Assembly (NCBI GenBank): GCA_039934415.1
Contig: JBDTME010000002.1
Location: 92,746-156,745 of the forward strand
Direction: 5' to 3'
Length of the DNA stretch: 64,000 nucleotides
Source of the DNA: Patescibacteria group bacterium
Lineage (GTDB): Bacteria; Patescibacteriota; Microgenomatia; UBA1400; PJMF01
In this document: positions 1 through 64,000 of the stretch, piece by piece
Layout of the letters: each line of letters begins with the position of its first letter
How positions within the stretch are numbered: position 1 is the first letter of the stretch
Notes under the pieces: generated by a model
Seen by the model: the letters and a program-made list of their open reading frames with translations, nothing else
Databases searched by the model: none
What the model was told of the DNA's origin: nothing
Position numbers and translations under genes: made by a program

Positions 1-285
1 GCTCAATGATCGCGACGGATGCCGCTAAAAGCGCCAAACCTATCACTGCACCGGTCATTTTTTTGCGAGCACCAGCTATTTTAGCTTCTTCTCCTCCGGC
101 AAGGATCCAATCAACCGCTCCCCAAATTAAGAACAGTAATGTTGCTAAACCACCTACAATAATCAAGGTGCGCCATAGCAACACAATATAGTTAGTGAAA
201 GCTGCGGCTTTATCGGCAGTCCCACCACCATAATTTGGTTGCAAGACTGGGTTACTGATATCTGCAAGTAGGGTTGAAAAAAACA
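1..285 (-). CDS. T4SS pilin-like protein (VirB2/TrbC-type topology); its C-terminus runs off the window edge
   Basis: The minus-strand ATG is at 285. My hand translation of positions 285 down to 1 gives MFFSTLLADISNPVLQ...WGAVDWILAGGEEAKIAGARKKMTGAVIGLALL with no stop. It has the same hydrophobic / GG-acidic-K / hydrophobic architecture as the three paralogs downstream. The plus-strand ORF 6..191 is its antisense shadow. Confidence 0.55.
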
Positions 286-289
286 TATT

Positions 290-676
290 TTATAATTTAC
301 AAGGTGTAGTCGATAAAGGATTTAAGGCGTTAATTGCTGTTCCTGGTGCCAACAGATCGAGTCCAAGTGCTCCTCCGATGACTGCCATGATGCCATAAGA
401 GATGATGACAATAATCAGACCGATCGCTCCGTTGGTCATTTGTTTTTTGGCTGTTTCTACTTTACCTTCATCTCCTCCAGCCAGCGTCCACTGCAGCGCT
501 CCAAATAAAAAGTACAACAAAAAAGCCAAACCTGCTAAGACTGTTAAAAACCCCAATATTAAAGAAATAATGCCTTCTAATGAGTTACACGCTCCGGTGA
601 TTGTGGGATCGAACACGCCAGTACCAGCACCTTGGAACTGACCAATCGAAACGTCTTGTGTTGCAGCAATTAACAT
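290..676 (-). CDS. T4SS pilin-like protein (VirB2/TrbC-type, two hydrophobic helices around an AGGDEGK loop)
   Basis: A 128-aa protein: cleavable-looking N-terminal region, a TM helix, the motif LAGGDEGKVETAKKQMTNG, then a second TM helix. It is one of four tandem paralogs. Confidence 0.55.
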   Translation of the reverse strand: MLIAATQDVSIGQFQGAGTGVFDPTITGACNSLEGIISLILGFLTVLAGLAFLLYFLFGALQWTLAGGDEGKVETAKKQMTNGAIGLIIVIISYGIMAVIGGALGLDLLAPGTAINALNPLSTTPCKL

Positions 677-680
677 AAAT

Positions 681-1055
681 TTATGGGGCGATACCCGTAA
701 TTTTAGGATTCAAAATGAAAGTTGGATCGCCAAAGATAACAAAGCTGGCGACGGCAGTAATCGTAAATGAGCTCACGATAATCACTAATCCAATTAGACT
801 CATGTAAATACTTTGCCAGGCGGTTTCGACAGCTTTCACATCATTCGAAGCAGTGATGTACTTAAAACCAGCCATGATGAGGTTGAAAAGTGACCAAATA
901 CCGGCGATGACAGTAATTAACTTAATGATGTTGGATGCAAAAACGACAATACCGATTTGACCAGCAGCCAGACCTGTTTGATAAGACGCAACACCTGGAG
1001 GAGCTTGAATTGTCCCCCACAGTGAGTCTGCAATTAAGGTACTGAGTAAGAACAT
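681..1055 (-). CDS. T4SS pilin-like protein paralog
   Basis: A 124-aa, two-helix small membrane protein of the same size and topology as its neighbours, arranged in tandem with them. Confidence 0.45.
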   Translation of the reverse strand: MFLLSTLIADSLWGTIQAPPGVASYQTGLAAGQIGIVVFASNIIKLITVIAGIWSLFNLIMAGFKYITASNDVKAVETAWQSIYMSLIGLVIIVSSFTITAVASFVIFGDPTFILNPKITGIAP

Positions 1056-1073
1056 ATGTTTCTTGCGACCAAT

Positions 1074-1394
1074 TTATAAAATCTTCAATCCGGTTAACAA
1101 CTCGACGACTTGAATGATCCAGTACGCACTGAACATCACTACAAACCCAATCAACGCTGATGTAATCTTTTTTTGTCCCTCTTCCACACTCTTTGTTGAT
1201 TCTGAGGAAATTATACTCAATCCACCTGCAATCATCAAGAAAAGAAATATTACCCCTGCTAACAAGAAAATATTAGGCACAATCAGATTAATCAGGGAAC
1301 CCAAATCCTTATACTGTTCACCAACTGACTGAGTGTCGTTGATCTTAATTGCAGTCCCAAGGTCAATAGAGGCTAACAGATTTGACATACTCAC
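1074..1394 (-). CDS. T4SS pilin-like protein paralog
   Basis: A 106-aa protein with IAGGLSIISSESTKSVEEGQKKITSALIGFVVMF between two hydrophobic segments, the same architecture as 290..676. Confidence 0.5.
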   Translation of the reverse strand: MSMSNLLASIDLGTAIKINDTQSVGEQYKDLGSLINLIVPNIFLLAGVIFLFLMIAGGLSIISSESTKSVEEGQKKITSALIGFVVMFSAYWIIQVVELLTGLKIL

Positions 1395-1489
1395 ATTATA
1401 CTACTTTGGACCTCAGGAGGGTAGCAAGGGGCAACCTCTACTCATTTTCAAGTTTAGCCTGGTGCTAGTTCGTCCAAAGATGGGCAAAC

Positions 1490-2083
1490 TTGCTACTTCA
1501 ATCAAAAAGTGTATATAATTCATTCCTCACGATGCAAAATACCGCCTACCAGGAAACTGCGCTCATCATCGACCTTAAACTCGGTTTACCGGAAGCGGTG
1601 GAAATTTGGTATCGCAAGTACACACCAATCATTCAAAAATTTATTAGTTTAAAAATTGATAACAAAAAAGACGTCGAAGAGATTAGTCGGGAAACCTTTT
1701 TAAACAGCTTGCGTGATCTTCCGCTGTTTCAAGGTAAGTCATCACTTAAAACATGGATGTTACGCATTGCCGCTCATGAAGTTGCTGATTACTATCGTCG
1801 CAGATACGCCAAGAAATTTGTTCACTCCATTCCGCTATCCAACTTTCTGTTTCACGAAGATCCCAAAAACATGCATGACACATCTGAGTATGTGGTAGAG
1901 GTACTCAAACGCATGAAGATAGAATACAAACAGCTGATAATCTTAAAATACGTAGAAAATTTATCTGTCAAAGAAATCGCCACTCGTATTCACAAATCAA
2001 TCAAGTCAGTCGAATCTGATTTATTCCGTGCCAGAAAGGAGTTTCGAGTACTGTATCAAACAGTTAGCTCTGAAGTTGTATAA
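1490..2083 (+). CDS. RNA polymerase sigma-70 family factor, ECF-like
   Basis: A 197-aa protein. Region-2-like RIAAHEVADYYRRRY and a C-terminal region-4 helix-turn-helix LSVKEIATRIHKSIKSVESDLFRARKEFR. It is divergent from the pilin array. Confidence 0.7.
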   Translation: MLLQSKSVYNSFLTMQNTAYQETALIIDLKLGLPEAVEIWYRKYTPIIQKFISLKIDNKKDVEEISRETFLNSLRDLPLFQGKSSLKTWMLRIAAHEVADYYRRRYAKKFVHSIPLSNFLFHEDPKNMHDTSEYVVEVLKRMKIEYKQLIILKYVENLSVKEIATRIHKSIKSVESDLFRARKEFRVLYQTVSSEVV

Positions 2084-2092
2084 ACTCACCAT

Positions 2093-2320
2093 ATGATAAA
2101 AAAACCTGCCGAACCATTTTTACATCAACTCCAAACCACCGCCAAACGACAATCCCGTCTCCAAGACACGTCCGTTTTTCCTCCATTTCTCTATCCACTC
2201 ACCTCATTCATCGGCGAAAAACCATGGCAAACGCTGGTACTTTCATCTTTTCTATTCTCTTGGATAGTCTTTCTTTTGTGGTTTGAATTTTTTTTCAACT
2301 TCGTGCACAATATACTCTAG
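2093..2320 (+). CDS. small single-pass membrane protein, candidate anti-sigma factor
   Basis: A 75-aa ORF starting 10 nt after the sigma gene stop. It has a charged N-terminus followed by one strongly hydrophobic helix. The anti-sigma assignment rests on position alone. Confidence 0.3.
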   Translation: MIKKPAEPFLHQLQTTAKRQSRLQDTSVFPPFLYPLTSFIGEKPWQTLVLSSFLFSWIVFLLWFEFFFNFVHNIL

Positions 2321-2400
2321 ACTTTTCACCCAATCAGTAGTAAAAAACGGAAAGCTCAGTCCCCGAGTACTTTAGTAAATAAAAGCGGGACAGTGGTGCT

Positions 2401-2712
2401 ATGCAAAAACGGACATTACTCACATCTACTTTCTATAGCGTGCTCCAAGCCTCCGCCGGCTTACTCATCCATCCTTATCAAACCATGCAACACTTAGTCG
2501 AAGACAAGATCTTCATGTGGCTGACCTTTTTACCCATTCTCTTGGTAACCCTGTTTTTCTTTATCTGGTGGCTCGCCCTCCAATCTTTTTTTGCAACCAT
2601 TCCGTACATCGGAGCGTGGGCATTTACACTCATCTGGGGCGGTAGTTTTTTTGTCTTCTGGCAAGTTTTGTTGTTCTATCTCTTCCTACGATTCCTGATT
2701 ACTCTTAAATAA
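2401..2712 (+). CDS. hypothetical polytopic membrane protein
   Basis: 103 aa with 3 predicted hydrophobic helices. Confidence 0.35.
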   Translation: MQKRTLLTSTFYSVLQASAGLLIHPYQTMQHLVEDKIFMWLTFLPILLVTLFFFIWWLALQSFFATIPYIGAWAFTLIWGGSFFVFWQVLLFYLFLRFLITLK

Positions 2713-2792
2713 GTCTGTTGAATCCAACTAAACCTCTTGTCGACTCAGTCTGGCTCGTCACATCTCGCCAGATCTTCGCTGCCTAAATTGAT

Positions 2793-2827
2793 CGGTTTAA
2801 CAAGTTTACCGATCAATTTATGCATGA
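2793..2827. promoter_or_regulatory. perfect 12-nt inverted repeat AAATTGATCGGT-N11-ACCGATCAATTT, a candidate operator
   Basis: Read directly from the sequence. It lies upstream of the small ORF 2858..3073 and the idi-mvk-mvaD cluster. No T-run follows, so an operator is more likely than a terminator. Confidence 0.4.
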
Positions 2828-2857
2828 TTTCACATCTCTTTTGCGACTATTAGTGCA

Positions 2858-3073
2858 TTGAAAGGCAAAAATATGCAAGTTGCTCGATATTGGAGAATGA
2901 AAGGGAACTTGTATCGCTTAGAGGGCTTCAGAAACTTACAAGATGGTTCAGTCAGTTTGCAACAAAAAAACATTCTGGCTCATGGGAAAGAATCAGAACC
3001 AACGAGTTCAACTGAAAAGACATCAGCCACTAAGCCTGAATCCCAAAAGTTACTACCAATGGAAAAACAATAA
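2858..3073 (+). CDS. hypothetical small protein
   Basis: A 71-aa ORF whose stop overlaps the idi start (ATGA). No recognisable motif. Confidence 0.3.
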   Translation: MKGKNMQVARYWRMKGNLYRLEGFRNLQDGSVSLQQKNILAHGKESEPTSSTEKTSATKPESQKLLPMEKQ

Positions 3074-3711
3074 TGATCAGTCCACACACTATTACTAAAG
3101 ATCCCACTGATCTCGTCACTTTAGTCAATGAAAGAGACGAAGTCATTGGCACCATGGATAAAATCGAAGCTCATAGAGGCGAGGCAAAGTTACACCGTTG
3201 TGTATCGGTCTATTTATTTCAAAAGAATAAAACTGGAGTTGAGTTACTCATCCAGCAAAGAGCTGCAGTCAAAATTGTCGGTGCAAACCAGTGGGCTAAT
3301 ACTATTTGTGGCAATGTTCGCCCTACTGAAGATTATGAACAATGCGCGTACCGACGACTCAGAGAAGAGTTGGGAATTACAAAAGTGGAAATTAAACCCA
3401 TCTACAAATTTGTATATAACCTGCCTTGTAATGAACAATTTAGTGAATGGGAAATGGATCAGGTATTTTTCGGTTGGTATGACGGAGAAGTGATACCCAA
3501 TCCAAACGAAGCACAGGACTTTAGTTGGGTGAAGTGGCAAGAATTGTTAGAAGCAAGCGAAAAAACAAATGCGGATGAACAAAATTTTAAAACCAAGAAA
3601 GTAGAGCTAAAAAATCAAATCAAAACAAAGCATTTCACCCTCACCCCTTGGTTTGTGTGGATGCTAGGAGATAAAAAGCTTATTAATTTATTAAATAAGG
3701 ATATTTATTAA
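3073..3711 (+). CDS. idi: isopentenyl-diphosphate delta-isomerase, type 1 (Nudix fold)
   Basis: Motifs LHRCVSVYLF, LLIQQRAAVK..W.NTICGNVRP and the Nudix box RRLREELGI match IDI-1 signatures. It lies directly upstream of mvk and mvaD. Confidence 0.7.
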   Translation: MISPHTITKDPTDLVTLVNERDEVIGTMDKIEAHRGEAKLHRCVSVYLFQKNKTGVELLIQQRAAVKIVGANQWANTICGNVRPTEDYEQCAYRRLREELGITKVEIKPIYKFVYNLPCNEQFSEWEMDQVFFGWYDGEVIPNPNEAQDFSWVKWQELLEASEKTNADEQNFKTKKVELKNQIKTKHFTLTPWFVWMLGDKKLINLLNKDIY

Positions 3712-3732
3712 CAAATATCTGAAAGGAATGAT

Positions 3733-3960
3733 ATGAGCAACGAGACCACACAAGCAGCGTGGGTATGGATTGAACAACAACCTGACGCTAAAAAAGTTCT
3801 TCACAAATATATTGGAGAAGACACTAGTAAAATTGCTGATCCTGATTTCATAGCAATTGTAAATGAGAGCGGTTTTACAGCAGAAAATCTTTTAAGTGCA
3901 CTTATTCAGAATGATGCTTCAGCAAGTGCTGTGTTTCAATTTTTAATCCCTGACTGTTAA
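3733..3960 (+). CDS. hypothetical small acidic protein
   Basis: A 75-aa ORF with an RBS-like AAAGGAATG context. No recognisable motif. Confidence 0.3.
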   Translation: MSNETTQAAWVWIEQQPDAKKVLHKYIGEDTSKIADPDFIAIVNESGFTAENLLSALIQNDASASAVFQFLIPDC

Positions 3961-4004
3961 AAACAGTCTTAAGCCTGCCCAAATTTCAACTGCTCTGAAT
4001 AAAT

Positions 4005-4976
4005 ATGACACTAATTACTGCTTCTGCACCAGGGAAACTATTATTGTATGGCGACCATGCGGTCGTGTACGGAAAACCGTGCATCGTAACGGCGGTTGAC
4101 CAACGAGTGCACGTCACTGTTAAAAAAAATGGCGTCGATACTTTCCATCTCGATGCACCTGATCTAGGCCTGACAGCATATTCAAAAACAATCAACGATC
4201 TCGGTCAAAAAGAACTCCCGAAATCTGTAGCTTTTATCGAAATTTGTTACAAACGATTTTTGGAAAAATACCCACAACAAGAAGGGATAGTAGTTACGAC
4301 TAAAAGTGACTTTTCTTCTCTGTTTGGTTTTGGCTCGAGCAGTGCCGTCACCGTTGCCTTTGCCAAAGCATTAACAACTTTATATGGGATCACACTGACA
4401 AATAAAGAACTATTTAATCTTTGTTACCAAGCGGTGATCGATGTCCAAGGAGTTGGCTCTGGTTTTGATATCGCTGCGGCAATCTGGGGTGGAACAATCT
4501 ATTACGTCACGCCCGCAAAAGTTGTAAAAGTAGTTTCGTGCCCAGAACTCCCACTAATAGTCGGATATACCGGAGTAAAAGCAGACACCCCCACCTTAAT
4601 TCGGATGGTGGAGTCGCTCAAACAACAAGATTCTTCGAAAATTAAAACGATCTTTAATCATATGTCTAACATTGTTGATGCTGCCTTTCAAACCATTAGT
4701 GAAAGTAATTGGGAAAAAGCTGGAAAACTCATGAATCAGAATCAGCTACTGTTGAGAGAACTTCAAGTAAGTAGCGTAAAATTAGAGTCATTGATTGAAG
4801 CCGCAATTACAGCAGGAGCTTATGGCGCAAAATTGTCAGGTGCCGGTGGAGGAGACTGCATGATTGCTCTTTGCGACAAGAAATATGTAACACCGATAGC
4901 AACTGCAATTGAAAAAGCAGGTGGAAAATATATGGATGTCAACCTCAATGCGCAAGGAGTCAGAATTGAAAAATAA
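4005..4976 (+). CDS. mvk: mevalonate kinase (GHMP kinase family)
   Basis: The N-terminal motif APGKLLLYGDHAVVYGKP is the mevalonate kinase signature. The GHMP ATP-binding loop GFGSSSAV and the C-terminal GAKLSGAGGGDC are present. Confidence 0.8.
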   Translation: MTLITASAPGKLLLYGDHAVVYGKPCIVTAVDQRVHVTVKKNGVDTFHLDAPDLGLTAYSKTINDLGQKELPKSVAFIEICYKRFLEKYPQQEGIVVTTKSDFSSLFGFGSSSAVTVAFAKALTTLYGITLTNKELFNLCYQAVIDVQGVGSGFDIAAAIWGGTIYYVTPAKVVKVVSCPELPLIVGYTGVKADTPTLIRMVESLKQQDSSKIKTIFNHMSNIVDAAFQTISESNWEKAGKLMNQNQLLLRELQVSSVKLESLIEAAITAGAYGAKLSGAGGGDCMIALCDKKYVTPIATAIEKAGGKYMDVNLNAQGVRIEK

Positions 4977-5958
4977 ACTCATCAAAACTACTGCAAAAGC
5001 TTCCTCTGATGTCGCGCTCATCAAATACTGGGGCAAAAAAGATGAAAGCCTGAGACTGCCAGAAAACAGTAGCATCTCTTTGATTTTGGATGGTTTAGAC
5101 ACTGTCACCACAGTTGAGTTTCAAGAAAAACTTACTGAAGATTTGATAACAATTCAAGGAGAGAGTGAAGAAGGTGAGGCATCGCGAGTCAAACAACACT
5201 TGGATCGTATTCGAAAACTAGCTGGCTTGAACATGTACGCAAAAGTAGTTTCAAATAACACCTTTCCAAAAGGAACTGGCTTATCAAGTTCTGGCTCTGG
5301 TTTTGCAGCACTCACGTACTCCGCAACTAAAGCAGCTGGACTTGATTTATCTGAAAAAGAGTTGAGTATTTTATCTCGACAAGGCTCGGGGACAGCATGT
5401 CGATGTGCGTGTGGAGGGATCGTTCAGTGGAAAGATGGTGACACTTCCGAAACTTCTTTTTCAAAAAGTCTGTATCCCTCCGATTACTGGGATATCCGCG
5501 ACGTGATCGCAGTCGTCGACGAAGGAAAGAAAAACACTTCATCAACTCAAGGTCATGCCACAGCCCAAACGAGTGTCTTTTACCAAGCACGCCAAGAAAA
5601 TTTAGATAAAAAAATTGGTGCATTAAAAAATGCTTTGACCAAAAAAGACTTTTCAAAACTGGGTGCCATTGTTGAAGCAGAAGCACTTGAATTTCATTCG
5701 ATTTTATTAACTAGTCATCCTCCTTTAGTTGCCTGGTACCCTGGAACAATTGCTGTGATGTTAGAAGTACAAGCAATGAGAAAAGATGGAATAGAAGCGT
5801 ATTTTACGATCAACACCGGTTTCAACGTTCACATTTTAACGACGCCTGAATTTGAAAAAAAAGTTCAAAAAAGAATTGAGCAGTTGCCGTTAGTGAAAAA
5901 AACCTTGTCCGCAACCATCGGTGAAAAACCCACATTTTCATCAACACACTTATTTTAA
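4936..5958 (+). CDS. mvaD: diphosphomevalonate decarboxylase
   Basis: VALIKYWGKKDE plus GTGLSSSGSGFAALT match the MVD family. The ORF opens at 4909; a start at 4936 or 4948 overlaps the mvk stop by only a few codons. Confidence 0.8.
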   Translation: MSTSMRKESELKNKLIKTTAKASSDVALIKYWGKKDESLRLPENSSISLILDGLDTVTTVEFQEKLTEDLITIQGESEEGEASRVKQHLDRIRKLAGLNMYAKVVSNNTFPKGTGLSSSGSGFAALTYSATKAAGLDLSEKELSILSRQGSGTACRCACGGIVQWKDGDTSETSFSKSLYPSDYWDIRDVIAVVDEGKKNTSSTQGHATAQTSVFYQARQENLDKKIGALKNALTKKDFSKLGAIVEAEALEFHSILLTSHPPLVAWYPGTIAVMLEVQAMRKDGIEAYFTINTGFNVHILTTPEFEKKVQKRIEQLPLVKKTLSATIGEKPTFSSTHLF

Positions 5959-5971
5959 AGAAAGGGCTATT

Positions 5972-6544
5972 ATGGCTGACGTTAAAGAGCAAGAAATTAT
6001 TATTCACATGACACCTACTGGTGAAATGGTTGGCCCTGTTGGGCGTGAGGATGCGCACAATAAAGAAAATCCAATTCCCCACGCAGTGGTTTTCACTTTA
6101 CTTGCGACAAAAAATAAAGTTGATGGTCAACTCGAAAAAGGACTTTTTCAAGTTAGAGGAGAGCAGGTAAAAGCTTATCCTGGGTATTTAACACTGACCG
6201 CAAGTGGTCACATACAATATGAAGAGGGCAAACCAATATCTCAAATTGCTCTAGAGAATGCTTTCAGAGAAACTGCAGAAGAGACTGGTTTAGTTGAAAA
6301 CTTCCCGTTTGAACTCGCAGCCCAAGGATTTTTGGGCATAGAGAAAGATCAACAATACATGTTTATCTTTCTTGCCTATGTTGATGAGTTACCTACGTCT
6401 CTATCTACTCAAGAGGCAGAAGTAAAGAAAATGCTTACACTAAAACTCGGTGAATTGATGGAGTTTATTCAAAATGGGAAAGTGACACCTTTTGCCTTAG
6501 AAGCACTAAGATTAATGGGAATTATTCCTTCAGAAAGTAGTTAA
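5972..6544 (+). CDS. Nudix hydrolase, IDI-like paralog
   Basis: Nudix box ENAFRETAEETGL. The IDI-like segments NPIPHAVVFTLL and PGYLTLTASGH are present. The ORF opens at 5921, but the MADVKEQ start at 5972, with an upstream AAAGGG, avoids overlap with mvaD. Confidence 0.55.
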   Translation: MADVKEQEIIIHMTPTGEMVGPVGREDAHNKENPIPHAVVFTLLATKNKVDGQLEKGLFQVRGEQVKAYPGYLTLTASGHIQYEEGKPISQIALENAFRETAEETGLVENFPFELAAQGFLGIEKDQQYMFIFLAYVDELPTSLSTQEAEVKKMLTLKLGELMEFIQNGKVTPFALEALRLMGIIPSESS

Positions 6545-6558
6545 AGAGCCAAAAACCT

Positions 6559-7257
6559 ATGACCCATACAACTAGCATTCCACAACATATCGCGATTATC
6601 ATGGATGGCAATCGTCGATGGGCAAAGCAGCATAAGTTGCAGGCTCTGCAAGGGCATCAGTACGTCACTGAAAAGGTCATAGAGCCATTGGTTGATGCGT
6701 GCGTGGAGTTTGGCGTTCCATATCTGACTCTGTGGGCGTTTAGCACTGAGAACTGGAAAAGAGATCAATCTGAAGTCGAAGGGTTGATGAAGTTGTTCCG
6801 GAGAGCATTTGCGAAAAGTGTTCAGGATCTGCACAAAAAAGGCGTCCGACTGAACTATATCGGTGATTTAACAAAATTCCCCAAAGATATTCAGGAGAGC
6901 GTAGCAGAGTGGATTGAGATTTCAAAAAACAATACCAAGATCACTGTTACATTTGCACTCAATTATGGTGGGCAAGATGAAATTCTTCGTGCAATCAAAA
7001 AAGCCGCTCAAAATGGAGAAGAGCTGCAAAACATCACTGCCGCAGAATTTTCCCAATATCTCGATACCAACACCATACCTGATCCGGATCTACTCATCCG
7101 CCCGGGTGGAGAACAACGACTTTCGGGGTATCTTCCTTGGCAAAGTGTCTATGCAGAACTCTACTTCACTGACATTCTTATGCCGGATTTTGGTAGAGAA
7201 GAGCTCCATAAAGCAATAGAGGAGTACGGAAATCGATGGAGAAGATTTGGGAAATAA
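6559..7257 (+). CDS. uppS: isoprenyl transferase / undecaprenyl-diphosphate synthase
   Basis: HIAIIMDGNRRWAK and the C-terminal RFG motif are hallmarks of cis-prenyltransferases. Confidence 0.9.
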   Translation: MTHTTSIPQHIAIIMDGNRRWAKQHKLQALQGHQYVTEKVIEPLVDACVEFGVPYLTLWAFSTENWKRDQSEVEGLMKLFRRAFAKSVQDLHKKGVRLNYIGDLTKFPKDIQESVAEWIEISKNNTKITVTFALNYGGQDEILRAIKKAAQNGEELQNITAAEFSQYLDTNTIPDPDLLIRPGGEQRLSGYLPWQSVYAELYFTDILMPDFGREELHKAIEEYGNRWRRFGK

Positions 7258-7492
7258 TAATTAATTTTCTCATTTACAAATTTTCAAAACAGTACAAAAA
7301 AACAAATCGTTTAAAAATTGAGAATCACAAATACGGAAGATCAGTGTCAAAAAGTTATCCACATTCCACTATTATTCCCGCTTCTCACCCGTTTAATTCT
7401 TCATTCAAAACTACACAGTAACCAAACATCAATATTATACAGTTTGATATAGTTCGGGTTTTTTACGACGCTATTTGTGAAAATCGTGAAAA

Positions 7493-7831
7493 CTATTTTG
7501 TTATAGGACTTTGTTTAGCTCTCTTCTCTGCCTCTTCTCGCCTCAGTCTTTTTCTTTCTTCCGAGCGTTCGAGTTTTCCCTGGATTTTACTTAACTGCAT
7601 TGTTACTAAAACTGCTATCACAGTAACAACTGTCGCATAAATGAATAACGACCAGACTCCACTTCCCTGCCCTAAATATGGTTTGATATACACCTCAACC
7701 ACATTTTTAATGAACTCATTCCAGGCCAAAGCTACTACGACACCGAATCCGCCAGTGGATAGCAAAATCATTTGGGAAATAATTGACTTGGGTAAATCGC
7801 TCAATCGTTCTGGTGTTTGTAAATTTGCCAT
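7493..7831 (-). CDS. hypothetical small membrane protein (2 TM, charged C-terminal tail)
   Basis: 112 aa, two hydrophobic helices and a lysine/arginine/glutamate-rich tail. No confident family. Confidence 0.35.
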   Translation of the reverse strand: MANLQTPERLSDLPKSIISQMILLSTGGFGVVVALAWNEFIKNVVEVYIKPYLGQGSGVWSLFIYATVVTVIAVLVTMQLSKIQGKLERSEERKRLRREEAEKRAKQSPITK

Positions 7832-7957
7832 AAACTCCCTTAGAAGTGTGTATTATAGCAAACAAATCACCCCTTTACTTCTCGCCTATCTCAACAGTAT
7901 ACACAAAAAAGGAGAGTCTCACTGAGACTCTCCTTTCACATTTTCAAAATATCAAGC

Positions 7958-8797
7958 TCATTTGGCTAACTTTTCATCAATCTTTGCCTTGAATGCTGCG
8001 ATTGGTTGAGCACCGACCAAAGGATCTTTTTCGACGAAAAAGGTTGGAGTACCACCTGCACCAACTTTGTTTCCAAGTGCGGAATCATTATCGGTAGCTG
8101 TTTTGTACTTTCCTTCTTTGACACAAGCAACTGCTTTGTCTCCATTGAGTCCACCAGCATTGGCTAACTCAGAATACTTCTTGTACAAATCTTCACCAGT
8201 GAGTGAAACCCACATGGCTTGGTTAGTGAAGAGTTGATCGTGCATCTGTAATCCCTTGCCCTGTTCGACAGCACAACGAACGAGTTGAGCTGAAGAATTG
8301 GAGTTCGGGTGAAATGGTAACGGTTGATCCTTCAAGATAATCTTCATTTTGCCAGTTTTAACATAATCCTCAATCAATTGTTTTTGAGTTTGAGTGTAGA
8401 ACTGTTCACAAAATGGACACTGATAATCGGTGAACTCAACCATAGTAACTTTGGCGTTTTTATCACCAATCACGAAAACTGGTTCTTTTTGAATTTCTTT
8501 CCAATCAGCGTCAGAAAGTGGTTGAGCTGCAGCTGGCGCAGCTGCTGGTGCCTGAGCTGCTGGTTGATTTCCAAGACCACCTCCCGCTTTCAGTGTTTGA
8601 TTCTCTTTCCATAAAGATCCAAACACAAAGCCAAAGATGAACAATCCACTACCAACGACTAATAAAAGAAAATTATTATTTACGAATTGCAACATCGAAG
8701 AGAGAGAGTATGAATTCTGACTCATTGATGTCATTACTGCTTTTTGCTTTGGTTCAACTTGAACGCTTGCTTTTTTTGTCGGCATGGGACTCCTCAA
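7958..8797 (-). CDS. DsbA-family thiol:disulfide oxidoreductase, membrane-anchored
   Basis: Thioredoxin-fold active site FTDYQCPFCEQF. An N-terminal TM anchor and an Ala/Pro-rich linker precede it. Confidence 0.75.
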   Translation of the reverse strand: MRSPMPTKKASVQVEPKQKAVMTSMSQNSYSLSSMLQFVNNNFLLLVVGSGLFIFGFVFGSLWKENQTLKAGGGLGNQPAAQAPAAAPAAAQPLSDADWKEIQKEPVFVIGDKNAKVTMVEFTDYQCPFCEQFYTQTQKQLIEDYVKTGKMKIILKDQPLPFHPNSNSSAQLVRCAVEQGKGLQMHDQLFTNQAMWVSLTGEDLYKKYSELANAGGLNGDKAVACVKEGKYKTATDNDSALGNKVGAGGTPTFFVEKDPLVGAQPIAAFKAKIDEKLAK

Positions 8798-8921
8798 ATA
8801 AAAAACTGATATTACTTTTAATCGAATTTACTCTATCAGAAAAAAAGACGACTGGAAAGCAGTAATTCAATGGCTATTTTTCAAATCAAAGAATTTTTAA
8901 ACACGAGTTCACTGCATTTTT

Positions 8922-9926
8922 CTATCGTTGCTCTAACCATCGTTCTGCATCGATTGCGGCTTGGCAACCTTGTGCAGACGCAGTAATCGCTTGCTTATAG
9001 CGTACATCTACAACATCACCTGCAGCAAAAACTCCAGTGACTGAAGTCATAGTTGGAAACTGAATGATTCCCTCATTGAGGGCAGCTTGCGCTAACTCAA
9101 TTCCTTTTTGAGTTAAACTCGTTCTGGTTACAATGTATCCATGATCATCCAGTTCGACATGATTCTGTAAAAATTCTGTCGTTGGTCGATGACCAATTGC
9201 TAAAAACACACCATCTGTTTCAATCATTTTTTCCTGACCATTTTCACTCACTTTTAGACTCGTTACCGCTGGGTCACCGAGTACTTCTTGAGGAATTGTG
9301 TTCCACATCACTTTTACTTTGGGATTATTTAACACACGATCTTGCATGATTTTACTCGCTTTAAATGAATCGCGACGATGAATCACGGTCACAGAACTCG
9401 CAAACTTGGTCAATGCTAGAGTATCCTCCATTGCACTATCACCACCACCAATCACGACAGTTTTTTTATCTTTAAAAAAAGCTGCATCACAAACCGCACA
9501 AGTAGATACGCCACGACCAATCAATCGTTGTTCACCTGGAATTCCCAACATAATCGAATCTGCACCTGTCGCCAAAATAATGCTTTTGGCTTGGTACTCA
9601 ACCTCACCATCTTTTGTTTTGACAAACACCTTCTTGATAACAGGATCTGAAAAATCTACTCGCTGTACATTACGATACTCGACCGTTGCACCAAAGCGCT
9701 CTGCTTGTTTGCGCATCTCGTCCATTAACAGTGGACCATCGATTCCTTTTTCATTTCCAGGCCAGTTCTCAATCACAGTCGTCAGCATTAGTTGACCACC
9801 AGCTTTTTCCCCAGCCAAAATCAACGGCTTCAAGCTCGCGCGGGCCGCATAAATTCCTGCCGTGTACCCGGAAGGACCGGAACCGACGATGATCAGATCG
9901 TGAATAGAAGTGTTATCCATATTCAA
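8922..9926 (-). CDS. trxB: thioredoxin-disulfide reductase
   Basis: FAD motif IIVGSGPSGYTAG, redox-active CAVCD and the NADPH site VIGGGDSAMEDT. Confidence 0.9.
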   Translation of the reverse strand: MNMDNTSIHDLIIVGSGPSGYTAGIYAARASLKPLILAGEKAGGQLMLTTVIENWPGNEKGIDGPLLMDEMRKQAERFGATVEYRNVQRVDFSDPVIKKVFVKTKDGEVEYQAKSIILATGADSIMLGIPGEQRLIGRGVSTCAVCDAAFFKDKKTVVIGGGDSAMEDTLALTKFASSVTVIHRRDSFKASKIMQDRVLNNPKVKVMWNTIPQEVLGDPAVTSLKVSENGQEKMIETDGVFLAIGHRPTTEFLQNHVELDDHGYIVTRTSLTQKGIELAQAALNEGIIQFPTMTSVTGVFAAGDVVDVRYKQAITASAQGCQAAIDAERWLEQR

Positions 9927-9971
9927 GGTTAATTTAATTAATAAAAGTTTTTCGAATCTAGAATGAACTGC

Positions 9972-10307
9972 TTACTTCGCCTGTTCAATCATCTTCTCAT
10001 ATCCTGCTCGTCCAGAAAAGCCAACTTGGCGATCAACTTCTTCTCCACCTTTGAACATGATCACCGTTGGGATGCTCATGACACCAAATTGTTTTGGAGT
10101 ATTCTGATTCTCATCAACGTTCATTTTCACAATGATGACATCTTTTTCAGACTCACTCATTTCATCTAAGATAGGCGCTGCTAATTTGCATGGACCGCAC
10201 CAGTCAGCAAAGAAATCGACCATGACTGGCTTATCAGACTTCAAAACCATTGCGTCAAACTGATCATCGGTAATGTGCGCTGCACCAGTGTGTTGTGTAT
10301 CTGCCAT
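9972..10307 (-). CDS. trxA: thioredoxin
   Basis: The WCGPCK active site in a 111-aa protein. Confidence 0.9.
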   Translation of the reverse strand: MADTQHTGAAHITDDQFDAMVLKSDKPVMVDFFADWCGPCKLAAPILDEMSESEKDVIIVKMNVDENQNTPKQFGVMSIPTVIMFKGGEEVDRQVGFSGRAGYEKMIEQAK

Positions 10308-10330
10308 AAAGCTCCTTTATTAGCTTACTT

Positions 10331-10567
10331 TTAATATTTAAATACTTCTGCTAAGACTGCATCCAAATCCTCGATCCGTCTCTCTTTCGAACATTTAAGC
10401 GCTTCTGTGGTCAAAACTGATCTGGCCACAGACGTTAATGAGTTTCGAGCCGCAATAATTTGGCGAACTATCTCGACACATTCTCGCTGCGACTCATACA
10501 TCTCATAAATGCCATTCACTTGACCGGCAATGCGCTTGAGCTGGGAAAGAGTTTGATCAGATGACAT
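10331..10567 (-). CDS. CsoR/RcnR-family (DUF156) transcriptional repressor, two-Cys variant lacking the metal-ligand His (CstR-like)
   Basis: A 78-aa all-helical protein with the family-typical length and pattern. Cys30 and Cys59 sit at the family ligand positions, but the position four residues before the second Cys is Glu, not His. It is the first gene of the trx gene string. Confidence 0.55.
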   Translation of the reverse strand: MSSDQTLSQLKRIAGQVNGIYEMYESQRECVEIVRQIIAARNSLTSVARSVLTTEALKCSKERRIEDLDAVLAEVFKY

Positions 10568-10576
10568 CCTTTATTT

Positions 10577-10593
10577 ATACCCCCCGGGGGTAT
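10577..10593. promoter_or_regulatory. perfect palindrome ATACCCCCCGGGGGTAT, candidate CsoR-family operator
   Basis: It lies 10 nt upstream of the repressor start codon. CsoR/RcnR operators are G/C tracts flanked by AT-rich inverted repeats. Confidence 0.6.
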
Positions 10594-10630
10594 GAGAGTC
10601 AATGGGTGAAATGCTGACTATAGATTTGCC

Positions 10631-10930
10631 CTACTTCTCCACTACTTTGGCTGCAAACAAGGTATCACCACTAAATTGTCCAGTTATACTGACTTGTTTG
10701 TTCGCGTAAGGAGTTAAATCAATTTTATAACTGTCGAGTTCGGTCTGCTTACCTGTGGAATCAACTAACGAAAATGTGTCACCGGATTGAACGACTTTAC
10801 CACTCAGCGTGGAGTCTCCTTCTCTGGCAGTAGGATTGGCTTGAATAGTATCTGCGTTGGACTTTACTGTTGGTTGGGATTGGCAACCAGCTAATAAAAG
10901 TAGACTGGACAATAGAATAAGATATTTCAT
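10631..10930 (-). CDS. hypothetical lipoprotein
   Basis: Signal peptide with a lipobox LLAGC. 99 aa. Confidence 0.4.
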   Translation of the reverse strand: MKYLILLSSLLLLAGCQSQPTVKSNADTIQANPTAREGDSTLSGKVVQSGDTFSLVDSTGKQTELDSYKIDLTPYANKQVSITGQFSGDTLFAAKVVEK

Positions 10931-11032
10931 AGATCCTTCAGGATTTTTTCAGTTGTAATATGTATAATTTAGAGTATCTGATCACATGTATACTATAATT
11001 AGAATTGATCATCAACTCTAGATGGAGGTTTT

Positions 11033-11602
11033 ATGAAGATAAAAGCATCACTGCTGTCGTTGACGCTGGCAGGCACATTCATTTTGAGTGCCACTCCAGT
11101 ATTTGCCGAAGAGAGTAATACTTTGTTTCTGAGACGCGAAGACAACATGGAGGCTCGTGTCACCAAGCAGGAAGAACGAATTGAAACAATGAAAGCCAAG
11201 GTGACAGAACGGGCTGGTGAACGACAAGAACGCCGTACCGATATGGCTCAGAAACATGCCGGAAATTTAGAGACTCGTTTTAACGAAATGTATAAACGGC
11301 TCAGTACTTTGGCGAGTAAGATTCAAACTCGCATCAATGCTGTCAAAGCTGAAGGAAAAGACACCGCTGCTGCTCAAACCAAGTTAGACGCCGCTAAAGC
11401 ATCACTGGAATCAGCGAAAAGTTTGGGGCAAGAAGCCATCACCGCTTTCAAAGGTATTGATCCAGCTAAATATGATGAGCAACGATCAAAAGCATTGGCA
11501 GCTAAAGATAAAGCAGAACAAGCCAGAAAAGCATTTATGACTGCTCTACAAGATATGAAAGATGCAGTTGCCGCTCTCAAAGCATTGCGACCAACAGAAT
11601 AA
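11033..11602 (+). CDS. hypothetical secreted coiled-coil protein
   Basis: A signal peptide followed by a long alpha-helical KAEK-rich region. The upstream RBS is GGAGG. Confidence 0.4.
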   Translation: MKIKASLLSLTLAGTFILSATPVFAEESNTLFLRREDNMEARVTKQEERIETMKAKVTERAGERQERRTDMAQKHAGNLETRFNEMYKRLSTLASKIQTRINAVKAEGKDTAAAQTKLDAAKASLESAKSLGQEAITAFKGIDPAKYDEQRSKALAAKDKAEQARKAFMTALQDMKDAVAALKALRPTE

Positions 11603-11638
11603 TTACCAATACGTTTTAAAATATAAAAGGATATTGAT

Positions 11639-11908
11639 ATGACCACATCTACAGTCTTGAAAACTCTCGCTATTGTCTCTACCAGCGTTGTAGTGCTGGC
11701 CGGATGCTCGACCCAAACCACCTCTATTCCGTCCATCACACCGGTTCCGGCTGCTGAGAACGATACGAATATGATGGTTGCGCCAAACACAGTAACAGCT
11801 ACACCCGAGGCGGCTCAACCAACACTCTCTAAATCAACAAAAACAGATGACCTCAAAAAAGAGTTGGATGACACTACAGTGAAAGCTGAAGATTTTTCTG
11901 ACTTGTAA
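11639..11908 (+). CDS. hypothetical lipoprotein
   Basis: Signal peptide with a lipobox VLAGC. An 89-aa Thr/Pro-rich protein. Confidence 0.4.
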   Translation: MTTSTVLKTLAIVSTSVVVLAGCSTQTTSIPSITPVPAAENDTNMMVAPNTVTATPEAAQPTLSKSTKTDDLKKELDDTTVKAEDFSDL

Positions 11909-11930
11909 GACGACTTGAGATAACAACAGG

Positions 11931-11962
11931 ACCGGTTTTGAAGTTCAAAGCCGGTTTTTTTT
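11931..11962 (+). terminator. intrinsic terminator: 9-bp stem, 5-nt loop, then TTTTTTTT
   Basis: CCGGTTTTG-AAGTT-CAAAGCCGG followed by T8. It sits between the convergent gene ends at 11908 and 11967. Confidence 0.7.
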
Positions 11963-11966
11963 GAGC

Positions 11967-13889
11967 CTAACTAAATCGAACTGGGATAGATTCAATCGAA
12001 AGTCGTACTTGTCGCCCGAGTTTAAAATAGTGATCAAAAGTCGTTGCATTCTTTAAGAGCAAATGGAAAAAGCGGAACCGCAACGTTTGGAATAAGCCAA
12101 CGTCTTTTCTGAGATATATTTTCTCCTGAGCAATGTGCACTAACCAATGCTCTGGCTTTTCGTCAACATTGATCTTCGAGTGTGCTGCGATACCACTTAA
12201 CACTTCCTCCACATCTGGCTCTTCCATAAATCCAAAACGAACCTGAACGGATGAGATACTCCCTCTTTCGGGGTCTGAATAGAAGTTTATGACTTCGTAA
12301 CGACTATCTTCAGCATATGGGGTCTTCTCGATACTCACATTGAGAAAGAGTAAATGTTTTGGCATCATGCCATATCGCTCCCAAAAAATCTGTTCTAGGA
12401 ACGGCACGTTATCAGTCTTTTTGCTAATTAAAGACGGAGTCATGATCACAATTGAGCGAGGTAAAAACTCTTTCTGTTCTTTTTTGATATTAACTAGTTG
12501 TCGAGTTGTCATAGTATCAATACGACCGTAGGTGCGTGCTACATGCTTTCTTCCCCACTGCCAGGTCTTCATGACAATCAACACTCCAATACCAATCGCT
12601 AAAGGTACGTATCCTCCTTGAAATACTTTCAAAGAATTCGCAATTAAAAAGGTAATATCAACCGCCACTAATGGGATAAAAATTGCATAGGTCAAGCCAG
12701 GACTCCATTTCCACATCCCTTTGGCAATTGAAATCATAGATAAAGTGGTTGCCAACATGACACCTGATACAGCTAATCCATATGCCGCTGCCAAGTTAGT
12801 ACTGCTCTTAAAAGAGATGACCAACAAAATACACCCAATAAATAACAACCAGTTCACTGATGGCATGTAAATCTGACCAGAGTGTTCTTTGTGAGTGTAG
12901 ACCGTTTTCAACAACGGCAGTAATCCAAGTGCAACTGCTTGGGAAGCTAGCGAAAACGCCCCTGTAATCAGCGCTTGAGACGCGATAATGGTTGCCAAAG
13001 TTGCCAACACAATCATCGGAATAAGAAGTGGCTGAGGCACCATGCTATAAAAAACATTTTCAGCTAACACTTCTTTTCCAGAAAGCAGGAATGCGCCTTG
13101 ACCAAAATAATTTAAAATGAGAGCAGGATATGCTAGACCAAACCAGCTCATACGAATTGCTGGGCGACCAAAATGTCCCATATCAGCATACATCGCTTCT
13201 CCACCAGTCACGACCAACATAACAGAGCCAAGCATCAACAAAATGATGTGTAAAGGTGTGTGGGTTAAAAAGTAAACAGCATGAATAGGATTGAGTGCAA
13301 ATAGAATTTGAGGAATCTGAACGATCTGAACAACTCCCAATAACGCAATTGAGACAAACCAGACAGTGATGATTGGCCCAAATAGTTTGCCAATCTTGTC
13401 GGTACCATAACTCTGAATGAAGAAAAGTCCACTCAAAATAACGATCGTGATTGGAACTACAAATTGGGCAAAGGCACTCGTCACAACATTCATACCCTCG
13501 ACAGCAGAAATAACGCTGATTGCTGGTGTAATCACACCATCACCAAAAAGCAGTCCTGCAGCCAAAATTAAAACGCTGCTTAAAATAAGTCTGCCCGCCA
13601 GTTTGTTACGGACTAACAAACTATACAAGGCGAACACTCCCCCTTCCCCATCACTGTCCGCGCGCAATACGAGTACGACATATTTCAATGTCACAATAAC
13701 AGTGAGTGACCAAAAAACTAAACTGATGACACCCAAAACGTTTGCAGGCGAAGTAGCCATCTCACCATGTCCGAAGAAAATTTCTTTGATAGCGTATAAA
13801 GGAGATGTTCCGATGTCACCATAGACTACACCGAGTGCGCCAAATGCGAGAAGTAATTGTTGTTTGGTGGTCAGTTTTTGTGTGTGCAT
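11967..13889 (-). CDS. kup: potassium uptake transporter, Kup/HAK/KT family
   Basis: N-terminal GALGVVYGDIGTSPLY, about 12 TM helices and a cytoplasmic C-terminal domain. 640 aa. Confidence 0.9.
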   Translation of the reverse strand: MHTQKLTTKQQLLLAFGALGVVYGDIGTSPLYAIKEIFFGHGEMATSPANVLGVISLVFWSLTVIVTLKYVVLVLRADSDGEGGVFALYSLLVRNKLAGRLILSSVLILAAGLLFGDGVITPAISVISAVEGMNVVTSAFAQFVVPITIVILSGLFFIQSYGTDKIGKLFGPIITVWFVSIALLGVVQIVQIPQILFALNPIHAVYFLTHTPLHIILLMLGSVMLVVTGGEAMYADMGHFGRPAIRMSWFGLAYPALILNYFGQGAFLLSGKEVLAENVFYSMVPQPLLIPMIVLATLATIIASQALITGAFSLASQAVALGLLPLLKTVYTHKEHSGQIYMPSVNWLLFIGCILLVISFKSSTNLAAAYGLAVSGVMLATTLSMISIAKGMWKWSPGLTYAIFIPLVAVDITFLIANSLKVFQGGYVPLAIGIGVLIVMKTWQWGRKHVARTYGRIDTMTTRQLVNIKKEQKEFLPRSIVIMTPSLISKKTDNVPFLEQIFWERYGMMPKHLLFLNVSIEKTPYAEDSRYEVINFYSDPERGSISSVQVRFGFMEEPDVEEVLSGIAAHSKINVDEKPEHWLVHIAQEKIYLRKDVGLFQTLRFRFFHLLLKNATTFDHYFKLGRQVRLSIESIPVRFS

Positions 13890-14015
13890 AATGAAAAAAG
13901 GGATTATATTCCTGGTAAATGCATCTGTAAATGCTAAAAGCTGTATTGAATTATAGTCTGGCTAACAGCCATAATTGTACCCTGTCGAAAAAGTGTGAAC
14001 AGGTTGAAAATGAAA

Positions 14016-14486
14016 CTAACTCTTCTTGGGGTTATTGAGCAAGGCTGAAGTCGAAACCAGTGGGTTCTGTTCGAGTACTACACTGAGTTTGCCGCCATAT
14101 TTTTCAATGATCTTTTGTTTTGCTTCCTGGTGTGCTGTGTGTGAGGAAATAGCGAGAAAATCTGGGTGTAAGTCGGAAATGAGTTTTTCGTGATCAGCTG
14201 GTTGAGAAAATTGTTCAGGCAAAATGAAAACCGCCTCAGCAATTTTTGTAGCTTCTATCTCTGCCATTCGTCGCTGTTGATCCCAAATCGGCCGGTTTTC
14301 GCCTTTGAGCTGCTTCACCCTCGAGTCAGATTCGATGCCAACGACCAAAATATCACCCAATTCCTTTGCTCGCTGTAAAAAATGAAGATGTTCTTCATGT
14401 AACAAATCGAACACACCCGTCACAAGAACAACGGTCTTTTTCGAACGGTGGGCTTGCAACCAGTGAAGAGTTTCGGCGAAAGTCAT
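14016..14486 (-). CDS. cytidylyltransferase-like nucleotidyltransferase (RfaE domain II / TagD-like)
   Basis: VVLVTGVFDLLHEEHLHFLQRAKELGD matches the (T/H)xGH motif region of the CTP-transferase-like family. 156 aa. Confidence 0.6.
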   Translation of the reverse strand: MTFAETLHWLQAHRSKKTVVLVTGVFDLLHEEHLHFLQRAKELGDILVVGIESDSRVKQLKGENRPIWDQQRRMAEIEATKIAEAVFILPEQFSQPADHEKLISDLHPDFLAISSHTAHQEAKQKIIEKYGGKLSVVLEQNPLVSTSALLNNPKKS

Positions 14487-14559
14487 TAGAAGATTATTCT
14501 AACTGGATTTTGTTGACAGTCCAGCTTGGTTTTTGTACAAAAATAAATTGTTACACATT

Positions 14560-15552
14560 TTATTTTTCCAGTATTTGATGATCAAGAAATTTGCGATTTA
14601 ATTGGCACCCCTCTTCAAATAATTGAACCAAGCCTTCTCTCTCAGTCTTACTCATCCCCAACTCCTCCAACTTTTGTTGCCATTTTTTCAAAATGAGATT
14701 CTTGGTGTCCCGTGGGTGAAAGAAAGCAAAACCACGCCCTACTTTCTCGCGGGAACGTTTAGGTTGCATATACAGCCTTTGCGCGAGATAACTCACCAGT
14801 TCAACAACTACCACCAACAACAGAATAAAACTGCTCAAAATTTTTAAATTTAAAATTTCCCCATTGCCTTTCATTCGTGTCTCATAATCTTTGCTCTTCT
14901 CGGCTTTGACCGGATAATTTATATACTCGTTAACCCACTGGTTAGCACTCAACAACTCGTTTTGTGTACCCAACATCAGTTGCGCTTGTACCACTTCATA
15001 TGCTGTATATACGGACCGGTCTTCCTTCGGGACTTGTAAGTGATTTTGATCCAACCACAAATTAAAACACCATCCCCACTCCCCACTACTCCCATGCAAA
15101 CGATACTTACCGATCAATGATGTCCACAACACAACAACTACTCTGGTCAACCACAGCGTTCCAGGTTTCGTCACAATTAAAAGGTCGATGTCATCAGCGA
15201 GCGAACGAACGTTTTGCATAGCTAATGAACCAGTCACATAGACTGATGAAATGGTAGCGATCTTTTTCAATCTTGAAATGAGGGTGTCGAGTTCTGCTAA
15301 CTTGAAGTTTGAAATATGTTCTCGATCCTGTCTGATTAAAACAACCTGCTCGCGCCCCTTCAGCGTCCAAAATTGTTCTATCTTCGTCATTTGAGGGATT
15401 TGTTTGGCAGTTTGATTAATTTTCTTGAGATTCACTTCAGGGAAAAACCCAATTAACCGTTGATGCAATTCCTGTTCAGTCAATGGGTATTGAAAAACAT
15501 CAGAATAGGCTAATGTTGCCAAAACTAAGGAGGACAATGAAGGCTTTTTCAC
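14560..15552 (-). CDS. hypothetical protein with a Pol-beta-type nucleotidyltransferase fold
   Basis: GS-x9-DxD motif in VTGSLAMQNVRSLADDIDLLIV. A C-terminal TM segment. Confidence 0.4.
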   Translation of the reverse strand: MKKPSLSSLVLATLAYSDVFQYPLTEQELHQRLIGFFPEVNLKKINQTAKQIPQMTKIEQFWTLKGREQVVLIRQDREHISNFKLAELDTLISRLKKIATISSVYVTGSLAMQNVRSLADDIDLLIVTKPGTLWLTRVVVVLWTSLIGKYRLHGSSGEWGWCFNLWLDQNHLQVPKEDRSVYTAYEVVQAQLMLGTQNELLSANQWVNEYINYPVKAEKSKDYETRMKGNGEILNLKILSSFILLLVVVVELVSYLAQRLYMQPKRSREKVGRGFAFFHPRDTKNLILKKWQQKLEELGMSKTEREGLVQLFEEGCQLNRKFLDHQILEK

Positions 15553-15615
15553 TCGAGTATCATAGCATAATCAACTCATTGTGCGTCTAGAAATTTCTTT
15601 GAAGCGAAATTTTTT

Positions 15616-17580
15616 TTAGTTCGCAGCTGGTACTGCTGTAGGAGTAGCCAGCCCATATTGCCCGAGCACTTGATCGGTACCTTGCTTGACTGTCTTGACA
15701 TTTTCAGTGACTGCGCCAGGAGCATTTAATAAGTCTTCATAGTACTTGATTATGCGATCATTAATACCGTTATCATGAGTATATGCGTTCATATACCAAG
15801 CCCGAGCAAAAGGCGCATCCTGCAAGTACGCACCGACATATTGATTCGCTGCAATTTGGTCTGCTAAATCTTGACGTGAATACAACTCCCCAAAGGCTCG
15901 CACGTTCGATGCATCTGAGTAGAGTTTTTTCTCGACTTCAGCAGAACTCAAATACTTTAACAACAACCAAGAACCTTCTTTTTCTTTACTCTGGACACTC
16001 ACACCTTCAGCCCAAAAACTCGCCCAGGTTATTCGAGGCTTGTCAGGCAATTGAGGAACAGGAACAATATCAAACTGCAAGTTAGGATTGGCGGCTTTGA
16101 TCTCGTGTGCTCTCCAAGATGGAGCGATCATCATCGCTACATCGCCTTTTCCAAAAGCTACAGTGGCATTTGGTAAAGTGGCATCCCAAACTGCTAGTTT
16201 TTTAGCGAAGTCCGTATAAAAATTAATGGCTTCTACTGCTTTTGGGCTTGTAGGGTCAGCAGGATCTGCACCATTTTGCAACATTAACAATGCAATGATT
16301 TCAGAAAAATGCTCGACATTGCTCGCAGTCCCCATAGCGACACCACCTCGAGTAATCTTACCTCCGGACTTAATCGTTAAATCAGTGGCAGTTTTTTTCA
16401 TCTCTTCCCAATCTTTCGGTGGGGTTCGATTGGCAATACTAAAAATATCTTTGTTGTAATATAAAGCGAGCCCATCAATCATCAACGGGATACCTACTAT
16501 ATTACCGTTGGATGTAAGTTGTTGAGTTGCGATTGGATAAAATGTTTGCGAATACTCAGTCGGTGTCATAATTTTTTCCGGCAAAGGACTCAACTCGTTT
16601 TTCAACATTGGCACCCAACTGGCATGAAAACGAAACACGTCAGGCCCACTCCCCTTCGCAATTTCTGCTTGTAAGCGCTCTCGATAGTCTTGAAAGGATT
16701 GCTGAACATACTGAACCTGATAACCAGGGTTTTCTTTTTCAAAATCGGCCAGCACTTGCTGAACAACGGTTGTCGGCTCCCACAATCCCCAGTACACAAT
16801 TGTCTTTTTACTCACGGGTGCTTGTGTCGGTGTTAAGTCGCTGGATGAACCTGTTGAATTTCGGCCGAGGAACCAATACGCAGCAAATGCTAGTAAGGCT
16901 ACAACAACGGCTCCAAGTAAAACAAACGGTAAAAATCGCAAGACAGACTTATGTGGCTGAGTCCCGGTCGAACCAGGAGGTGGTGATGAAGGAAGAGTTG
17001 CAGAATTTGGAGTCGTTGAAGAAGCAGGTGATTTTCCAACCATTCCCATTGTTCCAGTTGTTCCTAAAGGTGTTGGTGACTTTGCTGGAAAAGACGTACT
17101 CGGTTTAAAAGTAGGGGCACCAACAGGCGCAGCATTCAGAGGCTTACTCGCGATACTACCACTGGCTATACCACCGGCGATACCTCCAGTTGCAACTGCT
17201 GTCCCTGTAGAAGCAAGTGGGCTTGGTGAGTTAGATGGTGTTGTAGATTTAAAAGGTTGAGCTGAGTTGAATGGAGCTGCACTCGGACGAGGCGCAGGTG
17301 GGATGCCAGTAGATGGTGGGACCGGTCTTACACCTGGCTGAGGAGAAGAACTCAATGTGCTTGGAGCCCAAACTGGTCTGGTACTTGGCGTAGTTGGAGT
17401 AGGTGAAGTTGTCACTTTAAAACCTGTTGAAACTGGTGCGGCACTTGAAGTATTTGATGCTCCAATAGGAGGAGATTGGAATGGTTTTTGAGGAGTCATG
17501 CCGAAACCAGTTTGACCTGGAATTGAGGCAGTAGAAACTGGTTGGGGCAAGGTGTTGTCGGGCATATTTAATCTTAACAC
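15616..17580 (-). CDS. ABC transporter substrate-binding protein (family-1 extracellular solute-binding) with a ~200-aa Pro/Ser/Thr-rich N-terminal region and a TM anchor
   Basis: The mature domain IVYWGLWEPTTVVQQVLADFEKENPGYQVQYVQQSF is typical of sugar/oligosaccharide SBPs. No permease or ATPase genes are adjacent. Confidence 0.65.
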   Translation of the reverse strand: MLRLNMPDNTLPQPVSTASIPGQTGFGMTPQKPFQSPPIGASNTSSAAPVSTGFKVTTSPTPTTPSTRPVWAPSTLSSSPQPGVRPVPPSTGIPPAPRPSAAPFNSAQPFKSTTPSNSPSPLASTGTAVATGGIAGGIASGSIASKPLNAAPVGAPTFKPSTSFPAKSPTPLGTTGTMGMVGKSPASSTTPNSATLPSSPPPGSTGTQPHKSVLRFLPFVLLGAVVVALLAFAAYWFLGRNSTGSSSDLTPTQAPVSKKTIVYWGLWEPTTVVQQVLADFEKENPGYQVQYVQQSFQDYRERLQAEIAKGSGPDVFRFHASWVPMLKNELSPLPEKIMTPTEYSQTFYPIATQQLTSNGNIVGIPLMIDGLALYYNKDIFSIANRTPPKDWEEMKKTATDLTIKSGGKITRGGVAMGTASNVEHFSEIIALLMLQNGADPADPTSPKAVEAINFYTDFAKKLAVWDATLPNATVAFGKGDVAMMIAPSWRAHEIKAANPNLQFDIVPVPQLPDKPRITWASFWAEGVSVQSKEKEGSWLLLKYLSSAEVEKKLYSDASNVRAFGELYSRQDLADQIAANQYVGAYLQDAPFARAWYMNAYTHDNGINDRIIKYYEDLLNAPGAVTENVKTVKQGTDQVLGQYGLATPTAVPAAN

Positions 17581-17618
17581 GCTTTCAACTTTAAGCGTTC
17601 CCCTCTATAATATCACCC

Positions 17619-19385
17619 ATGCAAGTTTTACAGCAAGGGTTGCGTTTACACGGCCATGTCAAAGCGTTCCTTATTGGAGCGAGTCTTGCTGCGATTATTT
17701 TGACCGTAGGCGGCTATTTCATTTTTCAACACCAATTTAAAAATCGGTTTTACGAAGGCATCTTCATTGATAATGTGGACCTTTCCGGTTTGACGTCTGA
17801 TGAAGCACAACAAAAACTGACGGGTACGCCAGAAGTTTTTGCTCAAATGATCACACTCACTTCGAATGATGTTTCAGTTGCTTCATCTGAAGCAACGTTA
17901 GGCTTGCACCGTGAATACAAAACAGCGATAGACCAGGCGATTCAACTTGGTCGCAACGAAGGTTTCATCACTAATACGAGCAAGATCTTCCGCGCATATA
18001 CAAAAGGGAAAGCATTCAATTCTCATCTCGCATTTGATCCCATCAAGGTTCAGGACTTTGTCAAAGAACTCGCAGTAAAAGCAAATCTACTAGGCGAAGA
18101 ACCCAGTGCAACTATAAAGAATGGTCAGATTGAGATCAATATTGGGAAAATGGGCAATGGCATCATGATTGAAGATACGGCTCAAAGCATTTTAAGCGCA
18201 GCCAACTCAGCTACTCGACAATTTACAGCAATGCTGTCTCCAACAGGGACTCAGCTCACTCCCATTCAAGCGGACGAAGCCAAACATCGCGCAGAAAAGT
18301 TCATCGGCAAATCTATAGAAGGAAAAGTTGACGTAATTACAGTGGAGATTTCGGATGCTCAGCTAATTACCAGTTTGAAATTACCTTTGGGCTACAACAA
18401 CGACGAAGTAGAGAAAATTTTAAAAATGTTCACAGACAAAATCGATCGCCCAGCACAAAATGCTAAGTTTTCGTATGATGAACAGACCATGAAAGTCAAA
18501 GAGTTCGAACCAGATCTCGATGGCATTACAATTGACAAACAGCAGACTAAAAATCAAGTTCTAGAAGTACTAAAAAATATTGAACAAGGCATTCCTGACA
18601 AGGTAACAGTCATCGCCATATCAAAAGAAGCTAAAAAGGCTGACATATCGCTCGGATCACTCAACAACTTAGGACTAAAAGAAAGAATTGGTTTTGGGGA
18701 GACCTACTACTATCACTCTATTCCGACTCGCATTCATAATGTATCCCTGGCTGCTAAGATAGTGAACAATACTTTAGTCAAACCTGGTGAAGAGTTTTCA
18801 TTTAATAAAGCACTGGGCGATGTCTCAAAAGCAACTGGCTTCCAACCTGCCTATGTCATTCAGTCAGGACAAACAGTGTTGGGTGATGGTGGTGGGGTGT
18901 GTCAGGTCAGCACCACATTGTTTAGAGCTTTGCTGGATTCTGGTTTGAAAATTACCAAACGCAGAGCTCATAGCTATCGAGTCAGTTACTATGAATTGAA
19001 TAAAGATCCAGGCTTTGATGCCACGGTATACGCAGGTGATGTTGATTTGAGATTCTTGAACGACTCGCCTCAAGCAGTTCTCCTCCACTTCGAAACTTTC
19101 CCGGACAAATTGTACATGGTCGTCACTATTTATGGCACATCGGATGGTAGAACAACAGAAATTTCAGAGTATAAGAAATGGGATGTTCGAGGAGCGCCAC
19201 CTAGCCAGTACATTGATGACCCAACGTTACCTCCGGGGAAACTCGTCCAGATTGACTTTGCAGTGGGAGGAATCAAAGCTTCATTCAAACACACGGTAAA
19301 AGATAAAGATGGCAATGTTACATCAGAAAACACTTACTATTCCAACTATGTTCCTTGGTCAGCAAAGTATCGAAGAGGTGTATAA
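17619..19385 (+). CDS. VanW-family protein (N-terminal TM anchor)
   Basis: The VanW core GDGGGVCQVSTTLFRALLDSGL. Confidence 0.75.
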   Translation: MQVLQQGLRLHGHVKAFLIGASLAAIILTVGGYFIFQHQFKNRFYEGIFIDNVDLSGLTSDEAQQKLTGTPEVFAQMITLTSNDVSVASSEATLGLHREYKTAIDQAIQLGRNEGFITNTSKIFRAYTKGKAFNSHLAFDPIKVQDFVKELAVKANLLGEEPSATIKNGQIEINIGKMGNGIMIEDTAQSILSAANSATRQFTAMLSPTGTQLTPIQADEAKHRAEKFIGKSIEGKVDVITVEISDAQLITSLKLPLGYNNDEVEKILKMFTDKIDRPAQNAKFSYDEQTMKVKEFEPDLDGITIDKQQTKNQVLEVLKNIEQGIPDKVTVIAISKEAKKADISLGSLNNLGLKERIGFGETYYYHSIPTRIHNVSLAAKIVNNTLVKPGEEFSFNKALGDVSKATGFQPAYVIQSGQTVLGDGGGVCQVSTTLFRALLDSGLKITKRRAHSYRVSYYELNKDPGFDATVYAGDVDLRFLNDSPQAVLLHFETFPDKLYMVVTIYGTSDGRTTEISEYKKWDVRGAPPSQYIDDPTLPPGKLVQIDFAVGGIKASFKHTVKDKDGNVTSENTYYSNYVPWSAKYRRGV

Positions 19386-19415
19386 ATTTTAAAACTGGCG
19401 TGGTATAAAAATGCG

Positions 19416-20072
19416 ATGAGCGCACAGACCAACGAAAACCCTCTAATCGTCATAGCTGGCAACATGGCAGTCGGGAAAACGACTTTCGCAGAACTGCTCC
19501 ACACATACTACAATATCCCAATACTTCCAGAAAATTTTAACGATAATCCTTACTTGGAAAAATTTTATGAAGATATGGCTACTTGGGCATATCCTTCTCA
19601 ACTTTTTTTCTTAGAAGAAAGAGCAAAACAAAGCGTTGTCATAAACTCCAGACAGACTCCACTCATTCTTGATCGCTCAGTCTATGAAGATCGCGGAATT
19701 TTTGCAGAAAACCTGTATAGGAAAAATTTCATTTCTCCAGAAGATTTTGGGAAATATGAAAAGCGCTACCAAGAAATAATAACTGCTCTGCCATCTCCCA
19801 GCCTGCTTGTTTTTTTAACAGCTTCAGTGGACACGCTGATGAAGAGAATGGCAAACAGAGGAAGAGATTTTGAACAAAACATCGACAGATCATATTTAGA
19901 AGCGTTGAATACACTCTATAATGAATGGGTTGACTCACTACCTCTGGTACTCCCCAAGTCTAGAATACTAAAAATTGAGACTGATACTTTGAATCTGGTG
20001 AGTAATCACACAGATATTGAAAGCGGCCTGAGACAGATTGAAAAGAACATAAAACTCAATAGATCTACCTAA
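19416..20072 (+). CDS. deoxynucleoside kinase
   Basis: P-loop IVIAGNMAVGKTTFAELL, the LDRS..ED segment and a dNK-like length (218 aa). Confidence 0.75.
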   Translation: MSAQTNENPLIVIAGNMAVGKTTFAELLHTYYNIPILPENFNDNPYLEKFYEDMATWAYPSQLFFLEERAKQSVVINSRQTPLILDRSVYEDRGIFAENLYRKNFISPEDFGKYEKRYQEIITALPSPSLLVFLTASVDTLMKRMANRGRDFEQNIDRSYLEALNTLYNEWVDSLPLVLPKSRILKIETDTLNLVSNHTDIESGLRQIEKNIKLNRST

Positions 20073-20135
20073 ATTCGCGCCATTGGCATTGAATTGCTTT
20101 ATAAGAGAACCATCCTCATCTGGTAAAATACGGAC

Positions 20136-21212
20136 ATGAGTCCCACAAATGATCTTATTTCAATTTTAGCCATCGAATCTTCCTGCGACGAAACCGCGTG
20201 TGCAATTGTACAAAAATCACCAGACACCTCACTGGTAAAAGTCACTTCTTCTATTACAGCTACCAGTTTAGCCAAGCATAAAGCTACTCAAGGGATTGTT
20301 CCTGAGGTGGCAGCTCGAGAACAGCTCAAATATATACTGCCCGTGATTGAAGATGCGATCAAAGAGCACAAAACCCTGAAGCTGGACGCAATTGCAGTGA
20401 CTACTGGTCCAGGACTCGTTGGTTCTCTACTCGTTGGTATTGAAACTGCTCGTGCGCTGGCAGTGGCTTGGCAGTTGCCTGTTATTCCAGTCAATCACGT
20501 TCAAGCTCATCCATATGCCAATTTCGTAAAGCAGCAAGCTGATGAGCAGCAAGAACCAGACTTCCCGATCCTTTCTTGGGTGATCTCGGGAGGACACACA
20601 GATCTGTATCTCATGAACTCTCATCAAGATATTCAGAAACTTGGTAGTACTGTCGATGATGCGGCTGGAGAATGTTTTGACAAATGTGCTCGAGTGTTGG
20701 GGTTTGATTATCCAGGCGGACCATTCATTGAAAAACTGGCACAAGAATGTAATAACGACTTTCTTACGGCCTTTAAAGGAGAGTCTGTTCATCTTCCTCG
20801 GCCACTACTTCATGAAAAAACATTTGACATGTCGTTTTCTGGTTTGAAGACTGCTTTTTTGAGAGCATACACTGAAAAAAATAAAACTGTTGACGCTAAA
20901 GACTTAAAAGTACTACTTGCACATGAACTTCAAGAAGCAATCGGCGACATCATGATTAAGCGGACAGAGCAAGCTTTAAAAGAGTTTCCAACAATTAGAT
21001 CTATTATTGTCTCCGGCGGAGTTGCAGCAAATAAAAGATTGAAGCAGAAACTTGAAGAAAAGCTTTTAAATACAGAAAGTTATCAACACATTTCACTTCA
21101 CTTCCCGCCTCTCAGTTTATGCACAGATAATGCTGTCATGATTGGAGCGTACGCTGCATTTCATTTCGATCAAAAAACGAGTTGGGATAATGTAAGACTA
21201 ATGCTGCGATAG
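20136..21212 (+). CDS. tsaD: tRNA N6-adenosine threonylcarbamoyltransferase
   Basis: ILAIESSCDETACAIV and the GGVAANKRL motifs of the Kae1/TsaD family. Confidence 0.9.
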   Translation: MSPTNDLISILAIESSCDETACAIVQKSPDTSLVKVTSSITATSLAKHKATQGIVPEVAAREQLKYILPVIEDAIKEHKTLKLDAIAVTTGPGLVGSLLVGIETARALAVAWQLPVIPVNHVQAHPYANFVKQQADEQQEPDFPILSWVISGGHTDLYLMNSHQDIQKLGSTVDDAAGECFDKCARVLGFDYPGGPFIEKLAQECNNDFLTAFKGESVHLPRPLLHEKTFDMSFSGLKTAFLRAYTEKNKTVDAKDLKVLLAHELQEAIGDIMIKRTEQALKEFPTIRSIIVSGGVAANKRLKQKLEEKLLNTESYQHISLHFPPLSLCTDNAVMIGAYAAFHFDQKTSWDNVRLMLR

Positions 21213-21225
21213 AACAGACTTGGTC

Positions 21226-21537
21226 TTAATTTTTAGAAAAGTGGCCTTGGGGATTTCTCACTTCCTCTAGAGATTTCACAAGCTGTTGAATGTATGCACG
21301 CTCCTGAGCCTCTCTCGCAGTTACCTGCATAAAGGCTTTACGGGTACACCGAGATAATTTGTGATCTATGGGTTTTTTAATATATGTTTGATTTAAATCC
21401 ATCGCGGCAGACTCAGTTTTTGAGTAAGGAGATACAGGCGAATCAAGATACAACCTTCCATTCGCTACCGATGAGTACAGCTTTGCACCTTCTACAAATG
21501 TTTGTAACAACCTAGAAAATAAGCTTCGTTCTTTCAT
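21226..21537 (-). CDS. hypothetical protein
   Basis: A 103-aa ORF with no motif. Confidence 0.3.
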   Translation of the reverse strand: MKERSLFSRLLQTFVEGAKLYSSVANGRLYLDSPVSPYSKTESAAMDLNQTYIKKPIDHKLSRCTRKAFMQVTAREAQERAYIQQLVKSLEEVRNPQGHFSKN

Positions 21538-21609
21538 AGTCTTCCTTCAATTGCCGATTGTAACACGTCACTAAGGTTCTGCTCGCTTAAGTTAAAAGCT
21601 TTTATTCTG

Positions 21610-21618
21610 TGATATAAT
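21610..21618 (+). promoter_or_regulatory. extended -10 promoter element TGATATAAT
   Basis: TGnTATAAT match. It would initiate a ~450-nt leader upstream of valS. Confidence 0.45.
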
Positions 21619-21624
21619 TTCCTC

Positions 21625-21950
21625 AATAACATGACCGACTAGTCATCGGCAGTCCGTTAAGGACTGATTTGAGAGGAAAACTTTTTAACTGAGCAAAATC
21701 GCAGAGCGTGTTTACAAAAGACACGTGAAAAACAACCCCCTACAGGAGGAAAAAAACTGCGTGAAAATCTATTTTAAATAGAGTTTGATGCTTGGTTCTA
21801 AGTGAGTAGAACTCAACGGGTACGCCCGTTACAGCAGCAACAAAGTCTCGCTTCGGCGAGAGAAGTACGATGGTACCGAGTGCTTAGTTTGTAAACACTC
21901 TCGTATATACTCAGATTATTGAGTGTATAGGAGAGTGTTTTTTTTGACTT
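21625..21950 (+). ncRNA. candidate T-box leader (valine-specific) preceding valS
   Basis: It lies between the promoter and the terminator. A hairpin CCGA-CUAGUCA-UCGG exposes GUC+A (Val codon plus purine). A UUCG-capped hairpin is CUCGCUUCGGCGAG. A degenerate T-box GAUGGUACCGAG (UGGU would pair with ACCA of tRNA-Val) sits about 13 nt before the terminator's 5' arm. Confidence 0.4.
21893..21947 (+). terminator. intrinsic terminator: ~21-bp imperfect stem, GATT loop, then T8
   Basis: AAACACTCTCGTATATACTCA-GATT-TGAGTGTATAGGAGAGTGTTT followed by TTTTTTTT, 125 nt upstream of the valS ATG. Its position suggests an attenuator. Confidence 0.75.
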
Positions 21951-22071
21951 GACTGATACACTTTTCAAATCAGTTAAGTCAGATTGCGAGGTCTGGCGAA
22001 GTGTGAGGAGCCAGACTAAGCAAGATCATAAAAATCAAGTATTTGAGACAATCAAGTATTAAAGGAAAACT

Positions 22072-24369
22072 ATGGAAAAAAACTTTGATCACGCTCAACA
22101 AGAAGCAGCCATGTACGATCTTTGGGAAAAAGCGGAGGCGTTCAATCCAGACAGAATGCAAACAAAAAAGAAGACAGAAAGTGGTCGAGTCAAGTCAAAG
22201 CAGTTTTCAATCATCATGCCACCTCCCAACGCAAATGATCCGTTACACGTGGGTCATGCAATGTTTATCTCAGTAGAAGATATTTTAATTCGTTATCACC
22301 GGATGAAAGGTGACGACACGGTCTGGATTCCAGGCACAGATCATGCCGGCATCGAAACACAGTTCGTATTTGAAAAGAAATTAGCTAAACAAGGCAAAAG
22401 TCGATTTAACTTTGATCGAGATACTTTATACAAAATGATTTGGGACTACGTCCAAGAAAACTCCGGTGTGGCAGTAGATCAAATGAAGAAGTTAGGTGCA
22501 AGTGCAGATTGGTCTCGCTTTAAGTTCACACTCGATCCATCTGTTGTTGATTTCGTCGTGCAAACATTTCAAAAAATGCACGATGACGGACTAGTCTATC
22601 GAGATTTAAAACTGGTTAATTACTGCACTCACTGTGGCACGAGTTACTCTGAATTAGAAGTAAACCACACGGAGCAAACGACAAACCTGTATTACATTAA
22701 ATATCCTATGGCAGACGATCCCAATGAACACATTGTTGTCGCTACCACTCGACCAGAGCCGATTTTCGCAGACCAGTATTTAGCTGTGCATCCAGACGAC
22801 TCTTCAAAACAACATTTAATTGGAAAAAAGGTTTTGAATCCGCTCACAAAACAACCGATGGAGATCATTGCCGATTCGTTTGTGGACCCAGAGTTTGGTA
22901 CGGGAATTGTCAAACTCACACCAGCCCATGACTTCACAGACTTTGAAGTTGCTCAACGACATCATCTGCCTCTTGTACCTGCCATTGGTTTGGATGGGAA
23001 AATCTTGGAAAACGGTGGGGAGTTTGCAGGCTTAAAAGTTGCAGAAGCCAGAAAAAAAGTGGTAGAGGTCTTGGAAAAAGCAAATCTGATCGAGAAAATT
23101 AATTCGCAATATGTAAATCGCATCGGAACCTGTTATCGATGCGGTCGAATCATTGAGATCCTTCCACTCCCTCAATTTTTTATCAAAGTAAAAGATCAAA
23201 AAAACAATTTAACGCAAAAAGTGTTGGATGTTTTAGACAAGCAAGAAACCAAGATTTATGGAGCTGGTCGAGAAAAGATTTTGAGAAACTGGTTAGAAAA
23301 CTTAAAAGATTGGAATATTAGTCGCCAGATTGTGTGGGGCATTCGAATCCCTGTCTGGTATGAGATCACAGGGAACGAAGAGAAAATTTCAGTCACATTT
23401 ATTAACTCAAAAGGTGAGTTTCAAAAAACCGCCACACTACAAAAAAGACTCGATGAAGGCTATTCAATAGATGAAATTAAAAAAGGCTTGCAGCAAGTCT
23501 ACGCTCCTGCTGAGAATCATTTTGTTGTATCTGAAAAAAATCCAGGCGAGACATACCTCCCAGAAACAGATACTTTCGATACTTGGTTTTCTTCTGGTCA
23601 GTGGCCAATAGTGACGTTGAAAACAAACAAAGAAAATGATTTTGATCGTTTCTACCCCACGACAGTCATGGAAACTGCATACGATATTTTACTTTTTTGG
23701 GTAATGCGGATGATGATGATGGGCGTGTACTTGGAAAATAAAACCCCATTTGCACACGTCTATTTGCACGGGCTTGTGCGTGATGAAAAAGGTCAAAAAA
23801 TGAGTAAGAGTAAAGGGAATGTCATAAATCCTTTAGAGTTTGTAAATAAATATGGAGCTGATGCCGTCAGAATGGCTTTGATCATGTCCTCTACTCCAGG
23901 CTCTGATTCAGCGGTTGGTGAAAGTAAGATTCGAGGCATGCGAAATTTTTCAAATAAAATTTGGAATGCGGTGAGATTTATTTTATTAACTCTGGAAGAT
24001 GAATCACAAAATCACTCTGAAAAAAATCTAGACTCGGTTAAAGATCAGGCCTTTGAAAAGAAACTGAACGAGGTTGTTGGACAAGTCACAGATCAACTTG
24101 AAAAACTAAAAGTTGGAATGGCGGCAGAGATAGCCTACAACGAATTCTGGCACTGGTTTTGTGACGAGTGTATTGAAGAGCAAAAAAAAGGAAACCTTTC
24201 ACGCGATGCATTGTTAAAAGGCTTAATCACATTTTTGCGACTTCTCCATCCTTTTGCACCATTCGTAACTGAAACCGTTTGGCAAGAATTGTGGAACAAT
24301 GGTGATGAGCAGCTGAAAAAACAATTAGGAAGTAAGTTGTTGATCGTAGCTGAGTGGCCAACAGAATAA
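22072..24369 (+). CDS. valS: valine--tRNA ligase (short form without a C-terminal coiled coil)
   Basis: Class I HIGH (PLHVGHAM) and KMSKS (KMSKSKGN) motifs. The editing-domain and anticodon-binding regions are present. 765 aa. Confidence 0.85.
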   Translation: MEKNFDHAQQEAAMYDLWEKAEAFNPDRMQTKKKTESGRVKSKQFSIIMPPPNANDPLHVGHAMFISVEDILIRYHRMKGDDTVWIPGTDHAGIETQFVFEKKLAKQGKSRFNFDRDTLYKMIWDYVQENSGVAVDQMKKLGASADWSRFKFTLDPSVVDFVVQTFQKMHDDGLVYRDLKLVNYCTHCGTSYSELEVNHTEQTTNLYYIKYPMADDPNEHIVVATTRPEPIFADQYLAVHPDDSSKQHLIGKKVLNPLTKQPMEIIADSFVDPEFGTGIVKLTPAHDFTDFEVAQRHHLPLVPAIGLDGKILENGGEFAGLKVAEARKKVVEVLEKANLIEKINSQYVNRIGTCYRCGRIIEILPLPQFFIKVKDQKNNLTQKVLDVLDKQETKIYGAGREKILRNWLENLKDWNISRQIVWGIRIPVWYEITGNEEKISVTFINSKGEFQKTATLQKRLDEGYSIDEIKKGLQQVYAPAENHFVVSEKNPGETYLPETDTFDTWFSSGQWPIVTLKTNKENDFDRFYPTTVMETAYDILLFWVMRMMMMGVYLENKTPFAHVYLHGLVRDEKGQKMSKSKGNVINPLEFVNKYGADAVRMALIMSSTPGSDSAVGESKIRGMRNFSNKIWNAVRFILLTLEDESQNHSEKNLDSVKDQAFEKKLNEVVGQVTDQLEKLKVGMAAEIAYNEFWHWFCDECIEEQKKGNLSRDALLKGLITFLRLLHPFAPFVTETVWQELWNNGDEQLKKQLGSKLLIVAEWPTE

Positions 24370-24494
24370 AACAAGGTTTTAAAAATATGTAACATTATGT
24401 GTAACATTTACAAAAAGCGCTAAAACCCTGTGTGACTTGCTCATGTTTCTTTAGCTGATATTTTTCAATATACTTTCTAGTTGATACTCGCTAC

Positions 24495-24950
24495 TTGCTA
24501 TTAACAACTATGGAATCGATTGCATTTTTCTTTTTTACGATCCGACTGTCACTCACGCTGATGAGTGAGTTGATATTTGTGCTTTTGAGACTGTTGATTG
24601 GCACAAAAACGTTTCTGCTTTCCTTTTTCCTATTCTTACTGCTCATAGGTTCTGCTTCAGTGCAAATCGTGTTTAAAACTCCTCCACCACTGCCGCTCAT
24701 CATCACATTGAAAGATCGACAAGCAGCTGAGACTCGCATTTCTTTTTGGGAAAGTTTGGTCACGAGTTCTCCCAATCGTGACTCTTTTTTAAATCTAGAA
24801 AAACTCTATCGATATTTAAATGAAGAAGATCGTGCCAAGTTATTCAGAAAAAGAGCATTTTCACTCGACCCTGCGAATCCAGTATTTCAGAATGACGACT
24901 GGTTATGGCAAGAAGAACTCCCCGCCTCAACATCTGCAATATCTAATTAG
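24495..24950 (+). CDS. hypothetical membrane protein
   Basis: A 151-aa ORF with 2 N-terminal hydrophobic helices. Confidence 0.3.
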   Translation: MLLTTMESIAFFFFTIRLSLTLMSELIFVLLRLLIGTKTFLLSFFLFLLLIGSASVQIVFKTPPPLPLIITLKDRQAAETRISFWESLVTSSPNRDSFLNLEKLYRYLNEEDRAKLFRKRAFSLDPANPVFQNDDWLWQEELPASTSAISN

Positions 24951-25032
24951 TTTTTACAGAAATCTTGAAGTAATACAAAAAGGATCCCTGGTTAGAGGGA
25001 TCCTTAAATCATTTAAGTTGTGATAAAAATCT

Positions 25033-25764
25033 TTACTCTTTGCTGTCTTCTTTCTTTTCATCAGCTTTGGCTTCACCTTCGGCTGGTTTGGCTCCATCAG
25101 CAGGAGCACCTTCACCGTCAGCACCTTCAACACCTTCAGCAGGAGCAGCTTCTACTGGCTCTTCATCCATTTGTTGCAGCTCTTGGACTTGCAGCAAGAT
25201 CTCATCAGGTTCTAACGAAAGGGTCAATTTTGTTGAATCAGCTTTCAATTGTCTGACTGTAAATTCTTGGCCAATCTCTGTAAATTGAGTAAGATCAATC
25301 GTAAATGCTTCTGGGAAATCAGTTGGCAACGCTTCGACTTCAATTTCTTGGAACATTTGGTTAATACTGGCATCAGTAACTGCGAGTTCGCCGGTCAATT
25401 CAACTGGTACTGTTGCTGTAACTTTTTCTTTCAAGTCAACCTGACGGAAAGTGACGTGTAATGGTTTTCGAGACATCACGTCCAAATCAACACTATCAAT
25501 CAAGGTTGGTCTTTTTTCTTTTTCGCCGTCAACTTGAATGTACACGACTGCAGTTTCACCTGCATCAAGATGAATTTTACGAAATTCTTTTGCATCAACC
25601 GTGATCGCAACAGGAACCTTGATCTTGCCAGAAATATTGGCGGGAACTTGGCCTTTGTTTCTCAGCTGTTTGGATTTTTTACCAAAAAGAGTGCGTGGTT
25701 CAGCCTTTAGTTGGTGTTGGGTGTTCGTCATAAAACTCCTTGATTTGTGAGATAAACTTTTCAA
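25033..25764 (-). CDS. rplY: 50S ribosomal protein L25 / general stress protein Ctc form, with an acidic C-terminal extension
   Basis: The L25/Ctc beta-barrel region EPRTLFGKKSKQLRNKGQVPA..VYG and the DE-rich tail. The true start is probably the internal Met (MTNTQHQL) near 25731. Confidence 0.75.
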   Translation of the reverse strand: MKSLSHKSRSFMTNTQHQLKAEPRTLFGKKSKQLRNKGQVPANISGKIKVPVAITVDAKEFRKIHLDAGETAVVYIQVDGEKEKRPTLIDSVDLDVMSRKPLHVTFRQVDLKEKVTATVPVELTGELAVTDASINQMFQEIEVEALPTDFPEAFTIDLTQFTEIGQEFTVRQLKADSTKLTLSLEPDEILLQVQELQQMDEEPVEAAPAEGVEGADGEGAPADGAKPAEGEAKADEKKEDSKE

Positions 25765-25910
25765 TCGAGCAATTAGTTGGTGATAATCTAGCGAGTATTT
25801 GTAGCCAGATTGAAACGAACAAATGCTTCAAAATGAAGTCAAGAACGGCTATTGTACCAAGCAAAACGGGAAATCTCTAGAGGGAGGCTCAAAAATTCGT
25901 CAAAATGGTG

Positions 25911-28900
25911 TCACCGAAACTTCACCCCGGCAAAACTGTGTTCACCTCCCCAGAAGGAAAACTCGATCTTTTCGCCTGAGATTTGCGCATCTGGAGCTAT
26001 GACGATTGGCACATATTGAGGGTCGTAGAACATCGTAATTTTGGTGGGGGTTGCACCAGTGCCTGGTTGTTTTTGATCAAAAAAGGCATAAGACGCTTGT
26101 TTACCAATCGATTCTTCTTGATATTCGAGGACGACCTTGCTAGTAGTTTCTGGCAAAACTTCTATAAAAACTCCCACAACTTGTGAGTTTTTATCTTGAT
26201 ATTGTTTAATCAAGGCTGGTTCAACTGCCACGTTATTGACTGTCACCGTTCGTAACTTGGCGTTGTCGGGCAGGTACCAACGAATGTAGTTTTTATAGAC
26301 ACCACCTGGCCAGCTATTAGAGTTGCTGCTATTTTCGTACGTGATGGTGCGTTGATGGATGATCATATCCGACTTAATTTGGCTACTATGCTCAACTTTT
26401 TTCTTGATGGAGTAGTTTACTTTATTCACCCCCACGTTTGAGTCAACTTGATAGATCCGACTCACTAAACATTGCTCCTGAACGAGTTGTGTTGGGCAAG
26501 GTGGCGTAATCACACTCCCCGTCCACCCTAGAGTTCCAAGCGTCGTTTCCGTAGCCAGATCTTGAAATGAAGCGGTGATTTCAGCCTGTTTCAGTTGATC
26601 AGATAAGACACTCACTAACTGTTTAGTTTGGCTTTCGTCCATCGTTTTAATTTTTTCCAGGGTTGCTTGAAAAATACTGGCAAGAAAATCAGGTTTTTGT
26701 GCGGTTGGTTCTGTGCTGAGCAGACCTGTTTTCGCATAAAAAAACTCGCGTTCTGCGAAGTTTTTCTCGGTAATACTTTCGTTGTCAAAATCCTTCAAAC
26801 TCACGGAGCCTAGTACGCCAATGACTTTAGCCAAGGAGTTTGTGTTGATACCAATTACACCATCGACTGTAGTGCTCGTACCTTTTTCGAGGAAAAATTG
26901 AATTTGTTTGGCAGTAATCTCAAAATTTGGATTCCAGTTTGCATCACGCAGGTGCCACTGCTTCTCACCCAAGTATTGCTGGACTTCTTCAGGAGGCTGA
27001 ATTTCACCGCTTATTGCTGAAGAAACTTCATCAGGTTTCAGTATTTTGACATTACTCACTTTCCCTTCAGTCAGTGTCACTGTTGCTATACTCTGAACAA
27101 AACCGCCTGTTGCTCGCAACTCTTGAGAGTCTTGCAGAACGATTGCAATCGTTTTCGTTCGTTCTTTGTTCAAAATATTCGGAATTACTTCTGTCAATTG
27201 TTGTCCAACCAGAACCTCTCGTCGAATCTCACTAATAGTATCGATAAAGTCTTTCTGTTGATCTGGGGTGAACTGTGTTTGAAAAAAAATACTGGAGCTC
27301 GTGTCTTTTAGCTCACCTTCAAGAAGAGAAAGTTGTTTGTAGACGGTGTCAGTTTGGCCAAGACTTGGAGTCAAAGTCGAGACTGGATCACCGCTCTCTG
27401 CGCCTAATACTTGACGAATTGCGTGCACATGTCGAGTTTGAATTTCATTGAGCGCAATGCTGAGTGTGGAGAGCTTTTTGGCGACGTCGAGCTGGCTGTA
27501 TGAATCTGCAAAAATACTTGTTCCCATCACGCTTGAGTAGAAGGAAAGCTGTTTATCAAGTAAGTTCTGAGAAAAAATTAAATTGGCGGTGGATTTCGAA
27601 TCAACACCACCCCCCTGTTCAAATTCTTGAACCATCTTCATCAGATTTTTTTGTAAAGAAGTGACGGAAAAGAAAAACAACGCAACGAGGAAGATTGCCG
27701 TTCCAAACACGGCACAAAAAAACCAAAAAATGCCCTTTTGGGCGCGATACCACTTCCCTACCCGAGTCTCTTGACCGAATAAAATTTGAATTGGAGTTGT
27801 GGTTCGTTCTTGATGGCGGTCAGCGCGCGTTCTTTGAGGTTTTAGGGTGCCAGAGAAAAGAGTGGCAATTTTTTTCTCAAGTAATCTCTTTTGGTGCTCT
27901 TCATCTTTCTCTAGTTCTTTTATCTTCTCTTGCTCTTGCTGTCGCTCGTGGTGAACTCTGGCTGTGATTTGAGGATTAACCTGAGGTGCAGCAGCTTCTG
28001 CTGCTACAGCAGAGTTGACGTGTCTTTCCAAACTAGTTGAAAATTGTTGCAATATAATTTTGGATCGCCGAATGTCGGGCATCTGTTGCTCTGGAATTAA
28101 AATCGGCCCTCGATTAGGCAAAGTGATAATCGGTGACGCAACGTTGAGTTGGATTGCACTTTCTTGAATACCCAAGGTGTTGACCAAAGCGCTCGGTTCG
28201 GAAACCTGTGGCGTCAAGTGATAATTTGCCATGCTTTTCGGAACTAGTTGAGAAAGCGGCAAAGTATCCAGTACATTTACCCGAGGTGTCTCGGCTCGTT
28301 TTTCAACAATTTTTAGGGGCTTTCGGACATCTTTTTTATTTTTTTCAGTGGGTTCTTTTTCCATTTCTTCATCGTGGTTTGAAGTTGGAGCAGGAGGTGG
28401 AACTGAAACAGGAGCCTGTGTGGTAGTTTTGCTCGCAGAAACTTTCTTCTCATCTAATGGTCGCGCTTTAGGAACATGTGGTCTGGGAATGTCGGTTGAA
28501 CTGTAGTCCTCTACTGTCTTTTCTGGTTGATAGTGAAATTTCGCCTCTACAATCAACTCCGACACCACTTCTTCCAATGTCGCGCTCCCTGGAATTGGAA
28601 AATCTTTGAATCCCCCACTCCATTCTGATTTTAAGTCTGGATGAAGTAACACCTCTTCACCTTTAAACCGGCGTCGGAACTCGCTCTGTATCGTTTTCAT
28701 GATCGTTTTGGTGAGTAATGGTCTCTTACTCACCACTACTCGCCGCTTGCCACCTCTAGGGTCAAAACTCAAACTCACTAGACTCTCTACAACTTCTTTT
28801 TCATTTAAAAAACCAATTTGATCGCTGGTAAAAGGAAACTTACTTTGATGTAAAAAGTGGATTATTTGCTGATAATTCAAACTAAACAACTCATTCGACA

Positions 28901-29327
28901 AAAGATCTTGATAAGTTAAAAGGCTAGTGTAGGGGGAGCGTTGTTCAAAAAAGAGGCTCACATCAATCAAATTCTGCCCAACTTGTTCAAATCTTTTCTC
29001 ACCACGATAAGAAAATGGCTGATGCATGACCACATAACTCAACCCTTTGGTTTCTTGAAAAATCTTCACCATTTTCTTGGCCTGATCTATAGACAAGTGT
29101 TCAACGTCATCAATCCAGAAAACCTTGTACCAAGTAGAGGAGAGGCCAGAATCTAAAAACTGTTCAAGAGAAGCGGAGTCACTGCTTTTTTGCGTCACTT
29201 CTAAACCATGCTGTTGTAGTTGGTCGGCAAATAAATCGGAGAGTACAGGACTTTGTGAAAAAATCAGTACAGTTAAATCTTGTGGTAGTGTTTCGGTGAC
29301 GAACGCACTCATTTGGGCAGCTTTCAA
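25911..29327 (-). CDS. large hypothetical bitopic membrane protein (1,138 aa)
   Basis: An N-terminal ~550-aa cytoplasmic region contains a Pro-rich low-complexity segment and a coiled coil. One TM helix follows (FWFFCAVFGTAIFLVALFFF), then a ~570-aa extracytoplasmic domain. No confident family. Confidence 0.45.
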   Translation of the reverse strand: MKAAQMSAFVTETLPQDLTVLIFSQSPVLSDLFADQLQQHGLEVTQKSSDSASLEQFLDSGLSSTWYKVFWIDDVEHLSIDQAKKMVKIFQETKGLSYVVMHQPFSYRGEKRFEQVGQNLIDVSLFFEQRSPYTSLLTYQDLLSNELFSLNYQQIIHFLHQSKFPFTSDQIGFLNEKEVVESLVSLSFDPRGGKRRVVVSKRPLLTKTIMKTIQSEFRRRFKGEEVLLHPDLKSEWSGGFKDFPIPGSATLEEVVSELIVEAKFHYQPEKTVEDYSSTDIPRPHVPKARPLDEKKVSASKTTTQAPVSVPPPAPTSNHDEEMEKEPTEKNKKDVRKPLKIVEKRAETPRVNVLDTLPLSQLVPKSMANYHLTPQVSEPSALVNTLGIQESAIQLNVASPIITLPNRGPILIPEQQMPDIRRSKIILQQFSTSLERHVNSAVAAEAAAPQVNPQITARVHHERQQEQEKIKELEKDEEHQKRLLEKKIATLFSGTLKPQRTRADRHQERTTTPIQILFGQETRVGKWYRAQKGIFWFFCAVFGTAIFLVALFFFSVTSLQKNLMKMVQEFEQGGGVDSKSTANLIFSQNLLDKQLSFYSSVMGTSIFADSYSQLDVAKKLSTLSIALNEIQTRHVHAIRQVLGAESGDPVSTLTPSLGQTDTVYKQLSLLEGELKDTSSSIFFQTQFTPDQQKDFIDTISEIRREVLVGQQLTEVIPNILNKERTKTIAIVLQDSQELRATGGFVQSIATVTLTEGKVSNVKILKPDEVSSAISGEIQPPEEVQQYLGEKQWHLRDANWNPNFEITAKQIQFFLEKGTSTTVDGVIGINTNSLAKVIGVLGSVSLKDFDNESITEKNFAEREFFYAKTGLLSTEPTAQKPDFLASIFQATLEKIKTMDESQTKQLVSVLSDQLKQAEITASFQDLATETTLGTLGWTGSVITPPCPTQLVQEQCLVSRIYQVDSNVGVNKVNYSIKKKVEHSSQIKSDMIIHQRTITYENSSNSNSWPGGVYKNYIRWYLPDNAKLRTVTVNNVAVEPALIKQYQDKNSQVVGVFIEVLPETTSKVVLEYQEESIGKQASYAFFDQKQPGTGATPTKITMFYDPQYVPIVIAPDAQISGEKIEFSFWGGEHSFAGVKFR

Positions 29328-29495
29328 ATAATCAATACAAACAAAACATCATTTTCAGATGCTTGTTTCATCTTACGGTATGGAATGGGGGAGTGGCAAA
29401 TTTATTAATAAACTGCCCAAATCAAGAAACTTGGTGCTAGCAGATCTGGCGAACCAGATTAAGTCCAACAAGCGGAACGAATAACAGAATCTCTG

Positions 29496-29921
29496 TTAAG
29501 AATTATTGACTGCTTCGTCTAACGACTCGTTGACGAGTTTATCAGCCGCAGCATTTTGAGCACGAGGGATGTAGCGAAATGAGTAAGAACAAGGGAGTGA
29601 TGATAACAGCGTTCTGGCCTTGGCGACTAAAACTTGAAGATGAGGTTCTTTGACTTTCCAGTGTCCTTGAACTTGTTCAACAACTAACTTTGAGTCGAGC
29701 AGAAACTCAATGCTTTCGACTAATTGAGTCTCGCAAAATCGTTGACACCAGCCGATGGAGTAGAGGAGAGCTTCGTACTCAGCAACGTTGTTGGTTTGTT
29801 CCCCCAAGTAGTTGTTGTGTTCATGAATGGTCTTGTGGTCTTGTTGAACGACGACACCAATTGCGGCAGGTCCTGGATTGCCACGCGCTCCGCCATCAGT
29901 AAAAACGGTGAGTTGAGACAT
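29496..29921 (-). CDS. rnhA: ribonuclease HI
   Basis: VFTDGGARGNPGPAAIGVV and the catalytic DEDD arrangement. Confidence 0.85.
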   Translation of the reverse strand: MSQLTVFTDGGARGNPGPAAIGVVVQQDHKTIHEHNNYLGEQTNNVAEYEALLYSIGWCQRFCETQLVESIEFLLDSKLVVEQVQGHWKVKEPHLQVLVAKARTLLSSLPCSYSFRYIPRAQNAAADKLVNESLDEAVNNS

Positions 29922-29926
29922 GTTTT

Positions 29927-30385
29927 TTAGTTTTTCAAACTGATCACTAATCGTCGCTGCAAACCTTCACCTTCTGACTGAGTCACTACTTCAGGGTGAT
30001 CTTTTAACTCAACGTGTACAATCAAGCGTTCGTTTGCAGGCAAGAACGGTAAGTATTGAGGAACATTGCTCTCGATGGCACGCTCCGCAAATCGATGTGC
30101 CATATTCTTCAAAACCTCTTCGCGTTTTTGCTTGTAATCATTGACGTTGACTACGATTCTTTTTTCTTCAGCTTTATCGCGGAAAGAAATATTCATCATG
30201 CGTTGAAGAGCCGCAATGGTTTCTCCGTGATGGCCAATCAGCATGCCACTTTCTTGGTCTGACACTGAAATCTGGACAACCACGTTTTCATCTTCTTCTA
30301 AGACTGCAACCTCAGCTTCAGTGACGCCCATGTGGGCGAGTAGGTCTTGGGTATATGTTGTAATATCTTGCATAAAATCCTTCAA
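29927..30385 (-). CDS. jag: Jag/KhpB-type RNA-binding protein (KH + R3H domains)
   Basis: KH GXXG loop LIGHHGETIAAL. Its position immediately downstream of yidC is conserved. Confidence 0.7.
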   Translation of the reverse strand: MKDFMQDITTYTQDLLAHMGVTEAEVAVLEEDENVVVQISVSDQESGMLIGHHGETIAALQRMMNISFRDKAEEKRIVVNVNDYKQKREEVLKNMAHRFAERAIESNVPQYLPFLPANERLIVHVELKDHPEVVTQSEGEGLQRRLVISLKN

Positions 30386-30397
30386 GTTTTTAATGTG

Positions 30398-31177
30398 TTA
30401 TTTTTTGAATGAATTGACTTTAGAAACAGCGAGCTTCCAATAAGAAACCAAGCCACCGAAACCAGAGATAAAGTACTGTTGTCCTGCACTGAAAGCCGTA
30501 GTGACGACCCAATACAAGGCAAGACCTGATTGGAATCTCCAAGCGATGAAACCCGTCATGATTGGCATCATAAATAACATTTGTTTTTGCATGCCAGCAG
30601 CCATTTCAGCAAAATCTTCTTCTTTTTCATTTGCTTTTTGCACTTCTTTCTTTTTACTGTCATTTGGCACGATGTCGGTGACTTCAGCGCCTGGTGAGAT
30701 CATCAAGGACAAGATGAACTGACTAACACCGGCAAGAATCGGCAAAATGTGTAATGGGTCTGGCTTACTCAAATCAAGCCAAGCAAACATCGGATTAATA
30801 GCGATTCCATTAATTTCGGTTTGACTAATAAATTGATGAAGCACTTGATACAAGACAATGAGTAAGACGATTTGAACTAGATACGGTAAACAGCCTGACA
30901 AAGGATTAATGTTATATTTTTTATACAACTCCATTTGGGCTTGTTGAAATTTAGCTTTGTCTTTACCGTGGAGTTTTTTTAATTTATCGAGTTCAGGTTT
31001 AAGATCTTGGATTTTTTTCTGTGAACGAAGTGACCCAAGAGAAAGCGGCACTAATAAGAAACGAATTAACAGAGTCAGTACGATGATTGCGATACCTAAG
31101 TTACCAGTCAGCTGATACAGCTGTAATAAAATCTGTATAGTGAAGTCTTTGATAGGGTTAAAAATTGTACCGAGCAT
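30398..31177 (-). CDS. yidC: membrane protein insertase YidC/Oxa1 family (short form)
   Basis: A conserved five-helix core with PLSGCLPYLVQ and the C-terminal LALYWVVTTAFSAGQQY. Confidence 0.85.
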   Translation of the reverse strand: MLGTIFNPIKDFTIQILLQLYQLTGNLGIAIIVLTLLIRFLLVPLSLGSLRSQKKIQDLKPELDKLKKLHGKDKAKFQQAQMELYKKYNINPLSGCLPYLVQIVLLIVLYQVLHQFISQTEINGIAINPMFAWLDLSKPDPLHILPILAGVSQFILSLMISPGAEVTDIVPNDSKKKEVQKANEKEEDFAEMAAGMQKQMLFMMPIMTGFIAWRFQSGLALYWVVTTAFSAGQQYFISGFGGLVSYWKLAVSKVNSFKK

Positions 31178-31197
31178 AAAAAGTTTTTTTCTAGTTT

Positions 31198-31446
31198 TTA
31201 AACAGTTTGTTTAGATTTGTCGAAATTGTAACCAGGGCCGACACAACTCACCACTCTTTTTCCTCCTAAAAATAACCCTGAGATTGTACCATGCTTTTGA
31301 ATCTGCTGGATTGTATATTGGCTGCAGGTAGGGGAGTAGCGACACTGGAAGTGAAAACCAAACACACTTTGCAAAACAGCATTAAGTACTGGACTCAATA
31401 TGTTTTGGTAGGCTTTGATCAGCGTAATGGAAAGGCGTTTCATCAT
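31198..31446 (-). CDS. yidD: membrane protein insertion efficiency factor YidD
   Basis: YQNILSP...CRYSPTCSQY..QQIQKHG..G..LGGKRVVSC matches the YidD/haemolytic-domain signature. Confidence 0.85.
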   Translation of the reverse strand: MMKRLSITLIKAYQNILSPVLNAVLQSVFGFHFQCRYSPTCSQYTIQQIQKHGTISGLFLGGKRVVSCVGPGYNFDKSKQTV

Positions 31447-31766
31447 GAGTTGAGCTGTTGAACAGCGGTGTTGACCATTTCGTTTAGTACAGAAAAAGAT
31501 TTTCCCAAACTCGTTTTGAACAGCACTACCACGACTTGTTTGGACTCAAAACCTGCTTGCTGAGCGACGAGGATGGCTCGCATTCGTCTCAGGATTTTGT
31601 GACGTTCGGTTGCCTTTAAACTGACTTTTTTGGGTACCACGACGGCAAACTGAGTCTGCTCTGCAGGGCGATACAATACTTGAAATAAAGGGAAATTCTT
31701 ACGCTTCGCTGTTTTGAAAAAGTCTTTCTCTTGACGTAATTGTAAGCGAATGTGTTTAGGAAACAT
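31443..31766 (-). CDS. rnpA: ribonuclease P protein component
   Basis: A 107-aa basic protein between rpmH and yidD. It carries an FAVVVPKKV-type RNR-like motif region. Confidence 0.8.
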   Translation of the reverse strand: MFPKHIRLQLRQEKDFFKTAKRKNFPLFQVLYRPAEQTQFAVVVPKKVSLKATERHKILRRMRAILVAQQAGFESKQVVVVLFKTSLGKSFSVLNEMVNTAVQQLNS

Positions 31767-31768
31767 TA

Positions 31769-31912
31769 TTAAACCGTTAATTTTTTGCGCCCTTTAGCAC
31801 GTCGTCTCTTGAGTACAGTACGACCATCGTTTGTCATCATGCGTTTCATGAATCCATGAACTCTGACGCGTTTCATTTTTTTTGGCTGCCAAGTGCGTTT
31901 TGTTTTTGCCAT
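31769..31912 (-). CDS. rpmH: 50S ribosomal protein L34
   Basis: My hand translation gives [47 protein letters not shown] (47 aa). It is below the ORF-track size cut-off and sits directly upstream of rnpA. The overlapping ORF 31794..31976 is spurious. Confidence 0.85.
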
Positions 31913-32115
31913 ACACTAACTCCTTAACATTGTAGTCTGAAGGAAGTATTGTACTCGAGATTGTTCTTCCGCACAAGGATTGAGGAAAAACAGGAAGAAT
32001 TCATCATAACCAGGGATAACAACGCTCAAAAAACTTTTTCAGTGCTTCCTTTTGGGGAGGTAATAAAAATGTGGAACAATTTGTGGAACAATTTATTTTA
32101 GGTCAATTCAGCCCA

Positions 32116-33216
32116 TCATGAATTTAACCGAAATGGCATAACGATGTAGAAAAAACCAGGCACTTCAGTGCAACTGAGTTGCGCAGATTTAAGAGGGTCA
32201 TTGCAACGCAGGATGCATTCCTTGCCTGAAATTCTCTGAAGAAAGTCCAGAATATAACGGCCGTTAAATGCGATGGTCATAACTTCTTCAGTGTTTGACT
32301 TCGCCTTTAAGGAACTTTCGTATTCACCGAGTAAAGAAGATTTAGCACTCACTACCACTTGATCAGGTGAGATTTCAATCAAAACGATACTAGAGCCTTC
32401 ATTGCTAAAAATCATAGCCGATTTAACATGATGTTCAAACTCTTGAGCATCGAGTCGGACTTCAGTCGCAAATGATGCTGGGATGATTTTTTGGTAATTG
32501 GGAAATTCACCTTCCAGTGTTCTCAATACGATTTGAGAATTTGGAAGACTGAAAAAGACTTGCTTGGCTCCTTCAGACAAAGACAGTTGCACGCTTTTGA
32601 CAGACTCGCTTTGAATGACTTTAGTAATTTCATCTAAGGCTTTAGCTGGAAACAAGAGTGTCTGAGGTTCGGCAACGTCTAACTCTGCCTGCAAAACAGC
32701 CAACCGATAACCATCTGTAGAAACAACTTTAGCGTTTTTGGCCAACTCAAATAATACTGAGGTTAAAATGGGACGGCTTTCGTCACGACTTGAAGCAAAA
32801 GTAACAAAGTCGACTGTTTGGTTAAAAAATTCGATTGGCAAAGTCATCGCTGTCCCTTCGGTTTGAGGGAATGGCGGAAAGTCTTGAACAGGAAACGTGT
32901 TAATGACCGATTTGATCTGTTTTGTTTTAATCGTCAGTGCTAAATCATTTAAACTCAGTTCCACGCTTCCAGATAAGCTCGAGACAAGTTCGTTTAATAC
33001 TTTGGCTGGAATGACGCAGGCTCCAGGTTCAGTCACAGTTCCTTGAATCTGTTGTCTCATTCCCATCTGCAAATCAGTTGCTGTTAACCAGATATTTTGA
33101 TCGACTGCCTCCAAAAAGAAACAAGAAAGAATAGGAAGTTGAGGCTTCGTAGAAAGAAAACGAGCTGCTTTCTTAACTGCTGAGGAAAGATTAGATTGTA
33201 AGAGTTCTATTTTCAT
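32116..33216 (-). CDS. dnaN: DNA polymerase III beta sliding clamp
   Basis: 366 aa and a three-domain clamp pattern. It sits immediately downstream of dnaA. Confidence 0.85.
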   Translation of the reverse strand: MKIELLQSNLSSAVKKAARFLSTKPQLPILSCFFLEAVDQNIWLTATDLQMGMRQQIQGTVTEPGACVIPAKVLNELVSSLSGSVELSLNDLALTIKTKQIKSVINTFPVQDFPPFPQTEGTAMTLPIEFFNQTVDFVTFASSRDESRPILTSVLFELAKNAKVVSTDGYRLAVLQAELDVAEPQTLLFPAKALDEITKVIQSESVKSVQLSLSEGAKQVFFSLPNSQIVLRTLEGEFPNYQKIIPASFATEVRLDAQEFEHHVKSAMIFSNEGSSIVLIEISPDQVVVSAKSSLLGEYESSLKAKSNTEEVMTIAFNGRYILDFLQRISGKECILRCNDPLKSAQLSCTEVPGFFYIVMPFRLNS

Positions 33217-33239
33217 AATCAGTTTCTTTAGTCATTCCT

Positions 33240-33700
33240 TAAAATACGTGTGTCCACTAGTTGTTTCTAAAAGAGATCTAATTGATTGAGGCAGGAAATG
33301 GGTTTGGTGAAAAATTCAAACGTTCTTTCGTAGTATAGAGAACAATTGCAAATTTACAAAAGTTAATTCATTTCAGCTTAATTTCATTTTCAGTTTCTTC
33401 TCTACCTATATAAATTAATTAGTAGTAGGTCGTAGTAGAGAAGAGGACAAAAAGGATAAGCGGTGAACTATCACCAACAAGTTTGGGTTATGTTCCTGTG
33501 TACAACCGGGGAAAAAGCGGGGACAAATTTATAAACACCAGTGTTGATAAACACGAAACAGTGCACAACCCAAAGTGAACAATCCACATATCCACAACAG
33601 TTTTACAGTTGTAAACAAGGTTTTCTACAGCCTTTTCAACAGAGTTTTCCACAATGTGGAAAAGGGGGTGACGTAAAGTGGTTAAAAAATGACACAGCCG
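33240..33700. other. candidate oriC: an AT-rich unwinding region plus a DnaA-box cluster between dnaA and dnaN
   Basis: The boxes are ATATCCACA (33588..33596), AATCCACAT (33581..33589), a palindromic pair TTTTCCACA-A-TGTGGAAAA (33645..33663) and TTATAAACA (33529..33537). An ~80% AT stretch spans 33241..33440. Confidence 0.65.
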
Positions 33701-33759
33701 CCTTTTTGTGTTGGTGAGGTGAAGTTCTCGTTTTTCAAATAACGTTTTTCTAGTGTGTT

Positions 33760-35364
33760 CTATTCGTATGCTGTTATTTGTTCAGTTGGAACTCCACCCG
33801 AGAGTGATGTTCTGACTGCCTGGACTTGGGTTCGTAATTCTTCATTTGCGGGAAGTGCCTCTTCAATTTTTTTGACTGCGTGCATGACGCTGGTGTGATC
33901 ACGATCTCCGAAGTAACGGCCAATCTCAGCAAATGGTAAATCTAAGTGGTGTTTGATCAGGTACATGGCGATGTGTCGTGCATTGGCGATTGGCTTTGAT
34001 CGTTTTGGCCCTTTGATATCCATGAGTTTGATGTGGTATTGATTGGAAATTGTTTTAATAATTTCAAGTGGTTTGGCGTAGATCTTTTCTTGTTTTTGAT
34101 CAGTGACCTGGTGTTGTCGCAAAATTTCTTGAACGAGATCATGGGTAATTGGTTTGTGGCGCAGGACGTGTTCTGAGTGGAGAGCTTTGACGATGCCTTC
34201 AAGTTTTCGAGTACTGGTGATGGCTGATGCAATGCGCTGAGCGATATCCATGGGAATCGAAAACTGAATTTGTTTGGCTTTGATCAACACAATCGCAATA
34301 CGTAACTCGAAAGACGGTTGTTGAATGTCGATGCTGAGTCCGCCTTCTAATCGTGATTGGATACGATCGTCCAGTGGACTGATTTCGTGTGGAGGCCGAT
34401 CGGAAGTTAGAATAACTTGGCCACGCGATTTCAACACTGAGTTAAAGGTGTGGAAAAACTCTTCTTGCATGGCGCGTTTCCCAGCCATGAACTGAATGTC
34501 ATCAATCAGTAAAATTTGCACCGATCGGTATCGCTGTTTCATCTGGATTGTTTTTTTTGTCTGAATCGCCTCCACAATCTCATTCATAAACTCTTCACCT
34601 GTTCGATAAATCATCGTGAAGTTTTGGTTGTTTTTTAAAATGTTTTGGCCAACGGCCTGCATCAGGTGTGTTTTGCCGACACCCACACCTCCATAGAGAA
34701 AGAGTACGTTATACGCTTTGCCCGGGTTTTGAGAGACTGCAACGGCTGCAGCGTGTGCCATTTCATTGGTGGATGAGACCGCGAACGTATCAAAAGTATA
34801 ATTTTTATTCAAGCCAGCTTGCTGGATTTTATAATCCACCAAATCTTCACCAGCTTGTTGAATACTAGCTTGGGAGAAAAGTGAAGCCACCGTGGGCGAA
34901 GATGGTTCATCAAGCGCTGTCTGATTCTCAGGCACATTGAGTTCTAATGATTGTTGGTCGATAGAAGTGGCTTTGCGCGATTTATGGGGAGTTGTAGGAA
35001 GAGTAAAATCGCCGACCTTGAGCTTGAGTTCAACCGGTTTTTCCACAATGGCACTAATGCAGTCTGTAATCGCAGCCTTGAAGCTTTTTTCAATGATTGA
35101 GATATGAAAAGAAGTAGGGGACTCAATCGTGCAAATCACTTTGTCCTCGACCTCTTGAACATCCGACAAGACATTCGGGAAAATCCAGGTTTTAAATACC
35201 CCTTGGGAAAGGTTGGCAGCAAGTTCTGCACAGACTTTTCCCCATAGCTCTTCAGGTGAGTAGATCATAGATTGAAATAGGTTTTTCTTGAGGAAGCTCT
35301 GATAAAATTGGGGCAGGAGATCGTACTTTTCCACACTATACACTGAGTTTTGCACAATGCGCAA
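33760..35364 (-). CDS. dnaA: chromosomal replication initiator protein DnaA
   Basis: AAA+ Walker A GGVGVGKTHLMQA, Walker B LLIDDIQF and a C-terminal DnaA-box-binding HTH region. Confidence 0.9.
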   Translation of the reverse strand: MRIVQNSVYSVEKYDLLPQFYQSFLKKNLFQSMIYSPEELWGKVCAELAANLSQGVFKTWIFPNVLSDVQEVEDKVICTIESPTSFHISIIEKSFKAAITDCISAIVEKPVELKLKVGDFTLPTTPHKSRKATSIDQQSLELNVPENQTALDEPSSPTVASLFSQASIQQAGEDLVDYKIQQAGLNKNYTFDTFAVSSTNEMAHAAAVAVSQNPGKAYNVLFLYGGVGVGKTHLMQAVGQNILKNNQNFTMIYRTGEEFMNEIVEAIQTKKTIQMKQRYRSVQILLIDDIQFMAGKRAMQEEFFHTFNSVLKSRGQVILTSDRPPHEISPLDDRIQSRLEGGLSIDIQQPSFELRIAIVLIKAKQIQFSIPMDIAQRIASAITSTRKLEGIVKALHSEHVLRHKPITHDLVQEILRQHQVTDQKQEKIYAKPLEIIKTISNQYHIKLMDIKGPKRSKPIANARHIAMYLIKHHLDLPFAEIGRYFGDRDHTSVMHAVKKIEEALPANEELRTQVQAVRTSLSGGVPTEQITAYE

Positions 35365-35424
35365 GCATGGGAATTGGCAGAAAACGAGAGTGTTGCTCCA
35401 AACCCGCGTAAGGTCCTATAGTTG

Positions 35425-35453
35425 TTGACGAAAGGGTGAAAATAGAGTACAAT
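35425..35453 (+). promoter_or_regulatory. near-consensus sigma70 promoter TTGACG-17-TACAAT
   Basis: Read directly. It would transcribe the small ORF 35500..35760, divergent from dnaA. Confidence 0.55.
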
Positions 35454-35499
35454 GTCTACTCGAAAATAAAATTATCAATCCGAATCTTAAAAGGTTAAT

Positions 35500-35760
35500 A
35501 TGCCAAGAAGTAACGAAACAACATATCACAGACCAAGAGTTGAATTGAGTGTTGAAACTCAAAACGAGTTGCTCACTAGATCGATGGCTGCTGTTTTACA
35601 AAATGAAAATATTCAGCCAGGAGTTAGTCTTACTGATCTTTCTACACATGAACAAAATCGTCTAACCTTACTGGCAAATAGACTTTATGTTGAGTTGAGA
35701 CGAGAGTGGATACAAGCACATGTGAGTCAAAAGATAGAAGAGAAGCCTCTAACAGCTTAA
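35500..35760 (+). CDS. hypothetical small protein (86 aa)
   Basis: An ORF downstream of a strong promoter with an AAAAGG RBS-like context. No motif. Confidence 0.35.
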   Translation: MPRSNETTYHRPRVELSVETQNELLTRSMAAVLQNENIQPGVSLTDLSTHEQNRLTLLANRLYVELRREWIQAHVSQKIEEKPLTA

Positions 35761-35791
35761 GCAAAACTTCAGATATTGAAAAAAATAACAA

Positions 35792-37729
35792 CTACCCTTG
35801 TGTCTGTTGTTTTCGATCCGCTAACACTTTTGCTTGGGCGGCTTGTTGGTCGTTCATTTTTTGTTTGGCGAGTAATTCTTCTGGGTTGGTCGTAATCAGT
35901 TGATGTTCAGTGTCTGAAGCAATGACGCGCAGCGCCACGTGATTTTGACCAGCAAAGAAAATTCCTTCTCCCACATCTGAAGCTAAGAGTAGTCGTTGTT
36001 CACCTTCCGAAAGATAGAATGTTTGGGTCAAAATAGGCATCGAGGCACTTGATTGTTTCATCAAGAATTGAATCGAAGAGTTGGTCACGATGGCTTTGCC
36101 GTAATCGTTATTCAAGAAATCCTCTACATCCTGAGTGATTGTGGTAATACCCAAGAAGTATTTTCTGGCGCGTTTGGCGATGGAGTGGAGGAATGAGGCC
36201 GAATCGGCATACTTCATGAAGTACCACGCCTCATCAACAATCAAAATTCTTTTTTTCAGTTTTTTCTTTACACGAGTCCAGATAAAGTCCAAGATCATGA
36301 ACATTGCAATTGGACGCAGTTCTTCGTGTAAATCTTTAACCGAAAAAACCGTAAACGCGTTATGAATATCTAGATTTGATTTTTGGTCAAAAATACCGCG
36401 GAATGAACCTTTAATAAATTTCTCCAGTCGAGCAGATAAATTGAGCGCGTCTTGCGTCTCCATACCAATCAGGGCTTTATACAAGTCTTCCATTAATGGA
36501 GGCTCATTGGCTTGAGTTGCTGGATCTGGAGTAATGCCTTTGGCTTTATATGCTGCTACCAACGCTTGATCAAGAATAGCGTCTTCGGTTGGAGTCATCT
36601 CGCCCATCATCACTCTCAACAATGTGTGCAAAGAAATGATTTTTTGGCCTAGCTCGTTTTCGCCTTCTTCATAAACATTCGATAAATCAAATGGGTTGAT
36701 CTTGGTAGTGGCGCCGAAAGTGAAGTTAATATACTCGCCACCGACTGATTTACACAACTCTTCATACTCATGTTCAGGATCGAGAATCAAAATGTCCGCA
36801 CCAAAAATGAGTTGACGGAGGGCTTCGAGTTTAATTGTATATGATTTTCCAGCACCAGATTTGGCAAAGACGACCATGTTAGCATTTTCCAAACTGAATC
36901 GGTCAAAAATAACCAACGAACCATTATGCTCATTTAGACCATACACAATCCCATTATCTTGAGTCAATTCTGAAGACGTAAATGGAAACGTCGTTGCTAA
37001 AGAAGTCGTGTCCATGTTGCGCGTGATGAGTAACCGATCAACTCCCATTGGGAGTGTTGTTTTGAAACCATCTTCCATTTGTAGAGATGCTTTTTTGGAC
37101 ACAATGAGCAAACTTCCCAGCAATGATTGGAGTTGTTTACTACTACTCTCAAGCTTTTCTTTCGAGGTGTCCATTAACGTACAGTACAGACCAAACTGAT
37201 AGAAACGCTCAGAGCCTTTGGCGAGCTGTTCTTGCAGGGTGCGCGCATCTTCGAGCTTCACTTCCGTATTAATGTTGCTAATTTTCCCCGAACGAATGTC
37301 TGACTGAATTTCCGCTTCCATCTCCGTAATTTTGCGACGAAGATTGTCCAGAATCTTGTCGACCTCTTGGGGAAATATGTACATGCTAATATCGAGACGG
37401 TGCGGAAAATTAATTAACGGTGACAACCAATTTGCCGGGACTGTTCTGGGATACCCGGCGATGAAAAAGGTTCTAGTGTAAGTCGAGTTGATTTTTTGAT
37501 AAGTAAAGTCGACCTCAATTGCTTCTGGGGCGATGATGTCCTGAATGCTCACCAATCCTTGCGCAAACTGTTTCAAGACCTTCTGGTTTTCCAGGTCTTG
37601 TGTTGCTTTCTGTTGCTCTTCTTGAGAAACGGGTTTCTTTTTCAAAAAGGGCAGTGGTAGGTTGATTGAGAATTTGGGCATCACTCGATTAATTATCCAT
37701 GCCTGGTTGTGGCGTACTTGGCATTTCAC
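35792..37729 (-). CDS. type IV secretion system ATPase, VirB4/TrbE/PrgJ family
   Basis: Walker A VVFAKSGAGKSYT, Walker B RILIVDEAWYF and an overall 645-aa VirB4-like domain organisation. Confidence 0.8.
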   Translation of the reverse strand: MKCQVRHNQAWIINRVMPKFSINLPLPFLKKKPVSQEEQQKATQDLENQKVLKQFAQGLVSIQDIIAPEAIEVDFTYQKINSTYTRTFFIAGYPRTVPANWLSPLINFPHRLDISMYIFPQEVDKILDNLRRKITEMEAEIQSDIRSGKISNINTEVKLEDARTLQEQLAKGSERFYQFGLYCTLMDTSKEKLESSSKQLQSLLGSLLIVSKKASLQMEDGFKTTLPMGVDRLLITRNMDTTSLATTFPFTSSELTQDNGIVYGLNEHNGSLVIFDRFSLENANMVVFAKSGAGKSYTIKLEALRQLIFGADILILDPEHEYEELCKSVGGEYINFTFGATTKINPFDLSNVYEEGENELGQKIISLHTLLRVMMGEMTPTEDAILDQALVAAYKAKGITPDPATQANEPPLMEDLYKALIGMETQDALNLSARLEKFIKGSFRGIFDQKSNLDIHNAFTVFSVKDLHEELRPIAMFMILDFIWTRVKKKLKKRILIVDEAWYFMKYADSASFLHSIAKRARKYFLGITTITQDVEDFLNNDYGKAIVTNSSIQFLMKQSSASMPILTQTFYLSEGEQRLLLASDVGEGIFFAGQNHVALRVIASDTEHQLITTNPEELLAKQKMNDQQAAQAKVLADRKQQTQG

Positions 37730-38885
37730 CTACTTTACCTATTGGTGGTGTTCCGGCTTGATTGAGAGTCTGGTCAATGACACTTTGTGGGTCAGGCATC
37801 GTTGACGAATTCACTGCGGACGTCATTGGTGTTTCAGGTGGTGTTGAGACGGTTGGCGACTCGCTTACAGAGCTACCTGGCATCGCGGCTGGCGTAGTCG
37901 CACTTGGAACAGCAGGGACTTCAGGGGTGCTCATGGGAGCAGGTGAAGTAGATGCCATTTGAGGTGGTGTTGCAAAACCAAGATCTGTTTTCGTAAAATC
38001 TGGCATTTCTGGTGTGGTGCTCATGGGCGTTGGAGCAGCTGGAGTCGCTGGCGCAGCCGTGAATGCTGGTGTTTCGGTCATGGTTGGAGTAGGAACGCTA
38101 GGAGCTGGAGCTGGTTGCATCGTTGGATTTGGTTGTGCTGCCGGAGTTGGTTGAAGACTTGTTGGCATGGTTGGGGTGTCAATCATAAAATCTCCTTGGA
38201 TTTTTGCCTGGACGAGAGGCGTAGTATAATTTGCTGTATCCGTTACTTTTTGACCTTCAAACGACTCAGGGTTGTATGAAGAGTATAGCATCTGGATCAG
38301 TTCTTGAGTGGTAAGTTGTCTGGAATACAAACCAATTCTGGCTAGTTGGTCGATAAGGTGATCGCGACGTGGTATCAGATTCGTTTTGGCTTTTTCAATG
38401 ATGTAATTCTTTTCAAAACTCGACAGCGACTTACTTTTGGCACCAGGAATGACACTCTGTGTGGTGAGACCCATCTCAACTGCTGACAGTGGGATGATGA
38501 TGTAAAACTTCTTATCCAGAACGTTTTGATCTTGAACGAGTGACTCCACAAAAGAATGGTACTCTTTTATTTTTTGTCTATAGATTTGGTTTGTCGCCGT
38601 GTCTTCTAAATCTTGAATTTTTTTGAGATAGGCTGTCACGTCTTTTGGTTGAGAACGGATGACGATCTGGATCGGATAACTCAATGAGTTAAGCAAAGCA
38701 GCATAAGCGTAAATCGTCGCGTCTTGTTCACCTTCCGAGAGAAGACCGAAGTTCATCGCAGAGACCGTAATGACGAGTGATGCTGCTCCATCGCCAAGAA
38801 TAATCAGATCATTGGTAATGTCGTACAGATCCAGGAAGAGCTGAGTGGTGGAATTGCTGACGGTATCAGTTTTTTGCTTTGCCAT
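37689..38885 (-). CDS. hypothetical T4SS-associated protein with a Pro/Thr/Ala-rich C-terminal half
   Basis: Its stop overlaps the VirB4 start by 41 nt (translational coupling). The ~240-aa N-terminal globular part is followed by a low-complexity PTPAAQP-type region. Confidence 0.4.
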   Translation of the reverse strand: MAKQKTDTVSNSTTQLFLDLYDITNDLIILGDGAASLVITVSAMNFGLLSEGEQDATIYAYAALLNSLSYPIQIVIRSQPKDVTAYLKKIQDLEDTATNQIYRQKIKEYHSFVESLVQDQNVLDKKFYIIIPLSAVEMGLTTQSVIPGAKSKSLSSFEKNYIIEKAKTNLIPRRDHLIDQLARIGLYSRQLTTQELIQMLYSSYNPESFEGQKVTDTANYTTPLVQAKIQGDFMIDTPTMPTSLQPTPAAQPNPTMQPAPAPSVPTPTMTETPAFTAAPATPAAPTPMSTTPEMPDFTKTDLGFATPPQMASTSPAPMSTPEVPAVPSATTPAAMPGSSVSESPTVSTPPETPMTSAVNSSTMPDPQSVIDQTLNQAGTPPIGKVGEMPSTPQPGMDN

Positions 38886-38922
38886 TGGGGTTTAATCTTT
38901 TAACTTTTAACTTTCAACTTAC

Positions 38923-39990
38923 TTACTCACTTGCTCGTATTTCGATTGGGTCAAGAATAGTGTTATTAAGCTCAAGTTTCTGAGTTGGAAACAGTATACC
39001 TTCTTTCTCTGCTTTCATAAAATACTCACCATTTTTGAGAGGAGTGCTGATGTAAAACTGTCCAATTTTGTTTGTTCTGACTGCGCGAACTGGCATGCCT
39101 TGATCGTCAGCAATTTCAACAATAGCGTTTTCAACGATGTTGCCAACCTGGTCAAACACCATACCGACAACAATGTTGGGTTGTGTTGGTTTCTTGGGAA
39201 AGGGGAGAGTGTCAGATGTTTGAACGTTGAGTGCAGCTGAGTGTTGTGCTGTGGGATCATCAACAACTAGAGAAGCGGCATTAAAAACGTCTACTACTTC
39301 TGAAGTAGTTTCAGGTGCAGGTGCTTCTACCGGAACAGTCACTTCTTCAATACTTGGCGGAAGAGTCTCCGGAATTTGTTCAGCTGTCAATCTTTCGTCT
39401 TCGTAAGGAACATTGGTTTTAAAGAGATTATCAAATTGTTGTAGTGGATGTTGTTGTGCTGTAAGGTCTGGTTTGGTTAGTAGTTCAACGGCATCTACTG
39501 TTTCGACGTGTACAGTGTCGAACAGCGATAGGACCGCACTCATCTGCTGGGCTTCTTGGTATGCCAGTGGATCTAAAGCAGACTCATCTGGAAGAGTGTG
39601 AATATACTCATAAATACGCTGTTGTTTTAAAGGAGATAAATCAAGTTCGTCTTGAAACGTCGTAGTTTCTTTCGTGGTATATGTTAAGTAGTCGGGCAAG
39701 TTACCTGATTTTCTCCAATAAAAGAGTGTTGGTTTATAAATTGCTCGAAATAAAGCGATGAACCATTGGTCGAGTGGACGGCCTTCATAGGGAACGAACG
39801 CGATCATTGCCCCAAGTCCAACGAAAAAAACAATCAGCGGCCACTTGATTACGCTATATAAATTCGTTTGATAAATCACCACTCCTAACAAAATTCCCGC
39901 ACCCAACTCCAAAAACTGCTTGAGCGTCATGTTCCCAATCAGGTGAAATTCGTAGCTAGTGACAGCTTGTGGTATCGGATGATCTTGCAT
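38923..39990 (-). CDS. hypothetical membrane protein: a PrgI/VirB3-like 2-TM N-terminus and a C-terminal carboxypeptidase-regulatory-like beta domain
   Basis: The two N-terminal hydrophobic helices occupy the position and size of VirB3/PrgI upstream of VirB4. The C-terminus carries the motif NKIGQFYISTPLKNGEYFMKAEKEG. Confidence 0.35.
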   Translation of the reverse strand: MQDHPIPQAVTSYEFHLIGNMTLKQFLELGAGILLGVVIYQTNLYSVIKWPLIVFFVGLGAMIAFVPYEGRPLDQWFIALFRAIYKPTLFYWRKSGNLPDYLTYTTKETTTFQDELDLSPLKQQRIYEYIHTLPDESALDPLAYQEAQQMSAVLSLFDTVHVETVDAVELLTKPDLTAQQHPLQQFDNLFKTNVPYEDERLTAEQIPETLPPSIEEVTVPVEAPAPETTSEVVDVFNAASLVVDDPTAQHSAALNVQTSDTLPFPKKPTQPNIVVGMVFDQVGNIVENAIVEIADDQGMPVRAVRTNKIGQFYISTPLKNGEYFMKAEKEGILFPTQKLELNNTILDPIEIRASE

Positions 39991-40078
39991 AAGAGTTGTA
40001 AGTTATAAGAGGTAAGTTGTAAGGAATAAGTTGTAAGAGAGTTATCTTTTCACTTATAACTTTAACTTAACCCTTCCC

Positions 40079-41137
40079 TCATTCTACCTTAACGGCTGGT
40101 GAGATAGCTTCGACGTTAAAGATGCTATTGTTTTTGTCTTTTCCAACGCCGTAAAAATGGATGTATGGCAGAATGTATCCATTCTGTTCGTTTTGTCTGT
40201 ACTCCAAGGTGGCCGAGCTAAACTCAACATTGGAGAGGTTCTCGGCATTTGGTTCAATAGCATCAAAGTTTCCTGCGTGAATATAGGTGATGAGACCGGC
40301 AAGCATCCTATCCTCGACTCCACCAAGCCCCAGAGAGTTTACGATTTGTACTTGTTCAAAACTGCTTGGAACAGGATAAAAGCTGATTTCTAAAATACTT
40401 GCATTTTTGTCAACTCTAATGATCGCTGGAGATTGAACCTTATCACTGGAAATGAATGGAATATTGTCTACTAAAGTGTTGAGTGTAATTTTGTACGCAT
40501 TTGTTGAAGCCTCGTCTTTTGCTGGTTCAGTACTTTCTGGATTTACGCTTTGAGGTTCTGGTTCTGAAAGTGTGTAGTTTTGGAACAACTGGTGTTCGTC
40601 GATAAACGACCGAATTTTTTTTGCTATTTCCTCATGAGTTACGGTTGCCGTTTTGGGTAAAGTATCATCTAAAATGCTGAGCAGAATGTCTTTCTTATAC
40701 GCAATGAGTGTCGCGTTGCCACTCGTTGTCAACTGATATTCTTGGTTGGCATCTTGCCAAGCGTTGCTTGTCCCAGGTACTGGAGTAAGCGGAAGTTGCT
40801 TAGCGAGTTTTTGTATGGTTGTTTCAATTGTTTCTGGTTGCAAGGCTTGATAAACAGCCAGCTTGCTAGGCATGCTCATTGTCAAGTTCTTATCGAAAGT
40901 GATTTGTGCTTTATATGTTTTTTCTGTAGTGACCACGGTTTCCGCTGGAGGAGGTGTTGGTGTCAGTGCCTGCAAAATAGCCGAAATAACAACAGCCAAA
41001 CCCATTATTACAATAAACACTCTCAACCATTTCTTCTGAAATAGTTTTGTGATGAATGATGGAAGTTGCAATCGATTATTTTCCATAATATTCGTCACAT
41101 CTTGGTCCTTCAGGTACTTTGCCAGCAGTGCTGACAC
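40079..41137 (-). CDS. hypothetical membrane-anchored protein (T4SS locus)
   Basis: 352 aa with one N-terminal TM helix. Its start overlaps the end of the preceding gene (41076..41137). Confidence 0.35.
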   Translation of the reverse strand: MSALLAKYLKDQDVTNIMENNRLQLPSFITKLFQKKWLRVFIVIMGLAVVISAILQALTPTPPPAETVVTTEKTYKAQITFDKNLTMSMPSKLAVYQALQPETIETTIQKLAKQLPLTPVPGTSNAWQDANQEYQLTTSGNATLIAYKKDILLSILDDTLPKTATVTHEEIAKKIRSFIDEHQLFQNYTLSEPEPQSVNPESTEPAKDEASTNAYKITLNTLVDNIPFISSDKVQSPAIIRVDKNASILEISFYPVPSSFEQVQIVNSLGLGGVEDRMLAGLITYIHAGNFDAIEPNAENLSNVEFSSATLEYRQNEQNGYILPYIHFYGVGKDKNNSIFNVEAISPAVKVE

Positions 41138-44100
41138 CTAATGTTTGAATTAAGGCATAGTCACTCAAACCTCTAATCTCATAGTGTAAGTGATTTCCAT
41201 CAGATGCTCCACCAGGACCATGCGTACTATCAACATGACCTACTAATTGTCCACCCTCAACCGTTTCGCCCACGTGGACGACGATTCCACCATCAATCTG
41301 ATGGGCGTAATAAGAAAGCCAACCACCGTGATCAATGACTAACAGATTGCCAAACGCATTATTGTCACGTTTAGTGGTGACAACTGTAACAACGCCTGGT
41401 GCAGCGGCGTAGATAGGAGTGTTTAATGGAGCCGCAATGTCGTAGGCGTCAGGACGAACTTTGAATCCGCCACAATGACTCCAACTTGGATGTGTAATAC
41501 ATTGTTGAGTTAAAACTGGGTGACTTATGGGACCAGTACCATATGGAAGTTGAGTCACCCTCCCTTTTACAGGCCAACAAGGAGGAACGGTTGTTGTCGG
41601 ACAATCTCCAAAACAGGTCTGTGCCCGACTGGTACTGCTGTCAGCTTGACCAGCTGCGGTGATGTTTGCCTTAATATCATTTTTGACCAAAGAATCACTA
41701 AAACGAGAGTCTGATGCATCGACGGTGAATTGAAGATGAATCGGCTGATCTGCTGTGAGTGGTTGGCCTGCCAAAGCAGCGAGTTGGTCAGTGAGTTCCT
41801 GAGGGAGAGCTGGCGGATCAATCACGTTCGAATCTTTATCAATTGCACTCATAGTATCTGTGAGTCCCGTAATGACGATCTCTTCCGTTGCCTCAGGTTT
41901 TTTGGAGAGGTCAATTGTGTATGTGATCGGACCTTGCGCATTAGAGTTGCTGGGTTGGGCAGTTTTTTTCAAAGTGATGTATCGCGATTCGTCAGCATCT
42001 AGCGAAAAGTATGGTGCGACTTGAGTGACGCTGGCATCGGGGAGGAAAGCGCTTAGGATCATGGATGTGGTGAAGATGTTTGCGATGACAATAGTTACTA
42101 GTGGGATGCCAACGGCAGCAGCTATAGTAGCCGTAGAGCCTGTGATACCTTGTGCAGTCAGTGTCTGTGCAGCTCCTTCTAAGAAGCCTGTAGTTTGACC
42201 CGCTGCAGTTGAAACTGCCGGTCTGGCAAAGTTGCTTAGTGCAGCTTTAGTACTTGATGGAAGAGCGCTCGCATAACTAGATGTACTTCCGGCATCAGAG
42301 GCGCCTTTCATAAATCCTGCTATGCCGCCCGCGATTGCTCCAACACTTGCCCCGATGGCTGTTCCAACCACTGGAAAAAAAGAGCCAATGATTCCACCGG
42401 CCACGGCACCACCAGCCACACCACCAAGTGTTGTGCCTGCCACACCCTGCACCATGTTTGTGATGATTCCGTAAATGGCTGCACCAGTTCCGGCAGCACC
42501 ACCAACGACAAGCACACCTTTTTTAAGCTGTGATGAGCCAATTTTTGTAGCCGTCCCCTGAAGACTAGCGGCATTGAGATTTCCTATGCCCTTGGCTCTG
42601 CCTAACCAGTCTCTTAAATTACTTAATCCTTGAACATTTCCTACCTGTGGAGCGTTCCAAGATTGATGTGGGACTGCTGTGTCATATAAAGCCTTATTGA
42701 AAGCCGCACGACCTTGATTGTCGAGCTGAGTTTGTCCTGCCGGAAGAAATTGCTGGCGATCAACCCCCAACATATTGCTGTAAAAGACTTGTTCTTGTTC
42801 ATCAAGATTGTTAATTTGTGCCTGTAACTGGTTGAGATACTGATTGCGAACGTAGAGCGCCTCAGCTCTCAGAAATTTTTCTTGTTCTGAAGCTTCTGCT
42901 GGAGTAATTGCCAAATCTCGAGTGAAAAAAGCATGAGCCAGAACTTTATCTGTATTGGCTTTATATTTGGGGGAATACGTTTTGATCAATTCTCGATATT
43001 GCTCCGTGGAAAGAGAGAGGGGTGTTGTCTCTCCGGGCTCAAGGCTATGAGTAAGTAAATTATTTTGGGTGTAGTTTGCCAACGCATGTTTTCGTTGCGC
43101 GACGTACGACTCCATGATCTGTAAAACCTCTTGATTGTTTCTGAGACTAGGATCGAGCTCGTTGAGCATGACCTTAAGATTGTCAGAGAGGAGATGAGGA
43201 CTACCGAGTGATAACGCGTAAGAATCAAGAGTATTGAGAATATTTATTTCAGCGGAGCCATCTTTATTATAAGTTCGTAATAAAGAGACGAGCGCTTCTT
43301 TGGGATTGTCTTTGCTGAAGCGTTGAAACTTGGCAAAGTTTTCGAAGTTGGCTTGAGTTACTGTTTTGCCATTTGTCTGCAATTGTTTGAGATAGACATC
43401 TATTTGTCCGAGCAGTTTTTTGCGTTCATCTGCTCCGAGAGAAAAAATGTTTTCTGGAAAGATCTGACGGAGTTCAAGAGGATCTAAGGCAGAGATTCCA
43501 GTCCCTTTCGTTCTTGGAGCTCGTCTCAAAATTTCATCGCCGAGGTTTTCGATTGACTCTGCAGAAACCATTGCTTCAAAAGTCGCAATTTGCTTGAGTT
43601 GCTTTTTAAACTCTTGTTTGGCGAGTTCTGAGTAATCTTGTGGAGCATCTTCTGAGTCGATTTTTTCTGAAAAGAGTTGGGTGGCATCCTCGGCAGTTTT
43701 AAGTGATCCTTTGAAACTCGTGTCGTTAAAAGCCTTGAGTTCAAACTTCTCTTTTAAAATTTCAGTTTTTAAGAGAAAGTACTCGTTGTTGCATAAGCGC
43801 TTATAAATTTGATCAACGTGTGAAAGCAGTTGTTGTCGGATCGTAATTCTGTCGGTGATTGATAGCCGGCCAGATTCAGCAAGTAGCAATGCGAATTGAG
43901 GGTTTTCTTGAAGATAGAGAGAAATGACTCCTGCAATATCCTCTTGGAGCGAGAATAATTGAAAGTCGAGTTGTCTTTGTTCATCGGCTGGTAGTTTGTT
44001 GTAAAACGTTCGCCAATCAGCGACATCTAGAGCCGAGTTCAACACTTCATTCATCAGGGCGCCAGAGTCTCTCCAACCTTCTTGAGCGGCGATTTTTTGA

Positions 44101-44771
44101 ACTTCAAATGGTGAGGGAGGTGTTTGTTCGTCCGTGCGGGGTACATTCTGAGCGTCATTTTCTGCTGGAGTTTGTTCTGTCTGAGATTTCCTGAAAGCGC
44201 CACCGCCGACATAACTCCCATCGACTTCTTTCTCAGATTTGTCTTTGGTTTTTTCTTCGTTTGCTTGAGCTTCGTCTGGAGCTGCTTCCCCAGATATTTT
44301 TCGTGCGATTAAATCCTCACTGATACTCCTCAATAGTTGGAGAGCGTTGTTTTCTTTGAGCAAGTACCGTCGGACATATTCATCGCGATTGAGTATGTCA
44401 CTTTCTGATTTCTCGTCATTGGGAAGGAAAAACAAGGGCATTTTTTCAAATACTTTTGGATTCTTCCGGTTAACTTCAGTGAAGATGAGATTTAAAAAAT
44501 AGCGAACTTGGTTTTTATCCTCCGCTGCTTCGGATGCAGTAAAGATTGAGTTGAATCGGGTAGGAATAGTTTGGTTGACCTTGCTACTCACTAGTTCATC
44601 TAAAGTGTCGACGATTTCATCTAGAAAATCAGGGAACTCTGGAAGTGCCAGTACTGTTTCTAGGGAGAGCGGGTCGAAATCAACTTTGTGTTTTTCTAGC
44701 TCGTCGATATACGTGGATAGCGCACTAGAATTCAGAAGCGTCGATGGTTGTTCAAATACCGTAGTTGCCAT
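41076..44771 (-). CDS. large T4SS-associated protein with a glycine-zipper TM region and a C-terminal M23 peptidase domain
   Basis: The C-terminal M23 (LytM) motifs are HGGWLSYYAH, H.VGETVEGGQLVGHVDSTHGPGGASDGNHLHYEIR. The central Gly/Ala-rich segment is GVLVVGGAAGTGAAIYGII...GGIAGF. 1,231 aa. Confidence 0.7.
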   Translation of the reverse strand: MATTVFEQPSTLLNSSALSTYIDELEKHKVDFDPLSLETVLALPEFPDFLDEIVDTLDELVSSKVNQTIPTRFNSIFTASEAAEDKNQVRYFLNLIFTEVNRKNPKVFEKMPLFFLPNDEKSESDILNRDEYVRRYLLKENNALQLLRSISEDLIARKISGEAAPDEAQANEEKTKDKSEKEVDGSYVGGGAFRKSQTEQTPAENDAQNVPRTDEQTPPSPFEVQKIAAQEGWRDSGALMNEVLNSALDVADWRTFYNKLPADEQRQLDFQLFSLQEDIAGVISLYLQENPQFALLLAESGRLSITDRITIRQQLLSHVDQIYKRLCNNEYFLLKTEILKEKFELKAFNDTSFKGSLKTAEDATQLFSEKIDSEDAPQDYSELAKQEFKKQLKQIATFEAMVSAESIENLGDEILRRAPRTKGTGISALDPLELRQIFPENIFSLGADERKKLLGQIDVYLKQLQTNGKTVTQANFENFAKFQRFSKDNPKEALVSLLRTYNKDGSAEINILNTLDSYALSLGSPHLLSDNLKVMLNELDPSLRNNQEVLQIMESYVAQRKHALANYTQNNLLTHSLEPGETTPLSLSTEQYRELIKTYSPKYKANTDKVLAHAFFTRDLAITPAEASEQEKFLRAEALYVRNQYLNQLQAQINNLDEQEQVFYSNMLGVDRQQFLPAGQTQLDNQGRAAFNKALYDTAVPHQSWNAPQVGNVQGLSNLRDWLGRAKGIGNLNAASLQGTATKIGSSQLKKGVLVVGGAAGTGAAIYGIITNMVQGVAGTTLGGVAGGAVAGGIIGSFFPVVGTAIGASVGAIAGGIAGFMKGASDAGSTSSYASALPSSTKAALSNFARPAVSTAAGQTTGFLEGAAQTLTAQGITGSTATIAAAVGIPLVTIVIANIFTTSMILSAFLPDASVTQVAPYFSLDADESRYITLKKTAQPSNSNAQGPITYTIDLSKKPEATEEIVITGLTDTMSAIDKDSNVIDPPALPQELTDQLAALAGQPLTADQPIHLQFTVDASDSRFSDSLVKNDIKANITAAGQADSSTSRAQTCFGDCPTTTVPPCWPVKGRVTQLPYGTGPISHPVLTQQCITHPSWSHCGGFKVRPDAYDIAAPLNTPIYAAAPGVVTVVTTKRDNNAFGNLLVIDHGGWLSYYAHQIDGGIVVHVGETVEGGQLVGHVDSTHGPGGASDGNHLHYEIRGLSDYALIQTLGVSTAGKVPEGPRCDEYYGK

Positions 44772-44876
44772 GTAGGGAAATTATACCTTGACAACCAGTG
44801 TGGAGGTAGGGGAGATGACTAGTTAAGTAGAATCATGACTTTCAGATGAATACCACGAGGTTTTTGTGTAAAGAGA

Positions 44877-45134
44877 TTAGTAGACTTCTTCGTGCGTGCC
44901 AATGTCGATGAAGAAGATGACATCCTCTTCTTGTAAAAAAAGAATTCTGACACTCATATTTACGTAGGCTGACACGACTTCAGTGTTTTTTAATTTATGT
45001 AGTTTTAAAGAAGGATGTTTTGGATTGTTCTTTATTAGCTTGATAGTTTTATTTACTCGGTATTCCCAATCTGTGTTCTTCTTAATGAGCTTTTGCAGCT
45101 TCTTGGCAAAAGATGCCGAAAAAATTAAACGCAT
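44877..45134 (-). CDS. type II toxin, RelE/ParE superfamily
   Basis: 85 aa with the basic beta-core pattern. Its start is 3 nt after the stop of the upstream antitoxin. Confidence 0.6.
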   Translation of the reverse strand: MRLIFSASFAKKLQKLIKKNTDWEYRVNKTIKLIKNNPKHPSLKLHKLKNTEVVSAYVNMSVRILFLQEEDVIFFIDIGTHEEVY

Positions 45135-45136
45135 AT

Positions 45137-45400
45137 TTATTTGAGTGAGTCGAAGAATTTATCAACGTCTTCATCTGTTTCCAAAACAGTACTTTTACCT
45201 ATAGCGTAATCCCTTTTGGCTTCTTTGATCAGATCTTCGTAGGGATCTTTTTGAACGAGTCTTCGGAGAGCGTCACGAATAACATCACTAAATGAGCTGT
45301 AAAAACCTAAGTCAACGAGTTCTTCGGCCTGAGCCTTGAGTTGTGCTGGTAGGGAGATGTTGATGGTAGCCATATGCATCATTATACAATAATTATACAA
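45137..45400 (-). CDS. type II antitoxin, ParD/CopG ribbon-helix-helix family
   Basis: ISLPAQLKAQAEELVDLGFYSSFSDVIRDALRRL is RHH-like. The true start is probably the internal Met at 45373. Confidence 0.6.
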   Translation of the reverse strand: MYNYCIMMHMATINISLPAQLKAQAEELVDLGFYSSFSDVIRDALRRLVQKDPYEDLIKEAKRDYAIGKSTVLETDEDVDKFFDSLK

Positions 45401-45414
45401 AAAATCAACAAAAA

Positions 45415-46230
45415 CTATACAATTGCGAATGTCTTGGCTAGTGTTTTGGGGATTTGGTTGGCCAAATCAGTGGAGTTGAAAAAAGGGCCAACTGTTTTAT
45501 AGAGCTCATCACCTGCGTGTTTGTTTACATAGCTGGCAACGACAGCCGCTGCAAATGGATTATCAGTAAATGCATAGAGTCCAGCTACGAGCCCAGCCAA
45601 GACATCACCTGTTCCTCCTTTGGTCATGCCTTCGTTACCACCTTCAACTAGGATTTTTTGTTCAGCATTGAAAACTTCGTCAACTTTTCCTTTTAACAAA
45701 ATAGTGGGATGTTCCGAGAGTTCTGCAAACGGATATCCTTCAGTGTTTTTTCTTCCAACTTTTTCCAGTAGCCAGGCATACTCTTGGTGATGCGGGGTAA
45801 TGATCGTCTTATTTGTAAAGAGTTTTGGATCAATCATCTGTAGCGCACCAGCATCGATGACCCATTTCTCATTCGGATATTTGGAAAGCAAGTGAGTGGT
45901 GATTTTCTCGGTTTCGTCATTACGCACCATCCCTGGTCCGATCAAAACAACATCAGCTTCTTGAATGTAATCTTCAACATTTTCGCGAGGGACGACGATA
46001 CCATTGTGGAAGTGTTCTTTTGATTCTTTGATCAAATCATTGTTCTCAGGCACCGAAGAGTAAAACACCATGTCGACCATGCGTGAGACGACGAGCAAAC
46101 TCCATTGACTGGCGGCATGAAACAATTCGCTGCCACCAATCACCATGACTTTGCCATTCTGACCTTTATGAGAATCCGGACGAGGTAAATTGATTTGTGA
46201 CAAGTAGAGTTGAAGTTCTGATGGAGTCAT
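45415..46230 (-). CDS. nnrD: ADP-dependent NAD(P)H-hydrate dehydratase (YjeF C-terminal domain)
   Basis: GQNGKVMVIGGS, DAGAL and GGTGDVLAG motifs. Confidence 0.8.
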   Translation of the reverse strand: MTPSELQLYLSQINLPRPDSHKGQNGKVMVIGGSELFHAASQWSLLVVSRMVDMVFYSSVPENNDLIKESKEHFHNGIVVPRENVEDYIQEADVVLIGPGMVRNDETEKITTHLLSKYPNEKWVIDAGALQMIDPKLFTNKTIITPHHQEYAWLLEKVGRKNTEGYPFAELSEHPTILLKGKVDEVFNAEQKILVEGGNEGMTKGGTGDVLAGLVAGLYAFTDNPFAAAVVASYVNKHAGDELYKTVGPFFNSTDLANQIPKTLAKTFAIV

Positions 46231-46261
46231 CTGGATTATAGTTCATTATAATTTGTGAAGC

Positions 46262-47365
46262 TTACAGCCTGATTATATCAGCGTTTTTCAGCTCTGGCAT
46301 TTGTAGGACTTCTTCTTCAGCGCTGGTCATAATAGTTTGAGTGGTTTTGGCGAGTTCGAGTACACGCAGACGATTTTCTTTATCGAGTTCTGAAAAAATA
46401 TCATCTAGGAGGAGCAGTGGAGTTTTGCCGAGTGTTTTGCGGATAATTTCAAATGACCCGAGTTTGAGCCAGAGCACGCCCATCCGTTGTTGACCACGGG
46501 AGCCATGCGTGAAGAGCGGTGATCTGACTGAGTGAGAATTTTTAACAATTGAAAATTGTACAATAATGTCGTCTTTATGCGGACCGACCAGTGTGTGACC
46601 GGCTGCGATTTCTTGGTTTGAGTATTGTTCGAGGCGAGCAGGACTCAACAAAGAAAGATCATACTCGATCTGAAATTGGAGTGGGAACTCAATGCCGTTT
46701 AAATGGTCGATGAGTTCGCGTCGCTTATCTTGTAGATACATGCCATGTTTTAACAAGGATAAATTCCAAAAGCTTAGAGTCGTACGCGGTGCCTCGCCTT
46801 CACGAATTTGTTGTAATAATCGATTACGTCTTCGCAAGGTTTGTTCATAAGTAGACAGAGCAGTCAAGTATTGTTGATCAATTTGAGTAAGAACTGTGTC
46901 TAAAAATTCGCGGCGCCGAGACGGGCTACCGGTAATTAACCGAAGATCCTCTGGAATAAATGCGATAGTGGGAACTAAACCCACAATGCCGCGTTTTTGT
47001 TTGCGCACGCCATTGAGGGAAAAGATTTTTTTGGAGACTCGTTTACCAGAAACGAGGCCAGGATTGAGCAACAGTTCAATTTCTAATTGTTCGCTCTCTT
47101 CATTGGCTTGGTGTGTCTTTTCTGTTTGATGATCGTTGAGTAGCGTTTTCATCTTAATCCGGGCCAACTCTTGTTCGACTTCGATAAAATCATCGACAGT
47201 TCCTGACCGAAAGCTTTCGCCTGTAGATAGTAAGTGGATCGCTTCTAGTAAATTGGTTTTGCCGAACGCGTTGGGTGCTACAAACACCGTTAATGGTTTG
47301 GTAAATAAAAACGTTTTGTTTTGATAATTACGAAAGTGCTGAAGAGAGACGCCTGTGAGAAACAT
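46262..47365 (-). CDS. recF: DNA replication and repair protein RecF
   Basis: The N-terminal LQHFRNYQ...FVAPNAFGKTNLLEAI Walker A, the SMC-like signature region and the C-terminal Walker B LLLDDIFSELD. Confidence 0.85.
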   Translation of the reverse strand: MFLTGVSLQHFRNYQNKTFLFTKPLTVFVAPNAFGKTNLLEAIHLLSTGESFRSGTVDDFIEVEQELARIKMKTLLNDHQTEKTHQANEESEQLEIELLLNPGLVSGKRVSKKIFSLNGVRKQKRGIVGLVPTIAFIPEDLRLITGSPSRRREFLDTVLTQIDQQYLTALSTYEQTLRRRNRLLQQIREGEAPRTTLSFWNLSLLKHGMYLQDKRRELIDHLNGIEFPLQFQIEYDLSLLSPARLEQYSNQEIAAGHTLVGPHKDDIIVQFSIVKNSHSVRSPLFTHGSRGQQRMGVLWLKLGSFEIIRKTLGKTPLLLLDDIFSELDKENRLRVLELAKTTQTIMTSAEEEVLQMPELKNADIIRL

Positions 47366-47380
47366 GTCAGGATAATAACA

Positions 47381-49138
47381 TTATTTTCGTTCGATACCGT
47401 AGAGGTTGCTTTTCAAAGAGATGCGACCGGGAGCTCGTAGATTAAAAATTTCTTTAAATTCACTACTACTCATTCGAAGTTCGCCACGATTAGTTTGGAA
47501 CACAACTGAAGATGTCGTGCCAGCAGAGGAGTGTTCCACTTTGACTGAAGAGATGGAACTGTATGCACCACCTTTGCTATCTGCTCTCGACTTCATCTCA
47601 TCAATGCTCCATGAATCGCTTCCCCAACATGGTCCGAGTGGTCCAACTTTATCGGCGTCGCCTCCACCAGCTTTACGGACAACCCAAGCATTTAAGATAT
47701 CTGCCATCTCATTTTCGCGTAACCAAGGTGAATCTTTACCACAAGTATCACCCCCGCGAGTGGTGTACCACGCTTTGTAAAACCAAGGACTACCACCTTT
47801 TTTCTCATATGCTCCATCAGTCCAGTTTGACCAGTCTGAAGTGGAGTCCCAAAGACCAGGAACACTATGGCCAACCGAAGTATATCCAAGCAAATGTCCG
47901 CCAGCCGTACTAGCATACATGGTACTAAATACGTCGCCTGTGGCTTTACTGACGAGCACTTTTCCTTTGGTGGCATTAACTGCATCGTGCCACGCGCCAC
48001 CGGCTTGGAACTTGCTGGATTTATAGACCTGACACGCTTCGGTGACACAAATTGAGCCTTTGAGTGACTGGTTTCCCATGCGCCACCCCAAGTACGAGAG
48101 AGCATAGGTACGAGCGGCGATGGCTTGGGCTTTGAGCGCTTCAGAGTTCCAACTCCCTGGCATTTCTGCGATGCCTTTTAGGTACTGATTTTCAAATGGC
48201 ATAGTGCCGACAGAAGTGGCAACGGTGTCTGGCATCGACACATCTTTTATTTCGACGTCACCGTAATATGCTTTGAGAATTTGTTCGTAACTTTGGCCGG
48301 ACTCGGCTCTTCCTTTGGCTCCGTATTGACTCATACCTTTAAAATGTGGCGCGCCAAAACTAAACACCGCAAACGCAGGTGAAAATCCTGGATTGTAACT
48401 CGGAAGCGATTTTGGATCACCGCCCTCTGGAACCTCTCCGACTGAAGTTGTGGCGGTCCCGGCTTTGCTGGCGATAATTTGTTGCTGTTGTGCTGTTAGA
48501 CTTGCGATTTTGCCAGAAACTTCTGATTGATAGGTTTTGGCTTTAGAAATTTCCACATCAAAAAACTTTTTCTGCTCATTGAGAGTGATCTGGAGGGCGG
48601 CCAGTTTTTTTTGGTCATCCTCGAGTTTCTTTTTGTCGGTTTGTAGGTTGATGATGTCTTGAGCTGTGGATTGAATAATGCTTTTGTCTTGATCTTGAGC
48701 AGAGGCTTTATATGCCAAGTCTCGTGTGATGTTTTGTAAATCACCTTGTGCAAAAAAAATCATAAATGGCGATGGCGATTTACTTCGTTTGTAGCGTTCT
48801 GAGACTCGATAGGAGAAAAGAGCAATTGTGTCGGCGAGGTCATCTTCTCGCTGTGTGATATTGACAGCCAGTTTTCCGGCGTTTTTTTTGGCCGAATCGA
48901 TACCGGATTGGGCGTTTTTGACGCGTTGGGACAGAGAAGTGGCTTGTTGCTCCAAAGGTTTCGTCGCATCCTCAGACTGCTTTTTCATTTTTTCCAACTC
49001 ATTGATCTGATTTTGCAACTCTTCGACTGGGTCGATGGCGCGAGTCGCGGTTGGGAGGAGGGAGCAAGAAGTAAGGAGGATACCAATGACGAGAAGGCGA
49101 AAAAAGTGTGGTGGTCGAAAATGGTTTGAAGTGGGCAT
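47381..49138 (-). CDS. SpoIID/LytB domain protein with an N-terminal signal/TM and a long coiled coil
   Basis: The SpoIID core AQAIAARTYALSYL...CVTEACQVY. The N-terminal ~250 aa is coiled-coil. Confidence 0.7.
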   Translation of the reverse strand: MPTSNHFRPPHFFRLLVIGILLTSCSLLPTATRAIDPVEELQNQINELEKMKKQSEDATKPLEQQATSLSQRVKNAQSGIDSAKKNAGKLAVNITQREDDLADTIALFSYRVSERYKRSKSPSPFMIFFAQGDLQNITRDLAYKASAQDQDKSIIQSTAQDIINLQTDKKKLEDDQKKLAALQITLNEQKKFFDVEISKAKTYQSEVSGKIASLTAQQQQIIASKAGTATTSVGEVPEGGDPKSLPSYNPGFSPAFAVFSFGAPHFKGMSQYGAKGRAESGQSYEQILKAYYGDVEIKDVSMPDTVATSVGTMPFENQYLKGIAEMPGSWNSEALKAQAIAARTYALSYLGWRMGNQSLKGSICVTEACQVYKSSKFQAGGAWHDAVNATKGKVLVSKATGDVFSTMYASTAGGHLLGYTSVGHSVPGLWDSTSDWSNWTDGAYEKKGGSPWFYKAWYTTRGGDTCGKDSPWLRENEMADILNAWVVRKAGGGDADKVGPLGPCWGSDSWSIDEMKSRADSKGGAYSSISSVKVEHSSAGTTSSVVFQTNRGELRMSSSEFKEIFNLRAPGRISLKSNLYGIERK

Positions 49139-49192
49139 GAGTTGACTTGCTTATCTTATCACTTTTGGAGCAAATTTCGCTGAAATAATATG

Positions 49193-49597
49193 TTAGGGTT
49201 GCAGGCGGATGTTTTTATCAATCTTGTCAAAGTCTTTGTCAAAGGAGATAACCTTTGTTGAATGAGTTTTAGCTTTTAGCGCGAGATAACAATCCACAAA
49301 ATCAATGTTTTTGTTTTGAAAAGTATCTAAAGAATTCAAAAGCACACTTTTGTTTACCGTTACAACCTGTTTATTTTGAAAGAAAATGAACAGAAAATGA
49401 ACGGCTTCCTTTTTTGAAATGTTATATTTCCCTCCTGTTGATACAAATAGAAATTCACTGATTACTAAGGGGTCAATAAAAAGAATCTGATTCTGTATCA
49501 AAAGGTTTTCGATTATTTTTTCGGCTTTCTGTGCCTGTACCGGATGATCTCTCAAAAAAAGTCGTAACAGAATATTGGTGTCGACAAGGTATGTCAT
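49193..49597 (-). CDS. vapC: PIN-domain toxin (VapC-like)
   Basis: MTYLVDTNILLR with the conserved acidic residues of the PIN fold. It overlaps the upstream antitoxin by 4 nt. Confidence 0.65.
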   Translation of the reverse strand: MTYLVDTNILLRLFLRDHPVQAQKAEKIIENLLIQNQILFIDPLVISEFLFVSTGGKYNISKKEAVHFLFIFFQNKQVVTVNKSVLLNSLDTFQNKNIDFVDCYLALKAKTHSTKVISFDKDFDKIDKNIRLQP

Positions 49598-50001
49598 GAT
49601 TCTTCAGCGAGTTCTTTCATCAATTGCTCGTCTTTTTGCTGGTAATACTCAGCCATTTCTTTTCTGTACTGTTTTTTTGAAATTGGTTTACCTTCATAGG
49701 TAGCAGCAGCTTCTCTTACTGAAGAAATGAATTCGTGTACAGAAATATATTTGGTCAATTTTTCTTCTGGATCTAAGATTTGGATTTGAAAAGTCTGTCC
49801 AGGGGAAAGATCCAAGGATTTGACCAGCTCTTTAGGGTAGGTCACTTGTCTTTGAGTGGTCATTTTCAATGAGAATGTTTGCATGTCCATTATTTTAACA
49901 TCACCCATTACTCTGTCAATTAGTAATGAGTGTTGTGGCGTTCGAGGAACATCTACGCGCAAACCGCTAGACTGAAGAACGAACTTTCGCTGGTAAACCA
50001 C
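49594..50001 (-). CDS. vapB: VapB-like antitoxin (SpoVT/AbrB-type swapped-hairpin region)
   Basis: QRQVTYPKELVKSLDLSPGQ resembles an AbrB/MazE DNA-binding segment. The true start is probably an internal Met (MDMQTF...). Confidence 0.45.
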   Translation of the reverse strand: MVYQRKFVLQSSGLRVDVPRTPQHSLLIDRVMGDVKIMDMQTFSLKMTTQRQVTYPKELVKSLDLSPGQTFQIQILDPEEKLTKYISVHEFISSVREAAATYEGKPISKKQYRKEMAEYYQQKDEQLMKELAEES

Positions 50002-50166
50002 CCTTTCTGATTGAGTTATAGGTCTTTTTATGGTAAAATGGCGGGGTATTTTTCGATGGGCGAGTCAGGTTTAACTGACGAGCCATAAGAAAAGTACACG
50101 CACTTTAACGAAGTTGCAGGCCTGGCCCGTCATCTCCGGGTATCAGGTCTAGAAAGGGAATTTGAG

Positions 50167-50982
50167 ATGAATAGTTTAATGGAGCGCTTCACGGCGTTCC
50201 AAGACCTCCTCCGTAACTCGGAGGAAGGCCCGTTGAAGCGGGCGCGGGAATGGGGTGCCACCGTACTTTTGGGTGCCTTTATCGTTTTTGGATTGTTGTT
50301 TGCTGAGAGCCAGGCCCTCAGTAGCAATTTTCGGGCCCGGCCCGGCGAGATTGAACTCGCCGTGGTCGTGGCAGTAATCGCCTGCATCTGGTCGCTGCTC
50401 GTGGGAGCCAACTGGAGCGACATGGCTAGTTTAGCCGCCGCCGGTTTAGTGCTTTGGTTTATCGTTCGACTGGCTCTATTTGGGGTGGTCGAGCGGACAG
50501 GTGCGACCAGCGGCGAGGCGACGCTGCTGGTACTGGTTTTGATTGGAGTGGGGATTGCTCTCTGGATGTACAGAGAGCAGTTCACCTCCGCAACCAGCTG
50601 GGTGCGCGAGCAAGTCGGACGTGCCCTGCTGAAAGTCAAAGCGCGCGCTCGTTGGCAAAAAGCCGCAGTTTTGCTGCTCGCGATTTTTGCGGGGGGCATA
50701 TTCTGGGCGGCGACCCAGAGTTGGCTGGCCTTCGGGCCAGTAGTGGTTGTTGTTTTTGTTTGGCTCGCAAGTTGGTGGCTAACGCCGCCGACTCCGGAAG
50801 CCGGAACGCTCCCCCCAGGGACAGGGGAGCATGAAGAAGTAACCGACGAGGTTGTTGACCTCGTTGAAGAAGAAGAAGCGCCGGCGGCCCTGCCGGCAAT
50901 AATTGAACCTATCACCTCACCAGTCGAAGAGGCTTCATCCGACACGGACGAAGACCTTGATGATTGGGTGTTGGGTGTGTAG
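50167..50982 (+). CDS. hypothetical polytopic membrane protein encoded in a GC-rich island
   Basis: 271 aa with ~6 hydrophobic helices and an acidic C-terminal tail. Its GC content is markedly above the flanks. A TTGAGT-17-TGgTAAAAT promoter-like element sits ~125 nt upstream. The antisense ORF 50130..51050 is low-complexity and probably not real. Confidence 0.45.
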   Translation: MNSLMERFTAFQDLLRNSEEGPLKRAREWGATVLLGAFIVFGLLFAESQALSSNFRARPGEIELAVVVAVIACIWSLLVGANWSDMASLAAAGLVLWFIVRLALFGVVERTGATSGEATLLVLVLIGVGIALWMYREQFTSATSWVREQVGRALLKVKARARWQKAAVLLLAIFAGGIFWAATQSWLAFGPVVVVVFVWLASWWLTPPTPEAGTLPPGTGEHEEVTDEVVDLVEEEEAPAALPAIIEPITSPVEEASSDTDEDLDDWVLGV

Positions 50983-51190
50983 TTTGTCCCTCTTCGGTTT
51001 TCGGATCGAAGAGGGATGTTTTTAAAAAAATAAGAATTATTTATTAACAAACCAAAAAAAGTCAGCTTTCTAACGTAACAGTCAGAGAATTAGCGCATTT
51101 ATAGAAATAGAACAAGAACGAAGTAGAGAAAAGCAGTACAGCTTATAACTTTAAAAACACTGAAAATACTCTAGAAATACCAGGCGTAAT

Positions 51191-51988
51191 ATGTTAAAAT
51201 CACGACCTTCTATGAAGAAAATGCTGAAAAGTGTTCTAGCGTTTTTGTTTTTGATTTCATTTTTTGTGCGTTTTTTCTCACCTGTTTCAGCTGAAGTAGT
51301 CGCACCAACGTGTTCGGCTATCTCTGTTCCGATAACTTTAACGGCCTCAGATGCCAATATCAATATTACCTTCAATCCATCACTTGGTTTACAAGATGAC
51401 GGGAGATATCGTTTCAACTACGAAGATGCTTCTGTGGATCATAATGTAACCGAGTACTTCGGTCGAGAAGACGATCGTTCAAATTGGAGTGTAGATTTTT
51501 CCTTTAACACTGTCATTGCCGCACCTCAGACGTTGGCACTACAAAATCTCGATGGACAACAGTTTTGTCTCGTTACTTTTCGATATGACCAAGCATCAAA
51601 CACTGTATTAGTGACCAAACCAGGTCAGGGGCAAACTCCAGAATCATTTAATCTGTGTCAACAAGCTGGTACCAATCACGGAACTTGTGATGCATGTTTA
51701 GCTAATGGCGAAATATGGACGGGTGTAGGATGCATTCCTTTCAAAACTGGCGTTGCAACCGTACGAGCAATTATTGTATTAGGACTCGGGATTACTGGTA
51801 CCGCGGTAGTACTAATGACACTCTATGCCGGGTTTATGTTTAGCACCTCGCAAGGTGATCCTAAACGAGTCGACGAAGCCAAAAGCGCTGTGACCTCAGC
51901 GATCATCGGCGCCTTTTTCATCATTTTCTCCGTCACCATCCTCCAATTCATTGGAGTAAGCATCTTGCACCTGCCAGCTTTCGGGTAA
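51191..51988 (+). CDS. secreted protein with a C-terminal T4SS pilin-like domain (candidate minor pilin/adhesin)
   Basis: A signal peptide, a ~150-aa domain, then GVGCIPFKTGVATVRAIIVLGLGITGTAVVLMTLYAGFMFSTSQGDPKRVDEAKSAVTSAIIGAFFIIF (helix - charged loop - helix), which resembles the small pilins at 290..1394. Confidence 0.5.
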   Translation: MLKSRPSMKKMLKSVLAFLFLISFFVRFFSPVSAEVVAPTCSAISVPITLTASDANINITFNPSLGLQDDGRYRFNYEDASVDHNVTEYFGREDDRSNWSVDFSFNTVIAAPQTLALQNLDGQQFCLVTFRYDQASNTVLVTKPGQGQTPESFNLCQQAGTNHGTCDACLANGEIWTGVGCIPFKTGVATVRAIIVLGLGITGTAVVLMTLYAGFMFSTSQGDPKRVDEAKSAVTSAIIGAFFIIFSVTILQFIGVSILHLPAFG

Positions 51989-52043
51989 ACAGCACCTTAA
52001 CTTGGCCTTCAAATTTTTTTGTTTCCAATGATATGATGAAGAA

Positions 52044-53285
52044 GTGAAAAAAATTCTTCTCACTTTTTTGTTCGCTTTCCTCTTTTTGGCTACAAACGTC
52101 AAAGTAGTTTTTGCAGATAATGACACTTTAGGGGTTTACTGTGATGTTACTGTGAATGGTGTGGCGTTGTCGTCAACTCAAGATTCTGCGCCGACAATCT
52201 ACGCGAGTAGAAAAGATGGAGCAAATTACGTCTACCCTTTTAAAGTGTGTGGAAATTTAGCGCTTTTGAATAATCTTCCTACTGGTGTCAAACCTGTGAT
52301 CGACATGACACCGTATCACTTCGACTTTACTGCTTTTCAACCGTCAGAAAGAATAAACCTGACTCAAGATGGTAGTTGTTTAGTTGGTGAATACTCCAAA
52401 AACCTTGCACCAAATGGGAAGACCGTCGACTCCGTTTATGATGTTGAAGGTGATAATTCTGGGAATACGCCTATTTGTCATCGAGTGTTCGCTAGGCTAG
52501 CACCAAGTGTGTTAGCGGATACCGCTGCTTGGGCGAACGCTAGTACGATGTGCGGGACAATCGGCCTGGACCCTGTTGCACCAATCCACAATGACAACGT
52601 GACTATTGATTTTGTTCTCCCTGAACCATTTTGGACAAATGCGATTAACTCCCCAGAAGGAATCTCATACAGTGGTTTACATTATAAATTGATTCGTTCT
52701 GCTGATGGCGCTGAGCTACAAAATGGAGAAGTTTCTGGCATTATAAATGGAGGACTGGCAGATCCTCATATCTTTGAACATGTTGACCACATGGATGCCG
52801 GTAACTATCGAGTAAAATTCGTCTTAGAAGGGAGTAATGGTAATTTAGATATTTGCGAAAGAAGTTTCGACGTTGGTACTCAGAATGATCCAGGGAAACT
52901 GAATGATAGCGTAGGTTCAGTTGACGAATTTAAGTTGTGTAATCAAGCAGGTCCGCCAGGTTCCGACTCTTACACGGCATGTAACAAATGTTTTTATAAC
53001 AATAGCGGTATTTGGACTGGAGTGGGGTGTATTCCTTATACGAACACTGCCTTGATGGTTAGAGCTCTTATCGTTTTAGGATTGGGCATTGCAGGCACTG
53101 CGGTAGTACTGATGACACTAGCTGGGGCATTTTTGATGTCCACCTCTAGGGGAGAACCTCAAAGAGTTGAAGAAGCGAAGAGTTTGATTACATCTGCCGT
53201 TGCTGGAATATTTTTCATCATTTTTTCTGTAAGTATTTTACAATTTATCGGTGTGAGTATTCTGCATATCCCTGGGTTCGGATAG
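52044..53285 (+). CDS. secreted protein with a C-terminal T4SS pilin-like domain, paralog of 51191..51988 with a larger N-terminal domain
   Basis: The C-terminal ~110 aa is nearly identical in pattern (IWTGVGCIPYTNTALMVRALIVLGLGIAGTAVVLMTL...RVEEAKSLITSAV...). The ~300-aa N-terminal domain is different. Confidence 0.5.
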   Translation: MKKILLTFLFAFLFLATNVKVVFADNDTLGVYCDVTVNGVALSSTQDSAPTIYASRKDGANYVYPFKVCGNLALLNNLPTGVKPVIDMTPYHFDFTAFQPSERINLTQDGSCLVGEYSKNLAPNGKTVDSVYDVEGDNSGNTPICHRVFARLAPSVLADTAAWANASTMCGTIGLDPVAPIHNDNVTIDFVLPEPFWTNAINSPEGISYSGLHYKLIRSADGAELQNGEVSGIINGGLADPHIFEHVDHMDAGNYRVKFVLEGSNGNLDICERSFDVGTQNDPGKLNDSVGSVDEFKLCNQAGPPGSDSYTACNKCFYNNSGIWTGVGCIPYTNTALMVRALIVLGLGIAGTAVVLMTLAGAFLMSTSRGEPQRVEEAKSLITSAVAGIFFIIFSVSILQFIGVSILHIPGFG

Positions 53286-53299
53286 GGTATAATATCTTT

Positions 53300-54136
53300 A
53301 TGATCAAGCTAAAGTTTTTTGTCCTTCTGCTTTTTTTCGTAAGTTTTTTTGTTGTGACCTCTCCAGCTCATGCTCAACAATGTATGACTGATGGTAGTGT
53401 TCCTTGTGCTGCTGGATTTGTTTGTGATTGTACTGGCGAGCCTGGATGTGGCCAAGATGCGACACGTGGTGAGTGTAAGCCAGTGCCGAAACCAAATGGT
53501 TCACTGTGCGGAGCTAATACTGAGTGTACGAGTGGGTATTGTAATATTGTATGTACCGTACCACCTTCATCCCTGCCTAGCTGTATTCCTGGATCAGCTT
53601 TTGACAACAAAATAGACCCTCGGATGAGTAGTTGTTTGGAAGGAACTGTTATTCGCTATCAATGTGGAACAGGCTATCAACTGGACATAAGTACAAAAAT
53701 CTGTAATGCACTCCCGACGACTAACTCACCCGCCCCAGCACCATCGGACAGTACTGTGCCGACTCCTCCAGATTCTTCAAGCGGAATAGCCAACGGGCTT
53801 TTTTTGTTTTTAGTAAATCCCTTAACTGTCACTGGAAATAAGAATCCACTGGCAGGAATCATTCAAGGTTTTACGAATGTCACCCAAACCTTCACCACTC
53901 CGGCTGGTTTTCTCAATGCCTTGATGCCTTTCCTTTTTTCGATTGCTGGCATAATATTGTTCGTGATGATCATTTGGGGTGGTTTTGAGATGATCTATGG
54001 GGCAGCCGATACCAAGGCTCAAGAGGCTGGTAAACAACGTATTACCGCCGCTCTAATCGGCTTTACCCTTCTGTTCATCTCTTACTGGATCGCGCAGATT
54101 TTGCAGGCGATCTTTGGGGTGAATATTTTAGGGTGA
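53300..54136 (+). CDS. Cys-rich secreted protein with a C-terminal T4SS pilin-like domain
   Basis: An N-terminal Cys-rich module (CMTDGSVPCAAGFVCDCTGEPGCGQ...). The C-terminus FLFSIAGIILFVMIIWGGFEMIYGAADTKAQEAGKQRITAALIGFTLLFISYW matches the pilin architecture. Confidence 0.5.
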   Translation: MIKLKFFVLLLFFVSFFVVTSPAHAQQCMTDGSVPCAAGFVCDCTGEPGCGQDATRGECKPVPKPNGSLCGANTECTSGYCNIVCTVPPSSLPSCIPGSAFDNKIDPRMSSCLEGTVIRYQCGTGYQLDISTKICNALPTTNSPAPAPSDSTVPTPPDSSSGIANGLFLFLVNPLTVTGNKNPLAGIIQGFTNVTQTFTTPAGFLNALMPFLFSIAGIILFVMIIWGGFEMIYGAADTKAQEAGKQRITAALIGFTLLFISYWIAQILQAIFGVNILG

Positions 54137-54194
54137 AAAGTGAGAGTGTCTGGAGCCTTCCAGGCTAGATATAGACTTATAGTATTGTCGATAT

Positions 54195-57100
54195 TTGAGA
54201 AATATGGTAAAATCTGGGTCAAATATGAACGAAAGAAGAGTCGAGGTACCAGTCGATCCAGAAAAGCGTTTCGTTAAAGAAACGTTTGGTATGATTTTTG
54301 CTGATCTGCCTATCAAGGCGGATTTTAAACGCAGGATTATCTCAGCTCTGCGTGTACTTGATGAAGCTATTTTGGATGTTAACGGTCAACCTTTAGATCT
54401 TAGTCCCATTAAAATAAAAGTACAAAAAGATAATATTGAACTGTTGTACGTAATGATTTCCTCATTGCGTACCTCTCCCGAACTGTTAGAAAGTCCCGAC
54501 GCCATAGATAGCTTTGAAGATCAATTGAAAGTTGTGGGAGAACAAGTTGGCAGTATCTTGGATACTTACGAGAACATCCTAGCTGATATTGAAAATCCAC
54601 TTCCAGTCGTCGCAGTAGAAACCCCTCCATTGAGTGATAAAGAAGTCGTTGATCAATTTATTGCAAGTGAACCTTCAATCGCTTCGGAGTATCAACAAAT
54701 ACTCAATATCACACCTAATTTCCCAGATTTGACAATTCGAGACAAGTACCCGTTTGCTGGAGATGATGACGAAGGTCGAGACCGAGCAGGCCTAATCATC
54801 CAAGCAGATAAATTGAGGATCACCTTGCTGACTAGAGCTGTCGAAAATGCACTCGAGCGTCGATATGTGGGTAAATCCGAATCAGAAGCCCGAGAAAAAA
54901 TCATTATTCAACAAAAGCTATTACGACCTTTAGATGAGTTGTCAGATAAACTGCAAGGACAAATTTTGAAGGAGTTCTTAGAGTCATATGACAGAGCTGA
55001 ACTAGGGGAATTATTATATGGGGAGGAGGACGGGTTACTTGATGAGCCACCTTTCACCACCTTACTTGCAGATATTGATGAAGTGGGGGATAAGGTATCC
55101 AAGGAACCTGTGGGATATTCTGGATTAACCAGTTTGGGAACATTAAAGCAAAGAATAGAGGCTAATTTTAAGGCAGCAGAAGTCCAGGCACAAGGTCGTT
55201 TACTCGCTTTAATTCCAGGCAAATTTCATGAAGAATTTCAGCGTACCTGGTCAACTCAGTATGCATTGAAGACAGCTCAATCTTTGAGAGCATTAGAGAA
55301 GCTATTTTATACAACTTTCGAAAAAACAGCTAATGATATTGGTCAGGAAGCTGATGGAATAATTCAGAACTATCAATCTTTGGCAACTCCAGATTTGCCT
55401 ACTTTATATACAGAGCAGAAGAAACTTTCCGACAAAAAAACAGAATTAGACAAATTGTTATACGTCAAGTTTTTTAGTGCTACCGAGAACAAAACCACTA
55501 CTGACATCGAAGACAAGGTAAAAGCAAAAATAAGCGAAATAGATAAGATAGAAGAAGAAATAGAGACTAAGCAGCTCGACCTGTGGAAACAAGATGTTTT
55601 ACCAGGTGAAATCCATCTCCTAGAGTTAAATGCCGCTGATACAGACGCAAAAACAGCTCTAGCTGGTACTGATAAGACGGTGATTGCAGCCGCGAAAGAA
55701 AGATTAGAAAAAGCCAGAAAAGAAGCGTTTGCGTTGGTACCAACGAAAGTCCTTGTCGACACGCAGGAAGTTCTTATCAAAGGTGCTTCCCACTACCTGA
55801 ATCAGCTCGTTGCAGCATCAGACCAGACAGTATTGGCTGCTGCTGAGAGATTGTCCACTCTGGACGAGGTTGAGCGTGAGGAAATGAAAACTAGTTTGTC
55901 TGGCCTCATAGAAAAGATCAACAAGCTCGACCTAGAGGATGAAACGCATACACTTGATTCACTGAAAAAAGAATATGCCGATGAGTTTAAAGATCTTGAA
56001 GATCGATTTGATAAAGGCGGCATTCCACCTGCATCAGTAAGTTCCAGATACGCAGAAGCCAAGAAAAAGCTTGGCATCATGGTAGAGTCGGCAACTATTC
56101 GTGGATATCCATTTTCTAAGGTTGTGAGTATTGCGAGCGAGAAAAACTATGACGTGTTTGTTGATACAAAGTCTACTCGAACAATCGCTGATCCTTATGA
56201 AAAGGCAATTGTGAAGAGAGTTCAGGCCTTATACTACACAGAAACTGCAAAGTTTGGAGTAAAGAACGCTGATGGCAGTATTGATGAAAATGATCCAGAA
56301 ACTGAAAAGCTACGAATTGAGCACCGAAGGCAAAAAGTCCGGATGTTTGCGTACCGTTACCGCGATGACAACTATCCTAAGACCGGTGTCCCAGCTGCAA
56401 AGCAGGAGAACTTATATAGCCTTTTTGGTCCTAGAAGACTTTCACGAAAAGACATCTTAGAGGGTGTCACCAATCATGAAATTTATGGTCAGCATACTCA
56501 AGATTTGCTTAGATATGTTATCGATGTCGTCGGGGAAGATATTCCTACAAGATCACCTAAACCAGCTGAAATGAATCCAGACGGAACAGTGAAAGAGAGA
56601 GCAAGGTTTTATACGGCAAGAGAGCTAGAAATTTGCTACGATGATCTTGCAAAAAATCCAGACGGACCTCTGAAGTTAGAGAATCATTTAAAAGAAATTT
56701 TTGTCGCTAGTGGTTTGTTGCCACTAGAACATTTTGAGATTGTCTGGAACCTATATATCACTTTCGATCTGGCTTCTATTTCTTTAGCGAAGCTCCAGAA
56801 AAGAACCAAAACACGAAGCCATAACCCCACTAAGCCTGTGGACACTGAGTACTTGTCCTATCCATTCCATGTCATGAGTCACAAACGAAACAGATATGGT
56901 AATTTGGACTCCGCACATCAGCATTTGTTGGAATTTACAGGTGATTACCCGAATGACGAAGAGAAAGACCAATTTGGTAATTTAGTGTACCGAGATGATA
57001 GCGGAAACGTTGTGCCAGCTGGAACTCGGGATTCTACAACTTATCTGTGGGCTGGAAATCAGAGTAAAAGGCATGGAACACACGTGCGGACGGTGAGAAC

Positions 57101-57941
57101 TACTCAAAGACTTGTCAGATTATGGACTAATGCATATTTTCCGACTAAAGGCATAGAAGGCAGGATTTACACTGATAAAAATCGACAAAAATTAAACCCA
57201 AAAACAGGAAAACAAGAGGATAACGACAATTATGAGGGCAATTGGAACAAGCCGATTTTCCCAGATCATTTCCAGTTTTTAACAGAATCTGAAGACAGAA
57301 TTGGAAATATTGATCTCTACACAACGGCGCAAAAGGGGTGGGATAAAATGCTCAAGATGACTGTTGGCCCGATAAGTGCCGGTCTGAAAATGCACGACAT
57401 CTTTGGAGCTGAGCATGGGTTATACACTGAATTTTTGAATAATGGTATCGGTTTAGCTAAGGTTGTTGCTGGCCCACACCACAACTGGTTTGTGCCAATG
57501 TTGAGATATCTTATTGGAAGAATAGGCGTTGGTTTTTATTCTGAGGCTGTGAACCACCGAGAAGAGTTGCGAAAGGAGTTGGTTGAACAGCTCAAGATTG
57601 GTACTGGAGTGCCTCGTGGTGCAGTCGGATTTGATGAGTTATTGGCCGAGCTAGAGGGGAAAGATGCAACTCAATTTGCGGGAAGTAGATGGAATAAAAT
57701 GCCTGATATCCTTAGACCGTTTGATCAAGGTAGAAGAAGAGATGAGCGCGTGGCTTACATGAGAGCATGGTATAAGGACAAGACTGACAAGGAGCCACCA
57801 TCTTTGTTGCAGCGAGTAAATCCTGGTAAAGATGAGTACATCAAGACCTATTATGATGCAATTGATGAAGTCATACCATTGCCTGTAATTATTGATCGTG
57901 CATCTGCCAGTACAGATACTGCAGAAAAGAAAGCAGCCTAA
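54195..57941 (+). CDS. large hypothetical cytoplasmic protein (1,248 aa) in the T4SS neighbourhood
   Basis: No signal peptide, TM helix or NTP-binding motif. The N-terminal half is acidic coiled coil and the C-terminal half is globular. A TTGTCG-17-TAAAAT promoter-like element lies upstream. Confidence 0.45.
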   Translation: MRNMVKSGSNMNERRVEVPVDPEKRFVKETFGMIFADLPIKADFKRRIISALRVLDEAILDVNGQPLDLSPIKIKVQKDNIELLYVMISSLRTSPELLESPDAIDSFEDQLKVVGEQVGSILDTYENILADIENPLPVVAVETPPLSDKEVVDQFIASEPSIASEYQQILNITPNFPDLTIRDKYPFAGDDDEGRDRAGLIIQADKLRITLLTRAVENALERRYVGKSESEAREKIIIQQKLLRPLDELSDKLQGQILKEFLESYDRAELGELLYGEEDGLLDEPPFTTLLADIDEVGDKVSKEPVGYSGLTSLGTLKQRIEANFKAAEVQAQGRLLALIPGKFHEEFQRTWSTQYALKTAQSLRALEKLFYTTFEKTANDIGQEADGIIQNYQSLATPDLPTLYTEQKKLSDKKTELDKLLYVKFFSATENKTTTDIEDKVKAKISEIDKIEEEIETKQLDLWKQDVLPGEIHLLELNAADTDAKTALAGTDKTVIAAAKERLEKARKEAFALVPTKVLVDTQEVLIKGASHYLNQLVAASDQTVLAAAERLSTLDEVEREEMKTSLSGLIEKINKLDLEDETHTLDSLKKEYADEFKDLEDRFDKGGIPPASVSSRYAEAKKKLGIMVESATIRGYPFSKVVSIASEKNYDVFVDTKSTRTIADPYEKAIVKRVQALYYTETAKFGVKNADGSIDENDPETEKLRIEHRRQKVRMFAYRYRDDNYPKTGVPAAKQENLYSLFGPRRLSRKDILEGVTNHEIYGQHTQDLLRYVIDVVGEDIPTRSPKPAEMNPDGTVKERARFYTARELEICYDDLAKNPDGPLKLENHLKEIFVASGLLPLEHFEIVWNLYITFDLASISLAKLQKRTKTRSHNPTKPVDTEYLSYPFHVMSHKRNRYGNLDSAHQHLLEFTGDYPNDEEKDQFGNLVYRDDSGNVVPAGTRDSTTYLWAGNQSKRHGTHVRTVRTTQRLVRLWTNAYFPTKGIEGRIYTDKNRQKLNPKTGKQEDNDNYEGNWNKPIFPDHFQFLTESEDRIGNIDLYTTAQKGWDKMLKMTVGPISAGLKMHDIFGAEHGLYTEFLNNGIGLAKVVAGPHHNWFVPMLRYLIGRIGVGFYSEAVNHREELRKELVEQLKIGTGVPRGAVGFDELLAELEGKDATQFAGSRWNKMPDILRPFDQGRRRDERVAYMRAWYKDKTDKEPPSLLQRVNPGKDEYIKTYYDAIDEVIPLPVIIDRASASTDTAEKKAA

Positions 57942-58022
57942 GACTGTGCTGTGATTTTCCTTCAGCGATCTTTTTTTCACTAACTTCAATAAATAGAGAG
58001 ACTCGGAAAATTTACGATGTAG

Positions 58023-59741
58023 CTAATTTGCTTGTCCACCAGAAGCACCACCTGTTTTTTCAGGCTTGTCATTTTTAGGTTCAGTAGGTTTATTTTGTCC
58101 TTTTCTAATGTCATCAAGTTGGCGATTAATTGTGTCTGGATCCAGCAACTTACCTTCTCTTGCTCTATCAATAGCACTCGCTGTAGATTGACCAGCTTTA
58201 TATCCAGCTCCACCCCAATTAACGAATCCACCTCTTGTCTTGCCTGCAGCATCCTTGTGACCATACACAACACCCCTAAGAGTTTGAGCAAATGCTTGTG
58301 TCGGATTCTGAGCAGTTCTGTATCCCATGTATCCACCCACAGCAGCTCCAGCAGCACCACCAGCACCAAGTCCGACCAGCGGAGCAGCATACTGATTACC
58401 TTGAAAGACATTACTAACAGCCTTCCCACCAAACTCTTCAAAGATACTGGCTGGCTTGTATTTACTGACGATTGCGACGACTTCTGGTAATAGCATGATA
58501 GCGGCGATGCCGCCAATGAAACCGATTGTGTCACTTTCATTTCTTCCTGGTACAAATGGGGGAATGAAACCGCCACCTTGTAATTGTTGTGGCAGACTAC
58601 CATTTGTTTGAGCGTTTACAGATGGAACGATGGCCGAACTTTGAACCGCGCTACCTCCATTGATCATCATAAAACCAATGATAATGAATACTAACAGTAC
58701 TGGAAACACAGCGAGATTGACGGCTAAAGCTTTGACCCAATTGCCAAAAGCATTGCCGTTAATCGCCCCTAACATCAAGATAACCGGTGCGAAAATAATG
58801 GATAAGATGATCTCAAAATAGACTTTGATCAACGAGAAGAATGTCCGGAACATGGCAAACAAAACCGCAACAAAGATAATTAAAGTAGCGAGAACACTGG
58901 TAATGCCACCAGCAACACTTCCTAATGCATTATTAATACCTTGATCGTTTGAGATGACATTATTGACGAAACTACCAACGGCTTCGCCACTCTTATTTGC
59001 AAATCCGCTTCCAATCACTCCTCCAAATACGTCAAAAATGTTCAAATTTAAGATCTTAAAATTGGCGAGCAAATCACTCTGAATTAATCCTGCCCCTCCA
59101 AACATTGTGATTAAGAAGTACATCATGATCCACATGATGTCGATCATGAGACCAGCGATTGCATAAGAGAAAGAGACCGCTAATAAGGCAATGATAATTC
59201 TAGGCAAGGCTTGTTGGATAGTCACCGCAGTTTGACCGCCCAAATTTTGTCGGAACATGATTCCGAACCCAATTGCTAAGAAAATAAATACAAAGAAAAC
59301 ATAAGAAATGTCGCGGAAAATTTTCCATAGCGCCAAGACTGGTTGCAAAGCGGAAAAACCAATGCCTTGTGCATAGGCGGGTTGTGCTCCCAGATGTCCA
59401 AATAAGTCAGCAAAATATGCTTTTTCTGAAGCAGGTTGGGTATAAGCAAAACCAATCATTTTGCCTACTGCGCCCATTGCTCCAGTGTCAGTTAGCCCTG
59501 TGCCATTACCATTCGGATCACCATTAAATAAATACAGTAGACCGTAGGCATTTTTTTCCAAACTGTAAACTATTGTATGATCCAAGTTGGTTTTATTATC
59601 TCTGGTGTTTTCCATCGTTTGTCTAAAATTGTCATTGACGTTACCACCACTAATTTCCGCAAAGGTTTGAGGGACGAAAAAAGCCGAGGACACGACGGAA
59701 AGAATGAACAAAAAGAAGATAGAATACAGAGCTTTCTTCAT
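58023..59741 (-). CDS. TrbL/VirB6-like polytopic T4SS membrane protein
   Basis: A signal peptide, 6 or more TM helices and a Gly-rich hydrophilic C-terminal tail. 572 aa, the size and topology of the TrbL/VirB6 family. Confidence 0.5.
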   Translation of the reverse strand: MKKALYSIFFLFILSVVSSAFFVPQTFAEISGGNVNDNFRQTMENTRDNKTNLDHTIVYSLEKNAYGLLYLFNGDPNGNGTGLTDTGAMGAVGKMIGFAYTQPASEKAYFADLFGHLGAQPAYAQGIGFSALQPVLALWKIFRDISYVFFVFIFLAIGFGIMFRQNLGGQTAVTIQQALPRIIIALLAVSFSYAIAGLMIDIMWIMMYFLITMFGGAGLIQSDLLANFKILNLNIFDVFGGVIGSGFANKSGEAVGSFVNNVISNDQGINNALGSVAGGITSVLATLIIFVAVLFAMFRTFFSLIKVYFEIILSIIFAPVILMLGAINGNAFGNWVKALAVNLAVFPVLLVFIIIGFMMINGGSAVQSSAIVPSVNAQTNGSLPQQLQGGGFIPPFVPGRNESDTIGFIGGIAAIMLLPEVVAIVSKYKPASIFEEFGGKAVSNVFQGNQYAAPLVGLGAGGAAGAAVGGYMGYRTAQNPTQAFAQTLRGVVYGHKDAAGKTRGGFVNWGGAGYKAGQSTASAIDRAREGKLLDPDTINRQLDDIRKGQNKPTEPKNDKPEKTGGASGGQAN

Positions 59742-59820
59742 GGCCTTATTCTACTCAAATGAAAGCTCAAGTGAAAGAGGGGAAATCTCGTCCAAAAAAA
59801 GAGGTATAATTTGTAGGTAA

Positions 59821-60813
59821 ATGTTATTTATCATTGGTCTTCATACTATGTTTAGAAAATATTGCGCCCTCTTCATTTTTTTATTCTGTTTCCCCCTCTC
59901 TATTAGTATTGGTGTTGCTCACGCCCAAACTGTAACCCCTCTCATTTTCCCAGATACGAGAGCTGCCTCCACCGTTGGTGCTGAAAGCAGTAGTGAAGCG
60001 AATGCAAGTGCTGAAGCAGAAGCGAGTGCCGCTGGCAAGATTCAAGAAAAAATTCAAGAAAAAACCACGACTGACTTGACACAAACGACAGGTTTAGTGA
60101 AGAGCCGGTTGGCTTTGTTATTAGATAGTCATCCGATTGGTCCACTCTCCATTGGGAACTTTATTCAATATCTGATTCGTCAAGCTGTGGACAGTGGAGT
60201 GCCAGCCAACATGTTGGTGCTGATGCTGATGTTCCCAGTAGTAGTATCCTTGATCGCTGTGTCGCGACACGTGATTGGCTTGGAGGGTTTTGGCGTGTAC
60301 GGTCCAGCCGTATTAGCTGTGGCGTTTGTTTCGACTGGGATCGTGACTGGTGTGCTGCTCTTTCTAGTCATCACTGCTGTTGCTTTGGTCGGACGAAGCG
60401 GTTTTCGTCAACTCAAACTCCAGTACCTTCCCAGAACTGCTTTGTTAGTATGGTTTGTTTCATTGATTATCTTTCTGTTGCTCGTTATCTCGCCATTCTT
60501 TAATGGACTCGTCAATCTAGCCGCAGTAGGTATCTTTCCAATCTTGGTGTTGATCTTGTTATCGGAAAACTTTGTGGGTTCTCAAATCTCTGCCAATTTT
60601 GGGCGTTTGGCCCAAGTCACTTTTGAAACTATTCTGCTCTCGGTCTCTACCGCTTGGCTGATGGGACTCACTCAAGTTCAGGATATCGTAATCTTGCATC
60701 CTGAGATGACAATCATTGGTGTTGCTTTGCTCGATATGGCGGTTGGTAAATACACTGGCCTTCGAGTGAGTGAGTTTTTCCGCTTTAAACCAATTATGGA
60801 TCAAGAAGAGTAG
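59821..60813 (+). CDS. polytopic (~6-7 TM) membrane protein with an N-terminal Ala/Ser/Glu-rich region
   Basis: Hydrophobicity pattern. It is the first gene of the co-directional set with the ATP-grasp and QEGLA proteins. Confidence 0.4.
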   Translation: MLFIIGLHTMFRKYCALFIFLFCFPLSISIGVAHAQTVTPLIFPDTRAASTVGAESSSEANASAEAEASAAGKIQEKIQEKTTTDLTQTTGLVKSRLALLLDSHPIGPLSIGNFIQYLIRQAVDSGVPANMLVLMLMFPVVVSLIAVSRHVIGLEGFGVYGPAVLAVAFVSTGIVTGVLLFLVITAVALVGRSGFRQLKLQYLPRTALLVWFVSLIIFLLLVISPFFNGLVNLAAVGIFPILVLILLSENFVGSQISANFGRLAQVTFETILLSVSTAWLMGLTQVQDIVILHPEMTIIGVALLDMAVGKYTGLRVSEFFRFKPIMDQEE

Positions 60814-60856
60814 AGTGCTGTTGTTTTTGAAAAATTAAAAAATTGAGATTGTATCT

Positions 60857-62146
60857 ATGTCTTTCGTCAAACCATCCCAGATTTTGGGTATGAACGCTCG
60901 AGCCCAACTGTACACTTCGCTCAATAGTGCGCATGCGAAGAAATTTGGTTTCTCCAAACTCAAGGCGAAGAACTTTCTTAGGAAGCATGGAATTGGCGTG
61001 CCAGAGTTGTACGCAGTGATTTCAAGTCGTGAAGAATTGAGAAAGTTTGATTGGAAAAAAATCGAAGGAGCGTTTGCGATTAAGCCAATCAATGGCAGCG
61101 CCGGGAAAGGTATTCTGGTAATCAAAGACCGCAACAAACGCAAACGAAAGTGGATTGACATTGAGGGTAATGAGTACTCAGAATCAGATTTAAACTTTCA
61201 TACATCAGATATTTTAGAAGGGCAGTATACGACTTGGGGAAATCAGTACGCAGCATTAATAGAGGAGCGTGTGCCAGTGCATCCTGATTTGGAACCACAC
61301 ATCGAAGTAGGCACGCCGGATGTGCGCATCATTTTGTTTAATAAAATTCCTGTGATGGCGATGATCCGTTTACCAACCAAAGAATCACAAGGCAGAGCGA
61401 ATCTTGATCAAGGTGCGATTGCGATTGGAATCGATTTGGGAACTGGTAAGTCAGTCTATGGAGTATCCGGTAAGAAAGAAATTATCCAAACGATTCCCAA
61501 AAGCGGTCACAGTGTGGCGGGTATTGAAGTCCCATACTGGAAACAGTGTCTCAAAACTGCCGTGAGAGTTGCCAATGCAACTGGCTATGTGTTTATGGGA
61601 GTAGACTTGTTTGTGCATCCAGAAAAAGGGCCAATGGTGGCGGAAGTAAACGGATTTCCTGGTTTATCGATTCAGTTGGCAAATCGAGCGGGTTTGCGCA
61701 GACGACTCCAGCGGATTGAAGGCATGGAGGCCAAGAACGTTAACCAAGCTGTCAAGATCGGACAGTCATTGTTTGCCGAGAATTATCCAGCTCAAGGTGA
61801 TTCTGATCTTGATCTAATCATCCTTGATCCTAAAGAACCGATTATGTTGTTTGGAGATGGAAAGCAAGAAAAACAGGTCACAGCACTCATTAATACTGGT
61901 CGTTACCGCAGTGCAATTAGTGCCGATGTCGCTTCGGAATTAGGCTTAGTTGATCCTGAAGATTTACTCTGGAAACAAGTGCTTGATGACGATGAAAAAG
62001 TACCAGTCGTAGAAGTGAAGTATAAAATTCGCGAACGCACCATTACTACGACGATGGCTGTCTCAAAACGCTTGAGCAGGAAAAGAAACTCTGTCGAAAT
62101 CGGACGCAAAGATTTAACTGGGTTTTTAGTAGCAGGAGAAAGGTAG
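60857..62146 (+). CDS. RimK-like ATP-grasp ligase (alpha-L-glutamate ligase-related family)
   Basis: The N-terminal ILGMNARAQLY and the ATP-grasp core (AIKPINGSAGKGILVI, ..VFMGVDLFV..) match the RimK-related subfamily that is genomically paired with QEGLA proteins. Confidence 0.65.
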   Translation: MSFVKPSQILGMNARAQLYTSLNSAHAKKFGFSKLKAKNFLRKHGIGVPELYAVISSREELRKFDWKKIEGAFAIKPINGSAGKGILVIKDRNKRKRKWIDIEGNEYSESDLNFHTSDILEGQYTTWGNQYAALIEERVPVHPDLEPHIEVGTPDVRIILFNKIPVMAMIRLPTKESQGRANLDQGAIAIGIDLGTGKSVYGVSGKKEIIQTIPKSGHSVAGIEVPYWKQCLKTAVRVANATGYVFMGVDLFVHPEKGPMVAEVNGFPGLSIQLANRAGLRRRLQRIEGMEAKNVNQAVKIGQSLFAENYPAQGDSDLDLIILDPKEPIMLFGDGKQEKQVTALINTGRYRSAISADVASELGLVDPEDLLWKQVLDDDEKVPVVEVKYKIRERTITTTMAVSKRLSRKRNSVEIGRKDLTGFLVAGER

Positions 62147-62147
62147 C

Positions 62148-63131
62148 ATGTCCGCCTCCATCATCACCAAGATCAATCCAGTCAACAAAGAAGAAGAAAA
62201 AAAGAAATTCTTGTTCGATCAACAGTACAATCCTCAGTTCAAGTATGATCACGAATTTACAGTGCAAGAGTATGAGAAATTTGGTCAAATTTCTGATCAA
62301 TATTTGAAGCAGGCGAAATCAATCATCGATTCAGTGATCAAGAAATATGGGTCTGAAAGGAAGTTCCTAGAAGAAGTTGAGGGTCCGATCATTACTCGCG
62401 AGGAAGTGGAGTCCATTCTTCATGAATATATTAAAGAAAACAAGATTGAGCAGCACTTTAAAGTGACTTTTACTCGAAATGTTGTTTCGCGCACTGCCAT
62501 GGACCAAGACGAGATGAAGATTCGCCTCCCAATCGAGTATCGCAAACATGCTTTTCAAGGGATTTTAAACCATGAAATCGGTACGCATTACTTCCGAACG
62601 CTCAATGATCGATTGGCACCTTGGCATGACAAGCGAGGTGAGTTTGGTATGCGACCAAAGACTCAGACAGAGGAAGGACTCGCACTCATTCATCAATTCA
62701 TCAGTGCTGAAGAACCCTACTTATGGATTACAGGATTATATTATTATGGTACATGGTGTGCACATACTATGTCGTTCGCAGAACTGAATAAAGAGCTCAT
62801 GCCATATATAGAAGATCCGGAGCGTCGGTGGAAGTTGTGTTTGAAGATTAAACGTGGCATGAAAGACACATCGTTACCCGGTGGTTTTTCTCGAGAACAA
62901 CGCTATTTAAGCGGAGTATTTGAAGTGCTTCACTATCTTGAAGAACATGAGTATAATCCAGAACAACTCTACGCTGGAAAGATAGCAGTAGCCGATGTTG
63001 ATCGGGCCCGAAAACTCACGCCAGACAGAAAATATTTACTGCCGGAGTTTTTGCAGAAGATGTCACCAGAAGAGTACAAAAAAGGGATTCAACGCATTAA
63101 AAAATTTAACTTCCACGTTCTTCATGAATAG
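62148..63131 (+). CDS. QEGLA-motif protein (DUF1704 family)
   Basis: It contains TQTEEGLALIHQF (an EEGLA variant of the QEGLA motif) and HExxH-like NHEIGTHYF. It starts 1 nt after the ATP-grasp stop. Confidence 0.55.
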   Translation: MSASIITKINPVNKEEEKKKFLFDQQYNPQFKYDHEFTVQEYEKFGQISDQYLKQAKSIIDSVIKKYGSERKFLEEVEGPIITREEVESILHEYIKENKIEQHFKVTFTRNVVSRTAMDQDEMKIRLPIEYRKHAFQGILNHEIGTHYFRTLNDRLAPWHDKRGEFGMRPKTQTEEGLALIHQFISAEEPYLWITGLYYYGTWCAHTMSFAELNKELMPYIEDPERRWKLCLKIKRGMKDTSLPGGFSREQRYLSGVFEVLHYLEEHEYNPEQLYAGKIAVADVDRARKLTPDRKYLLPEFLQKMSPEEYKKGIQRIKKFNFHVLHE

Positions 63132-63227
63132 ACGTATCAGCGAATTAAGCTACTCGTCATCAAAAATGCCTCTTAAAAATCAAGTATGCACTCATAGTTC
63201 ACTATCTGTTATTTGGTATCAAAACTA

Positions 63228-64000
63228 ATGCTTACACAATTTTTTGACTTTCAATTAGCCAGCTATGAATCAGTTGAGAATGTTAATCCTGATGAGATTG
63301 CAAAAGCAGATCTGATAGAAATCCGCGGCTTTGTGCCGGGTGGAATTTATCACTCACAATCCTTGCGGTGGATGGGTGGGGTAACCAATTTCACATCTCC
63401 GAAAGAAATGATCAGGTCCAAAAAAGAACGTAGCGTGCTTGATGAAAATAAGTCTTGGTTTGAAGAACGAGGATACAGTTTTGAAATAGTTCCCATGACG
63501 AAGGTGCTGTTTAATGAATTTTATGAAGTGTATCAAAAGACGACGCTTCAACGCGAACGAGCGTTGACCTTTCCGCTCAAGGAACAAATCCTTGGAAAAG
63601 TTTTGGTAAAAACACCGGTGTTTCTGATCGGAATGTTTAAACGAAAAAAATTGGAATCGGCTTTAGTCTTTTCTGTCACTGAGGACAAACAAGCTGTTGT
63701 CTCGTTTGGCGCAAAGAAAAAATTTGATGAGCGCAGAGGTGGTGTGGGTGGCGTTCTAGAGTTGTTATTGATTGAGTATTGTTTGGCGCATGGCTTGACT
63801 GAGGTTAGTCACGGTAAATCCAGAAATCCGGCAGGAATTACGAGTAAGGCTGGTGTGTTTGAGTTCAAAGCGCGCTACGGATTTAGTGCTTTTCCAGAAG
63901 GATATTGGAAAACAACCTTTATTTTGAATCCCAAGATTGCCCTATCTGATTTAGTGTTCGTCACGGTGTTGAAAAACCAGGTTGGCTATATTGTAGTAAG
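63228..64000 (+). CDS. GNAT-like acyltransferase, C-terminally truncated by the window end
   Basis: My hand translation from the ATG at 63228 is open to the window end (more than 257 aa). It shows a GNAT motif-A-like RRGGVGGVLELLLIEYCLAHGL. It is not in the ORF track because no stop lies within the window. Confidence 0.4.
   Translation, partial: MLTQFFDFQLASYESVENVNPDEIAKADLIEIRGFVPGGIYHSQSLRWMGGVTNFTSPKEMIRSKKERSVLDENKSWFEERGYSFEIVPMTKVLFNEFYEVYQKTTLQRERALTFPLKEQILGKVLVKTPVFLIGMFKRKKLESALVFSVTEDKQAVVSFGAKKKFDERRGGVGGVLELLLIEYCLAHGLTEVSHGKSRNPAGITSKAGVFEFKARYGFSAFPEGYWKTTFILNPKIALSDLVFVTVLKNQVGYIVV

Follow-up and report, generated by a model that had tools for sequence, protein, structure and literature searches.

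A tandem array of predicted type IV secretion pilin genes and its conserved ECF-type sigma factor neighbourhood in a Patescibacterium

Introduction

[quoted passage not shown] That survey also raised antigenic variation of the array pilins as a speculation. In Ca. Southlakia epibionticum ML1 a series of pilins is essential (Wang et al., 2023, PMC10633639; PMC12857230), and epibiotic growth depends on the Patescibacteria T4SS in the only species tested. Reviews treat a Patescibacteria pilus only as a possibility (PMC12857230). Given that tandem VirB2-like arrays are on record for 383 assemblies, the array analysed here is another case of a described kind and adds nothing new on the existence of pilin arrays.

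Results and discussion

The stretch of DNA analysed here (64 000 nucleotides, hereafter the window) begins with four minus-strand open reading frames in a row, separated by gaps of only 3, 4 and 18 nt, in agreement with the four consecutive small genes of the first-pass annotation. Numbered from the gene nearest the sigma factor, position 1 lies at 1074..1388 (104 aa from the ATG at 1388, or 106 aa from a GTG at 1394, i.e. 1074..1394), position 2 at 681..1055 (124 aa), position 3 at 290..676 (128 aa; labelled hypothetical protein ABI425_03080 at NCBI) and position 4 at <1..286, with only its 5′ part inside the window. The array beyond the window start was read from the Logan contig L001, whose sequence matches window positions 1..1916 at 100% identity. 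In this contig the full length of the position-4 pilin is 118 aa, so that of the sizes first given (95 to 128 aa) the upper one is correct and the lower one reflects truncation by the window edge. Past position 4 the contig encodes two further paralogues, one of 130 aa and another, at least 142 aa long, that has a classical signal peptide; the array therefore comprises at least six genes, of which the four originally described are those inside the window. A relative (L003, 78%-related) carries exactly six array genes and, in addition, a seventh pilin with a gene for a 1192-aa protein after it. The giant proteins found after the arrays of relatives gave no Pfam or PDB match; a putative SLT-like motif was seen by eye in that of L003. 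No tRNA genes or Rfam families were detected in the window.

We consider it likely (probability roughly 0.7) that the window holds four of the six genes, those nearest the sigma factor, of an operon encoding VirB2-like T4SS_pilin proteins, and that the host belongs to the Patescibacteria (CPR, Microgenomatia/Woesebacteria-like). The source, an uncultured, ultrasmall bacterium represented by a MAG, is named 'Patescibacteria group bacterium'.

All four window pilins display the shared architecture proposed for them, with two predicted transmembrane (TM) helices and a short loop in each (Kyte–Doolittle) and divergent sequences (23–48% identity between paralogues). In the AlphaFold2 model of the 128-aa pilin the helices span residues 24–65 and 70–104, and the hairpin has a pLDDT above 90. 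The common layout consists of a variable N-terminal tail, TM1, a short GGD/E-x-GK...A-R/K-x-K loop, TM2 and a variable C-terminal tail, with mean column identities of 0.47–0.72 in the hairpin versus 0.08–0.40 in the tails. Only position 6 has a classical signal peptide; positions 1–5 start with M-x(2–6)-LLA[QD], have no n-region and show no normal signal peptide. Signal peptides and ectodomains lie N-terminal to the hairpin in orthologues and in three fusion proteins encoded elsewhere in the window, and one relative (L010) joins the position-4 and position-5 hairpins in a single polypeptide, a fusion that predicts adjacent places for these two subunits. Both tails would face outward, with the loop in the cytoplasm.

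Profile searches might have assigned these proteins to an unrelated membrane family; instead, all four matched the T4SS_pilin family PF18895 (whole-protein gathering cut-off 26.6 bits), with 26.7, 27.0, 34.7 and 26.8 bits for positions 1 to 4 respectively. Three of the four exceed the cut-off by only 0.1–0.4 bits. Since all reach the gathering score and have orthologues in many independent metagenomes, they are real genes and not chance reading frames. The 128-aa pilin has 31 homologues, all with PF18895, and this family also accounts for most genes in the related arrays. The same pilin scored 27.1 bits, under the cut-off, against NF045849 (pilin-like conjugal transfer protein), and none of the four window genes matched the TrbC/VirB2 profile PF04956 at E ≤ 1. 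An identity as type IV (PilA-type) pilins was rejected, as the proteins have no class III signal peptide (their N-termini read MFFSTLLAD, MFLLSTLIAD, MLIAATQD and MSNLLASID) and two TM helices instead of one; no N_methyl or pilin Pfam match was obtained for the window array genes. The term 'pilin' of the first-pass annotation is thus appropriate in the sense of a VirB2/TrbC-like secretion pilin, on the basis of the four PF18895 matches, and not in that of a PilA-type pilus. The locus falls among the arrays defined in the published survey as at least two tandem pilin-profile genes (or with one gene between) of low identity in VirB4-encoding Patescibacteria (PMC12102498): its genes are in tandem, their identity is low and a VirB4-like ATPase is encoded in the window.

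This ATPase (35792..37729, minus strand; TraG P-loop 95 bits, AAA_10 43.4 bits) adjoins dnaA (33760..35364, with DnaA domains). It is accompanied on the same strand by three further T4SS core genes (37689..41137) encoding a 398-aa protein, a PrgI/VirB3-like protein of 355 aa (38923..39990; PrgI 31.6 bits, cut-off 27) and a 352-aa protein, the first and last having no Pfam match, and by a 1231-aa M23 peptidase (41076..44771, minus strand; Peptidase_M23 64.9 bits), likely the cell-wall hydrolase of the cluster. The T4SS core beside dnaA spans 35.8–44.8 kb, and the array lies about 35 kb from virB4. Three tandem fusion pilins of 265, 413 and 278 aa are encoded on the plus strand at 51191..54136, with 29.9, 26.4 and 64.3 bits against an HMM of the local paralogues and 26.3, 22.1 and 32.0 bits against PF18895. 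All three begin with a signal peptide, continue with a Cys-rich ectodomain and end in a T4SS_pilin hairpin.

Some of these observations would also suit small two-TM membrane proteins unrelated to T4SS pilins that match Pfam through their hydrophobic composition: three scores are barely over the cut-off, fold searches against solved conjugative pilins (VirB2, TraA) returned non-specific matches, and the array is far from virB4. We regard this as very unlikely, because the four genes and dozens of orthologues match one model along its entire length, conservation of the loop motif GGD-x-GK...ARxKIT goes beyond plain hydrophobicity, one family member also touches PF04956 TrbC (the 278-aa fusion pilin, with 16.6 bits, below the cut-off of 27.9), and the genome has a T4SS for which the window offers no other candidate pilin. 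Taken as T4SS pilins, the subunits would most likely leave the membrane with the help of the monoderm-type T4SS beside dnaA, which would also assemble them. The product may be a pilus-like or envelope-spanning structure serving an epibiotic lifestyle, as published Saccharibacteria Tn-seq data and knowledge of the family suggest; to our knowledge, a pilus has yet to be seen in a Patescibacterium.

The antigenic diversification that had been suggested for the array is not supported by its evolution. Across eight genomes, reciprocal best hits sort the genes by array position with their order retained, and same-position orthologues share 34–74% identity versus 23–48% for paralogues within the array. 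Orthologues of position 1 occupy position 1 of seven other arrays, those of position 2 occupy position 2 of seven other arrays (35–72% identity), and position 4 has orthologues in L003_4 (71%) and L006_5 (67%). The order is kept even between genomes whose adjoining sigma factors are just 46–78% identical. Sequence comparison thus indicates that the paralogues are old and that every array position forms its own orthologue group. The proposed check for nucleotide-level recombination tracts between paralogues found none, the longest shared segment being 30 nt at 73% identity. All copies appear to be co-transcribed, given the gaps of 3–18 nt and the single conserved upstream promoter.

Under antigenic or host-range variation, the copies would serve as alternative major pilins, and switching or recombination among them would vary an exposed surface. 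In favour of this, divergence is concentrated in the predicted exposed N- and C-terminal tails, and the tandem virB2/trwL paralogues of Bartonella and Anaplasma have been so interpreted (cited in PMC12102498). This explanation is nevertheless very unlikely here: orthology is 1:1 by position over eight genomes with orthologues closer than paralogues, the copies have no nucleotide tracts in common and are apparently co-transcribed, and every pilin subunit in the Southlakia cluster is reportedly essential. Functional diversification, the other option of the original note, is better served if it means a fixed set of specialised subunits. The paralogues may represent such a fixed complement, comparable to major and minor pilins, and no antigenic-switching cassette. 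An anciently diverged, fixed and ordered set points to a heteromeric structure, away from antigenic switching, and its subunit-specific orthologue groups are now usable for structural modelling.

Divergently from the array lies an ECF-type (group IV) sigma-70 factor of 183 aa (1532..2083, plus strand; Sigma70_r2 31.8 bits, Sigma70_r4_2 46.5 bits). Both the ECF type and the divergent orientation given in the first-pass annotation are borne out; its start is moved from TTG 1490 to ATG 1532, as in the NCBI entry and in homologues. The protein contains sigma2 and sigma4 domains only, in the size class of about 170–200 aa, matches the NCBI protein 'RNA polymerase sigma factor [Patescibacteria group bacterium]' at 100% and scores 52.7 bits against TIGR02937 sigma70-ECF (cut-off 42.9), with the cut-offs of specific equivalogs unreached.

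After a gap of 9 nt the sigma gene is followed by one encoding a 75-aa protein (2093..2320, plus strand) with a single C-terminal TM helix, the tiny membrane protein already recognised at this place. Its N-terminal ~45 aa are basic (6 K/R versus 3 D/E), and an ectodomain is nearly absent. The protein is kept after the sigma factor in all eight loci examined closely, with F9, L13, Q14, A17, Q20, L23, P30, W45 and Q46 invariant among them, and in 46 of 65 metagenome loci; in relatives it spans 58–75 aa and its gene abuts or overlaps that of the sigma factor. It had no Pfam or NCBIfam match at E ≤ 1, its 43 homologues are all domain-less and unnamed, and no annotated relative was found via Pfam, NCBIfam, PADLOC or a profile search of 5.8 billion proteins. 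Its position directly downstream of the sigma gene and its N-in single-pass topology, which are also the features of an anti-sigma factor, make it a candidate anti-sigma by these two features only; the earlier proposal finds no support in homology to known anti-sigma families. A third conserved gene on this side encodes a 103-aa multi-TM protein with an HPYQTMQ motif (2401..2712, plus strand; no Pfam match). This protein of ~105 aa is encoded no more than 1.2 kb downstream of the sigma factor in 55 of 65 loci.

The pairing of the array with the sigma gene of this three-gene module is strongly conserved. It was present in nine of ten contexts (L003 and L006–L013, lacking solely in P0044) and in 44 of 50 metagenome loci, the latter count overstating the number of independent observations because many loci are related and some are near-duplicates (L026/L044/L045 and L070/L075). 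The six array-less loci form one clade and also lack both genes downstream of the sigma factor, including that of the HPYQTMQ protein. No published report of a pilin array paired with a sigma module was found; the word 'sigma' has no occurrence in the 2025 survey (PMC12102498), and in the four passages of Wang et al. (2023; PMC10633639) in which it was encountered it denotes a reagent supplier.

A conserved neighbourhood alone is no proof of regulation, and the adjacency might be an inherited gene order without functional meaning, the module serving something else, such as the isoprenoid/mevalonate genes commonly located behind it. Both in the window and in L006–L010 and L012, it does have NUDIX, mevalonate, AA_kinase and prenyltransferase genes after it, and every locus surveyed comes from one part of the Patescibacteria. 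We find this explanation rather doubtful, since L011 and L013 differ on both outer flanks (RecF-like, Fic and ligase genes downstream, and on the far side of the array mevalonate or UppS genes) and yet retain the pair, and since the pairing is found on both sides of the deepest split in the sigma tree, with a single loss that also took the two small membrane genes. Some functional coupling of array and module may exist, for instance through joint expression from a compact bidirectional promoter, or through a sigma/anti-sigma pair that would sense the state of the pilins or the envelope and control other targets.

The promoters bear on a more direct link. On the minus strand, a TATAAT −10 box of the array is located at 1395..1400, 6 nt before the ATG at 1388, and 40 of 47 related loci have a perfect TATAAT 2–11 nt ahead of the start codon of their first pilin gene. 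No conserved −35 element was detected at the array promoter (zero information in 41 aligned loci), and the array mRNA is probably leaderless. The array would be transcribed as a single unit from this −10-only promoter. The sigma gene has a promoter-like site, TTGCTA-N18-TATAAT (1490..1519, plus strand; 10 of 12 positions as in the consensus), that is conserved in L003. The M23 gene is preceded by GGTATAAT-N8-ATG, the GGTATAAT-N6–8-ATG layout recurs before one fusion-pilin gene, and the array-type promoter also fronts unrelated genes in the window. ECF sigma factors normally need a specific −35 element (GAAC-like) and a CGT-like −10 element. Neither the sigma gene nor the array shows such a promoter; the suggested search for a motif common to both found TATAAT boxes alone.

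The possibility that the adjoining sigma factor itself transcribes the array, being released by the small anti-sigma only upon an envelope or host-contact signal, is consistent with the divergent pairing in nine of ten and 44 of 50 loci, with the joint loss of the array, the small gene and the HPYQTMQ gene in one clade, and with the N-in, basic, single-pass character of the small protein, which is that of short anti-sigmas such as CnrY. We nevertheless consider it unlikely that the sigma factor reads the array promoter directly. This promoter is of a generic TATAAT, −10-only, leaderless type, its layout stands before M23 and fusion-pilin genes as well, the sigma gene has no autoregulated promoter of ECF type, and the small protein has no homology to known anti-sigma domains. 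Of the link to the sigma factor originally hinted at, the conserved neighbourhood is real, and direct ECF-driven transcription of the array is unsupported.

It is a tentative possibility that the sigma factor, its single-pass partner and the HPYQTMQ protein constitute an undescribed regulatory module dedicated to the T4SS pilin array and ancestral to this sigma subfamily. For example, an anti-sigma lacking an ectodomain could respond to T4SS-mediated host contact or to how many pilin hairpins are pooled in the membrane, and T4SS or epibiosis genes could be tuned by the sigma factor. If true, the module would be the first regulatory handle on an essential Patescibacteria T4SS; compact and widely conserved, this combination of a sigma factor and small membrane proteins is an obvious candidate regulator of the T4SS.

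Comparison with known systems

CnrH/CnrY is an ECF sigma factor with a short single-pass anti-sigma. The present module resembles this pair in its small sigma factor with sigma2 and sigma4 only, followed by an N-in single-TM protein with a cytoplasmic part of ~45 aa; it differs in that the candidate anti-sigma has no family homology, no ECF-type promoter motif was found and no periplasmic sensor partner was identified.

The pilins are similar to Agrobacterium VirB2, RP4 TrbC and F TraA, which are likewise hydrophobic helical hairpins of ~70–130 aa whose two ends lie on one side of the membrane and whose short basic loop is cytoplasmic, and assembly by a VirB4-family ATPase is presumed. Unlike those pilins they do not match PF04956, have no long cleavable leader at positions 1–5 and belong to a monoderm host in which no VirB5, VirB7, VirB9 or VirB10 was seen. 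With the major–minor pilin operons of type IV pili and type II secretion systems the array shares, as a functional analogy only, a conserved and ordered set of paralogous small subunits that presumably build one heteromeric filament; its proteins are of an unrelated fold and family, without a class III signal peptide (G|FTLIE) or prepilin peptidase logic.

The virB2/trwL genes of Bartonella (Trw) and Anaplasma are also diverged tandem members of the VirB2 family that belong to non-conjugative, host-interaction T4SSs. Those bacteria are diderm intracellular pathogens whose copies are read as surface variation, whereas the copies analysed here are anciently fixed, ordered and apparently co-transcribed, which favours a heteromeric set.

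The closest counterparts are the published Patescibacteria arrays, which are likewise tandem, of PF18895 type, two-helix, of about six genes and of low identity (23–48% here), in hosts with a monoderm-type T4SS next to dnaA. In Southlakia, the pilin series lies inside the T4SS cluster, in contrast to the distance of ~35 kb from virB4 found here. The present array differs further in that it stands back to back with an ECF-type sigma factor, a single-pass protein of 58–75 aa and the HPYQTMQ protein, and its genes display strict positional orthology.

Composition and extent of the pilin array

The tandem minus-strand array at the start of the window comprises position 1, nearest the sigma factor gene (1074..1394; 106 aa from a GTG, or 104 aa from the ATG at 1388), position 2 (681..1055; 124 aa), position 3 (290..676; 128 aa) and position 4 (<1..286), whose ORF is cut by the window edge, with gaps of only 3, 4 and 18 nt between the four ORFs. 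The first-pass annotation had described four such small genes, one of about 95 aa. That size only reflects the cut at the window edge, as seen on a Logan contig (L001) that is 100% identical to window positions 1..1916 and runs 1,017 nt beyond the window start, where the position-4 gene encodes 118 aa. On this contig a 130-aa paralogue comes next, and beyond it one that is at least 142 aa long and starts with a classical Sec signal peptide. The observed array is thus confirmed but larger than first described, with six genes or more. In a GTDB genome whose sigma factor is 78% identical (L003), exactly six pilin genes occupy the same place; a seventh lies a few kb further on and is followed by a 1192-aa protein. 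This L003 contig (CAZOWX010000002.1) is titled 'uncultured Pseudomonadales bacterium', a label that is probably wrong, its pilin array and sigma module fitting the present Patescibacteria lineage. Mutually homologous giant proteins (872 to >1160 aa) follow the last array pilin in relatives (L003 332..3910, minus strand; first ~3 kb of L007–L010 and L012). They gave no Pfam or PDB match, and the L003 protein may have an SLT-like motif near its C-terminus, read by eye; a counterpart in the source genome would fall beyond the window start.

All four array proteins reach the gathering score of PF18895 'Type IV secretion system pilin' (26.8, 34.7, 27.0 and 26.7 bits; cut-off 26.6 bits), and three of the four genes also match NCBIfam NF045849 ('Mbov_0395 family pilin-like conjugal transfer protein') below its threshold. 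Two TM helices joined by a short loop are predicted in each, and AlphaFold2 models the 128-aa protein as a helical hairpin (helices 24–65 and 70–104; pLDDT >90 in the hairpin, mean 77). NCBI names this protein 'hypothetical protein ABI425_03080 [Patescibacteria group bacterium]' and annotates the neighbouring gene, in the same MAG and on a contig of 163,572 bp, as an RNA polymerase sigma factor; one sigma orthologue (46% identical) is labelled Candidatus Woesebacteria. The term 'pilin' was thus apt in the T4SS, VirB2-like sense. PilA-type pilins of type IV pili are excluded by the absence of a class III leader and by the presence of two hydrophobic helices instead of one.

Pilins of positions 1–5 lack a normal signal peptide (window N-termini at 286, 676, 1055 and 1388; arrays of L003 and L006–L011). 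They start with M-x(2-6)-[LI][LI]-A-[QD], a short motif conserved among them (e.g. MFFSTLLAD, MFLLSTLIAD, MTLFSTLLAQ, MIFSLLAQ) and reminiscent of the VirB2 'ALA|Q' cleavage site or of a signal peptide's C-terminal end. Some orthologues possess full signal peptides and Cys-rich inserts.

A fixed set rather than a switching repertoire

Arrays from seven further genomes (L003, L006–L011) served for comparison with the six array paralogues. By reciprocal best hits, the genes fell into groups that follow their place in the array (1, 2, 3, 4/5, 6 and last), in the same order in every genome compared. Orthologues shared 34–74% identity versus 23–48% for paralogues of the window array, one pair of which gave no BLAST hit at all. 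The nucleotide-level check proposed in the first-pass annotation found no recombination tracts among the paralogues, the longest common nucleotide stretch being 30 nt at 73% identity. Together, these observations indicate that the duplications are older than the divergence of the compared lineages, each copy having been kept. Within orthologue groups, mean column identity was 0.47–0.72 in the hairpin, 0.08–0.24 in the N-tails and 0.09–0.40 in the C-tails.

The array had originally been interpreted as antigenic or functional diversification of a major pilin. The fixed positional orthologues and lack of recombination tracts give no support to the antigenic version; such old, retained copies, spaced by 3–18 nt behind a single conserved upstream promoter, favour a heteromeric set whose specialised subunits are co-expressed and speak against a switching repertoire. 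We put at roughly 70% the probability that these genes encode T4SS-associated VirB2-like pilin subunits making up a fixed heteromeric set.

An N-out/C-out topology would fit these hairpins, since signal peptides and ectodomains sit N-terminal to the hairpin in orthologues and fusion proteins, and since the position-4 and position-5 hairpins occur in a single 275-aa chain in L010 (4426..5253, minus strand). This ORF is either an assembly error or a natural gene fusion; a fusion would hint that subunits 4 and 5 lie next to each other in the assembled structure.

The divergent sigma module

The ECF-type sigma factor (plus strand, best start ATG 1532, 183 aa) has sigma2 and sigma4 domains only and passes the generic TIGR02937 model. 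A 75-aa ORF begins 9 nt after it, and next comes a multi-TM protein of 103 aa that contains an HPYQTMQ motif. The 75-aa ORF had been proposed as an anti-sigma factor. Its position and topology do match those of a short anti-sigma: a basic N-terminal part of ~45 aa (invariant F9, L13, Q14, A17, Q20, L23, P30, W45 and Q46) precedes one TM helix, and almost nothing lies outside the membrane. However, no homology to any anti-sigma family was detected in Pfam or NCBIfam, its homologues being unnamed in 43 of 43 cases. Mevalonate/isoprenoid genes lie 3' of the module (3073..7257, plus strand; by eye Nudix/IDI-like, mevalonate kinase and diphosphomevalonate decarboxylase), as in relatives, where Pfam identifies GHMP kinase, MVD-like, HMG-CoA reductase, AA_kinase and prenyltransferase genes.

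Sigma homologues (42–78% identical) stand back to back with an array of 6–8 pilin genes in nine of ten contexts, including L011 and L013, although both outer flanks differ there; only in P0044 is the array absent. A metagenome scan with the sigma alignment yielded 80 loci. Among the 50 with at least 1.5 kb upstream of the sigma gene, the array was present in 44 and absent in six, counts that are not independent given several near-duplicates, the identity of L010 and L023 (same contig) and the origin of all loci in one part of the phylum. The six array-less loci also lack both downstream membrane genes and form one clade nested within the sigma tree, so the pairing appears to go back to the ancestor of this sigma subfamily, with a single loss. 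On balance, we lean slightly towards some functional coupling of the module to the array.

The earlier proposal of envelope-stress control of pilin expression by a sigma/anti-sigma pair is supported only in the sense of a strongly conserved neighbourhood; the promoters speak against direct control. A perfect TATAAT lies 2–11 nt (mostly 7–10) before the first pilin start codon in 40 of 47 loci, often as TATAAT-ACCAT, while the 45 nt upstream carry essentially no information across 41 alignable loci, i.e. no conserved -35 exists. ECF-type promoters normally need a specific -35 and a CGT-like -10. The TATAAT type, unlike these, looks like the general promoter of the organism: the layout GGTATAAT-N6-8-ATG also precedes the M23 peptidase gene and one fusion-pilin gene, and the sigma gene has a promoter-like TTGCTA-N18-TATAAT. 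Direct transcription of the array by the sigma factor is therefore unlikely. In several relatives, only 22–26 nt separate the sigma and pilin start codons, and the -10 box of one gene overlaps that of the other on the opposite strand, making it possible that coupling occurs through a common compact bidirectional control region.

The array box in the window (1395–1400) precedes ATG 1388 by 6 nt, so that the array mRNA would be leaderless. More generally, promoters of this lineage appear -10-only, with (G)GTATAAT 6–10 nt before the start and no Shine-Dalgarno sequence (1395–1400, 44780–44790, 53285–53299; 47 related loci), which suggests that leaderless mRNAs may be widespread.

T4SS core, fusion pilins and comparison with known systems

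A T4SS core directly adjoins dnaA (33760..35364). Its minus-strand genes encode a VirB4-like ATPase (35792..37729; TraG P-loop, AAA_10), two unassigned proteins of ~350–400 aa (37689..38885 and 40079..41137), a PrgI/VirB3-like protein (38923..39990) and a 1231-aa M23 peptidase (41076..44771). Three fusion pilins in tandem (51191..54136, plus strand; 265, 413 and 278 aa), matched by a profile of the six paralogues, all start with a Sec signal peptide and end in a T4SS_pilin hairpin, with a Cys-rich ectodomain in between, and may be adhesin-bearing pilin subunits. L007 and L008 have a comparable pair beside a SpoIID gene. Directly 3' of the fusion-pilin genes lies a 1248-aa ORF (54195..57941, plus strand) with no Pfam family, no evident signal peptide and no homology to the giant proteins that follow relatives' arrays.

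A local GC-rich island (50130..51050; 0.48 vs ~0.41) has long ORFs on both strands, including a multi-TM-like 271-aa ORF with an acidic tail (50167..50982, plus strand), and may be acquired DNA. At 49193..50001 (minus strand), a possible PIN/VapC-type 134-aa ORF (N-terminus MTYLVDTNILLRLF) overlaps an upstream 135-aa ORF by 4 nt, with the look of a toxin–antitoxin pair by eye from translations alone.

No earlier description of the sigma-array pairing was found in the literature searched: the word 'sigma' has 0 occurrences in a 2025 survey of Patescibacteria T4SS (PMC12102498), and a full-text search combining Candidate Phyla Radiation, ECF sigma and pilin returned nothing. What deserves follow-up at this locus is the positional orthology together with the conserved sigma module. 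That survey reports VirB2-like pilins in 1,948 Patescibacteria assemblies (near virB4 in 1,135 of these) and 441 arrays of 2–11 pilin genes, spread over 383 assemblies and averaging 25% identity (maximum 54%), which are particularly frequent in Microgenomatia and Saccharimonadia (PMC12102498). In Ca. Southlakia epibionticum, a predicted pilin series is essential for epibiotic growth (PMC10633639), and a review counts six VirB2-like pilins (PMC12857230). Going by these sources, the array itself is a new member of an already described kind. The core beside dnaA likewise agrees with the layout highlighted by the survey, in which Patescibacteria T4SS have a monoderm (MPF-FATA-like) core, often near dnaA and usually with no relaxase (PMC12102498).

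Follow-up and report, generated by a model that had tools for sequence, protein, structure and literature searches.

A small predicted repressor of the CsoR/RcnR family heads a thioredoxin gene string in the Patescibacteria genome studied here, and we consider it probable, judging from sequence and conservation, that it serves as an autoregulated dithiol-switch repressor of a regulator-trxA-trxB operon, to which a DsbA-like gene may also belong. All coordinates refer to the window, i.e. the whole stretch of 64 kb that was analyzed. The features concerned, given in the order in which they would be transcribed, are:

10597..10602, minus strand: putative -35 hexamer TTGACT, read by eye; relatives have TTGAC(A/T) equally far from the palindrome
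10577..10593, no strand assigned: 17-bp palindrome ATACCCCC-N-GGGGGTAT of the TAC-X9-GTA class, unique in the window and conserved in position in relatives
10574..10579, minus strand: -10 hexamer TATAAA, read from the sequence, with TATA(A/T)(A/T) conserved in relatives
10331..10567, minus strand: predicted CsoR/RcnR-family repressor of 78 aa, with x-C30-E55-C59 at positions W-X-Y-Z (Pfam, PDB alignments, AF2 model and family conservation)
9972..10307, minus strand: TrxA, a thioredoxin with WCGPC, preceded by an AAGGAG Shine-Dalgarno sequence within the 23 nt that separate it from the regulator (PF00085, TIGR01068)
8922..9926, minus strand: TrxB, a low-Mr NADPH thioredoxin reductase with CAVC and HRRD (PF07992, TIGR01292)
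7958..8797, minus strand: DsbA-like thiol:disulfide oxidoreductase with CPFC, predicted to be membrane-anchored and extracytoplasmic (PF13462, PF01323)
7907..7937, minus strand: strong intrinsic terminator, a 14-bp stem followed by a T-run, closing the gene string (terminator prediction)

The circuit that we propose would work as follows. Reduced regulator, presumably a tetramer like other CsoR-family proteins, would bind the ATAC-N9-GTAT palindrome and block RNA polymerase, and since the palindrome overlaps the -10 element of the sole promoter, the regulator gene, trxA and trxB should all be repressed. The sensing site would be formed by Cys30 and Cys59', which take the places of the CsoR Cu ligands and the reactive CstR dithiol across a subunit interface, with the conserved Glu55 standing in for the His ligand or the Asn wedge of those proteins. 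Oxidation of this pair, either to a disulfide or to a sulfur-bridged cross-link, under peroxide or disulfide stress or by reactive sulfur species, would release the repressor and induce thioredoxin and thioredoxin reductase. The induced Trx/TrxR/NADPH system could then re-reduce the repressor and so close a homeostatic loop, comparable to that of RexT and TrxA2 in Nostoc, and by this analogy the regulator is probably reset by thioredoxin itself. It is the nature of the regulated genes that argues for thiol oxidation as the physiological signal, and that suggests re-reduction of the sensor by thioredoxin and its reductase.

The assignment to the CsoR/RcnR superfamily rests on several lines of evidence. 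A first-pass annotation, made by a model from the sequence alone, had proposed a 78-aa open reading frame at 10331..10567 with the CsoR/RcnR fold pattern; both the frame and the fold are confirmed, and the strand, which it had left unstated, is minus. The protein matches PF02583 (Trns_repr_metal, DUF156) with E=1.8e-16 and 60.7 bits, against a Pfam gathering cut-off of 22.8. Its AF2 model (pLDDT 89.2) consists of three helices (residues 3-25, 30-61 and 65-75), and the top 19 Foldseek matches of this model in the PDB are all members of the CsoR family (CsoR, CstR, InrS or FrmR), which gives the three-helix protomer of the superfamily, with position X opening helix 2 and positions Y and Z closing it. 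The residues expected to contact DNA are retained as well. S. lividans CsoR needs R57 and Q81 to bind DNA, and their equivalents here, at an offset of 45, are R12 and Q36; none of the family alignments shows a substitution at Q36, and R12 is invariant in one of them (A3) and conserved to at least 90% in another (A2). The RLXR arginine, the glutamine and a TAC-X9-GTA operator are all present, and together predict DNA binding of the kind seen across the superfamily. Neither the regulator nor TrxA or TrxB has a paralogue within the 64-kb window.

Central to the proposed mechanism is the sensor site. The HMMER alignments, both single-sequence and profile, run ungapped through helix 2 and place C30 on C36 of M. 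tuberculosis CsoR (position X), E55 on H61 (position Y) and C59 on C65 (position Z), with E55 falling at the same time on N55, the 'wedge' of S. pneumoniae CstR (7MQ1). Ungapped alignments to 2HH7 and 4M1P likewise put Glu55 at Y, and the x-C-H-C first shell of Cu(I) CsoR is absent. The earlier reading that the position of the metal-ligand His is taken by Glu holds, the alignments being robust at this point. A His at position W, or any N-terminal ligand, is also absent from the regulator and from the family alignments. Unfiltered alignments of the family, which reach down to regulators of 45% identity, show C59 to be invariant and C30 and E55 each to be at least 90% conserved.

How the cysteines covary was followed in 276 unique sequences that had been preselected for both E55 and C59. 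C30 is present in 265 of this preselected set (96%), and among the 11 sequences that lack it, four have gained Cys64 (C59-x4-C64) and a fifth has a CxxC at 56/59; by comparison, a Cys anywhere in positions 60-70 occurs in only 1 of the 265 sequences that retain C30. The four Cys64 gains probably represent one evolutionary event, which makes them suggestive rather than statistical evidence, and in that suggestive sense the sequence pattern fits a site that must keep two cysteines rather than one that must hold a metal in a fixed geometry. The dithiol/Glu site does not appear to be absolutely required, as single-Cys members make up 7 of the 276 preselected sequences and one related locus (L030) has Lys at position Y. 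The residue preceding position X is informative too. A Tyr at X-1 (Tyr35 of M. tuberculosis CsoR), a second-shell residue, has been reported as required for Cu allostery; it never occurs at 55 loci, nor in any C-E-C protein, whereas the internal control from the same searches has it in 44 of 45 C-H-C proteins.

Upstream of the regulator gene, the minus strand reads TTGACT-ctc-ATACCCCCGGGGGGTAT-AAA-taaagg-ATG. The palindrome ATACCCCCCGGGGGTAT (10577-10593) consists of two 8-nt arms and a single central base. It takes up the 17-nt spacer that separates the -35 and -10 hexamers, and contributes its last 3 nt as the first 3 nt of the -10. From the end of the palindrome to the ATG there are 9 nt, and from the -10 to the ATG only 6 nt, so that the regulator mRNA is probably leaderless. 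This putative promoter was read by eye and compared with relatives; an automated promoter scan missed it because the scan demands T at hexamer position 6, where TATAAA ends in A. A search of the 64 kb that tolerated 3 mismatches matched the palindrome at this one place (0.01 expected), and ATAC-N9-GTAT likewise occurs at this single site (0.35 expected), with no second operator found in the window by either search. The palindrome scan that the first-pass annotation had called for, run here on the 64-kb window, returned the regulator's own site and none before metal-efflux genes; as the search covered 64 kb of the genome, the regulon may be larger.

That the palindrome is operator-like, as first suggested, gains much from the relatives, since a site of this type lies at the same promoter position, between TTGAC(A/T) and TATA(A/T)(A/T), in every related locus with upstream sequence. 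These candidate operators are 17-bp ATAC-N9-GTAT sites with a G/C-rich centre, beginning directly after the -35 and running into the -10. In more distant loci (L049-L055) they take the form ATACT-(G-rich 7)-AGTAT or other variants of ATAC-N9-GTAT, the 17-bp frame being kept throughout and a -10-like element being overlapped in most. A chance palindrome can be set aside on the strength of the 0.01 matches expected and the positional conservation across loci. Nor is the palindrome the terminator of the upstream lipoprotein gene: its 1-nt central spacer cannot loop and a U-tract is absent, and the upstream gene varies from locus to locus while the site always lies between the -35 and the -10.

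The three genes that follow had been described as co-directional genes for thioredoxin, thioredoxin reductase and a DsbA-like oxidoreductase, and their domain scores and motifs agree with this. TrxA matches PF00085 with 9.2e-28 and scores 121.8 against TIGR01068 (cut-off 96.8), and TrxB reaches 365 bits against TIGR01292 (cut-off 343), with its likely start at the ATG at 9920. The DsbA-like protein has an N-terminal TM helix and probably starts at the ATG at 8785. The intergenic gaps are 23 nt between the regulator and trxA, 45 nt between trxA and trxB, and about 125-135 nt between trxB and the DsbA-like gene; the last gap, of ~135 nt, makes co-transcription of the DsbA-like gene uncertain, and this gene may have a promoter of its own.

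Evidence that the regulator and the thioredoxin genes belong together comes from conservation. The exact protein is found as an annotated entry of a Patescibacteria MAG. A first homologue search yielded 13 close relatives and a scan of genome contigs only 2 loci, and breadth was reached through a metagenome scan and profile searches, from which 48 related loci of 45-91% identity were assembled out of genome and metagenome contigs. The family profile itself matches 1039 clusters at 90% identity (E<=0.001), with Patescibacteria, Woesebacteria and Pacebacteria among the source names. Regulator, trxA and trxB are adjacent and co-directional in all 48 loci wherever the contig reaches far enough. 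The genes around them vary and include CTP-transferase/lipoprotein, DnaG, Trp-repressor, ApbE, MiaB-like and TsaD/E genes: the clade of the window has a CTP-transferase and a lipoprotein gene upstream and DsbA, DUF5654 and UppS downstream, and many other loci have DnaG upstream and glutamate dehydrogenase, malic enzyme, DsbA or RpoD downstream. Gene order that is kept while the flanks change indicates a module retained through several rearrangements, although the loci, about half of which share dnaG upstream, are not fully independent and are drawn largely from one phylum.

The same association extends to more distant proteins. When 1.84 billion representatives at 50% identity were searched, C-E-C and C-H-C proteins made up 49 each of the best 150 hits, and all 8 of the distant C-E-C relatives that were sampled precede thiol-disulfide genes, each with different flanks. 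The genes in question are trxA-trxB in 5 of the 8, a thioredoxin gene alone in 1 and a CcdA-like DsbD_TM gene in 2, one of these 2 loci also having a glutaredoxin gene. The suggestion of a thiol-redox-responsive circuit controlling the core disulfide-reducing system is supported in part, by a regulator-trxA-trxB linkage that is strongly conserved across changing genomic contexts; the DsbA-like gene, which had been counted as part of the string, follows trxB in some relatives only and is better described as a frequent but variable addition. Across ~57 loci, no copper, nickel or sulfide-detoxification genes were found next to it; in particular, copA and copZ are absent from its neighbourhood in the window and in these loci, and so are, in ~57 loci, genes for rhodanese, CoA-persulfide reductase (CoAPR), SQR, PDO and TauE.

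Within the superfamily the regulator forms a branch of its own. The family profile scores nearly equally against the structures of Geobacillus Cu-CsoR (53.9 bits), S. pneumoniae CstR (51.4 bits), M. tuberculosis CsoR (50.5 bits) and InrS (50.3 bits), with PDB profile matches to CsoR, CstR and InrS of 1e-13 to 1e-12, and this near-equality argues for a separate branch rather than a close relative of CstR. Scores against the NCBIfam equivalogs are far under their cut-offs (38.9 vs 175 for RicR, 29.7 vs 138 for RcnR and 25.3 vs 133 for FrmR). The H-C-H-H or H-C-H-C signature of RcnR and InrS is missing along with the RcnR score, there being no N-terminal His and a Glu at Y, and of the marks of FrmR (Pro2 together with Cys35, an frmA neighbour and the equivalog score), Pro2, frmA and the score are all lacking. 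With the Cu(I) CsoR proteins (M. tuberculosis 2HH7, S. lividans 4ADZ and Geobacillus 4M1P) the regulator shares the fold, the conserved DNA-contact Arg and Gln, the TAC-X9-GTA type-2 operator and, by prediction, autoregulation; it differs from them in having Glu for His61, in the absence of Tyr35 and in the lack of a copA or copZ neighbour. The copZA1 operator of S. lividans, GTACCCCCTAGGGGTATAC, is nearly identical to the sites of two related loci (L003 and L012), and because the operator cannot be distinguished from Cu-CsoR operators, it is uninformative on the signal.

Comparison with CstR bears most directly on what the signal might be. CstR of S. aureus, E. faecalis and S. pneumoniae/S. 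mitis (PDB 7MQ1-3) and the regulator have in common the PF02583 three-helix fold, the x-C-x-C pattern and the operator architecture (ATATACCCTTATGGGGTATAT in S. mitis, ATACCCCCNGGGGGTAT in the window). The cysteines of CstR cross-link between subunits upon reaction with persulfides, H2O2 or tetrathionate, after which DNA is released, and a Cys-Cys cross-link at the dimer interface is, by analogy, the likely means of release in our regulator as well. The first-pass annotation had called the regulator CstR-type. This description stands at the level of x-C-x-C, with two conserved cysteines (C30 and C59) and no His at Y, but goes no further. Structurally defined CstRs of Firmicutes have the Asn wedge (x-C-N-C, Asn55), where the regulator family has a conserved Glu; the invariant Cys is the N-terminal one in CstR cluster 10 and the C-terminal one (C59) in the regulator family; the CstR regulon comprises rhodanese, CoAPR, SQR, PDO and TauE genes, whereas trxA-trxB, or ccdA/grx (DsbD_TM/Grx), are the neighbours here; and the host lineage, Patescibacteria, is another.

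The best-placed alternative, though in our judgement an unlikely one, is that the regulator is a specific sensor of persulfides or reactive sulfur species and in this sense a CstR analogue, with sulfane sulfur forming di-, tri- or tetrasulfide bridges between Cys30 and Cys59', and with thioredoxin and its reductase acting as the persulfide-reducing and sulfane-sulfur-removing system of hosts that are mostly anaerobic and often live with sulfide. The motif and the operator both match CstR, the S. pneumoniae CstR is the top single-sequence PDB match of the regulator, and a 2024 review of the CsoR family notes that other molecules may donate the sulfur to x-C-x-C proteins that lack the Asn wedge. 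Two further reports (PMC6196236, PMC6831875) describe Trx-family proteins as reducing persulfides and removing sulfane sulfur. Set against this are the neighbourhoods, which hold none of the sulfide-detoxification genes, the Glu in place of the Asn wedge, the reversed position of the invariant Cys, and a family profile no closer to CstR than to Cu-CsoR. The missing detoxification genes and the Glu together lead us to favour general disulfide or peroxide stress as about twice as likely a signal as persulfide specifically. The same 2024 review states that an H2O2-specific sensor of the CsoR family has yet to be characterized.

Far less probable is a metal sensor with a Cys-Glu-Cys site (for Zn/Cd/Fe or another thiophilic metal, for example) that would induce thioredoxin because metal stress depletes thiols. 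The superfamily consists mainly of metal sensors, a divalent metal might in principle be held by a carboxylate together with two thiolates, and two distant loci have VIT1 and encapsulated-ferritin genes 1-3 kb upstream. But no efflux pump, chaperone or uptake gene adjoins the regulator in any locus, the ligands at W, at the N-terminus and at Y are missing, the Tyr of Cu allostery is absent and the RicR, RcnR and FrmR equivalogs score poorly; moreover, a Cys64 or a CxxC in place of C30 would alter the geometry of a metal site, which a disulfide switch tolerates better. We give even a little less credence to a signal-independent autoregulator that simply buffers the trx operon, its cysteines being structural or vestigial. 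Negative autoregulation alone would account for an operator on the regulator's own promoter, and single-Cys members do exist, but the invariance of C59 and the conservation of C30 and E55 in unfiltered alignments point to selection on the site, as do the high frequency of C30 among the E55- and C59-bearing sequences and the compensating cysteines where C30 is lost. Least probable of all is an electrophile or aldehyde sensor in which alkylation of a Cys, FrmR-like or by quinones, would induce thioredoxin: FrmR has the same fold and uses Cys35, and some relatives (L009, L011 and L015) start with Met-Pro, but Pro2 is not conserved, the window protein begins MSSDQ, its N-terminal arm is shorter than that of FrmR, no frmA-type dehydrogenase adjoins, and FrmR is the weakest match in both structure and sequence.

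The preferred reading, a dithiol-switch repressor answering to thiol oxidation, has parallels in other phyla. Thiol oxidation likewise leads to induction of the thioredoxin system through Spx in Firmicutes, SigR-RsrA in Actinobacteria and OxyR in Proteobacteria; of these, RsrA and OxyR are switched back by the thiol reductants that they induce. Spx and OxyR are activators and SigR-RsrA is a sigma/anti-sigma pair, all of unrelated families and with large regulons, whereas the controller here would be a small CsoR-type repressor whose own gene opens the trx operon. The closest functional analogue is RexT of Nostoc sp. [quoted passage not shown] RexT differs in its unrelated winged-helix fold, in forming a vicinal Cys40-Cys41 disulfide within one subunit, and in its gene arrangement.

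Several parts of this system are known, namely the fold and the operator type and probably also the dithiol chemistry; the C-E-C signature of the sensor site, the thioredoxin-system regulon and the host lineage, Patescibacteria, appear to be new. Our literature search turned up nothing that connects a CsoR-family protein with trxA/trxB, nor any paper on a CsoR-family protein in Patescibacteria, and some apparent 'DUF156' matches in papers on Leptospira turned out to be DUF1566. The main survey of the superfamily (Fakhoury et al. 2021) lists SSN clusters 6-9 of PF02583 as uncharacterized; its main text makes no mention of thioredoxin, and clusters 6-9 are covered in its supplementary figures. 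We also advance, tentatively and at somewhat less than even confidence, the broader proposal that the C-E-C clade is a general oxidant/disulfide-stress branch of the CsoR superfamily and the principal, perhaps the only, thiol-redox regulator of Patescibacteria (CPR). If so, sensor, thioredoxin and thioredoxin reductase would form a minimal self-contained homeostat, to which an NAD(P)H-producing dehydrogenase (Gdh or malic enzyme) and an extracytoplasmic DsbA or CcdA are often added.

A testable function would in this way be assigned to a large uncharacterized branch of the superfamily, to which 49 of the 150 top-ranking representatives at 50% identity belong and whose family profile is matched, at E<=0.001, by more than 1000 clusters at 90% identity. 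The branch also offers a natural comparator for how one dithiol scaffold is tuned to Cu(I), persulfide or general oxidants, with the His, Asn or Glu at position Y as the handle. Regulation in the CPR/Patescibacteria, which have small genomes and are mostly uncultured, is almost unknown, and a conserved set of operator, promoter and regulator is a rare entry point; the sequences further point to a consensus promoter of TTGACA-17-TATAAT and to leaderless translation in Patescibacteria. The three-gene cassette is compact enough for complete testing in vitro or in E. coli.

As a separate observation on the operators, the type of half-site (ATACC/GGTAT or ATACT/AGTAT) shows a suggestive trend with protein subclade, mixed sites being present in loci L008, L009, L014 and L034.

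On the reverse strand of the window (positions 10565-10579), the sequence reads with only 6 nt between the -10 hexamer and the ATG of the regulator, the 78-aa CsoR/RcnR-family protein, and because the ATG lies so close to the hexamer, the regulator mRNA is probably leaderless. Among the related loci compared with the window (L-numbers), the same short spacing is seen in L003, L006, L011-L013, L015-L017, L019, L020, L027-L029, L032 and L040, and a spacing of 9-10 nt in L002, L004, L009, L014 and L046. Unlike the regulator gene, trxA carries a normal Shine-Dalgarno sequence, AAGGAG. Upstream of the regulator, the window encodes two proteins whose conservation is limited to the closest relatives:

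10631-10930, reverse strand: 99-aa lipoprotein with weak DUF5818/DUF7537 similarity, directly upstream of the regulator
11033-11602, forward strand: 189-aa secreted coiled-coil protein (DUF6987), divergently oriented

In related loci, dnaG is often found immediately 5' of the regulator-trxA-trxB module (L008, L009, L011, L014, L018, L021, L022, L024-L034, L037-L040, L052 and L053), and in L009, L018, L025 and L030 rpoD lies 3' of it, immediately after trxB only in L009, and with a Gdh (glutamate dehydrogenase) or DsbA gene in between in the other three. With dnaG before the module and rpoD after it, the thioredoxin cassette thus sits as an insertion within the classical dnaG-rpoD (macromolecular synthesis) neighbourhood. 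In many relatives the next gene 3' of trxB encodes either Gdh (L006, L012, L013, L018-L020, L030, L031, L036, L045, L049 and L050) or malic enzyme (L008, L011, L027-L029, L032, L039 and L040); since both enzymes make NAD(P)H, TrxB may draw its reducing power from them within the same operon.

The sensor site, C30-E55-C59 (C-E-C, positions X, Y and Z) in the window regulator, varies within the family. Some variants without Cys30 carry either a new Cys64 (C59-x4-C64) or a CxxC at 56/59 (L046 97-327, and the family proteins P0151, P0155, P0156 and P0210), which, judged from the sequences, looks like a relocated partner cysteine. A C-D-C subgroup of the CsoR family, with Asp at position Y (P0351, P0352, P0354, P0363 and P0372), has one residue deleted ahead of the Z Cys. 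Members of the window regulator's own family also occur in MAG records named 'uncultured Pseudomonadales bacterium', 'Vitreimonas sp.' or 'Pseudomonadales bacterium' (L001 and L002, from CAZOWX010000002.1 and CAYOQI010000006.1; P0014 and P0123); the synteny of L001 and L002 is of Patescibacteria type, matching the window, and the taxonomic labels of these records look wrong. In a distant C-E-C subgroup (L054 3501-5068; L055 3501-4471), the regulator precedes a CcdA-like DsbD_TM gene in place of trxA-trxB, accompanied by an extra gene, for glutaredoxin in L054 and DUF3179 in L055. VIT1 lies 1-3 kb 5' in both, as does an encapsulated-ferritin gene in L055.

Follow-up and report, generated by a model that had tools for sequence, protein, structure and literature searches.

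A candidate valine-specific T-box riboswitch with an ultrashort Stem I and an intrinsic terminator in the valS leader of a Patescibacteria genome

T-box leaders have been reported from Firmicutes, Actinobacteria, Chloroflexi, Deinococcus-Thermus and a few Proteobacteria (PMC2494555, TBDB preprint). In the transcriptional T-boxes of Firmicutes (RF00230; e.g. those of Bacillus subtilis tyrS and valS), a terminator and an antiterminator compete for one strand and an aminoacyl-tRNA synthetase gene is controlled by its cognate tRNA. These leaders combine the canonical class I long Stem I (with K-turn, internal specifier loop, AGAGA bulge and UGxRA distal loop), a Stem II with an AGUA/GAA S-turn, a CGUUA F-box, a Stem III and the T-box sequence, for which the consensus is AGGGUGGNACCGCG (PMC11297988). 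As a rule, T-boxes acting on transcription depend on the long Stem I and its double T-loop for fast capture of the tRNA (PMC7583486). A natural reduction of this architecture that is still coupled to transcription termination is represented by glyQS, in which Stem II has been lost but the long Stem I remains. PMC7583486 and PMC11297988, citing Sherwood et al. 2015, describe class II T-boxes with an ultrashort Stem I for actinobacterial ileS genes, e.g. in Mycobacterium tuberculosis and Nocardia farcinica, where they act on translation. These elements present the specifier and a conserved purine in the apical loop of a short 5′-proximal hairpin, are devoid of the K-turn and of the elbow-binding double T-loop, continue with a Stem II containing an S-turn and then a Stem IIA hairpin, and carry the standard UGGN bulge in the discriminator. 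The class II model of TBDB was searched in Actinobacteria only. Specifiers of the NNC type are the commonest class in TBDB (TBDB preprint).

Here we analysed the leader of valS within a 64,000-nt stretch of DNA (from here: the window). Our results support a genuine T-box in Patescibacteria that is valine-specific, coupled to a terminator and built on an ultrashort Stem I. Very probably, the leader is a riboswitch for tRNA-Val (anticodon GAC) that controls valS by transcription attenuation. It resembles the actinobacterial ileS T-boxes in all the structural traits listed above. Unlike these, it precedes valS with a GUC specifier instead of ileS with AUC, belongs to a member of the Patescibacteria instead of the Actinobacteria, uses an intrinsic terminator and not a Shine-Dalgarno sequestrator as its platform, and possesses an extra hairpin between Stem I and Stem II as well as a 116-nt distal expansion of Stem II. 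The apical-loop specifier in a short hairpin with adjoining Stem II agrees with class II as described in PMC7583486 and the TBDB preprint, in contrast to the platform and the Ile/ileS/Actinobacteria association, which do not. With the transcriptional T-boxes of Firmicutes, the leader has in common the competition for one strand, the T-box sequence, the S-turn, the F-box and Stem III and, as proposed here, the control of a synthetase gene by its cognate tRNA. It differs from them in lacking every one of the elements of the canonical long Stem I, which we counted against the T-box reading together with the reported need of transcriptional T-boxes for such a stem (PMC7583486). The reduction is similar to that of glyQS in its coupling to termination and opposite to it in the stem that is given up. 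Full-text searches found no report linking a T-box with Patescibacteria, CPR or their subgroups; with most subscription journals outside the coverage, this is absence of evidence only.

The open reading frame 3′ of the leader was identified as valine--tRNA ligase in a profile search (NCBIfam NF004349, 793 bits at a cutoff of 704). The protein aligned to profile positions 1–697 of 860, with the C-terminal coiled-coil part missing. In a protein comparison, all of its closest relatives were from metagenome-assembled genomes (MAGs) of the candidate phyla radiation (CPR). The host therefore belongs to the Patescibacteria (CPR) and not to the Firmicutes, which bears out the taxonomic interest that the preliminary description of this locus, made from the sequence alone, had attached to a T-box found here. 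The upstream neighbour of the leader is a gene at 21226–21537 on the minus strand, with transcription directed away from the hairpin. GUC accounts for 29% of the Val codons in 12 ORFs of the window and is among the two commonest. There are no tRNA genes in the whole window, and no other aminoacyl-tRNA synthetase was detected among the 10 large window ORFs tested. ARAGORN found no tRNA-Val in the fetched valS loci L001–L083 and L204–L208, a result counted against the T-box reading. The features of the leader and of valS are collected in Table 1.

Table 1 Elements assigned to the valS leader and the adjoining gene; positions are those of the window
Feature	Position	Strand	Basis
Extended −10 promoter TGATATAAT, TG-A-TATAAT	21610..21618	+	Sequence reading; conserved in relatives
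Ultrashort Stem I, 4-bp CCGA/UCGG with 7-nt apical loop CUAGUCA	21635..21649	+	Covariation
Specifier GUC (Val) and conserved purine A	21642–21644 (GUC), 21645 (A)	+	Invariant GUCA
Linker hairpin CAGUCC-GUUAA-GGACUG, abutting Stem I	21650..21666	+	Folding
Stem II 5′ strand: UUGAG 21669–21673, S-turn half AGGAAAA 21674–21680, upper helix ACUU 21680–21683	21669..21683	+	
Stem II distal expansion, 116 nt, with CACGUGAAAA 21722–21731 and CGUGAAAA 21760–21767	21684..21799	+	Near-clade alignment
Stem II 3′ strand: AAGU 21800–21803, S-turn half GAGUAGAA 21804–21811, CUCAA 21812–21816	21800..21816	+	
Stem IIA hairpin CGGG-UACG-CCCG, then UUA (F-box-like CCCGUUA)	21817..21831	+	RF00230 alignment
Stem III, 6 bp (21846–21851 with 21856–21861), UUCG tetraloop	21846..21861	+	Sequence, RF00230 alignment, folding
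T-box ACGAUGGUACCGAG	21867–21880	+	Sequence reading
Antiterminator: helix A1 ACGA/UCGU 21867–21870 with 21901–21904; bulge UGGUACC 21871–21877; helix A2 GAGUG/CACUC 21878–21882 with 21896–21900	21867..21904	+	
Intrinsic terminator, 20 bp with one G.G mismatch, loop GAUUAU, U8 21938–21945	21893..21945	+	Folding
Rest of leader: hairpins 21946–21980 and ~21984–22023, Shine-Dalgarno AAGGA 22062–22066	21946..22071	+	
valS ORF, 765 aa	22072..24369	+	NF004349 match; 100% identical to Patescibacteria MAG ValRS

The elements named in the preliminary description, namely an extended −10 at 21610, a hairpin loop presenting GUC-A as the possible specifier, a UUCG-capped helix, a degenerate T-box 5′ of the terminator arm and a strong terminator before valS, were all recovered. 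The promoter can be read directly from the sequence. In the alignment of the six closest leaders, TGnTATAAT is invariant and stands at a constant distance from the specifier hairpin. A simple sigma-70 consensus scan did not find the promoter of the valS leader because it comes without a good −35 element. Transcription is predicted to start near 21625, about 7 nt past the extended −10.

Within 22 leaders aligned on the loop of Stem I, GUCA is the sole invariant block. The four inner pairs of the stem are kept in nearly all of 21 distinct sequences, which include the variants ccga/tcgg, ccgg/ccgg, tcgg/ccga, gtctga/tcagac, tcgagg/cttcgg, cgag/ctcg, agag/ctct and others. Double-change cells numbered 41 versus 16.4 in shuffles (0/500 shuffles reached the observed score), and pairing dropped from 78% to 29–44% once the partner column was slid as a control. 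Since GUCA is invariant and the hairpin that carries it covaries, we assign the specifier to the GUC-A hairpin, in agreement with the preliminary description. An ultrashort Stem I would thus present the specifier in its apical loop, approximately 17 nt from the predicted start site, as a codon that matches the synthetase encoded downstream and has a purine 3′ of it. A competing hairpin, AUGAC/GUCAU (21631–21635 with 21642–21646), would hide this codon and is isoenergetic (−13.5 versus −13.3 kcal/mol); we counted it against the T-box reading, and it is confined to the window, with no conservation in relatives. At the position of the linker hairpin, a different hairpin is found in L003, L208 and L209.

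The course of Stem II can be followed best in relatives free of insertions (L003, L208, L209 and the Collierbacteria type), where a lower helix leads to the S-turn signature (5′ RRGAAA opposite 3′ AGUAGAR) and to an apical hairpin. When the alignment was anchored on the two S-turn motifs, the 5-bp lower helix showed 18 double-change cells versus 5.2 in shuffles (0/500) over 15 distinct leaders, with the pairs UUGAG/CUCAA, CCAAG/CUUGG, GGG/CCC, GGGG/CCCC, GAGG/CCUC and GGAAA/UUUCC. Across the near clade UUGAGRGGAAAAC is unchanged, and the upper helix is retained in 6/6 leaders with one compensatory change from A-U to U-A. For the whole structure in this clade, 96.4% of the cells were paired, compared with 26–49% after sliding. 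Because this covariation sets the strands of Stem II, the segment enclosed by them is a distal expansion of Stem II and not part of Stem I. Neither the ultrashort-Stem-I architecture nor the assignment of about 116 nt of the leader to a Stem II expansion had been recognized in the preliminary description.

The expansion occurs only in the six closest leaders (the window, L081, L082, L083, L205 and L206) and is absent in L003, L208 and L209. Its sequence has mostly diverged; CACGUGAAAA is invariant in 6/6 leaders and the second CGUGAAAA is present in 5/6. Single-sequence folding of the six leaders gave no common fold beyond the outer helix. The two conserved G-UGAAA-AN-Y motifs of the expansion match the published T-loop consensus UGxRA. 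Of 11 instances, 10 have a pyrimidine two bases past the UGAAA motif, placed so that it might close the loop with the G that precedes the motif. The T-loop of tRNA is closed by G53-C61. That the expansion has taken over the contact to the tRNA elbow made by the double T-loop of a canonical Stem I is an idea we regard as doubtful. If true, a module for docking the tRNA elbow would have arisen anew on another stem, letting a T-box with an ultrashort Stem I work co-transcriptionally.

In the RF00230 alignment, the hairpin downstream of Stem II falls on the CGg...cCGUUA consensus with high posterior; it is invariant in the near clade. Inspection by eye gave no clear covariation pattern for a Stem IIA/B pseudoknot; the leader thus shows the S-turn and a Stem IIA/B element with F-box, with the pseudoknot pairing excepted. 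Stem III varies among the relatives and is missing in L082.

The T-box ACGAUGGUACCGAG departs from the consensus at three positions, all of them helix positions whose partners pair, and it includes the conserved 7-nt UGGNACC bulge between helices A1 and A2. A regular-expression search gave 16 further UGGNACC matches in the whole window, most of which lie inside ORFs by their coordinates. Folding yielded the antiterminator with the UGGU bulge and, exclusive of it, a more stable terminator whose 5′ arm includes the 3′ strands of helices A2 and A1, the strand in common being 21896–21904. Each taken with Stem III, the antiterminator reached −14.6 kcal/mol and the terminator −38.0 kcal/mol. For a transcript ending at 21913, the MFE fold is the antiterminator. 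In these folding models, the competing structures correspond to the classic default-off arrangement of T-boxes. The terminator stem occupies 21893–21940, with the U-run 126 nt upstream of the ATG at 22072. Its folding energy is −28.7 kcal/mol, compared with −8.7 ± 2.4 in shuffles (z = −8.3, 0/200); for the whole leader, z was −5.7. In the near clade the terminator is kept with compensatory changes. A consensus terminator scan did not find the plus-strand terminator of the valS leader, presumably because the internal G.G mismatch splits the stem and leaves only two G-C pairs above, as judged from the criteria of the tool. Beyond the terminator, similarity is limited to L206/L207, with 87% identity over the first 83 nt.

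Similar leaders were sought before valS in relatives and are present there. The comparison set comprised 80 CPR valS loci from a scan of genome contigs plus L081–L083 and L204–L211, obtained by exact protein lookup. UGGUACC occurs 48–190 nt before valS in 16 of the 80 Patescibacteria loci, and all 16 also possess a short hairpin with a 7-nt loop NNNGUCA. The T-box elements are likewise carried by L081, L082, L083, L205, L206/207, L208 and L209, with ValRS sequences 64–74% identical. None of the 24 T-box-bearing valS leaders (the window and 23 relatives) has lost the GUCA loop, the UGGUACC bulge or the flanking helices. A T-box before valS is absent in the close relatives L204, L210 and L211 and in 64 of the 80 loci, which was counted against the T-box reading. 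The valS loci from lookups of P0005, P0011 and P0017 are without one.

In 22 of 23 leaders, an unrestricted automatic search recovered a layout of helix A1, the UGGUACC bulge and helix A2 in which the 3′ strands of the helices are contiguous; in L003 it was seen only after narrowing the search range. Such a search looks for complementarity and is hence partly circular, yet 9–12 bp within a 75-nt range in every sequence are unexpected by chance. There are nine distinct combinations of antiterminator helices, e.g. ACGA..GAGUG, CGAGG..GCC, AAGG..ACGAAC and GCGG..GUCUUU; A1 and A2 vary between subgroups yet always pair. Terminators with U-runs are found in the window, the near clade and the Collierbacteria type. 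In L045, a hairpin without U-run pairs the released strand with AGGAGG, and folding of L031 gave a hairpin containing the Shine-Dalgarno sequence (AAGGAG); the U-run after it borders directly on the ATG. L042 and L052 resemble L031 by sequence reading, with folding performed for L031 and L042 only. L045 and L068 are the only relatives that apparently have neither a long Stem I nor a Stem II. The length of insertions varies from 0 to 250 nt among the leaders.

At Rfam gathering thresholds, a scan of the whole window gave no match. A permissive search of 21400–22200 (801 nt) with the T-box covariance model returned RF00230 on the plus strand at 21676–21907, over the full model length and with an E value of 1.7e-7, yet with 40.7 bits versus a gathering score of 93, which was counted against the T-box reading. 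The 3′ two-thirds of the model aligned with high posterior to the Stem II AGUA, ACGGG..CCCGUUA, Stem III and AAGUACGAUGGUACCGAGUG. Sub-threshold RF00230 matches were also obtained for the relatives L042 (44.8 bits), L045, L083 and L208, the range being 32.9–44.8 bits. With scores so far under the gathering threshold, standard annotation would miss the valS T-box leaders of Patescibacteria.

The Stem I part of the RF00230 alignment implies a different specifier site. Its global alignment puts the segment 21676–21775 on model positions 1–98, as if the leader were a canonical T-box with a long Stem I and an internal-loop specifier (GAA-AAU-C, 21764–21770) to which the GUC-A hairpin is unrelated, and each CGUGAAAA motif includes GUG-A, likewise a Val codon with a purine after it. 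This part of the alignment is poor, with non-canonical pairs flagged at the base of the model's Stem I, and the model would read AAU or AAC as the specifier, a codon for Asn with a pyrimidine next to it. The K-turn, AGAGA bulge and distal loop were not found by sequence reading of the segment. Moreover, L003, L208, L209 and the Collierbacteria-type leaders are without the segment yet have the GUCA hairpin, and covariation sets the segment inside Stem II; a long Stem I is therefore very unlikely here. Translational control, as exerted by actinobacterial ileS T-boxes with an ultrashort Stem I, would be in line with the Stem I architecture known from translational T-boxes (PMC7583486) and with the hairpins resembling Shine-Dalgarno sequestrators in the relatives L045 and L031. 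It is even less probable for the window, where the hairpin is a 20-bp stem with U8 and the Shine-Dalgarno sequence lies about 117 nt beyond it, outside either fold.

A somewhat greater, still small, probability is given to a decayed or re-purposed T-box that no longer senses tRNA, its hairpin serving as a constitutive partial terminator or in control by a protein or another ligand. The sub-threshold Rfam score, the patchy distribution among relatives and the missing elbow-binding module, said to be necessary for transcriptional T-boxes (PMC7583486), would all fit such a decay. Against it, leaders whose ValRS sequences are just 66–74% identical show compensatory changes or none at all in the specifier loop, the S-turn, the T-box bulge and the two alternative helices, and conservation of these contacts across diverged leaders is unexpected without selection for tRNA contacts. 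There is next to no likelihood that a stand-alone terminator or a small RNA resembles a T-box by chance, a reading that finds nothing in its favour except the Rfam score below threshold. The minus-strand gene upstream is transcribed away from the hairpin, the E value for RF00230 is low, and the valS leaders of relatives retain the T-box elements as a complete set, with Stem I and the Stem II lower helix covarying.

As a tRNA-Val riboswitch, the leader would operate as follows. The 4-bp hairpin would be the first structure to leave the polymerase and would offer GUC and A to the anticodon of the tRNA. By analogy with the solved actinobacterial ileS T-boxes, the S-turn of Stem II (AGGAAAA opposite GAGUAGAA) and Stem IIA may clamp the codon-anticodon duplex. 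The UGGU of the antiterminator bulge would pair with the free 3′ ACCA of uncharged tRNA-Val and so might hold the weak antiterminator long enough for the polymerase to pass. With charged tRNA or no tRNA, the far more stable terminator would form and transcription would stop at U8, ahead of valS.

If the element is functional, the known hosts of tRNA-sensing riboswitches come to include ultra-small bacteria of reduced metabolism, and the T-box becomes a further character that the CPR have in common with the Gram-positive/Chloroflexi part of the bacterial tree. In that case, the ultrashort Stem I with apical-loop specifier would be no peculiarity of actinobacterial ileS, and the leader would provide a natural counter-example to the rule tying terminating T-boxes to a long, elbow-binding Stem I. 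The family of valS leaders comprises transcriptional, translational and mixed platforms as well as apparent minimal forms without Stem II; with this range, it offers a compact natural series in which to ask what modules a T-box needs.

Finally, a metagenome scan for AGTAGAMCTCAACGGG yielded 120 stretches and no new member of the near clade. UGGNACC was found nearby in 8 of these stretches, and the 7 that were examined consisted of 2 canonical long-Stem-I T-boxes, 2 short-type ileS leaders and 3 apparent chance matches.

In two valS leaders, those of L045 and L068, only 35 nt separate the specifier hairpin from the T-box bulge; one of the hosts belongs to Amesbacteria and the other to Collierbacteria. 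Because the T-box bulge follows the hairpin presenting the specifier (GUCA hairpin) so closely, Stem II, Stem IIA/B and Stem III appear to be missing from both, and a long Stem I seems to be lacking as well. Stem II was reported to be needed where Stem I is truncated (PMC7583486). If functional, these two leaders would therefore be at odds with that requirement and would represent the smallest T-boxes.

The architecture with an ultrashort Stem I also occurs upstream of ileS-like genes on two metagenome contigs, L137 and L130. Their apical loops read AUAUCA or CGAUCAA, i.e. AUC plus A, and are followed by AGUAGAMCUCAACGGG and then by the UGGUACC bulge; the L137 leader possesses a terminator in addition.

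Coordinates of the features described in this part
Feature	Locus	Positions	Strand	Remark
valS leader with only 35 nt from GUCA hairpin to T-box bulge	L045	1826-1926
valS leader with only 35 nt from GUCA hairpin to T-box bulge	L068	2330-2400
Ultrashort-Stem-I T-box architecture 5′ of ileS-like gene	L137	~4960-5330	+	metagenome contig
Ultrashort-Stem-I T-box architecture 5′ of ileS-like gene	L130	~960-1180	reverse	metagenome contig
Terminator-like hairpin, then U6-7 run, in the Stem I/Stem II linker	L081	2095-2135
Terminator-like hairpin, then U6-7 run, in the Stem I/Stem II linker	L082	2125-2165
Terminator-like hairpin, then U6-7 run, in the Stem I/Stem II linker	L083	2120-2155
Two hairpins, 83 nt immediately 3′ of terminator	window	21946-22028	+	folding
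Genes of dnaA/recF/VirB4-like region	window	33760-35364, 35792-37729, 46262-47365	all -

In the window itself, an alternative hairpin, AUGAC/GUCAU at 21631-21646, would hide the specifier. Folding assigned equal stabilities to this hairpin and Stem I (-13.5 versus -13.3 kcal/mol), and the alternative was found in none of the relatives' leaders.

Four leaders were compared over the final ~60 nt 5′ of valS. Folding of the L031 leader placed the Shine-Dalgarno sequence inside an alternative hairpin followed by a U-run ending right at the ATG, hence this hairpin could block both transcription and translation. A similar U-run abuts the ATG in L042, L052 and L025; L042 and L025 were folded, while Shine-Dalgarno pairing in all three was judged by eye alone.

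Additional hairpins were noticed in several leaders. Between Stem I and Stem II, the near relatives L081, L082 and L083 carry a terminator-like hairpin (for example AAAACCGCUUUUUUAUAGCGGAUUUUUU). The hairpin that occupies this position in the window is a plain one. The valS leaders of L058, L068, L072, L073, L080 and L206 contain a short hairpin repeat in several forms, such as UAUAGAUUCCGG...CCGGAAUGACA and GGAUUGCC...GCAAUGACAA, located within the Stem II apical loop and 3′ of the T-box terminators. The repeat seems to be a small element of these genomes, either mobile or prone to insertion.

The segment downstream of the window's terminator forms its two hairpins by the pairings GACUUGACUGAU/AUCAGUUAAGUC and GGUCUGGC/GCCAGACU. 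It is 87% identical to its counterparts in L206 and L207, yet the ValRS proteins of these loci are only 66% identical to that of the window. No further copy was found in the window or in the other loci. It may represent a second element of the leader, or else an insertion that these loci share.

Elsewhere, the window includes both dnaA and recF, therefore the replication origin region is probably close by. The neighbour of dnaA encodes a conjugal-transfer ATPase resembling VirB4 (374 bits against NF045971), which hints at an integrated conjugative element. Regarding the database records, many contigs whose ValRS is closest to Patescibacteria proteins (L002, L003, L005, L010 and others) bear titles such as 'uncultured Pseudomonadales', 'Limisphaerales', 'Methylococcaceae' or 'Vitreimonas'. 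The MAG records in question appear to be mislabelled.

Follow-up and report, generated by a model that had tools for sequence, protein, structure and literature searches.

Sequence comparisons make it very probable that the 543-nt intergenic spacer between dnaA and dnaN (33217..33759) is a chromosomal origin of replication of the Bacillus subtilis incC type, and that the gene order around it results from one ancient inversion of a cassette. The spacer lies in a stretch of 64,000 nucleotides (the window) from an uncultured Microgenomates-type member of the Patescibacteria. It adjoins dnaA, its DnaA boxes are significantly clustered, and it also has DnaA-trios and an AT-rich element, features that together make it the best-supported candidate oriC and bear out the initial annotation, which had placed an origin neighbourhood here. 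These three elements are conserved in position and orientation at 61 of 67 related loci.

The seven genes that had been read as co-directional, with dnaA first, are all found on the minus strand (7/7) and their identities were confirmed by Pfam. The genes and their flanks are as follows.

29927..31912, minus strand: rpmH-rnpA-yidD-yidC-jag operon, following dnaN in the same direction
29927..30385, minus strand: jag (KH and R3H; Pfam KH_KhpA-B and R3H)
30398..31177, minus strand: yidC (Pfam 60KD_IMP)
31198..31446, minus strand: yidD (Pfam YidD)
31443..31766, minus strand: rnpA (Pfam Ribonuclease_P)
31769..31912, minus strand: rpmH (Pfam Ribosomal_L34)
31925..31990, minus strand: rpmH promoter and ribosome-binding region (TTG..., GAGTACAAT, TAAGGAG), from alignment with relatives
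32116..33216, minus strand: dnaN, beta sliding clamp (Pfam DNA_pol3_beta domains 1-3)
33760..35268, minus strand: dnaA, replication initiator (Pfam DnaA_N, Bac_DnaA and Bac_DnaA_C; 502 aa, ATG start)
35792..37729, minus strand: VirB4/TraG-type T4SS ATPase, directly upstream of dnaA (Pfam P-loop_TraG and AAA_10)
46262..47365, minus strand: recF-like gene, 11 kb past dnaA

The 502-aa DnaA matches P0001 of NCBI (chromosomal replication initiator protein DnaA [Patescibacteria group bacterium]) at 100% identity; the mechanically called open reading frame, with a TTG start, reaches 35364. The recF-like gene is separated from dnaA by VirB4/TraG-, PrgI- and M23-type genes, as had been described, and neither gyrB nor GyrB domains were found among the large ORFs of the window, in agreement with the claim that gyrB is not adjacent.

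Within the spacer and upstream of dnaA, the following elements were delineated.

33332..33359, minus strand: promoter-like dnaN site (TTGTAA, 16 nt, TATACT), from a consensus scan
33340..33422: AT-rich stretch beyond the trios, putative DNA unwinding element
33419..33438, minus strand: DnaA-trio repeats CTACTACGAC-CTACTACTAA, the complementary strand reading 3'-GAT-5'
33442..33459, minus strand: trio-proximal box pair TTATCCTTT and TTGTCCTCT, at the place of B. subtilis boxes #6 and #7
33497..33685, minus strand: distal DnaA-box cluster of the putative oriC, in mixed orientations
33645..33663: head-to-head (palindromic) box pair TTTTCCACA-A-TGTGGAAAA
35327..35356, minus strand: two direct DnaA boxes TGTGCAAAA ... 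TGTGGAAAA (dnaA sense) around a TATA-like element, both exact matches to TTWTNCACA

At least four good boxes and a perfect palindromic pair had been reported from the spacer; the pair is present and ten boxes with at most two mismatches to TTATCCACA were counted, forming the box-densest 600-nt window of the 64 kb. When scored within 200 nt, six boxes fall in 122 nt, against a mean of 2.3 and a maximum of 5 in shuffled sequences (0/300 reach six), and shuffling of the spacer alone yields 0.63 boxes against the six observed (0/1000 shuffles reach six). Over the whole window, the box total is not above chance (57 vs. 47.7), and the signal is thus one of clustering, not of number. According to the initial annotation, a box density equal to the background and a skew minimum lying elsewhere would together speak against an origin; the former is clearly false, the cluster topping every shuffle, so that the origin claim is not refuted. 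The distal cluster forms conserved blocks in an alignment with four close relatives. Boxes were also counted in the 67 related loci, of which 32 (the window and 31 species-level relatives) have the inverted layout described below and 35 the textbook layout: with at most one mismatch, they reach 8-13 per kb in the dnaA-dnaN spacers and 0.3-0.4 per kb elsewhere, an enrichment of about 25-fold. In 21 of the 32 inverted loci, the spacer edge nearer dnaA carries a head-to-head pair equivalent to that of the window, usually with a 2-nt gap, compared to three of the 35 textbook loci, where the gap is 4 nt.

Between the distal cluster and dnaN, the elements follow a fixed order. Box TTGTCCTCT stands 3 nt from the trios and is abutted by TTATCCTTT; with three mismatches each to TTATCCACA, both are marginally more degenerate than the published search rule for the basal unwinding system (BUS) allows for the better box, since this rule requires a box with at most two mismatches (its partner at most four), 0-16 bp from the first trio and in a fixed orientation (PMC8287927). 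The pair is positionally homologous to TTCTCCACA, TTATCCCCT and similar boxes of close relatives, and boxes at this position satisfy the rule in 23/32 inverted and 27/35 textbook loci as well as in the close relative L083 (TTCTCCACA). Trios were defined as at least three consecutive NAN triplets with the consensus 3'-GAT-5' (PMC8287927). In the window, CTA CTA CTA ATT corresponds to four in-frame trios on the complementary strand and is preceded by CTA CTA CGA C, the run being broken by one extra base in this genome. Forward CTACTA repeats occur just upstream of dnaN in 29/32 inverted and 32/35 textbook loci (61 in total), compared to five inverted and three textbook loci (eight in total) with reverse-oriented repeats. 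In these same proportions (29/32 and 32/35), a box pair, 3-4 nt, CTACTACTAnnACTACTAATT and an AT-rich stretch are found 30-60 nt upstream of dnaN. The module always points from dnaA to dnaN where it is found, and stands just upstream of dnaN under both layouts. Box-to-trio spacer lengths peak at 4 and 13 nt in the related loci, 13 nt being the commonest length in the published BUS search (PMC8287927). The stretch of about 80% AT noted beside the boxes was measured at 79% AT over 33341..33420, the 99.96th percentile of all 80-nt windows. The module matches those of the four close relatives, which are independent assemblies, block by block, and the motif TTTTGTAAA...GTTCTCTATACTACG of the dnaN promoter-like site is kept in L082 and L083.

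A second group of boxes is present on the far side of dnaA, where the two boxes at 35327..35356 precede the dnaA start by about 60-90 nt. They probably serve autoregulation of the dnaA promoter or represent the minor part of a bipartite origin. The stronger form of the latter idea, an origin of the B. subtilis or H. pylori kind in which the pair would be a required second sub-origin looping to the dnaN-proximal module and not a simple operator, is possible, if rather unlikely. Both boxes are invariant across five aligned genomes (DnaA identity 80-100%), the spacers upstream of dnaA hold about 8 boxes per kb in the 67 loci compared to 0.3-0.4 per kb elsewhere (again about 25-fold), and bipartite origins flanking dnaA are already known (PMC4285127). 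As in oriC1/oriC2 of Helicobacter pylori (PMC8235120, PMC4285127), boxes occur on both sides of dnaA, with an unwinding element and trios downstream. However, the upstream part comprises only two boxes here, unlike in H. pylori, and these overlap the promoter-like TATA element. Moreover, two of the four close relatives carry one or three foreign ORFs between dnaA and the box cluster, the module remaining with dnaN, so that, unlike in H. pylori, insertions of 1.2-4.5 kb are tolerated between the two parts. This distance alone is not decisive, since the distal boxes of B. subtilis can be moved by hundreds of bp (PMC6669920).

The tandem TGTGGAACAATT x2 repeat reported between dnaN and rpmH is real and gives rise, on the minus strand, to a pair of box-like TGTTCCACA sites (32070..32093), although its function is doubtful. 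It is located inside an insertion of about 115 nt specific to this genome and is absent from the dnaN-rpmH spacers of the four close relatives in the alignment, in which the rpmH promoter and ribosome-binding region is the sole conserved block; it therefore does not qualify as a component of the origin. That the TGTTCCACA pair would be a functional third DnaA site, maybe a breakpoint relic of an ancestral rpmH-dnaA cluster that now influences rpmH expression or the origin, is distinctly unlikely. The two identical sites, 12 nt apart, differ by one mismatch from the clade-favored TTTTCCACA and occupy the place expected for the rpmH-proximal half of the ancestral rpmH-dnaA spacer. Yet, apart from the absence of the pair from all four close relatives, the dnaN-rpmH spacers of the whole clade are often just 10-30 nt long and contain no box with at most one mismatch in 2,062 nt, and a single chance box-like site would suffice, given a 12-nt tandem duplication.

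The GC-skew switch expected near 33.4 kb does not show up in the window, where the raw cumulative minimum falls at about 16-17 kb and the best all-site change point at 15.5-23 kb. These values could suggest that the true origin lies elsewhere, at the skew minimum of about 16-25 kb or outside the window, the spacer boxes merely regulating dnaA and dnaN transcription, a reading that we regard as highly improbable. For the window alone, change-point fits form a plateau between about 15 and 42 kb, and an origin placed anywhere from 16.5 to 41 kb yields contrasts between leading and lagging strands of equal significance, the skew being driven mainly by gene orientation; at 4-fold sites, the difference is small (-0.20 upstream vs. 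-0.155 downstream). The region from 15 to 25 kb has no DnaA-box cluster, no trio run and no comparable AT-rich intergenic region: the gap at 17581..17618 is just 38 nt long and a T-box-like leader occupies 21538..22071. Nor would a mere operator be expected to contain a strictly oriented box-trio-AT module. Furthermore, across the inverted clade, the step in 4-fold skew falls exactly between dnaA and dnaN although all these genes are co-directional. On the coding strand, it amounts to -0.37 for traG and -0.39 for dnaA, compared to -0.15 for dnaN, -0.20 for yidC and -0.10 for DUF4012, and the paired downstream-minus-upstream difference is +0.21, positive at 30/30 loci (p = 2e-9). Downstream of the spacer, genes on the opposite strand have a 4-fold skew of -0.33, similar to that of upstream genes, and the meta-profile of whole-sequence skew flips sign at the spacer. 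In textbook loci, the 4-fold skew of dnaA varies and its mean is not clearly that of a lagging-strand gene, which leaves some room for a gene-intrinsic offset of dnaN over dnaA.

Gene order was compared among 80 Microgenomates loci. In the textbook layout (35 loci), DUF4012< rnhA< jag< yidC< yidD< rpmH< are followed by dnaA> dnaN> ... traG<, the cassette being opposite to both of its flanks. In the inverted layout (31 species-level relatives, the window, and the four close relatives as well), the order is traG> dnaA> dnaN> rpmH> ... DUF4012>, i.e., the textbook layout with dnaA-dnaN flipped. The virB4/traG gene, downstream of dnaN and convergent in the former, is upstream of dnaA and co-directional in the latter, and at 35792..37729 it marks the other boundary of the inversion. 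According to the DnaA tree, the inverted arrangement is nearly monophyletic, and distant relatives retain an rpmH operon divergent from dnaA with the T4SS gene after dnaN. The departure from the textbook order, in which rpmH-rnpA stands upstream of dnaA, is thus genuine, and is explained by a clade-wide inversion in place. There is virtually no chance that misassembly or misbinning produced the co-directional order: the source is a metagenome-assembled genome, but the order is shared by 31 species-representative genomes and four close relatives, for which both samples and assemblers were independent and which include contigs of 54-360 kb.

The locus retains the textbook adjacency of dnaA and dnaN and an intact rpmH-rnpA(-yidD-yidC-jag) operon beside the origin. 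Unlike in that order, rpmH-rnpA lies downstream of dnaN on the same strand instead of upstream and divergent from dnaA, and the recF-like gene is upstream of dnaA, with gyrB outside the window, instead of recF-gyrB directly after dnaN. Textbook-arrangement Microgenomates such as Woese-, Beckwith-, Gottesman- and Shapirobacteria share with the window the gene set (DUF4012, RNase H, jag, yidC, yidD, rnpA, rpmH, dnaA, dnaN, virB4/traG) and the module upstream of dnaN, but not the head-to-head pair with a 2-nt gap. The available part of one study (PMC12102498) describes virB4 beside dnaA, dnaN, rpmH and rnpA in Microgenomatia and Paceibacteria, and treats gene dosage, not origin architecture, inversion of the cassette or head-on orientation of T4SS genes.

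The closest known system is the BUS of B. subtilis incC (PMC6669920, PMC8287927), which is also located between dnaA and dnaN and similarly exhibits several distal boxes of mixed orientation, a proximal pair of fixed orientation, 3'-GAT-5' trios and then an AT-rich stretch by dnaN, with more boxes upstream of dnaA. In B. subtilis, the distal boxes can vary in position and orientation, whereas the orientation of the proximal pair is critical (PMC6669920). Unlike incC, the present genome has degenerate proximal boxes and a trio run with a 1-nt interruption, the head-to-head pair at the dnaA-proximal edge characterizes its clade, and the rpmH operon, not recF-gyrB, follows dnaN, with the T4SS cluster upstream of dnaA. 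By analogy, DnaA would bind the distal cluster, including the putative high-affinity head-to-head pair, as well as the proximal pair, from which it would oligomerize onto the adjoining trios and open the AT-rich stretch that immediately precedes the dnaN promoter; the two conserved upstream boxes would most likely autoregulate dnaA.

The co-directional dnaA-dnaN-rpmH-rnpA-yidD-yidC-jag order would have been created by a single ancient inversion, in place, of the dnaA-oriC-dnaN cassette of about 3 kb, which had the rpmH operon on one side and the T4SS (virB4) cluster on the other. With the cassette inverted in this lineage, the neighboring genes all point one way, and since the endpoints of the inversion flank the origin, no gene would have changed its direction relative to the fork that replicates it. 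The locus is thus an ordinary origin combined with a lineage-specific synteny variant.

The minus-strand genes named by the initial annotation, from dnaA and dnaN through rpmH, rnpA, yidD and yidC to jag, were all confirmed by Pfam, and the DnaA of the window is 100% identical to an NCBI protein annotated as the replication initiator DnaA of a Patescibacteria group bacterium. The window is part of a Patescibacteria metagenome-assembled genome (MAG). The features of this neighbourhood are listed here.

Features of the origin neighbourhood (window positions)
29927..30385, minus strand, jag/khpB (KH and R3H domains)
30398..31177, minus strand, yidC
31198..31446, minus strand, yidD
31443..31766, minus strand, rnpA
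31769..31912, minus strand, rpmH
32070..32093, tandem TGTGGAACAATT x2 between dnaN and rpmH, inside a ~115-nt insertion
32116..33216, minus strand, dnaN
33217..33759, dnaA-dnaN spacer, 543 nt
33359..33332, promoter-like TTGTAA-16-TATACT, on the dnaN side of the AT-rich stretch
33341..33420, AT-rich 80-nt stretch
33645..33663, head-to-head DnaA box pair TTTTCCACA-A-TGTGGAAAA
33760..35268, minus strand, dnaA, with an ATG start giving the annotated 502-aa protein
35327..35335 and 35348..35356, two DnaA boxes upstream of dnaA, either side of a TATA-like element
46262..47365, recF-like gene, beyond T4SS-like genes on the upstream side of dnaA

After jag, the same gene run goes on with an RNase H gene and then a DUF4012 gene. 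The upstream side of dnaA presents a small plus-strand ORF (35500..35760), a VirB4/TraG-type ATPase gene and, farther out, PrgI-like and M23-peptidase genes; a search of the window's large ORFs did not reveal gyrB. That a type IV secretion (T4SS) cluster lies near dnaA, dnaN, rpmH and rnpA in Patescibacteria has been published before (PMC12102498). Genes of a ~15-kb block (35792..51050, minus strand), including VirB4/TraG, PrgI-like, M23 peptidase, recF-like, SpoIID- and PIN-domain genes, all read towards the predicted origin, i.e., head-on to replication. Divergent from this block, two plus-strand ORFs (51191..53285) exhibit weak T4SS_pilin domain matches, so the T4SS-related region reaches ~53 kb. 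The small ORF next to dnaA (orf86, 86 aa) sits between the virB4/traG-like gene and dnaA, reads away from dnaA and yielded no family match, PADLOC and PHROGs being also negative. It shares 30% identity with an 83-aa ORF in the same position of L084, one of four close relatives, and is missing in the other three (L082, L083, and L085); in L083 the virB4-dnaA spacer harbors a CCAA microsatellite (~20 repeats, ~9740..9830) at this place.

Species-representative genomes were scanned with a DnaA alignment, which provided 80 Microgenomates-type loci in which the genes of the window were placed by tblastn. Almost all loci present one of two arrangements. The textbook layout (35 loci) reads DUF4012< rnhA< jag< yidC< yidD< rpmH<, followed by dnaA> dnaN> ... 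traG<, and the flipped layout (31 loci and the window) reads traG> dnaA> dnaN> rpmH> rnpA> yidD> yidC> jag> rnhA> DUF4012>. The comparison thus bears out the early remark that the order departs from the textbook position of rpmH-rnpA upstream of dnaA. The flipped layout is exactly what an in-place inversion of the dnaA-dnaN segment makes of the textbook layout, and in the three nearest textbook-type loci (L025, L043, and L044) the 3′ end of dnaN directly abuts traG, as a single simple inversion requires. The flipped layout is derived, since the textbook layout prevails in bacteria at large (PMC4285127) and is the one held by the outgroups. In a neighbour-joining tree of DnaA, the flipped layout forms essentially one clade, a small textbook-type group (L056, L011, and L018) nesting beside L031. 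An assembly artefact is ruled out, as the gene order of the window is also present in four closer relatives (80–90% DnaA identity), which were sampled independently. Small inversions around the origin appear to recur; one locus, L040 (JAZQJV010000003.1), shows a further local inversion of dnaN-rpmH-yidD, giving traG> dnaA> and then yidD< rpmH< dnaN<. Across the clade, whichever arrangement is present, the virB4/traG-type gene reads head-on. Many of the loci L005–L078 carry the record titles "uncultured Pseudomonadales bacterium" or "uncultured Gammaproteobacteria bacterium"; by DnaA and synteny these species-representative MAGs are Microgenomates/Patescibacteria, and the record taxonomy is probably mislabelled.

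The dnaA-dnaN spacer contains ten sites with at most two mismatches to TTATCCACA (33497..33685), the head-to-head pair among them, and is the 600-nt window with the highest box density of the 64 kb. Over the whole window, boxes are no more numerous than chance predicts (57 vs. 47.7 expected); it is their clustering that exceeds chance. Indeed, six boxes fall within 122 nt, a density reached in none of 300 dinucleotide shuffles (maximum 5 per 200 nt), 15 lie inside 3.5 kb (shuffle maximum 12), and shuffling of the spacer only gave 0.63 boxes expected against the six observed (0/1000). The initial claim of a box-rich spacer holds, the clustering exceeding all shuffles, and the palindromic pair is present. 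The ~80% AT stretch proposed beside it measures 79% AT, which puts it at the 99.96th percentile within the window. Read in the dnaA-to-dnaN direction, the elements of the spacer are the distal cluster of boxes, the conserved block CCAAACTTGTTGGTGA, a pair of box-like 9-mers that abut each other (TTATCCTTT and TTGTCCTCT), 3 nt, the repeats CTACTACGAC-CTACTACTAA, the AT-rich stretch and then the promoter-like site. On the complementary strand, these repeats read 3′-GAT-5′, which is the DnaA-trio consensus (PMC8287927). In the basal unwinding system (BUS) of Bacillus subtilis incC, which also lies between dnaA and dnaN, the defining parts are a pair of boxes, trios separated from it by a short spacer, and an AT-rich region (PMC8287927; PMC6669920). 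The published BUS search rule asks for at most two mismatches in the better proximal box (PMC8287927), and is narrowly missed by the window, whose two proximal boxes have three mismatches each.

The same module recurs among the relatives. A box pair, 3–4 nt, CTACTACTAnnACTACTAATT and an AT-rich stretch are found 30–60 nt upstream of dnaN, oriented from dnaA to dnaN, in 29/32 flipped and 32/35 textbook loci, whereas repeats in the reverse orientation are seen in just 5 and 3, respectively. The box-to-trio spacer lengths group at 4 and 13 nt, and the published mismatch rule is satisfied in 23/32 flipped and 27/35 textbook loci. Counting boxes with at most one mismatch over the 67 classified loci (32 flipped, 35 textbook), dnaA-dnaN spacers reach 8.2 per kb in flipped and 12.9 per kb in textbook loci, regions upstream of dnaA 7.8 and 8.2 per kb, and dnaN-rpmH spacers 0 per kb, compared to 0.29–0.42 per kb elsewhere. 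In two close relatives, the dnaA stop is separated from the box cluster by inserted opposite-strand ORFs: a single one of 414 aa in L082 (1.2 kb; 11510..12754, minus strand; 90% DnaA identity) and three of 976, 380, and 100 aa in L084 (4.5 kb; 11417..15871, minus strand; 85% DnaA identity). None had a Pfam, PADLOC or PHROG match, and the whole module remains with dnaN. The dnaA-proximal edge of the origin thus looks like an insertion hot spot, and the dnaN-proximal module, kept with dnaN in both arrangements and despite these insertions, looks like the self-contained core of the predicted origin.

Strand composition was less precise at the scale of the window. A GC-skew switch had been expected near 33.4 kb, but the raw cumulative minimum falls at ~16–17 kb, and the raw, per-gene, 4-fold-site and change-point analyses place the switch no finer than ~16–42 kb. 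As the regression on gene strand with a change point is flat over 15–42 kb and pooled 4-fold-site contrasts of "leading" vs. "lagging" genes are equally significant for any origin assumed from 16.5 to 41 kb, the window-scale test is uninformative. A clade-wide paired analysis of flipped loci was used instead; with every gene around the spacer pointing the same way, it makes for a cleaner test. The coding-strand 4-fold GC skew is −0.37 for traG, −0.39 for dnaA, −0.15 for dnaN, −0.20 for yidC and −0.10 for DUF4012, and the paired downstream-minus-upstream difference (+0.21) is positive in 30/30 flipped loci (Wilcoxon p = 2e-9). No difference was found between dnaA and traG, or between dnaN and the downstream set; genes on the opposite strand downstream of the spacer (−0.33) resemble the upstream genes, and it is at the spacer that the all-site meta-profile switches sign. 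Forks diverging between dnaA and dnaN would be expected to leave this pattern, and in that case the T4SS, recF and dnaA genes are transcribed head-on. A gene-intrinsic offset between dnaA and dnaN possibly contributes to the step, given that the dnaA values of textbook-type loci are heterogeneous. For both genes, the 4-fold skew is lower in flipped loci than in unflipped ones, which raised the alternative that the flipped clade has its origin between dnaN and rpmH; it was rejected because these spacers are often 10–30 nt long and box-free, and because dnaN fits the leading-strand gene set and dnaA fits traG.

A head-to-head box pair is characteristic of the flipped clade: it is present in 21/32 flipped loci, mostly with the two boxes 2 nt apart and directly behind the dnaA stop, compared to only 3/35 textbook loci, all with a 4-nt gap. 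After the flip, ~16 kb of T4SS, recF and dnaA genes would read head-on towards the origin, and DnaA bound to the pair might, speculatively, block read-through from the dnaA side. That the flip came with the gain of this high-affinity pair as a possible DnaA-bound roadblock shielding the unwinding module from transcription seems to us unlikely.

The box pair upstream of dnaA (35327..35356), invariant in five genomes, most likely serves dnaA autoregulation, a putative role; a bipartite origin including this pair is possible. The tandem TGTGGAACAATT repeat of the initial annotation is real, but its ~115-nt insertion is missing in all four close relatives and it is not counted as part of the origin. 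As a breakpoint relic it lacks support from conservation, and the conserved part of the dnaN-rpmH spacer corresponds to the rpmH promoter and ribosome-binding site. Over the whole window, Rfam gave no match at gathering score, and no tRNAs were found. A sub-threshold match to AsdA, an antisense RNA of dnaA mRNA (34644..34695, plus strand; 31.8 vs. 52 bits), lies across from the part of dnaA that encodes the Walker-A motif, and is most likely an echo of conserved coding sequence and not an RNA gene. Away from the origin, leuS (22072..24369) is preceded by a 535-nt non-coding leader with GC-rich hairpins (21538..22071), which matches the Rfam T-box end to end (21676..21907, plus strand; 40.7 vs. 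gathering 93 bits, E = 1.7e-7) and is probably a divergent Leu T-box riboswitch.

Judged from sequence, the origin of the window would by most criteria work like, and belong with, the dnaA-dnaN origins of BUS type exemplified by B. subtilis incC, with which it shares location, trios and AT-rich region; its proximal boxes narrowly miss the published rule. The finding is an ordinary origin combined with a lineage-specific synteny variant, and reveals no new mechanism. To our knowledge, no origin has been experimentally studied in Patescibacteria/Microgenomates, and our literature search found no description of origin architecture in Patescibacteria, of the cassette inversion or of this particular gene order. 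The analysis provides this group with a well-supported predicted origin call to ~100 bp and extends to it the predicted box-trio-AT unwinding module of B. subtilis type. If the roadblock were true, the clade would be a natural experiment on how origin polarity and insulation adapt to local rearrangement, and would also test whether the polarity of the BUS holds regardless of replichore identity. An inversion with ends flanking the origin keeps gene orientation relative to replication, and the in-place dnaA-oriC-dnaN flip is a clade marker; "odd" origin-region gene orders in MAGs can thus be genuine and phylogenetically informative. In practice, the call offers an anchor for peak-to-trough estimates of replication rate and for genome finishing in these organisms.
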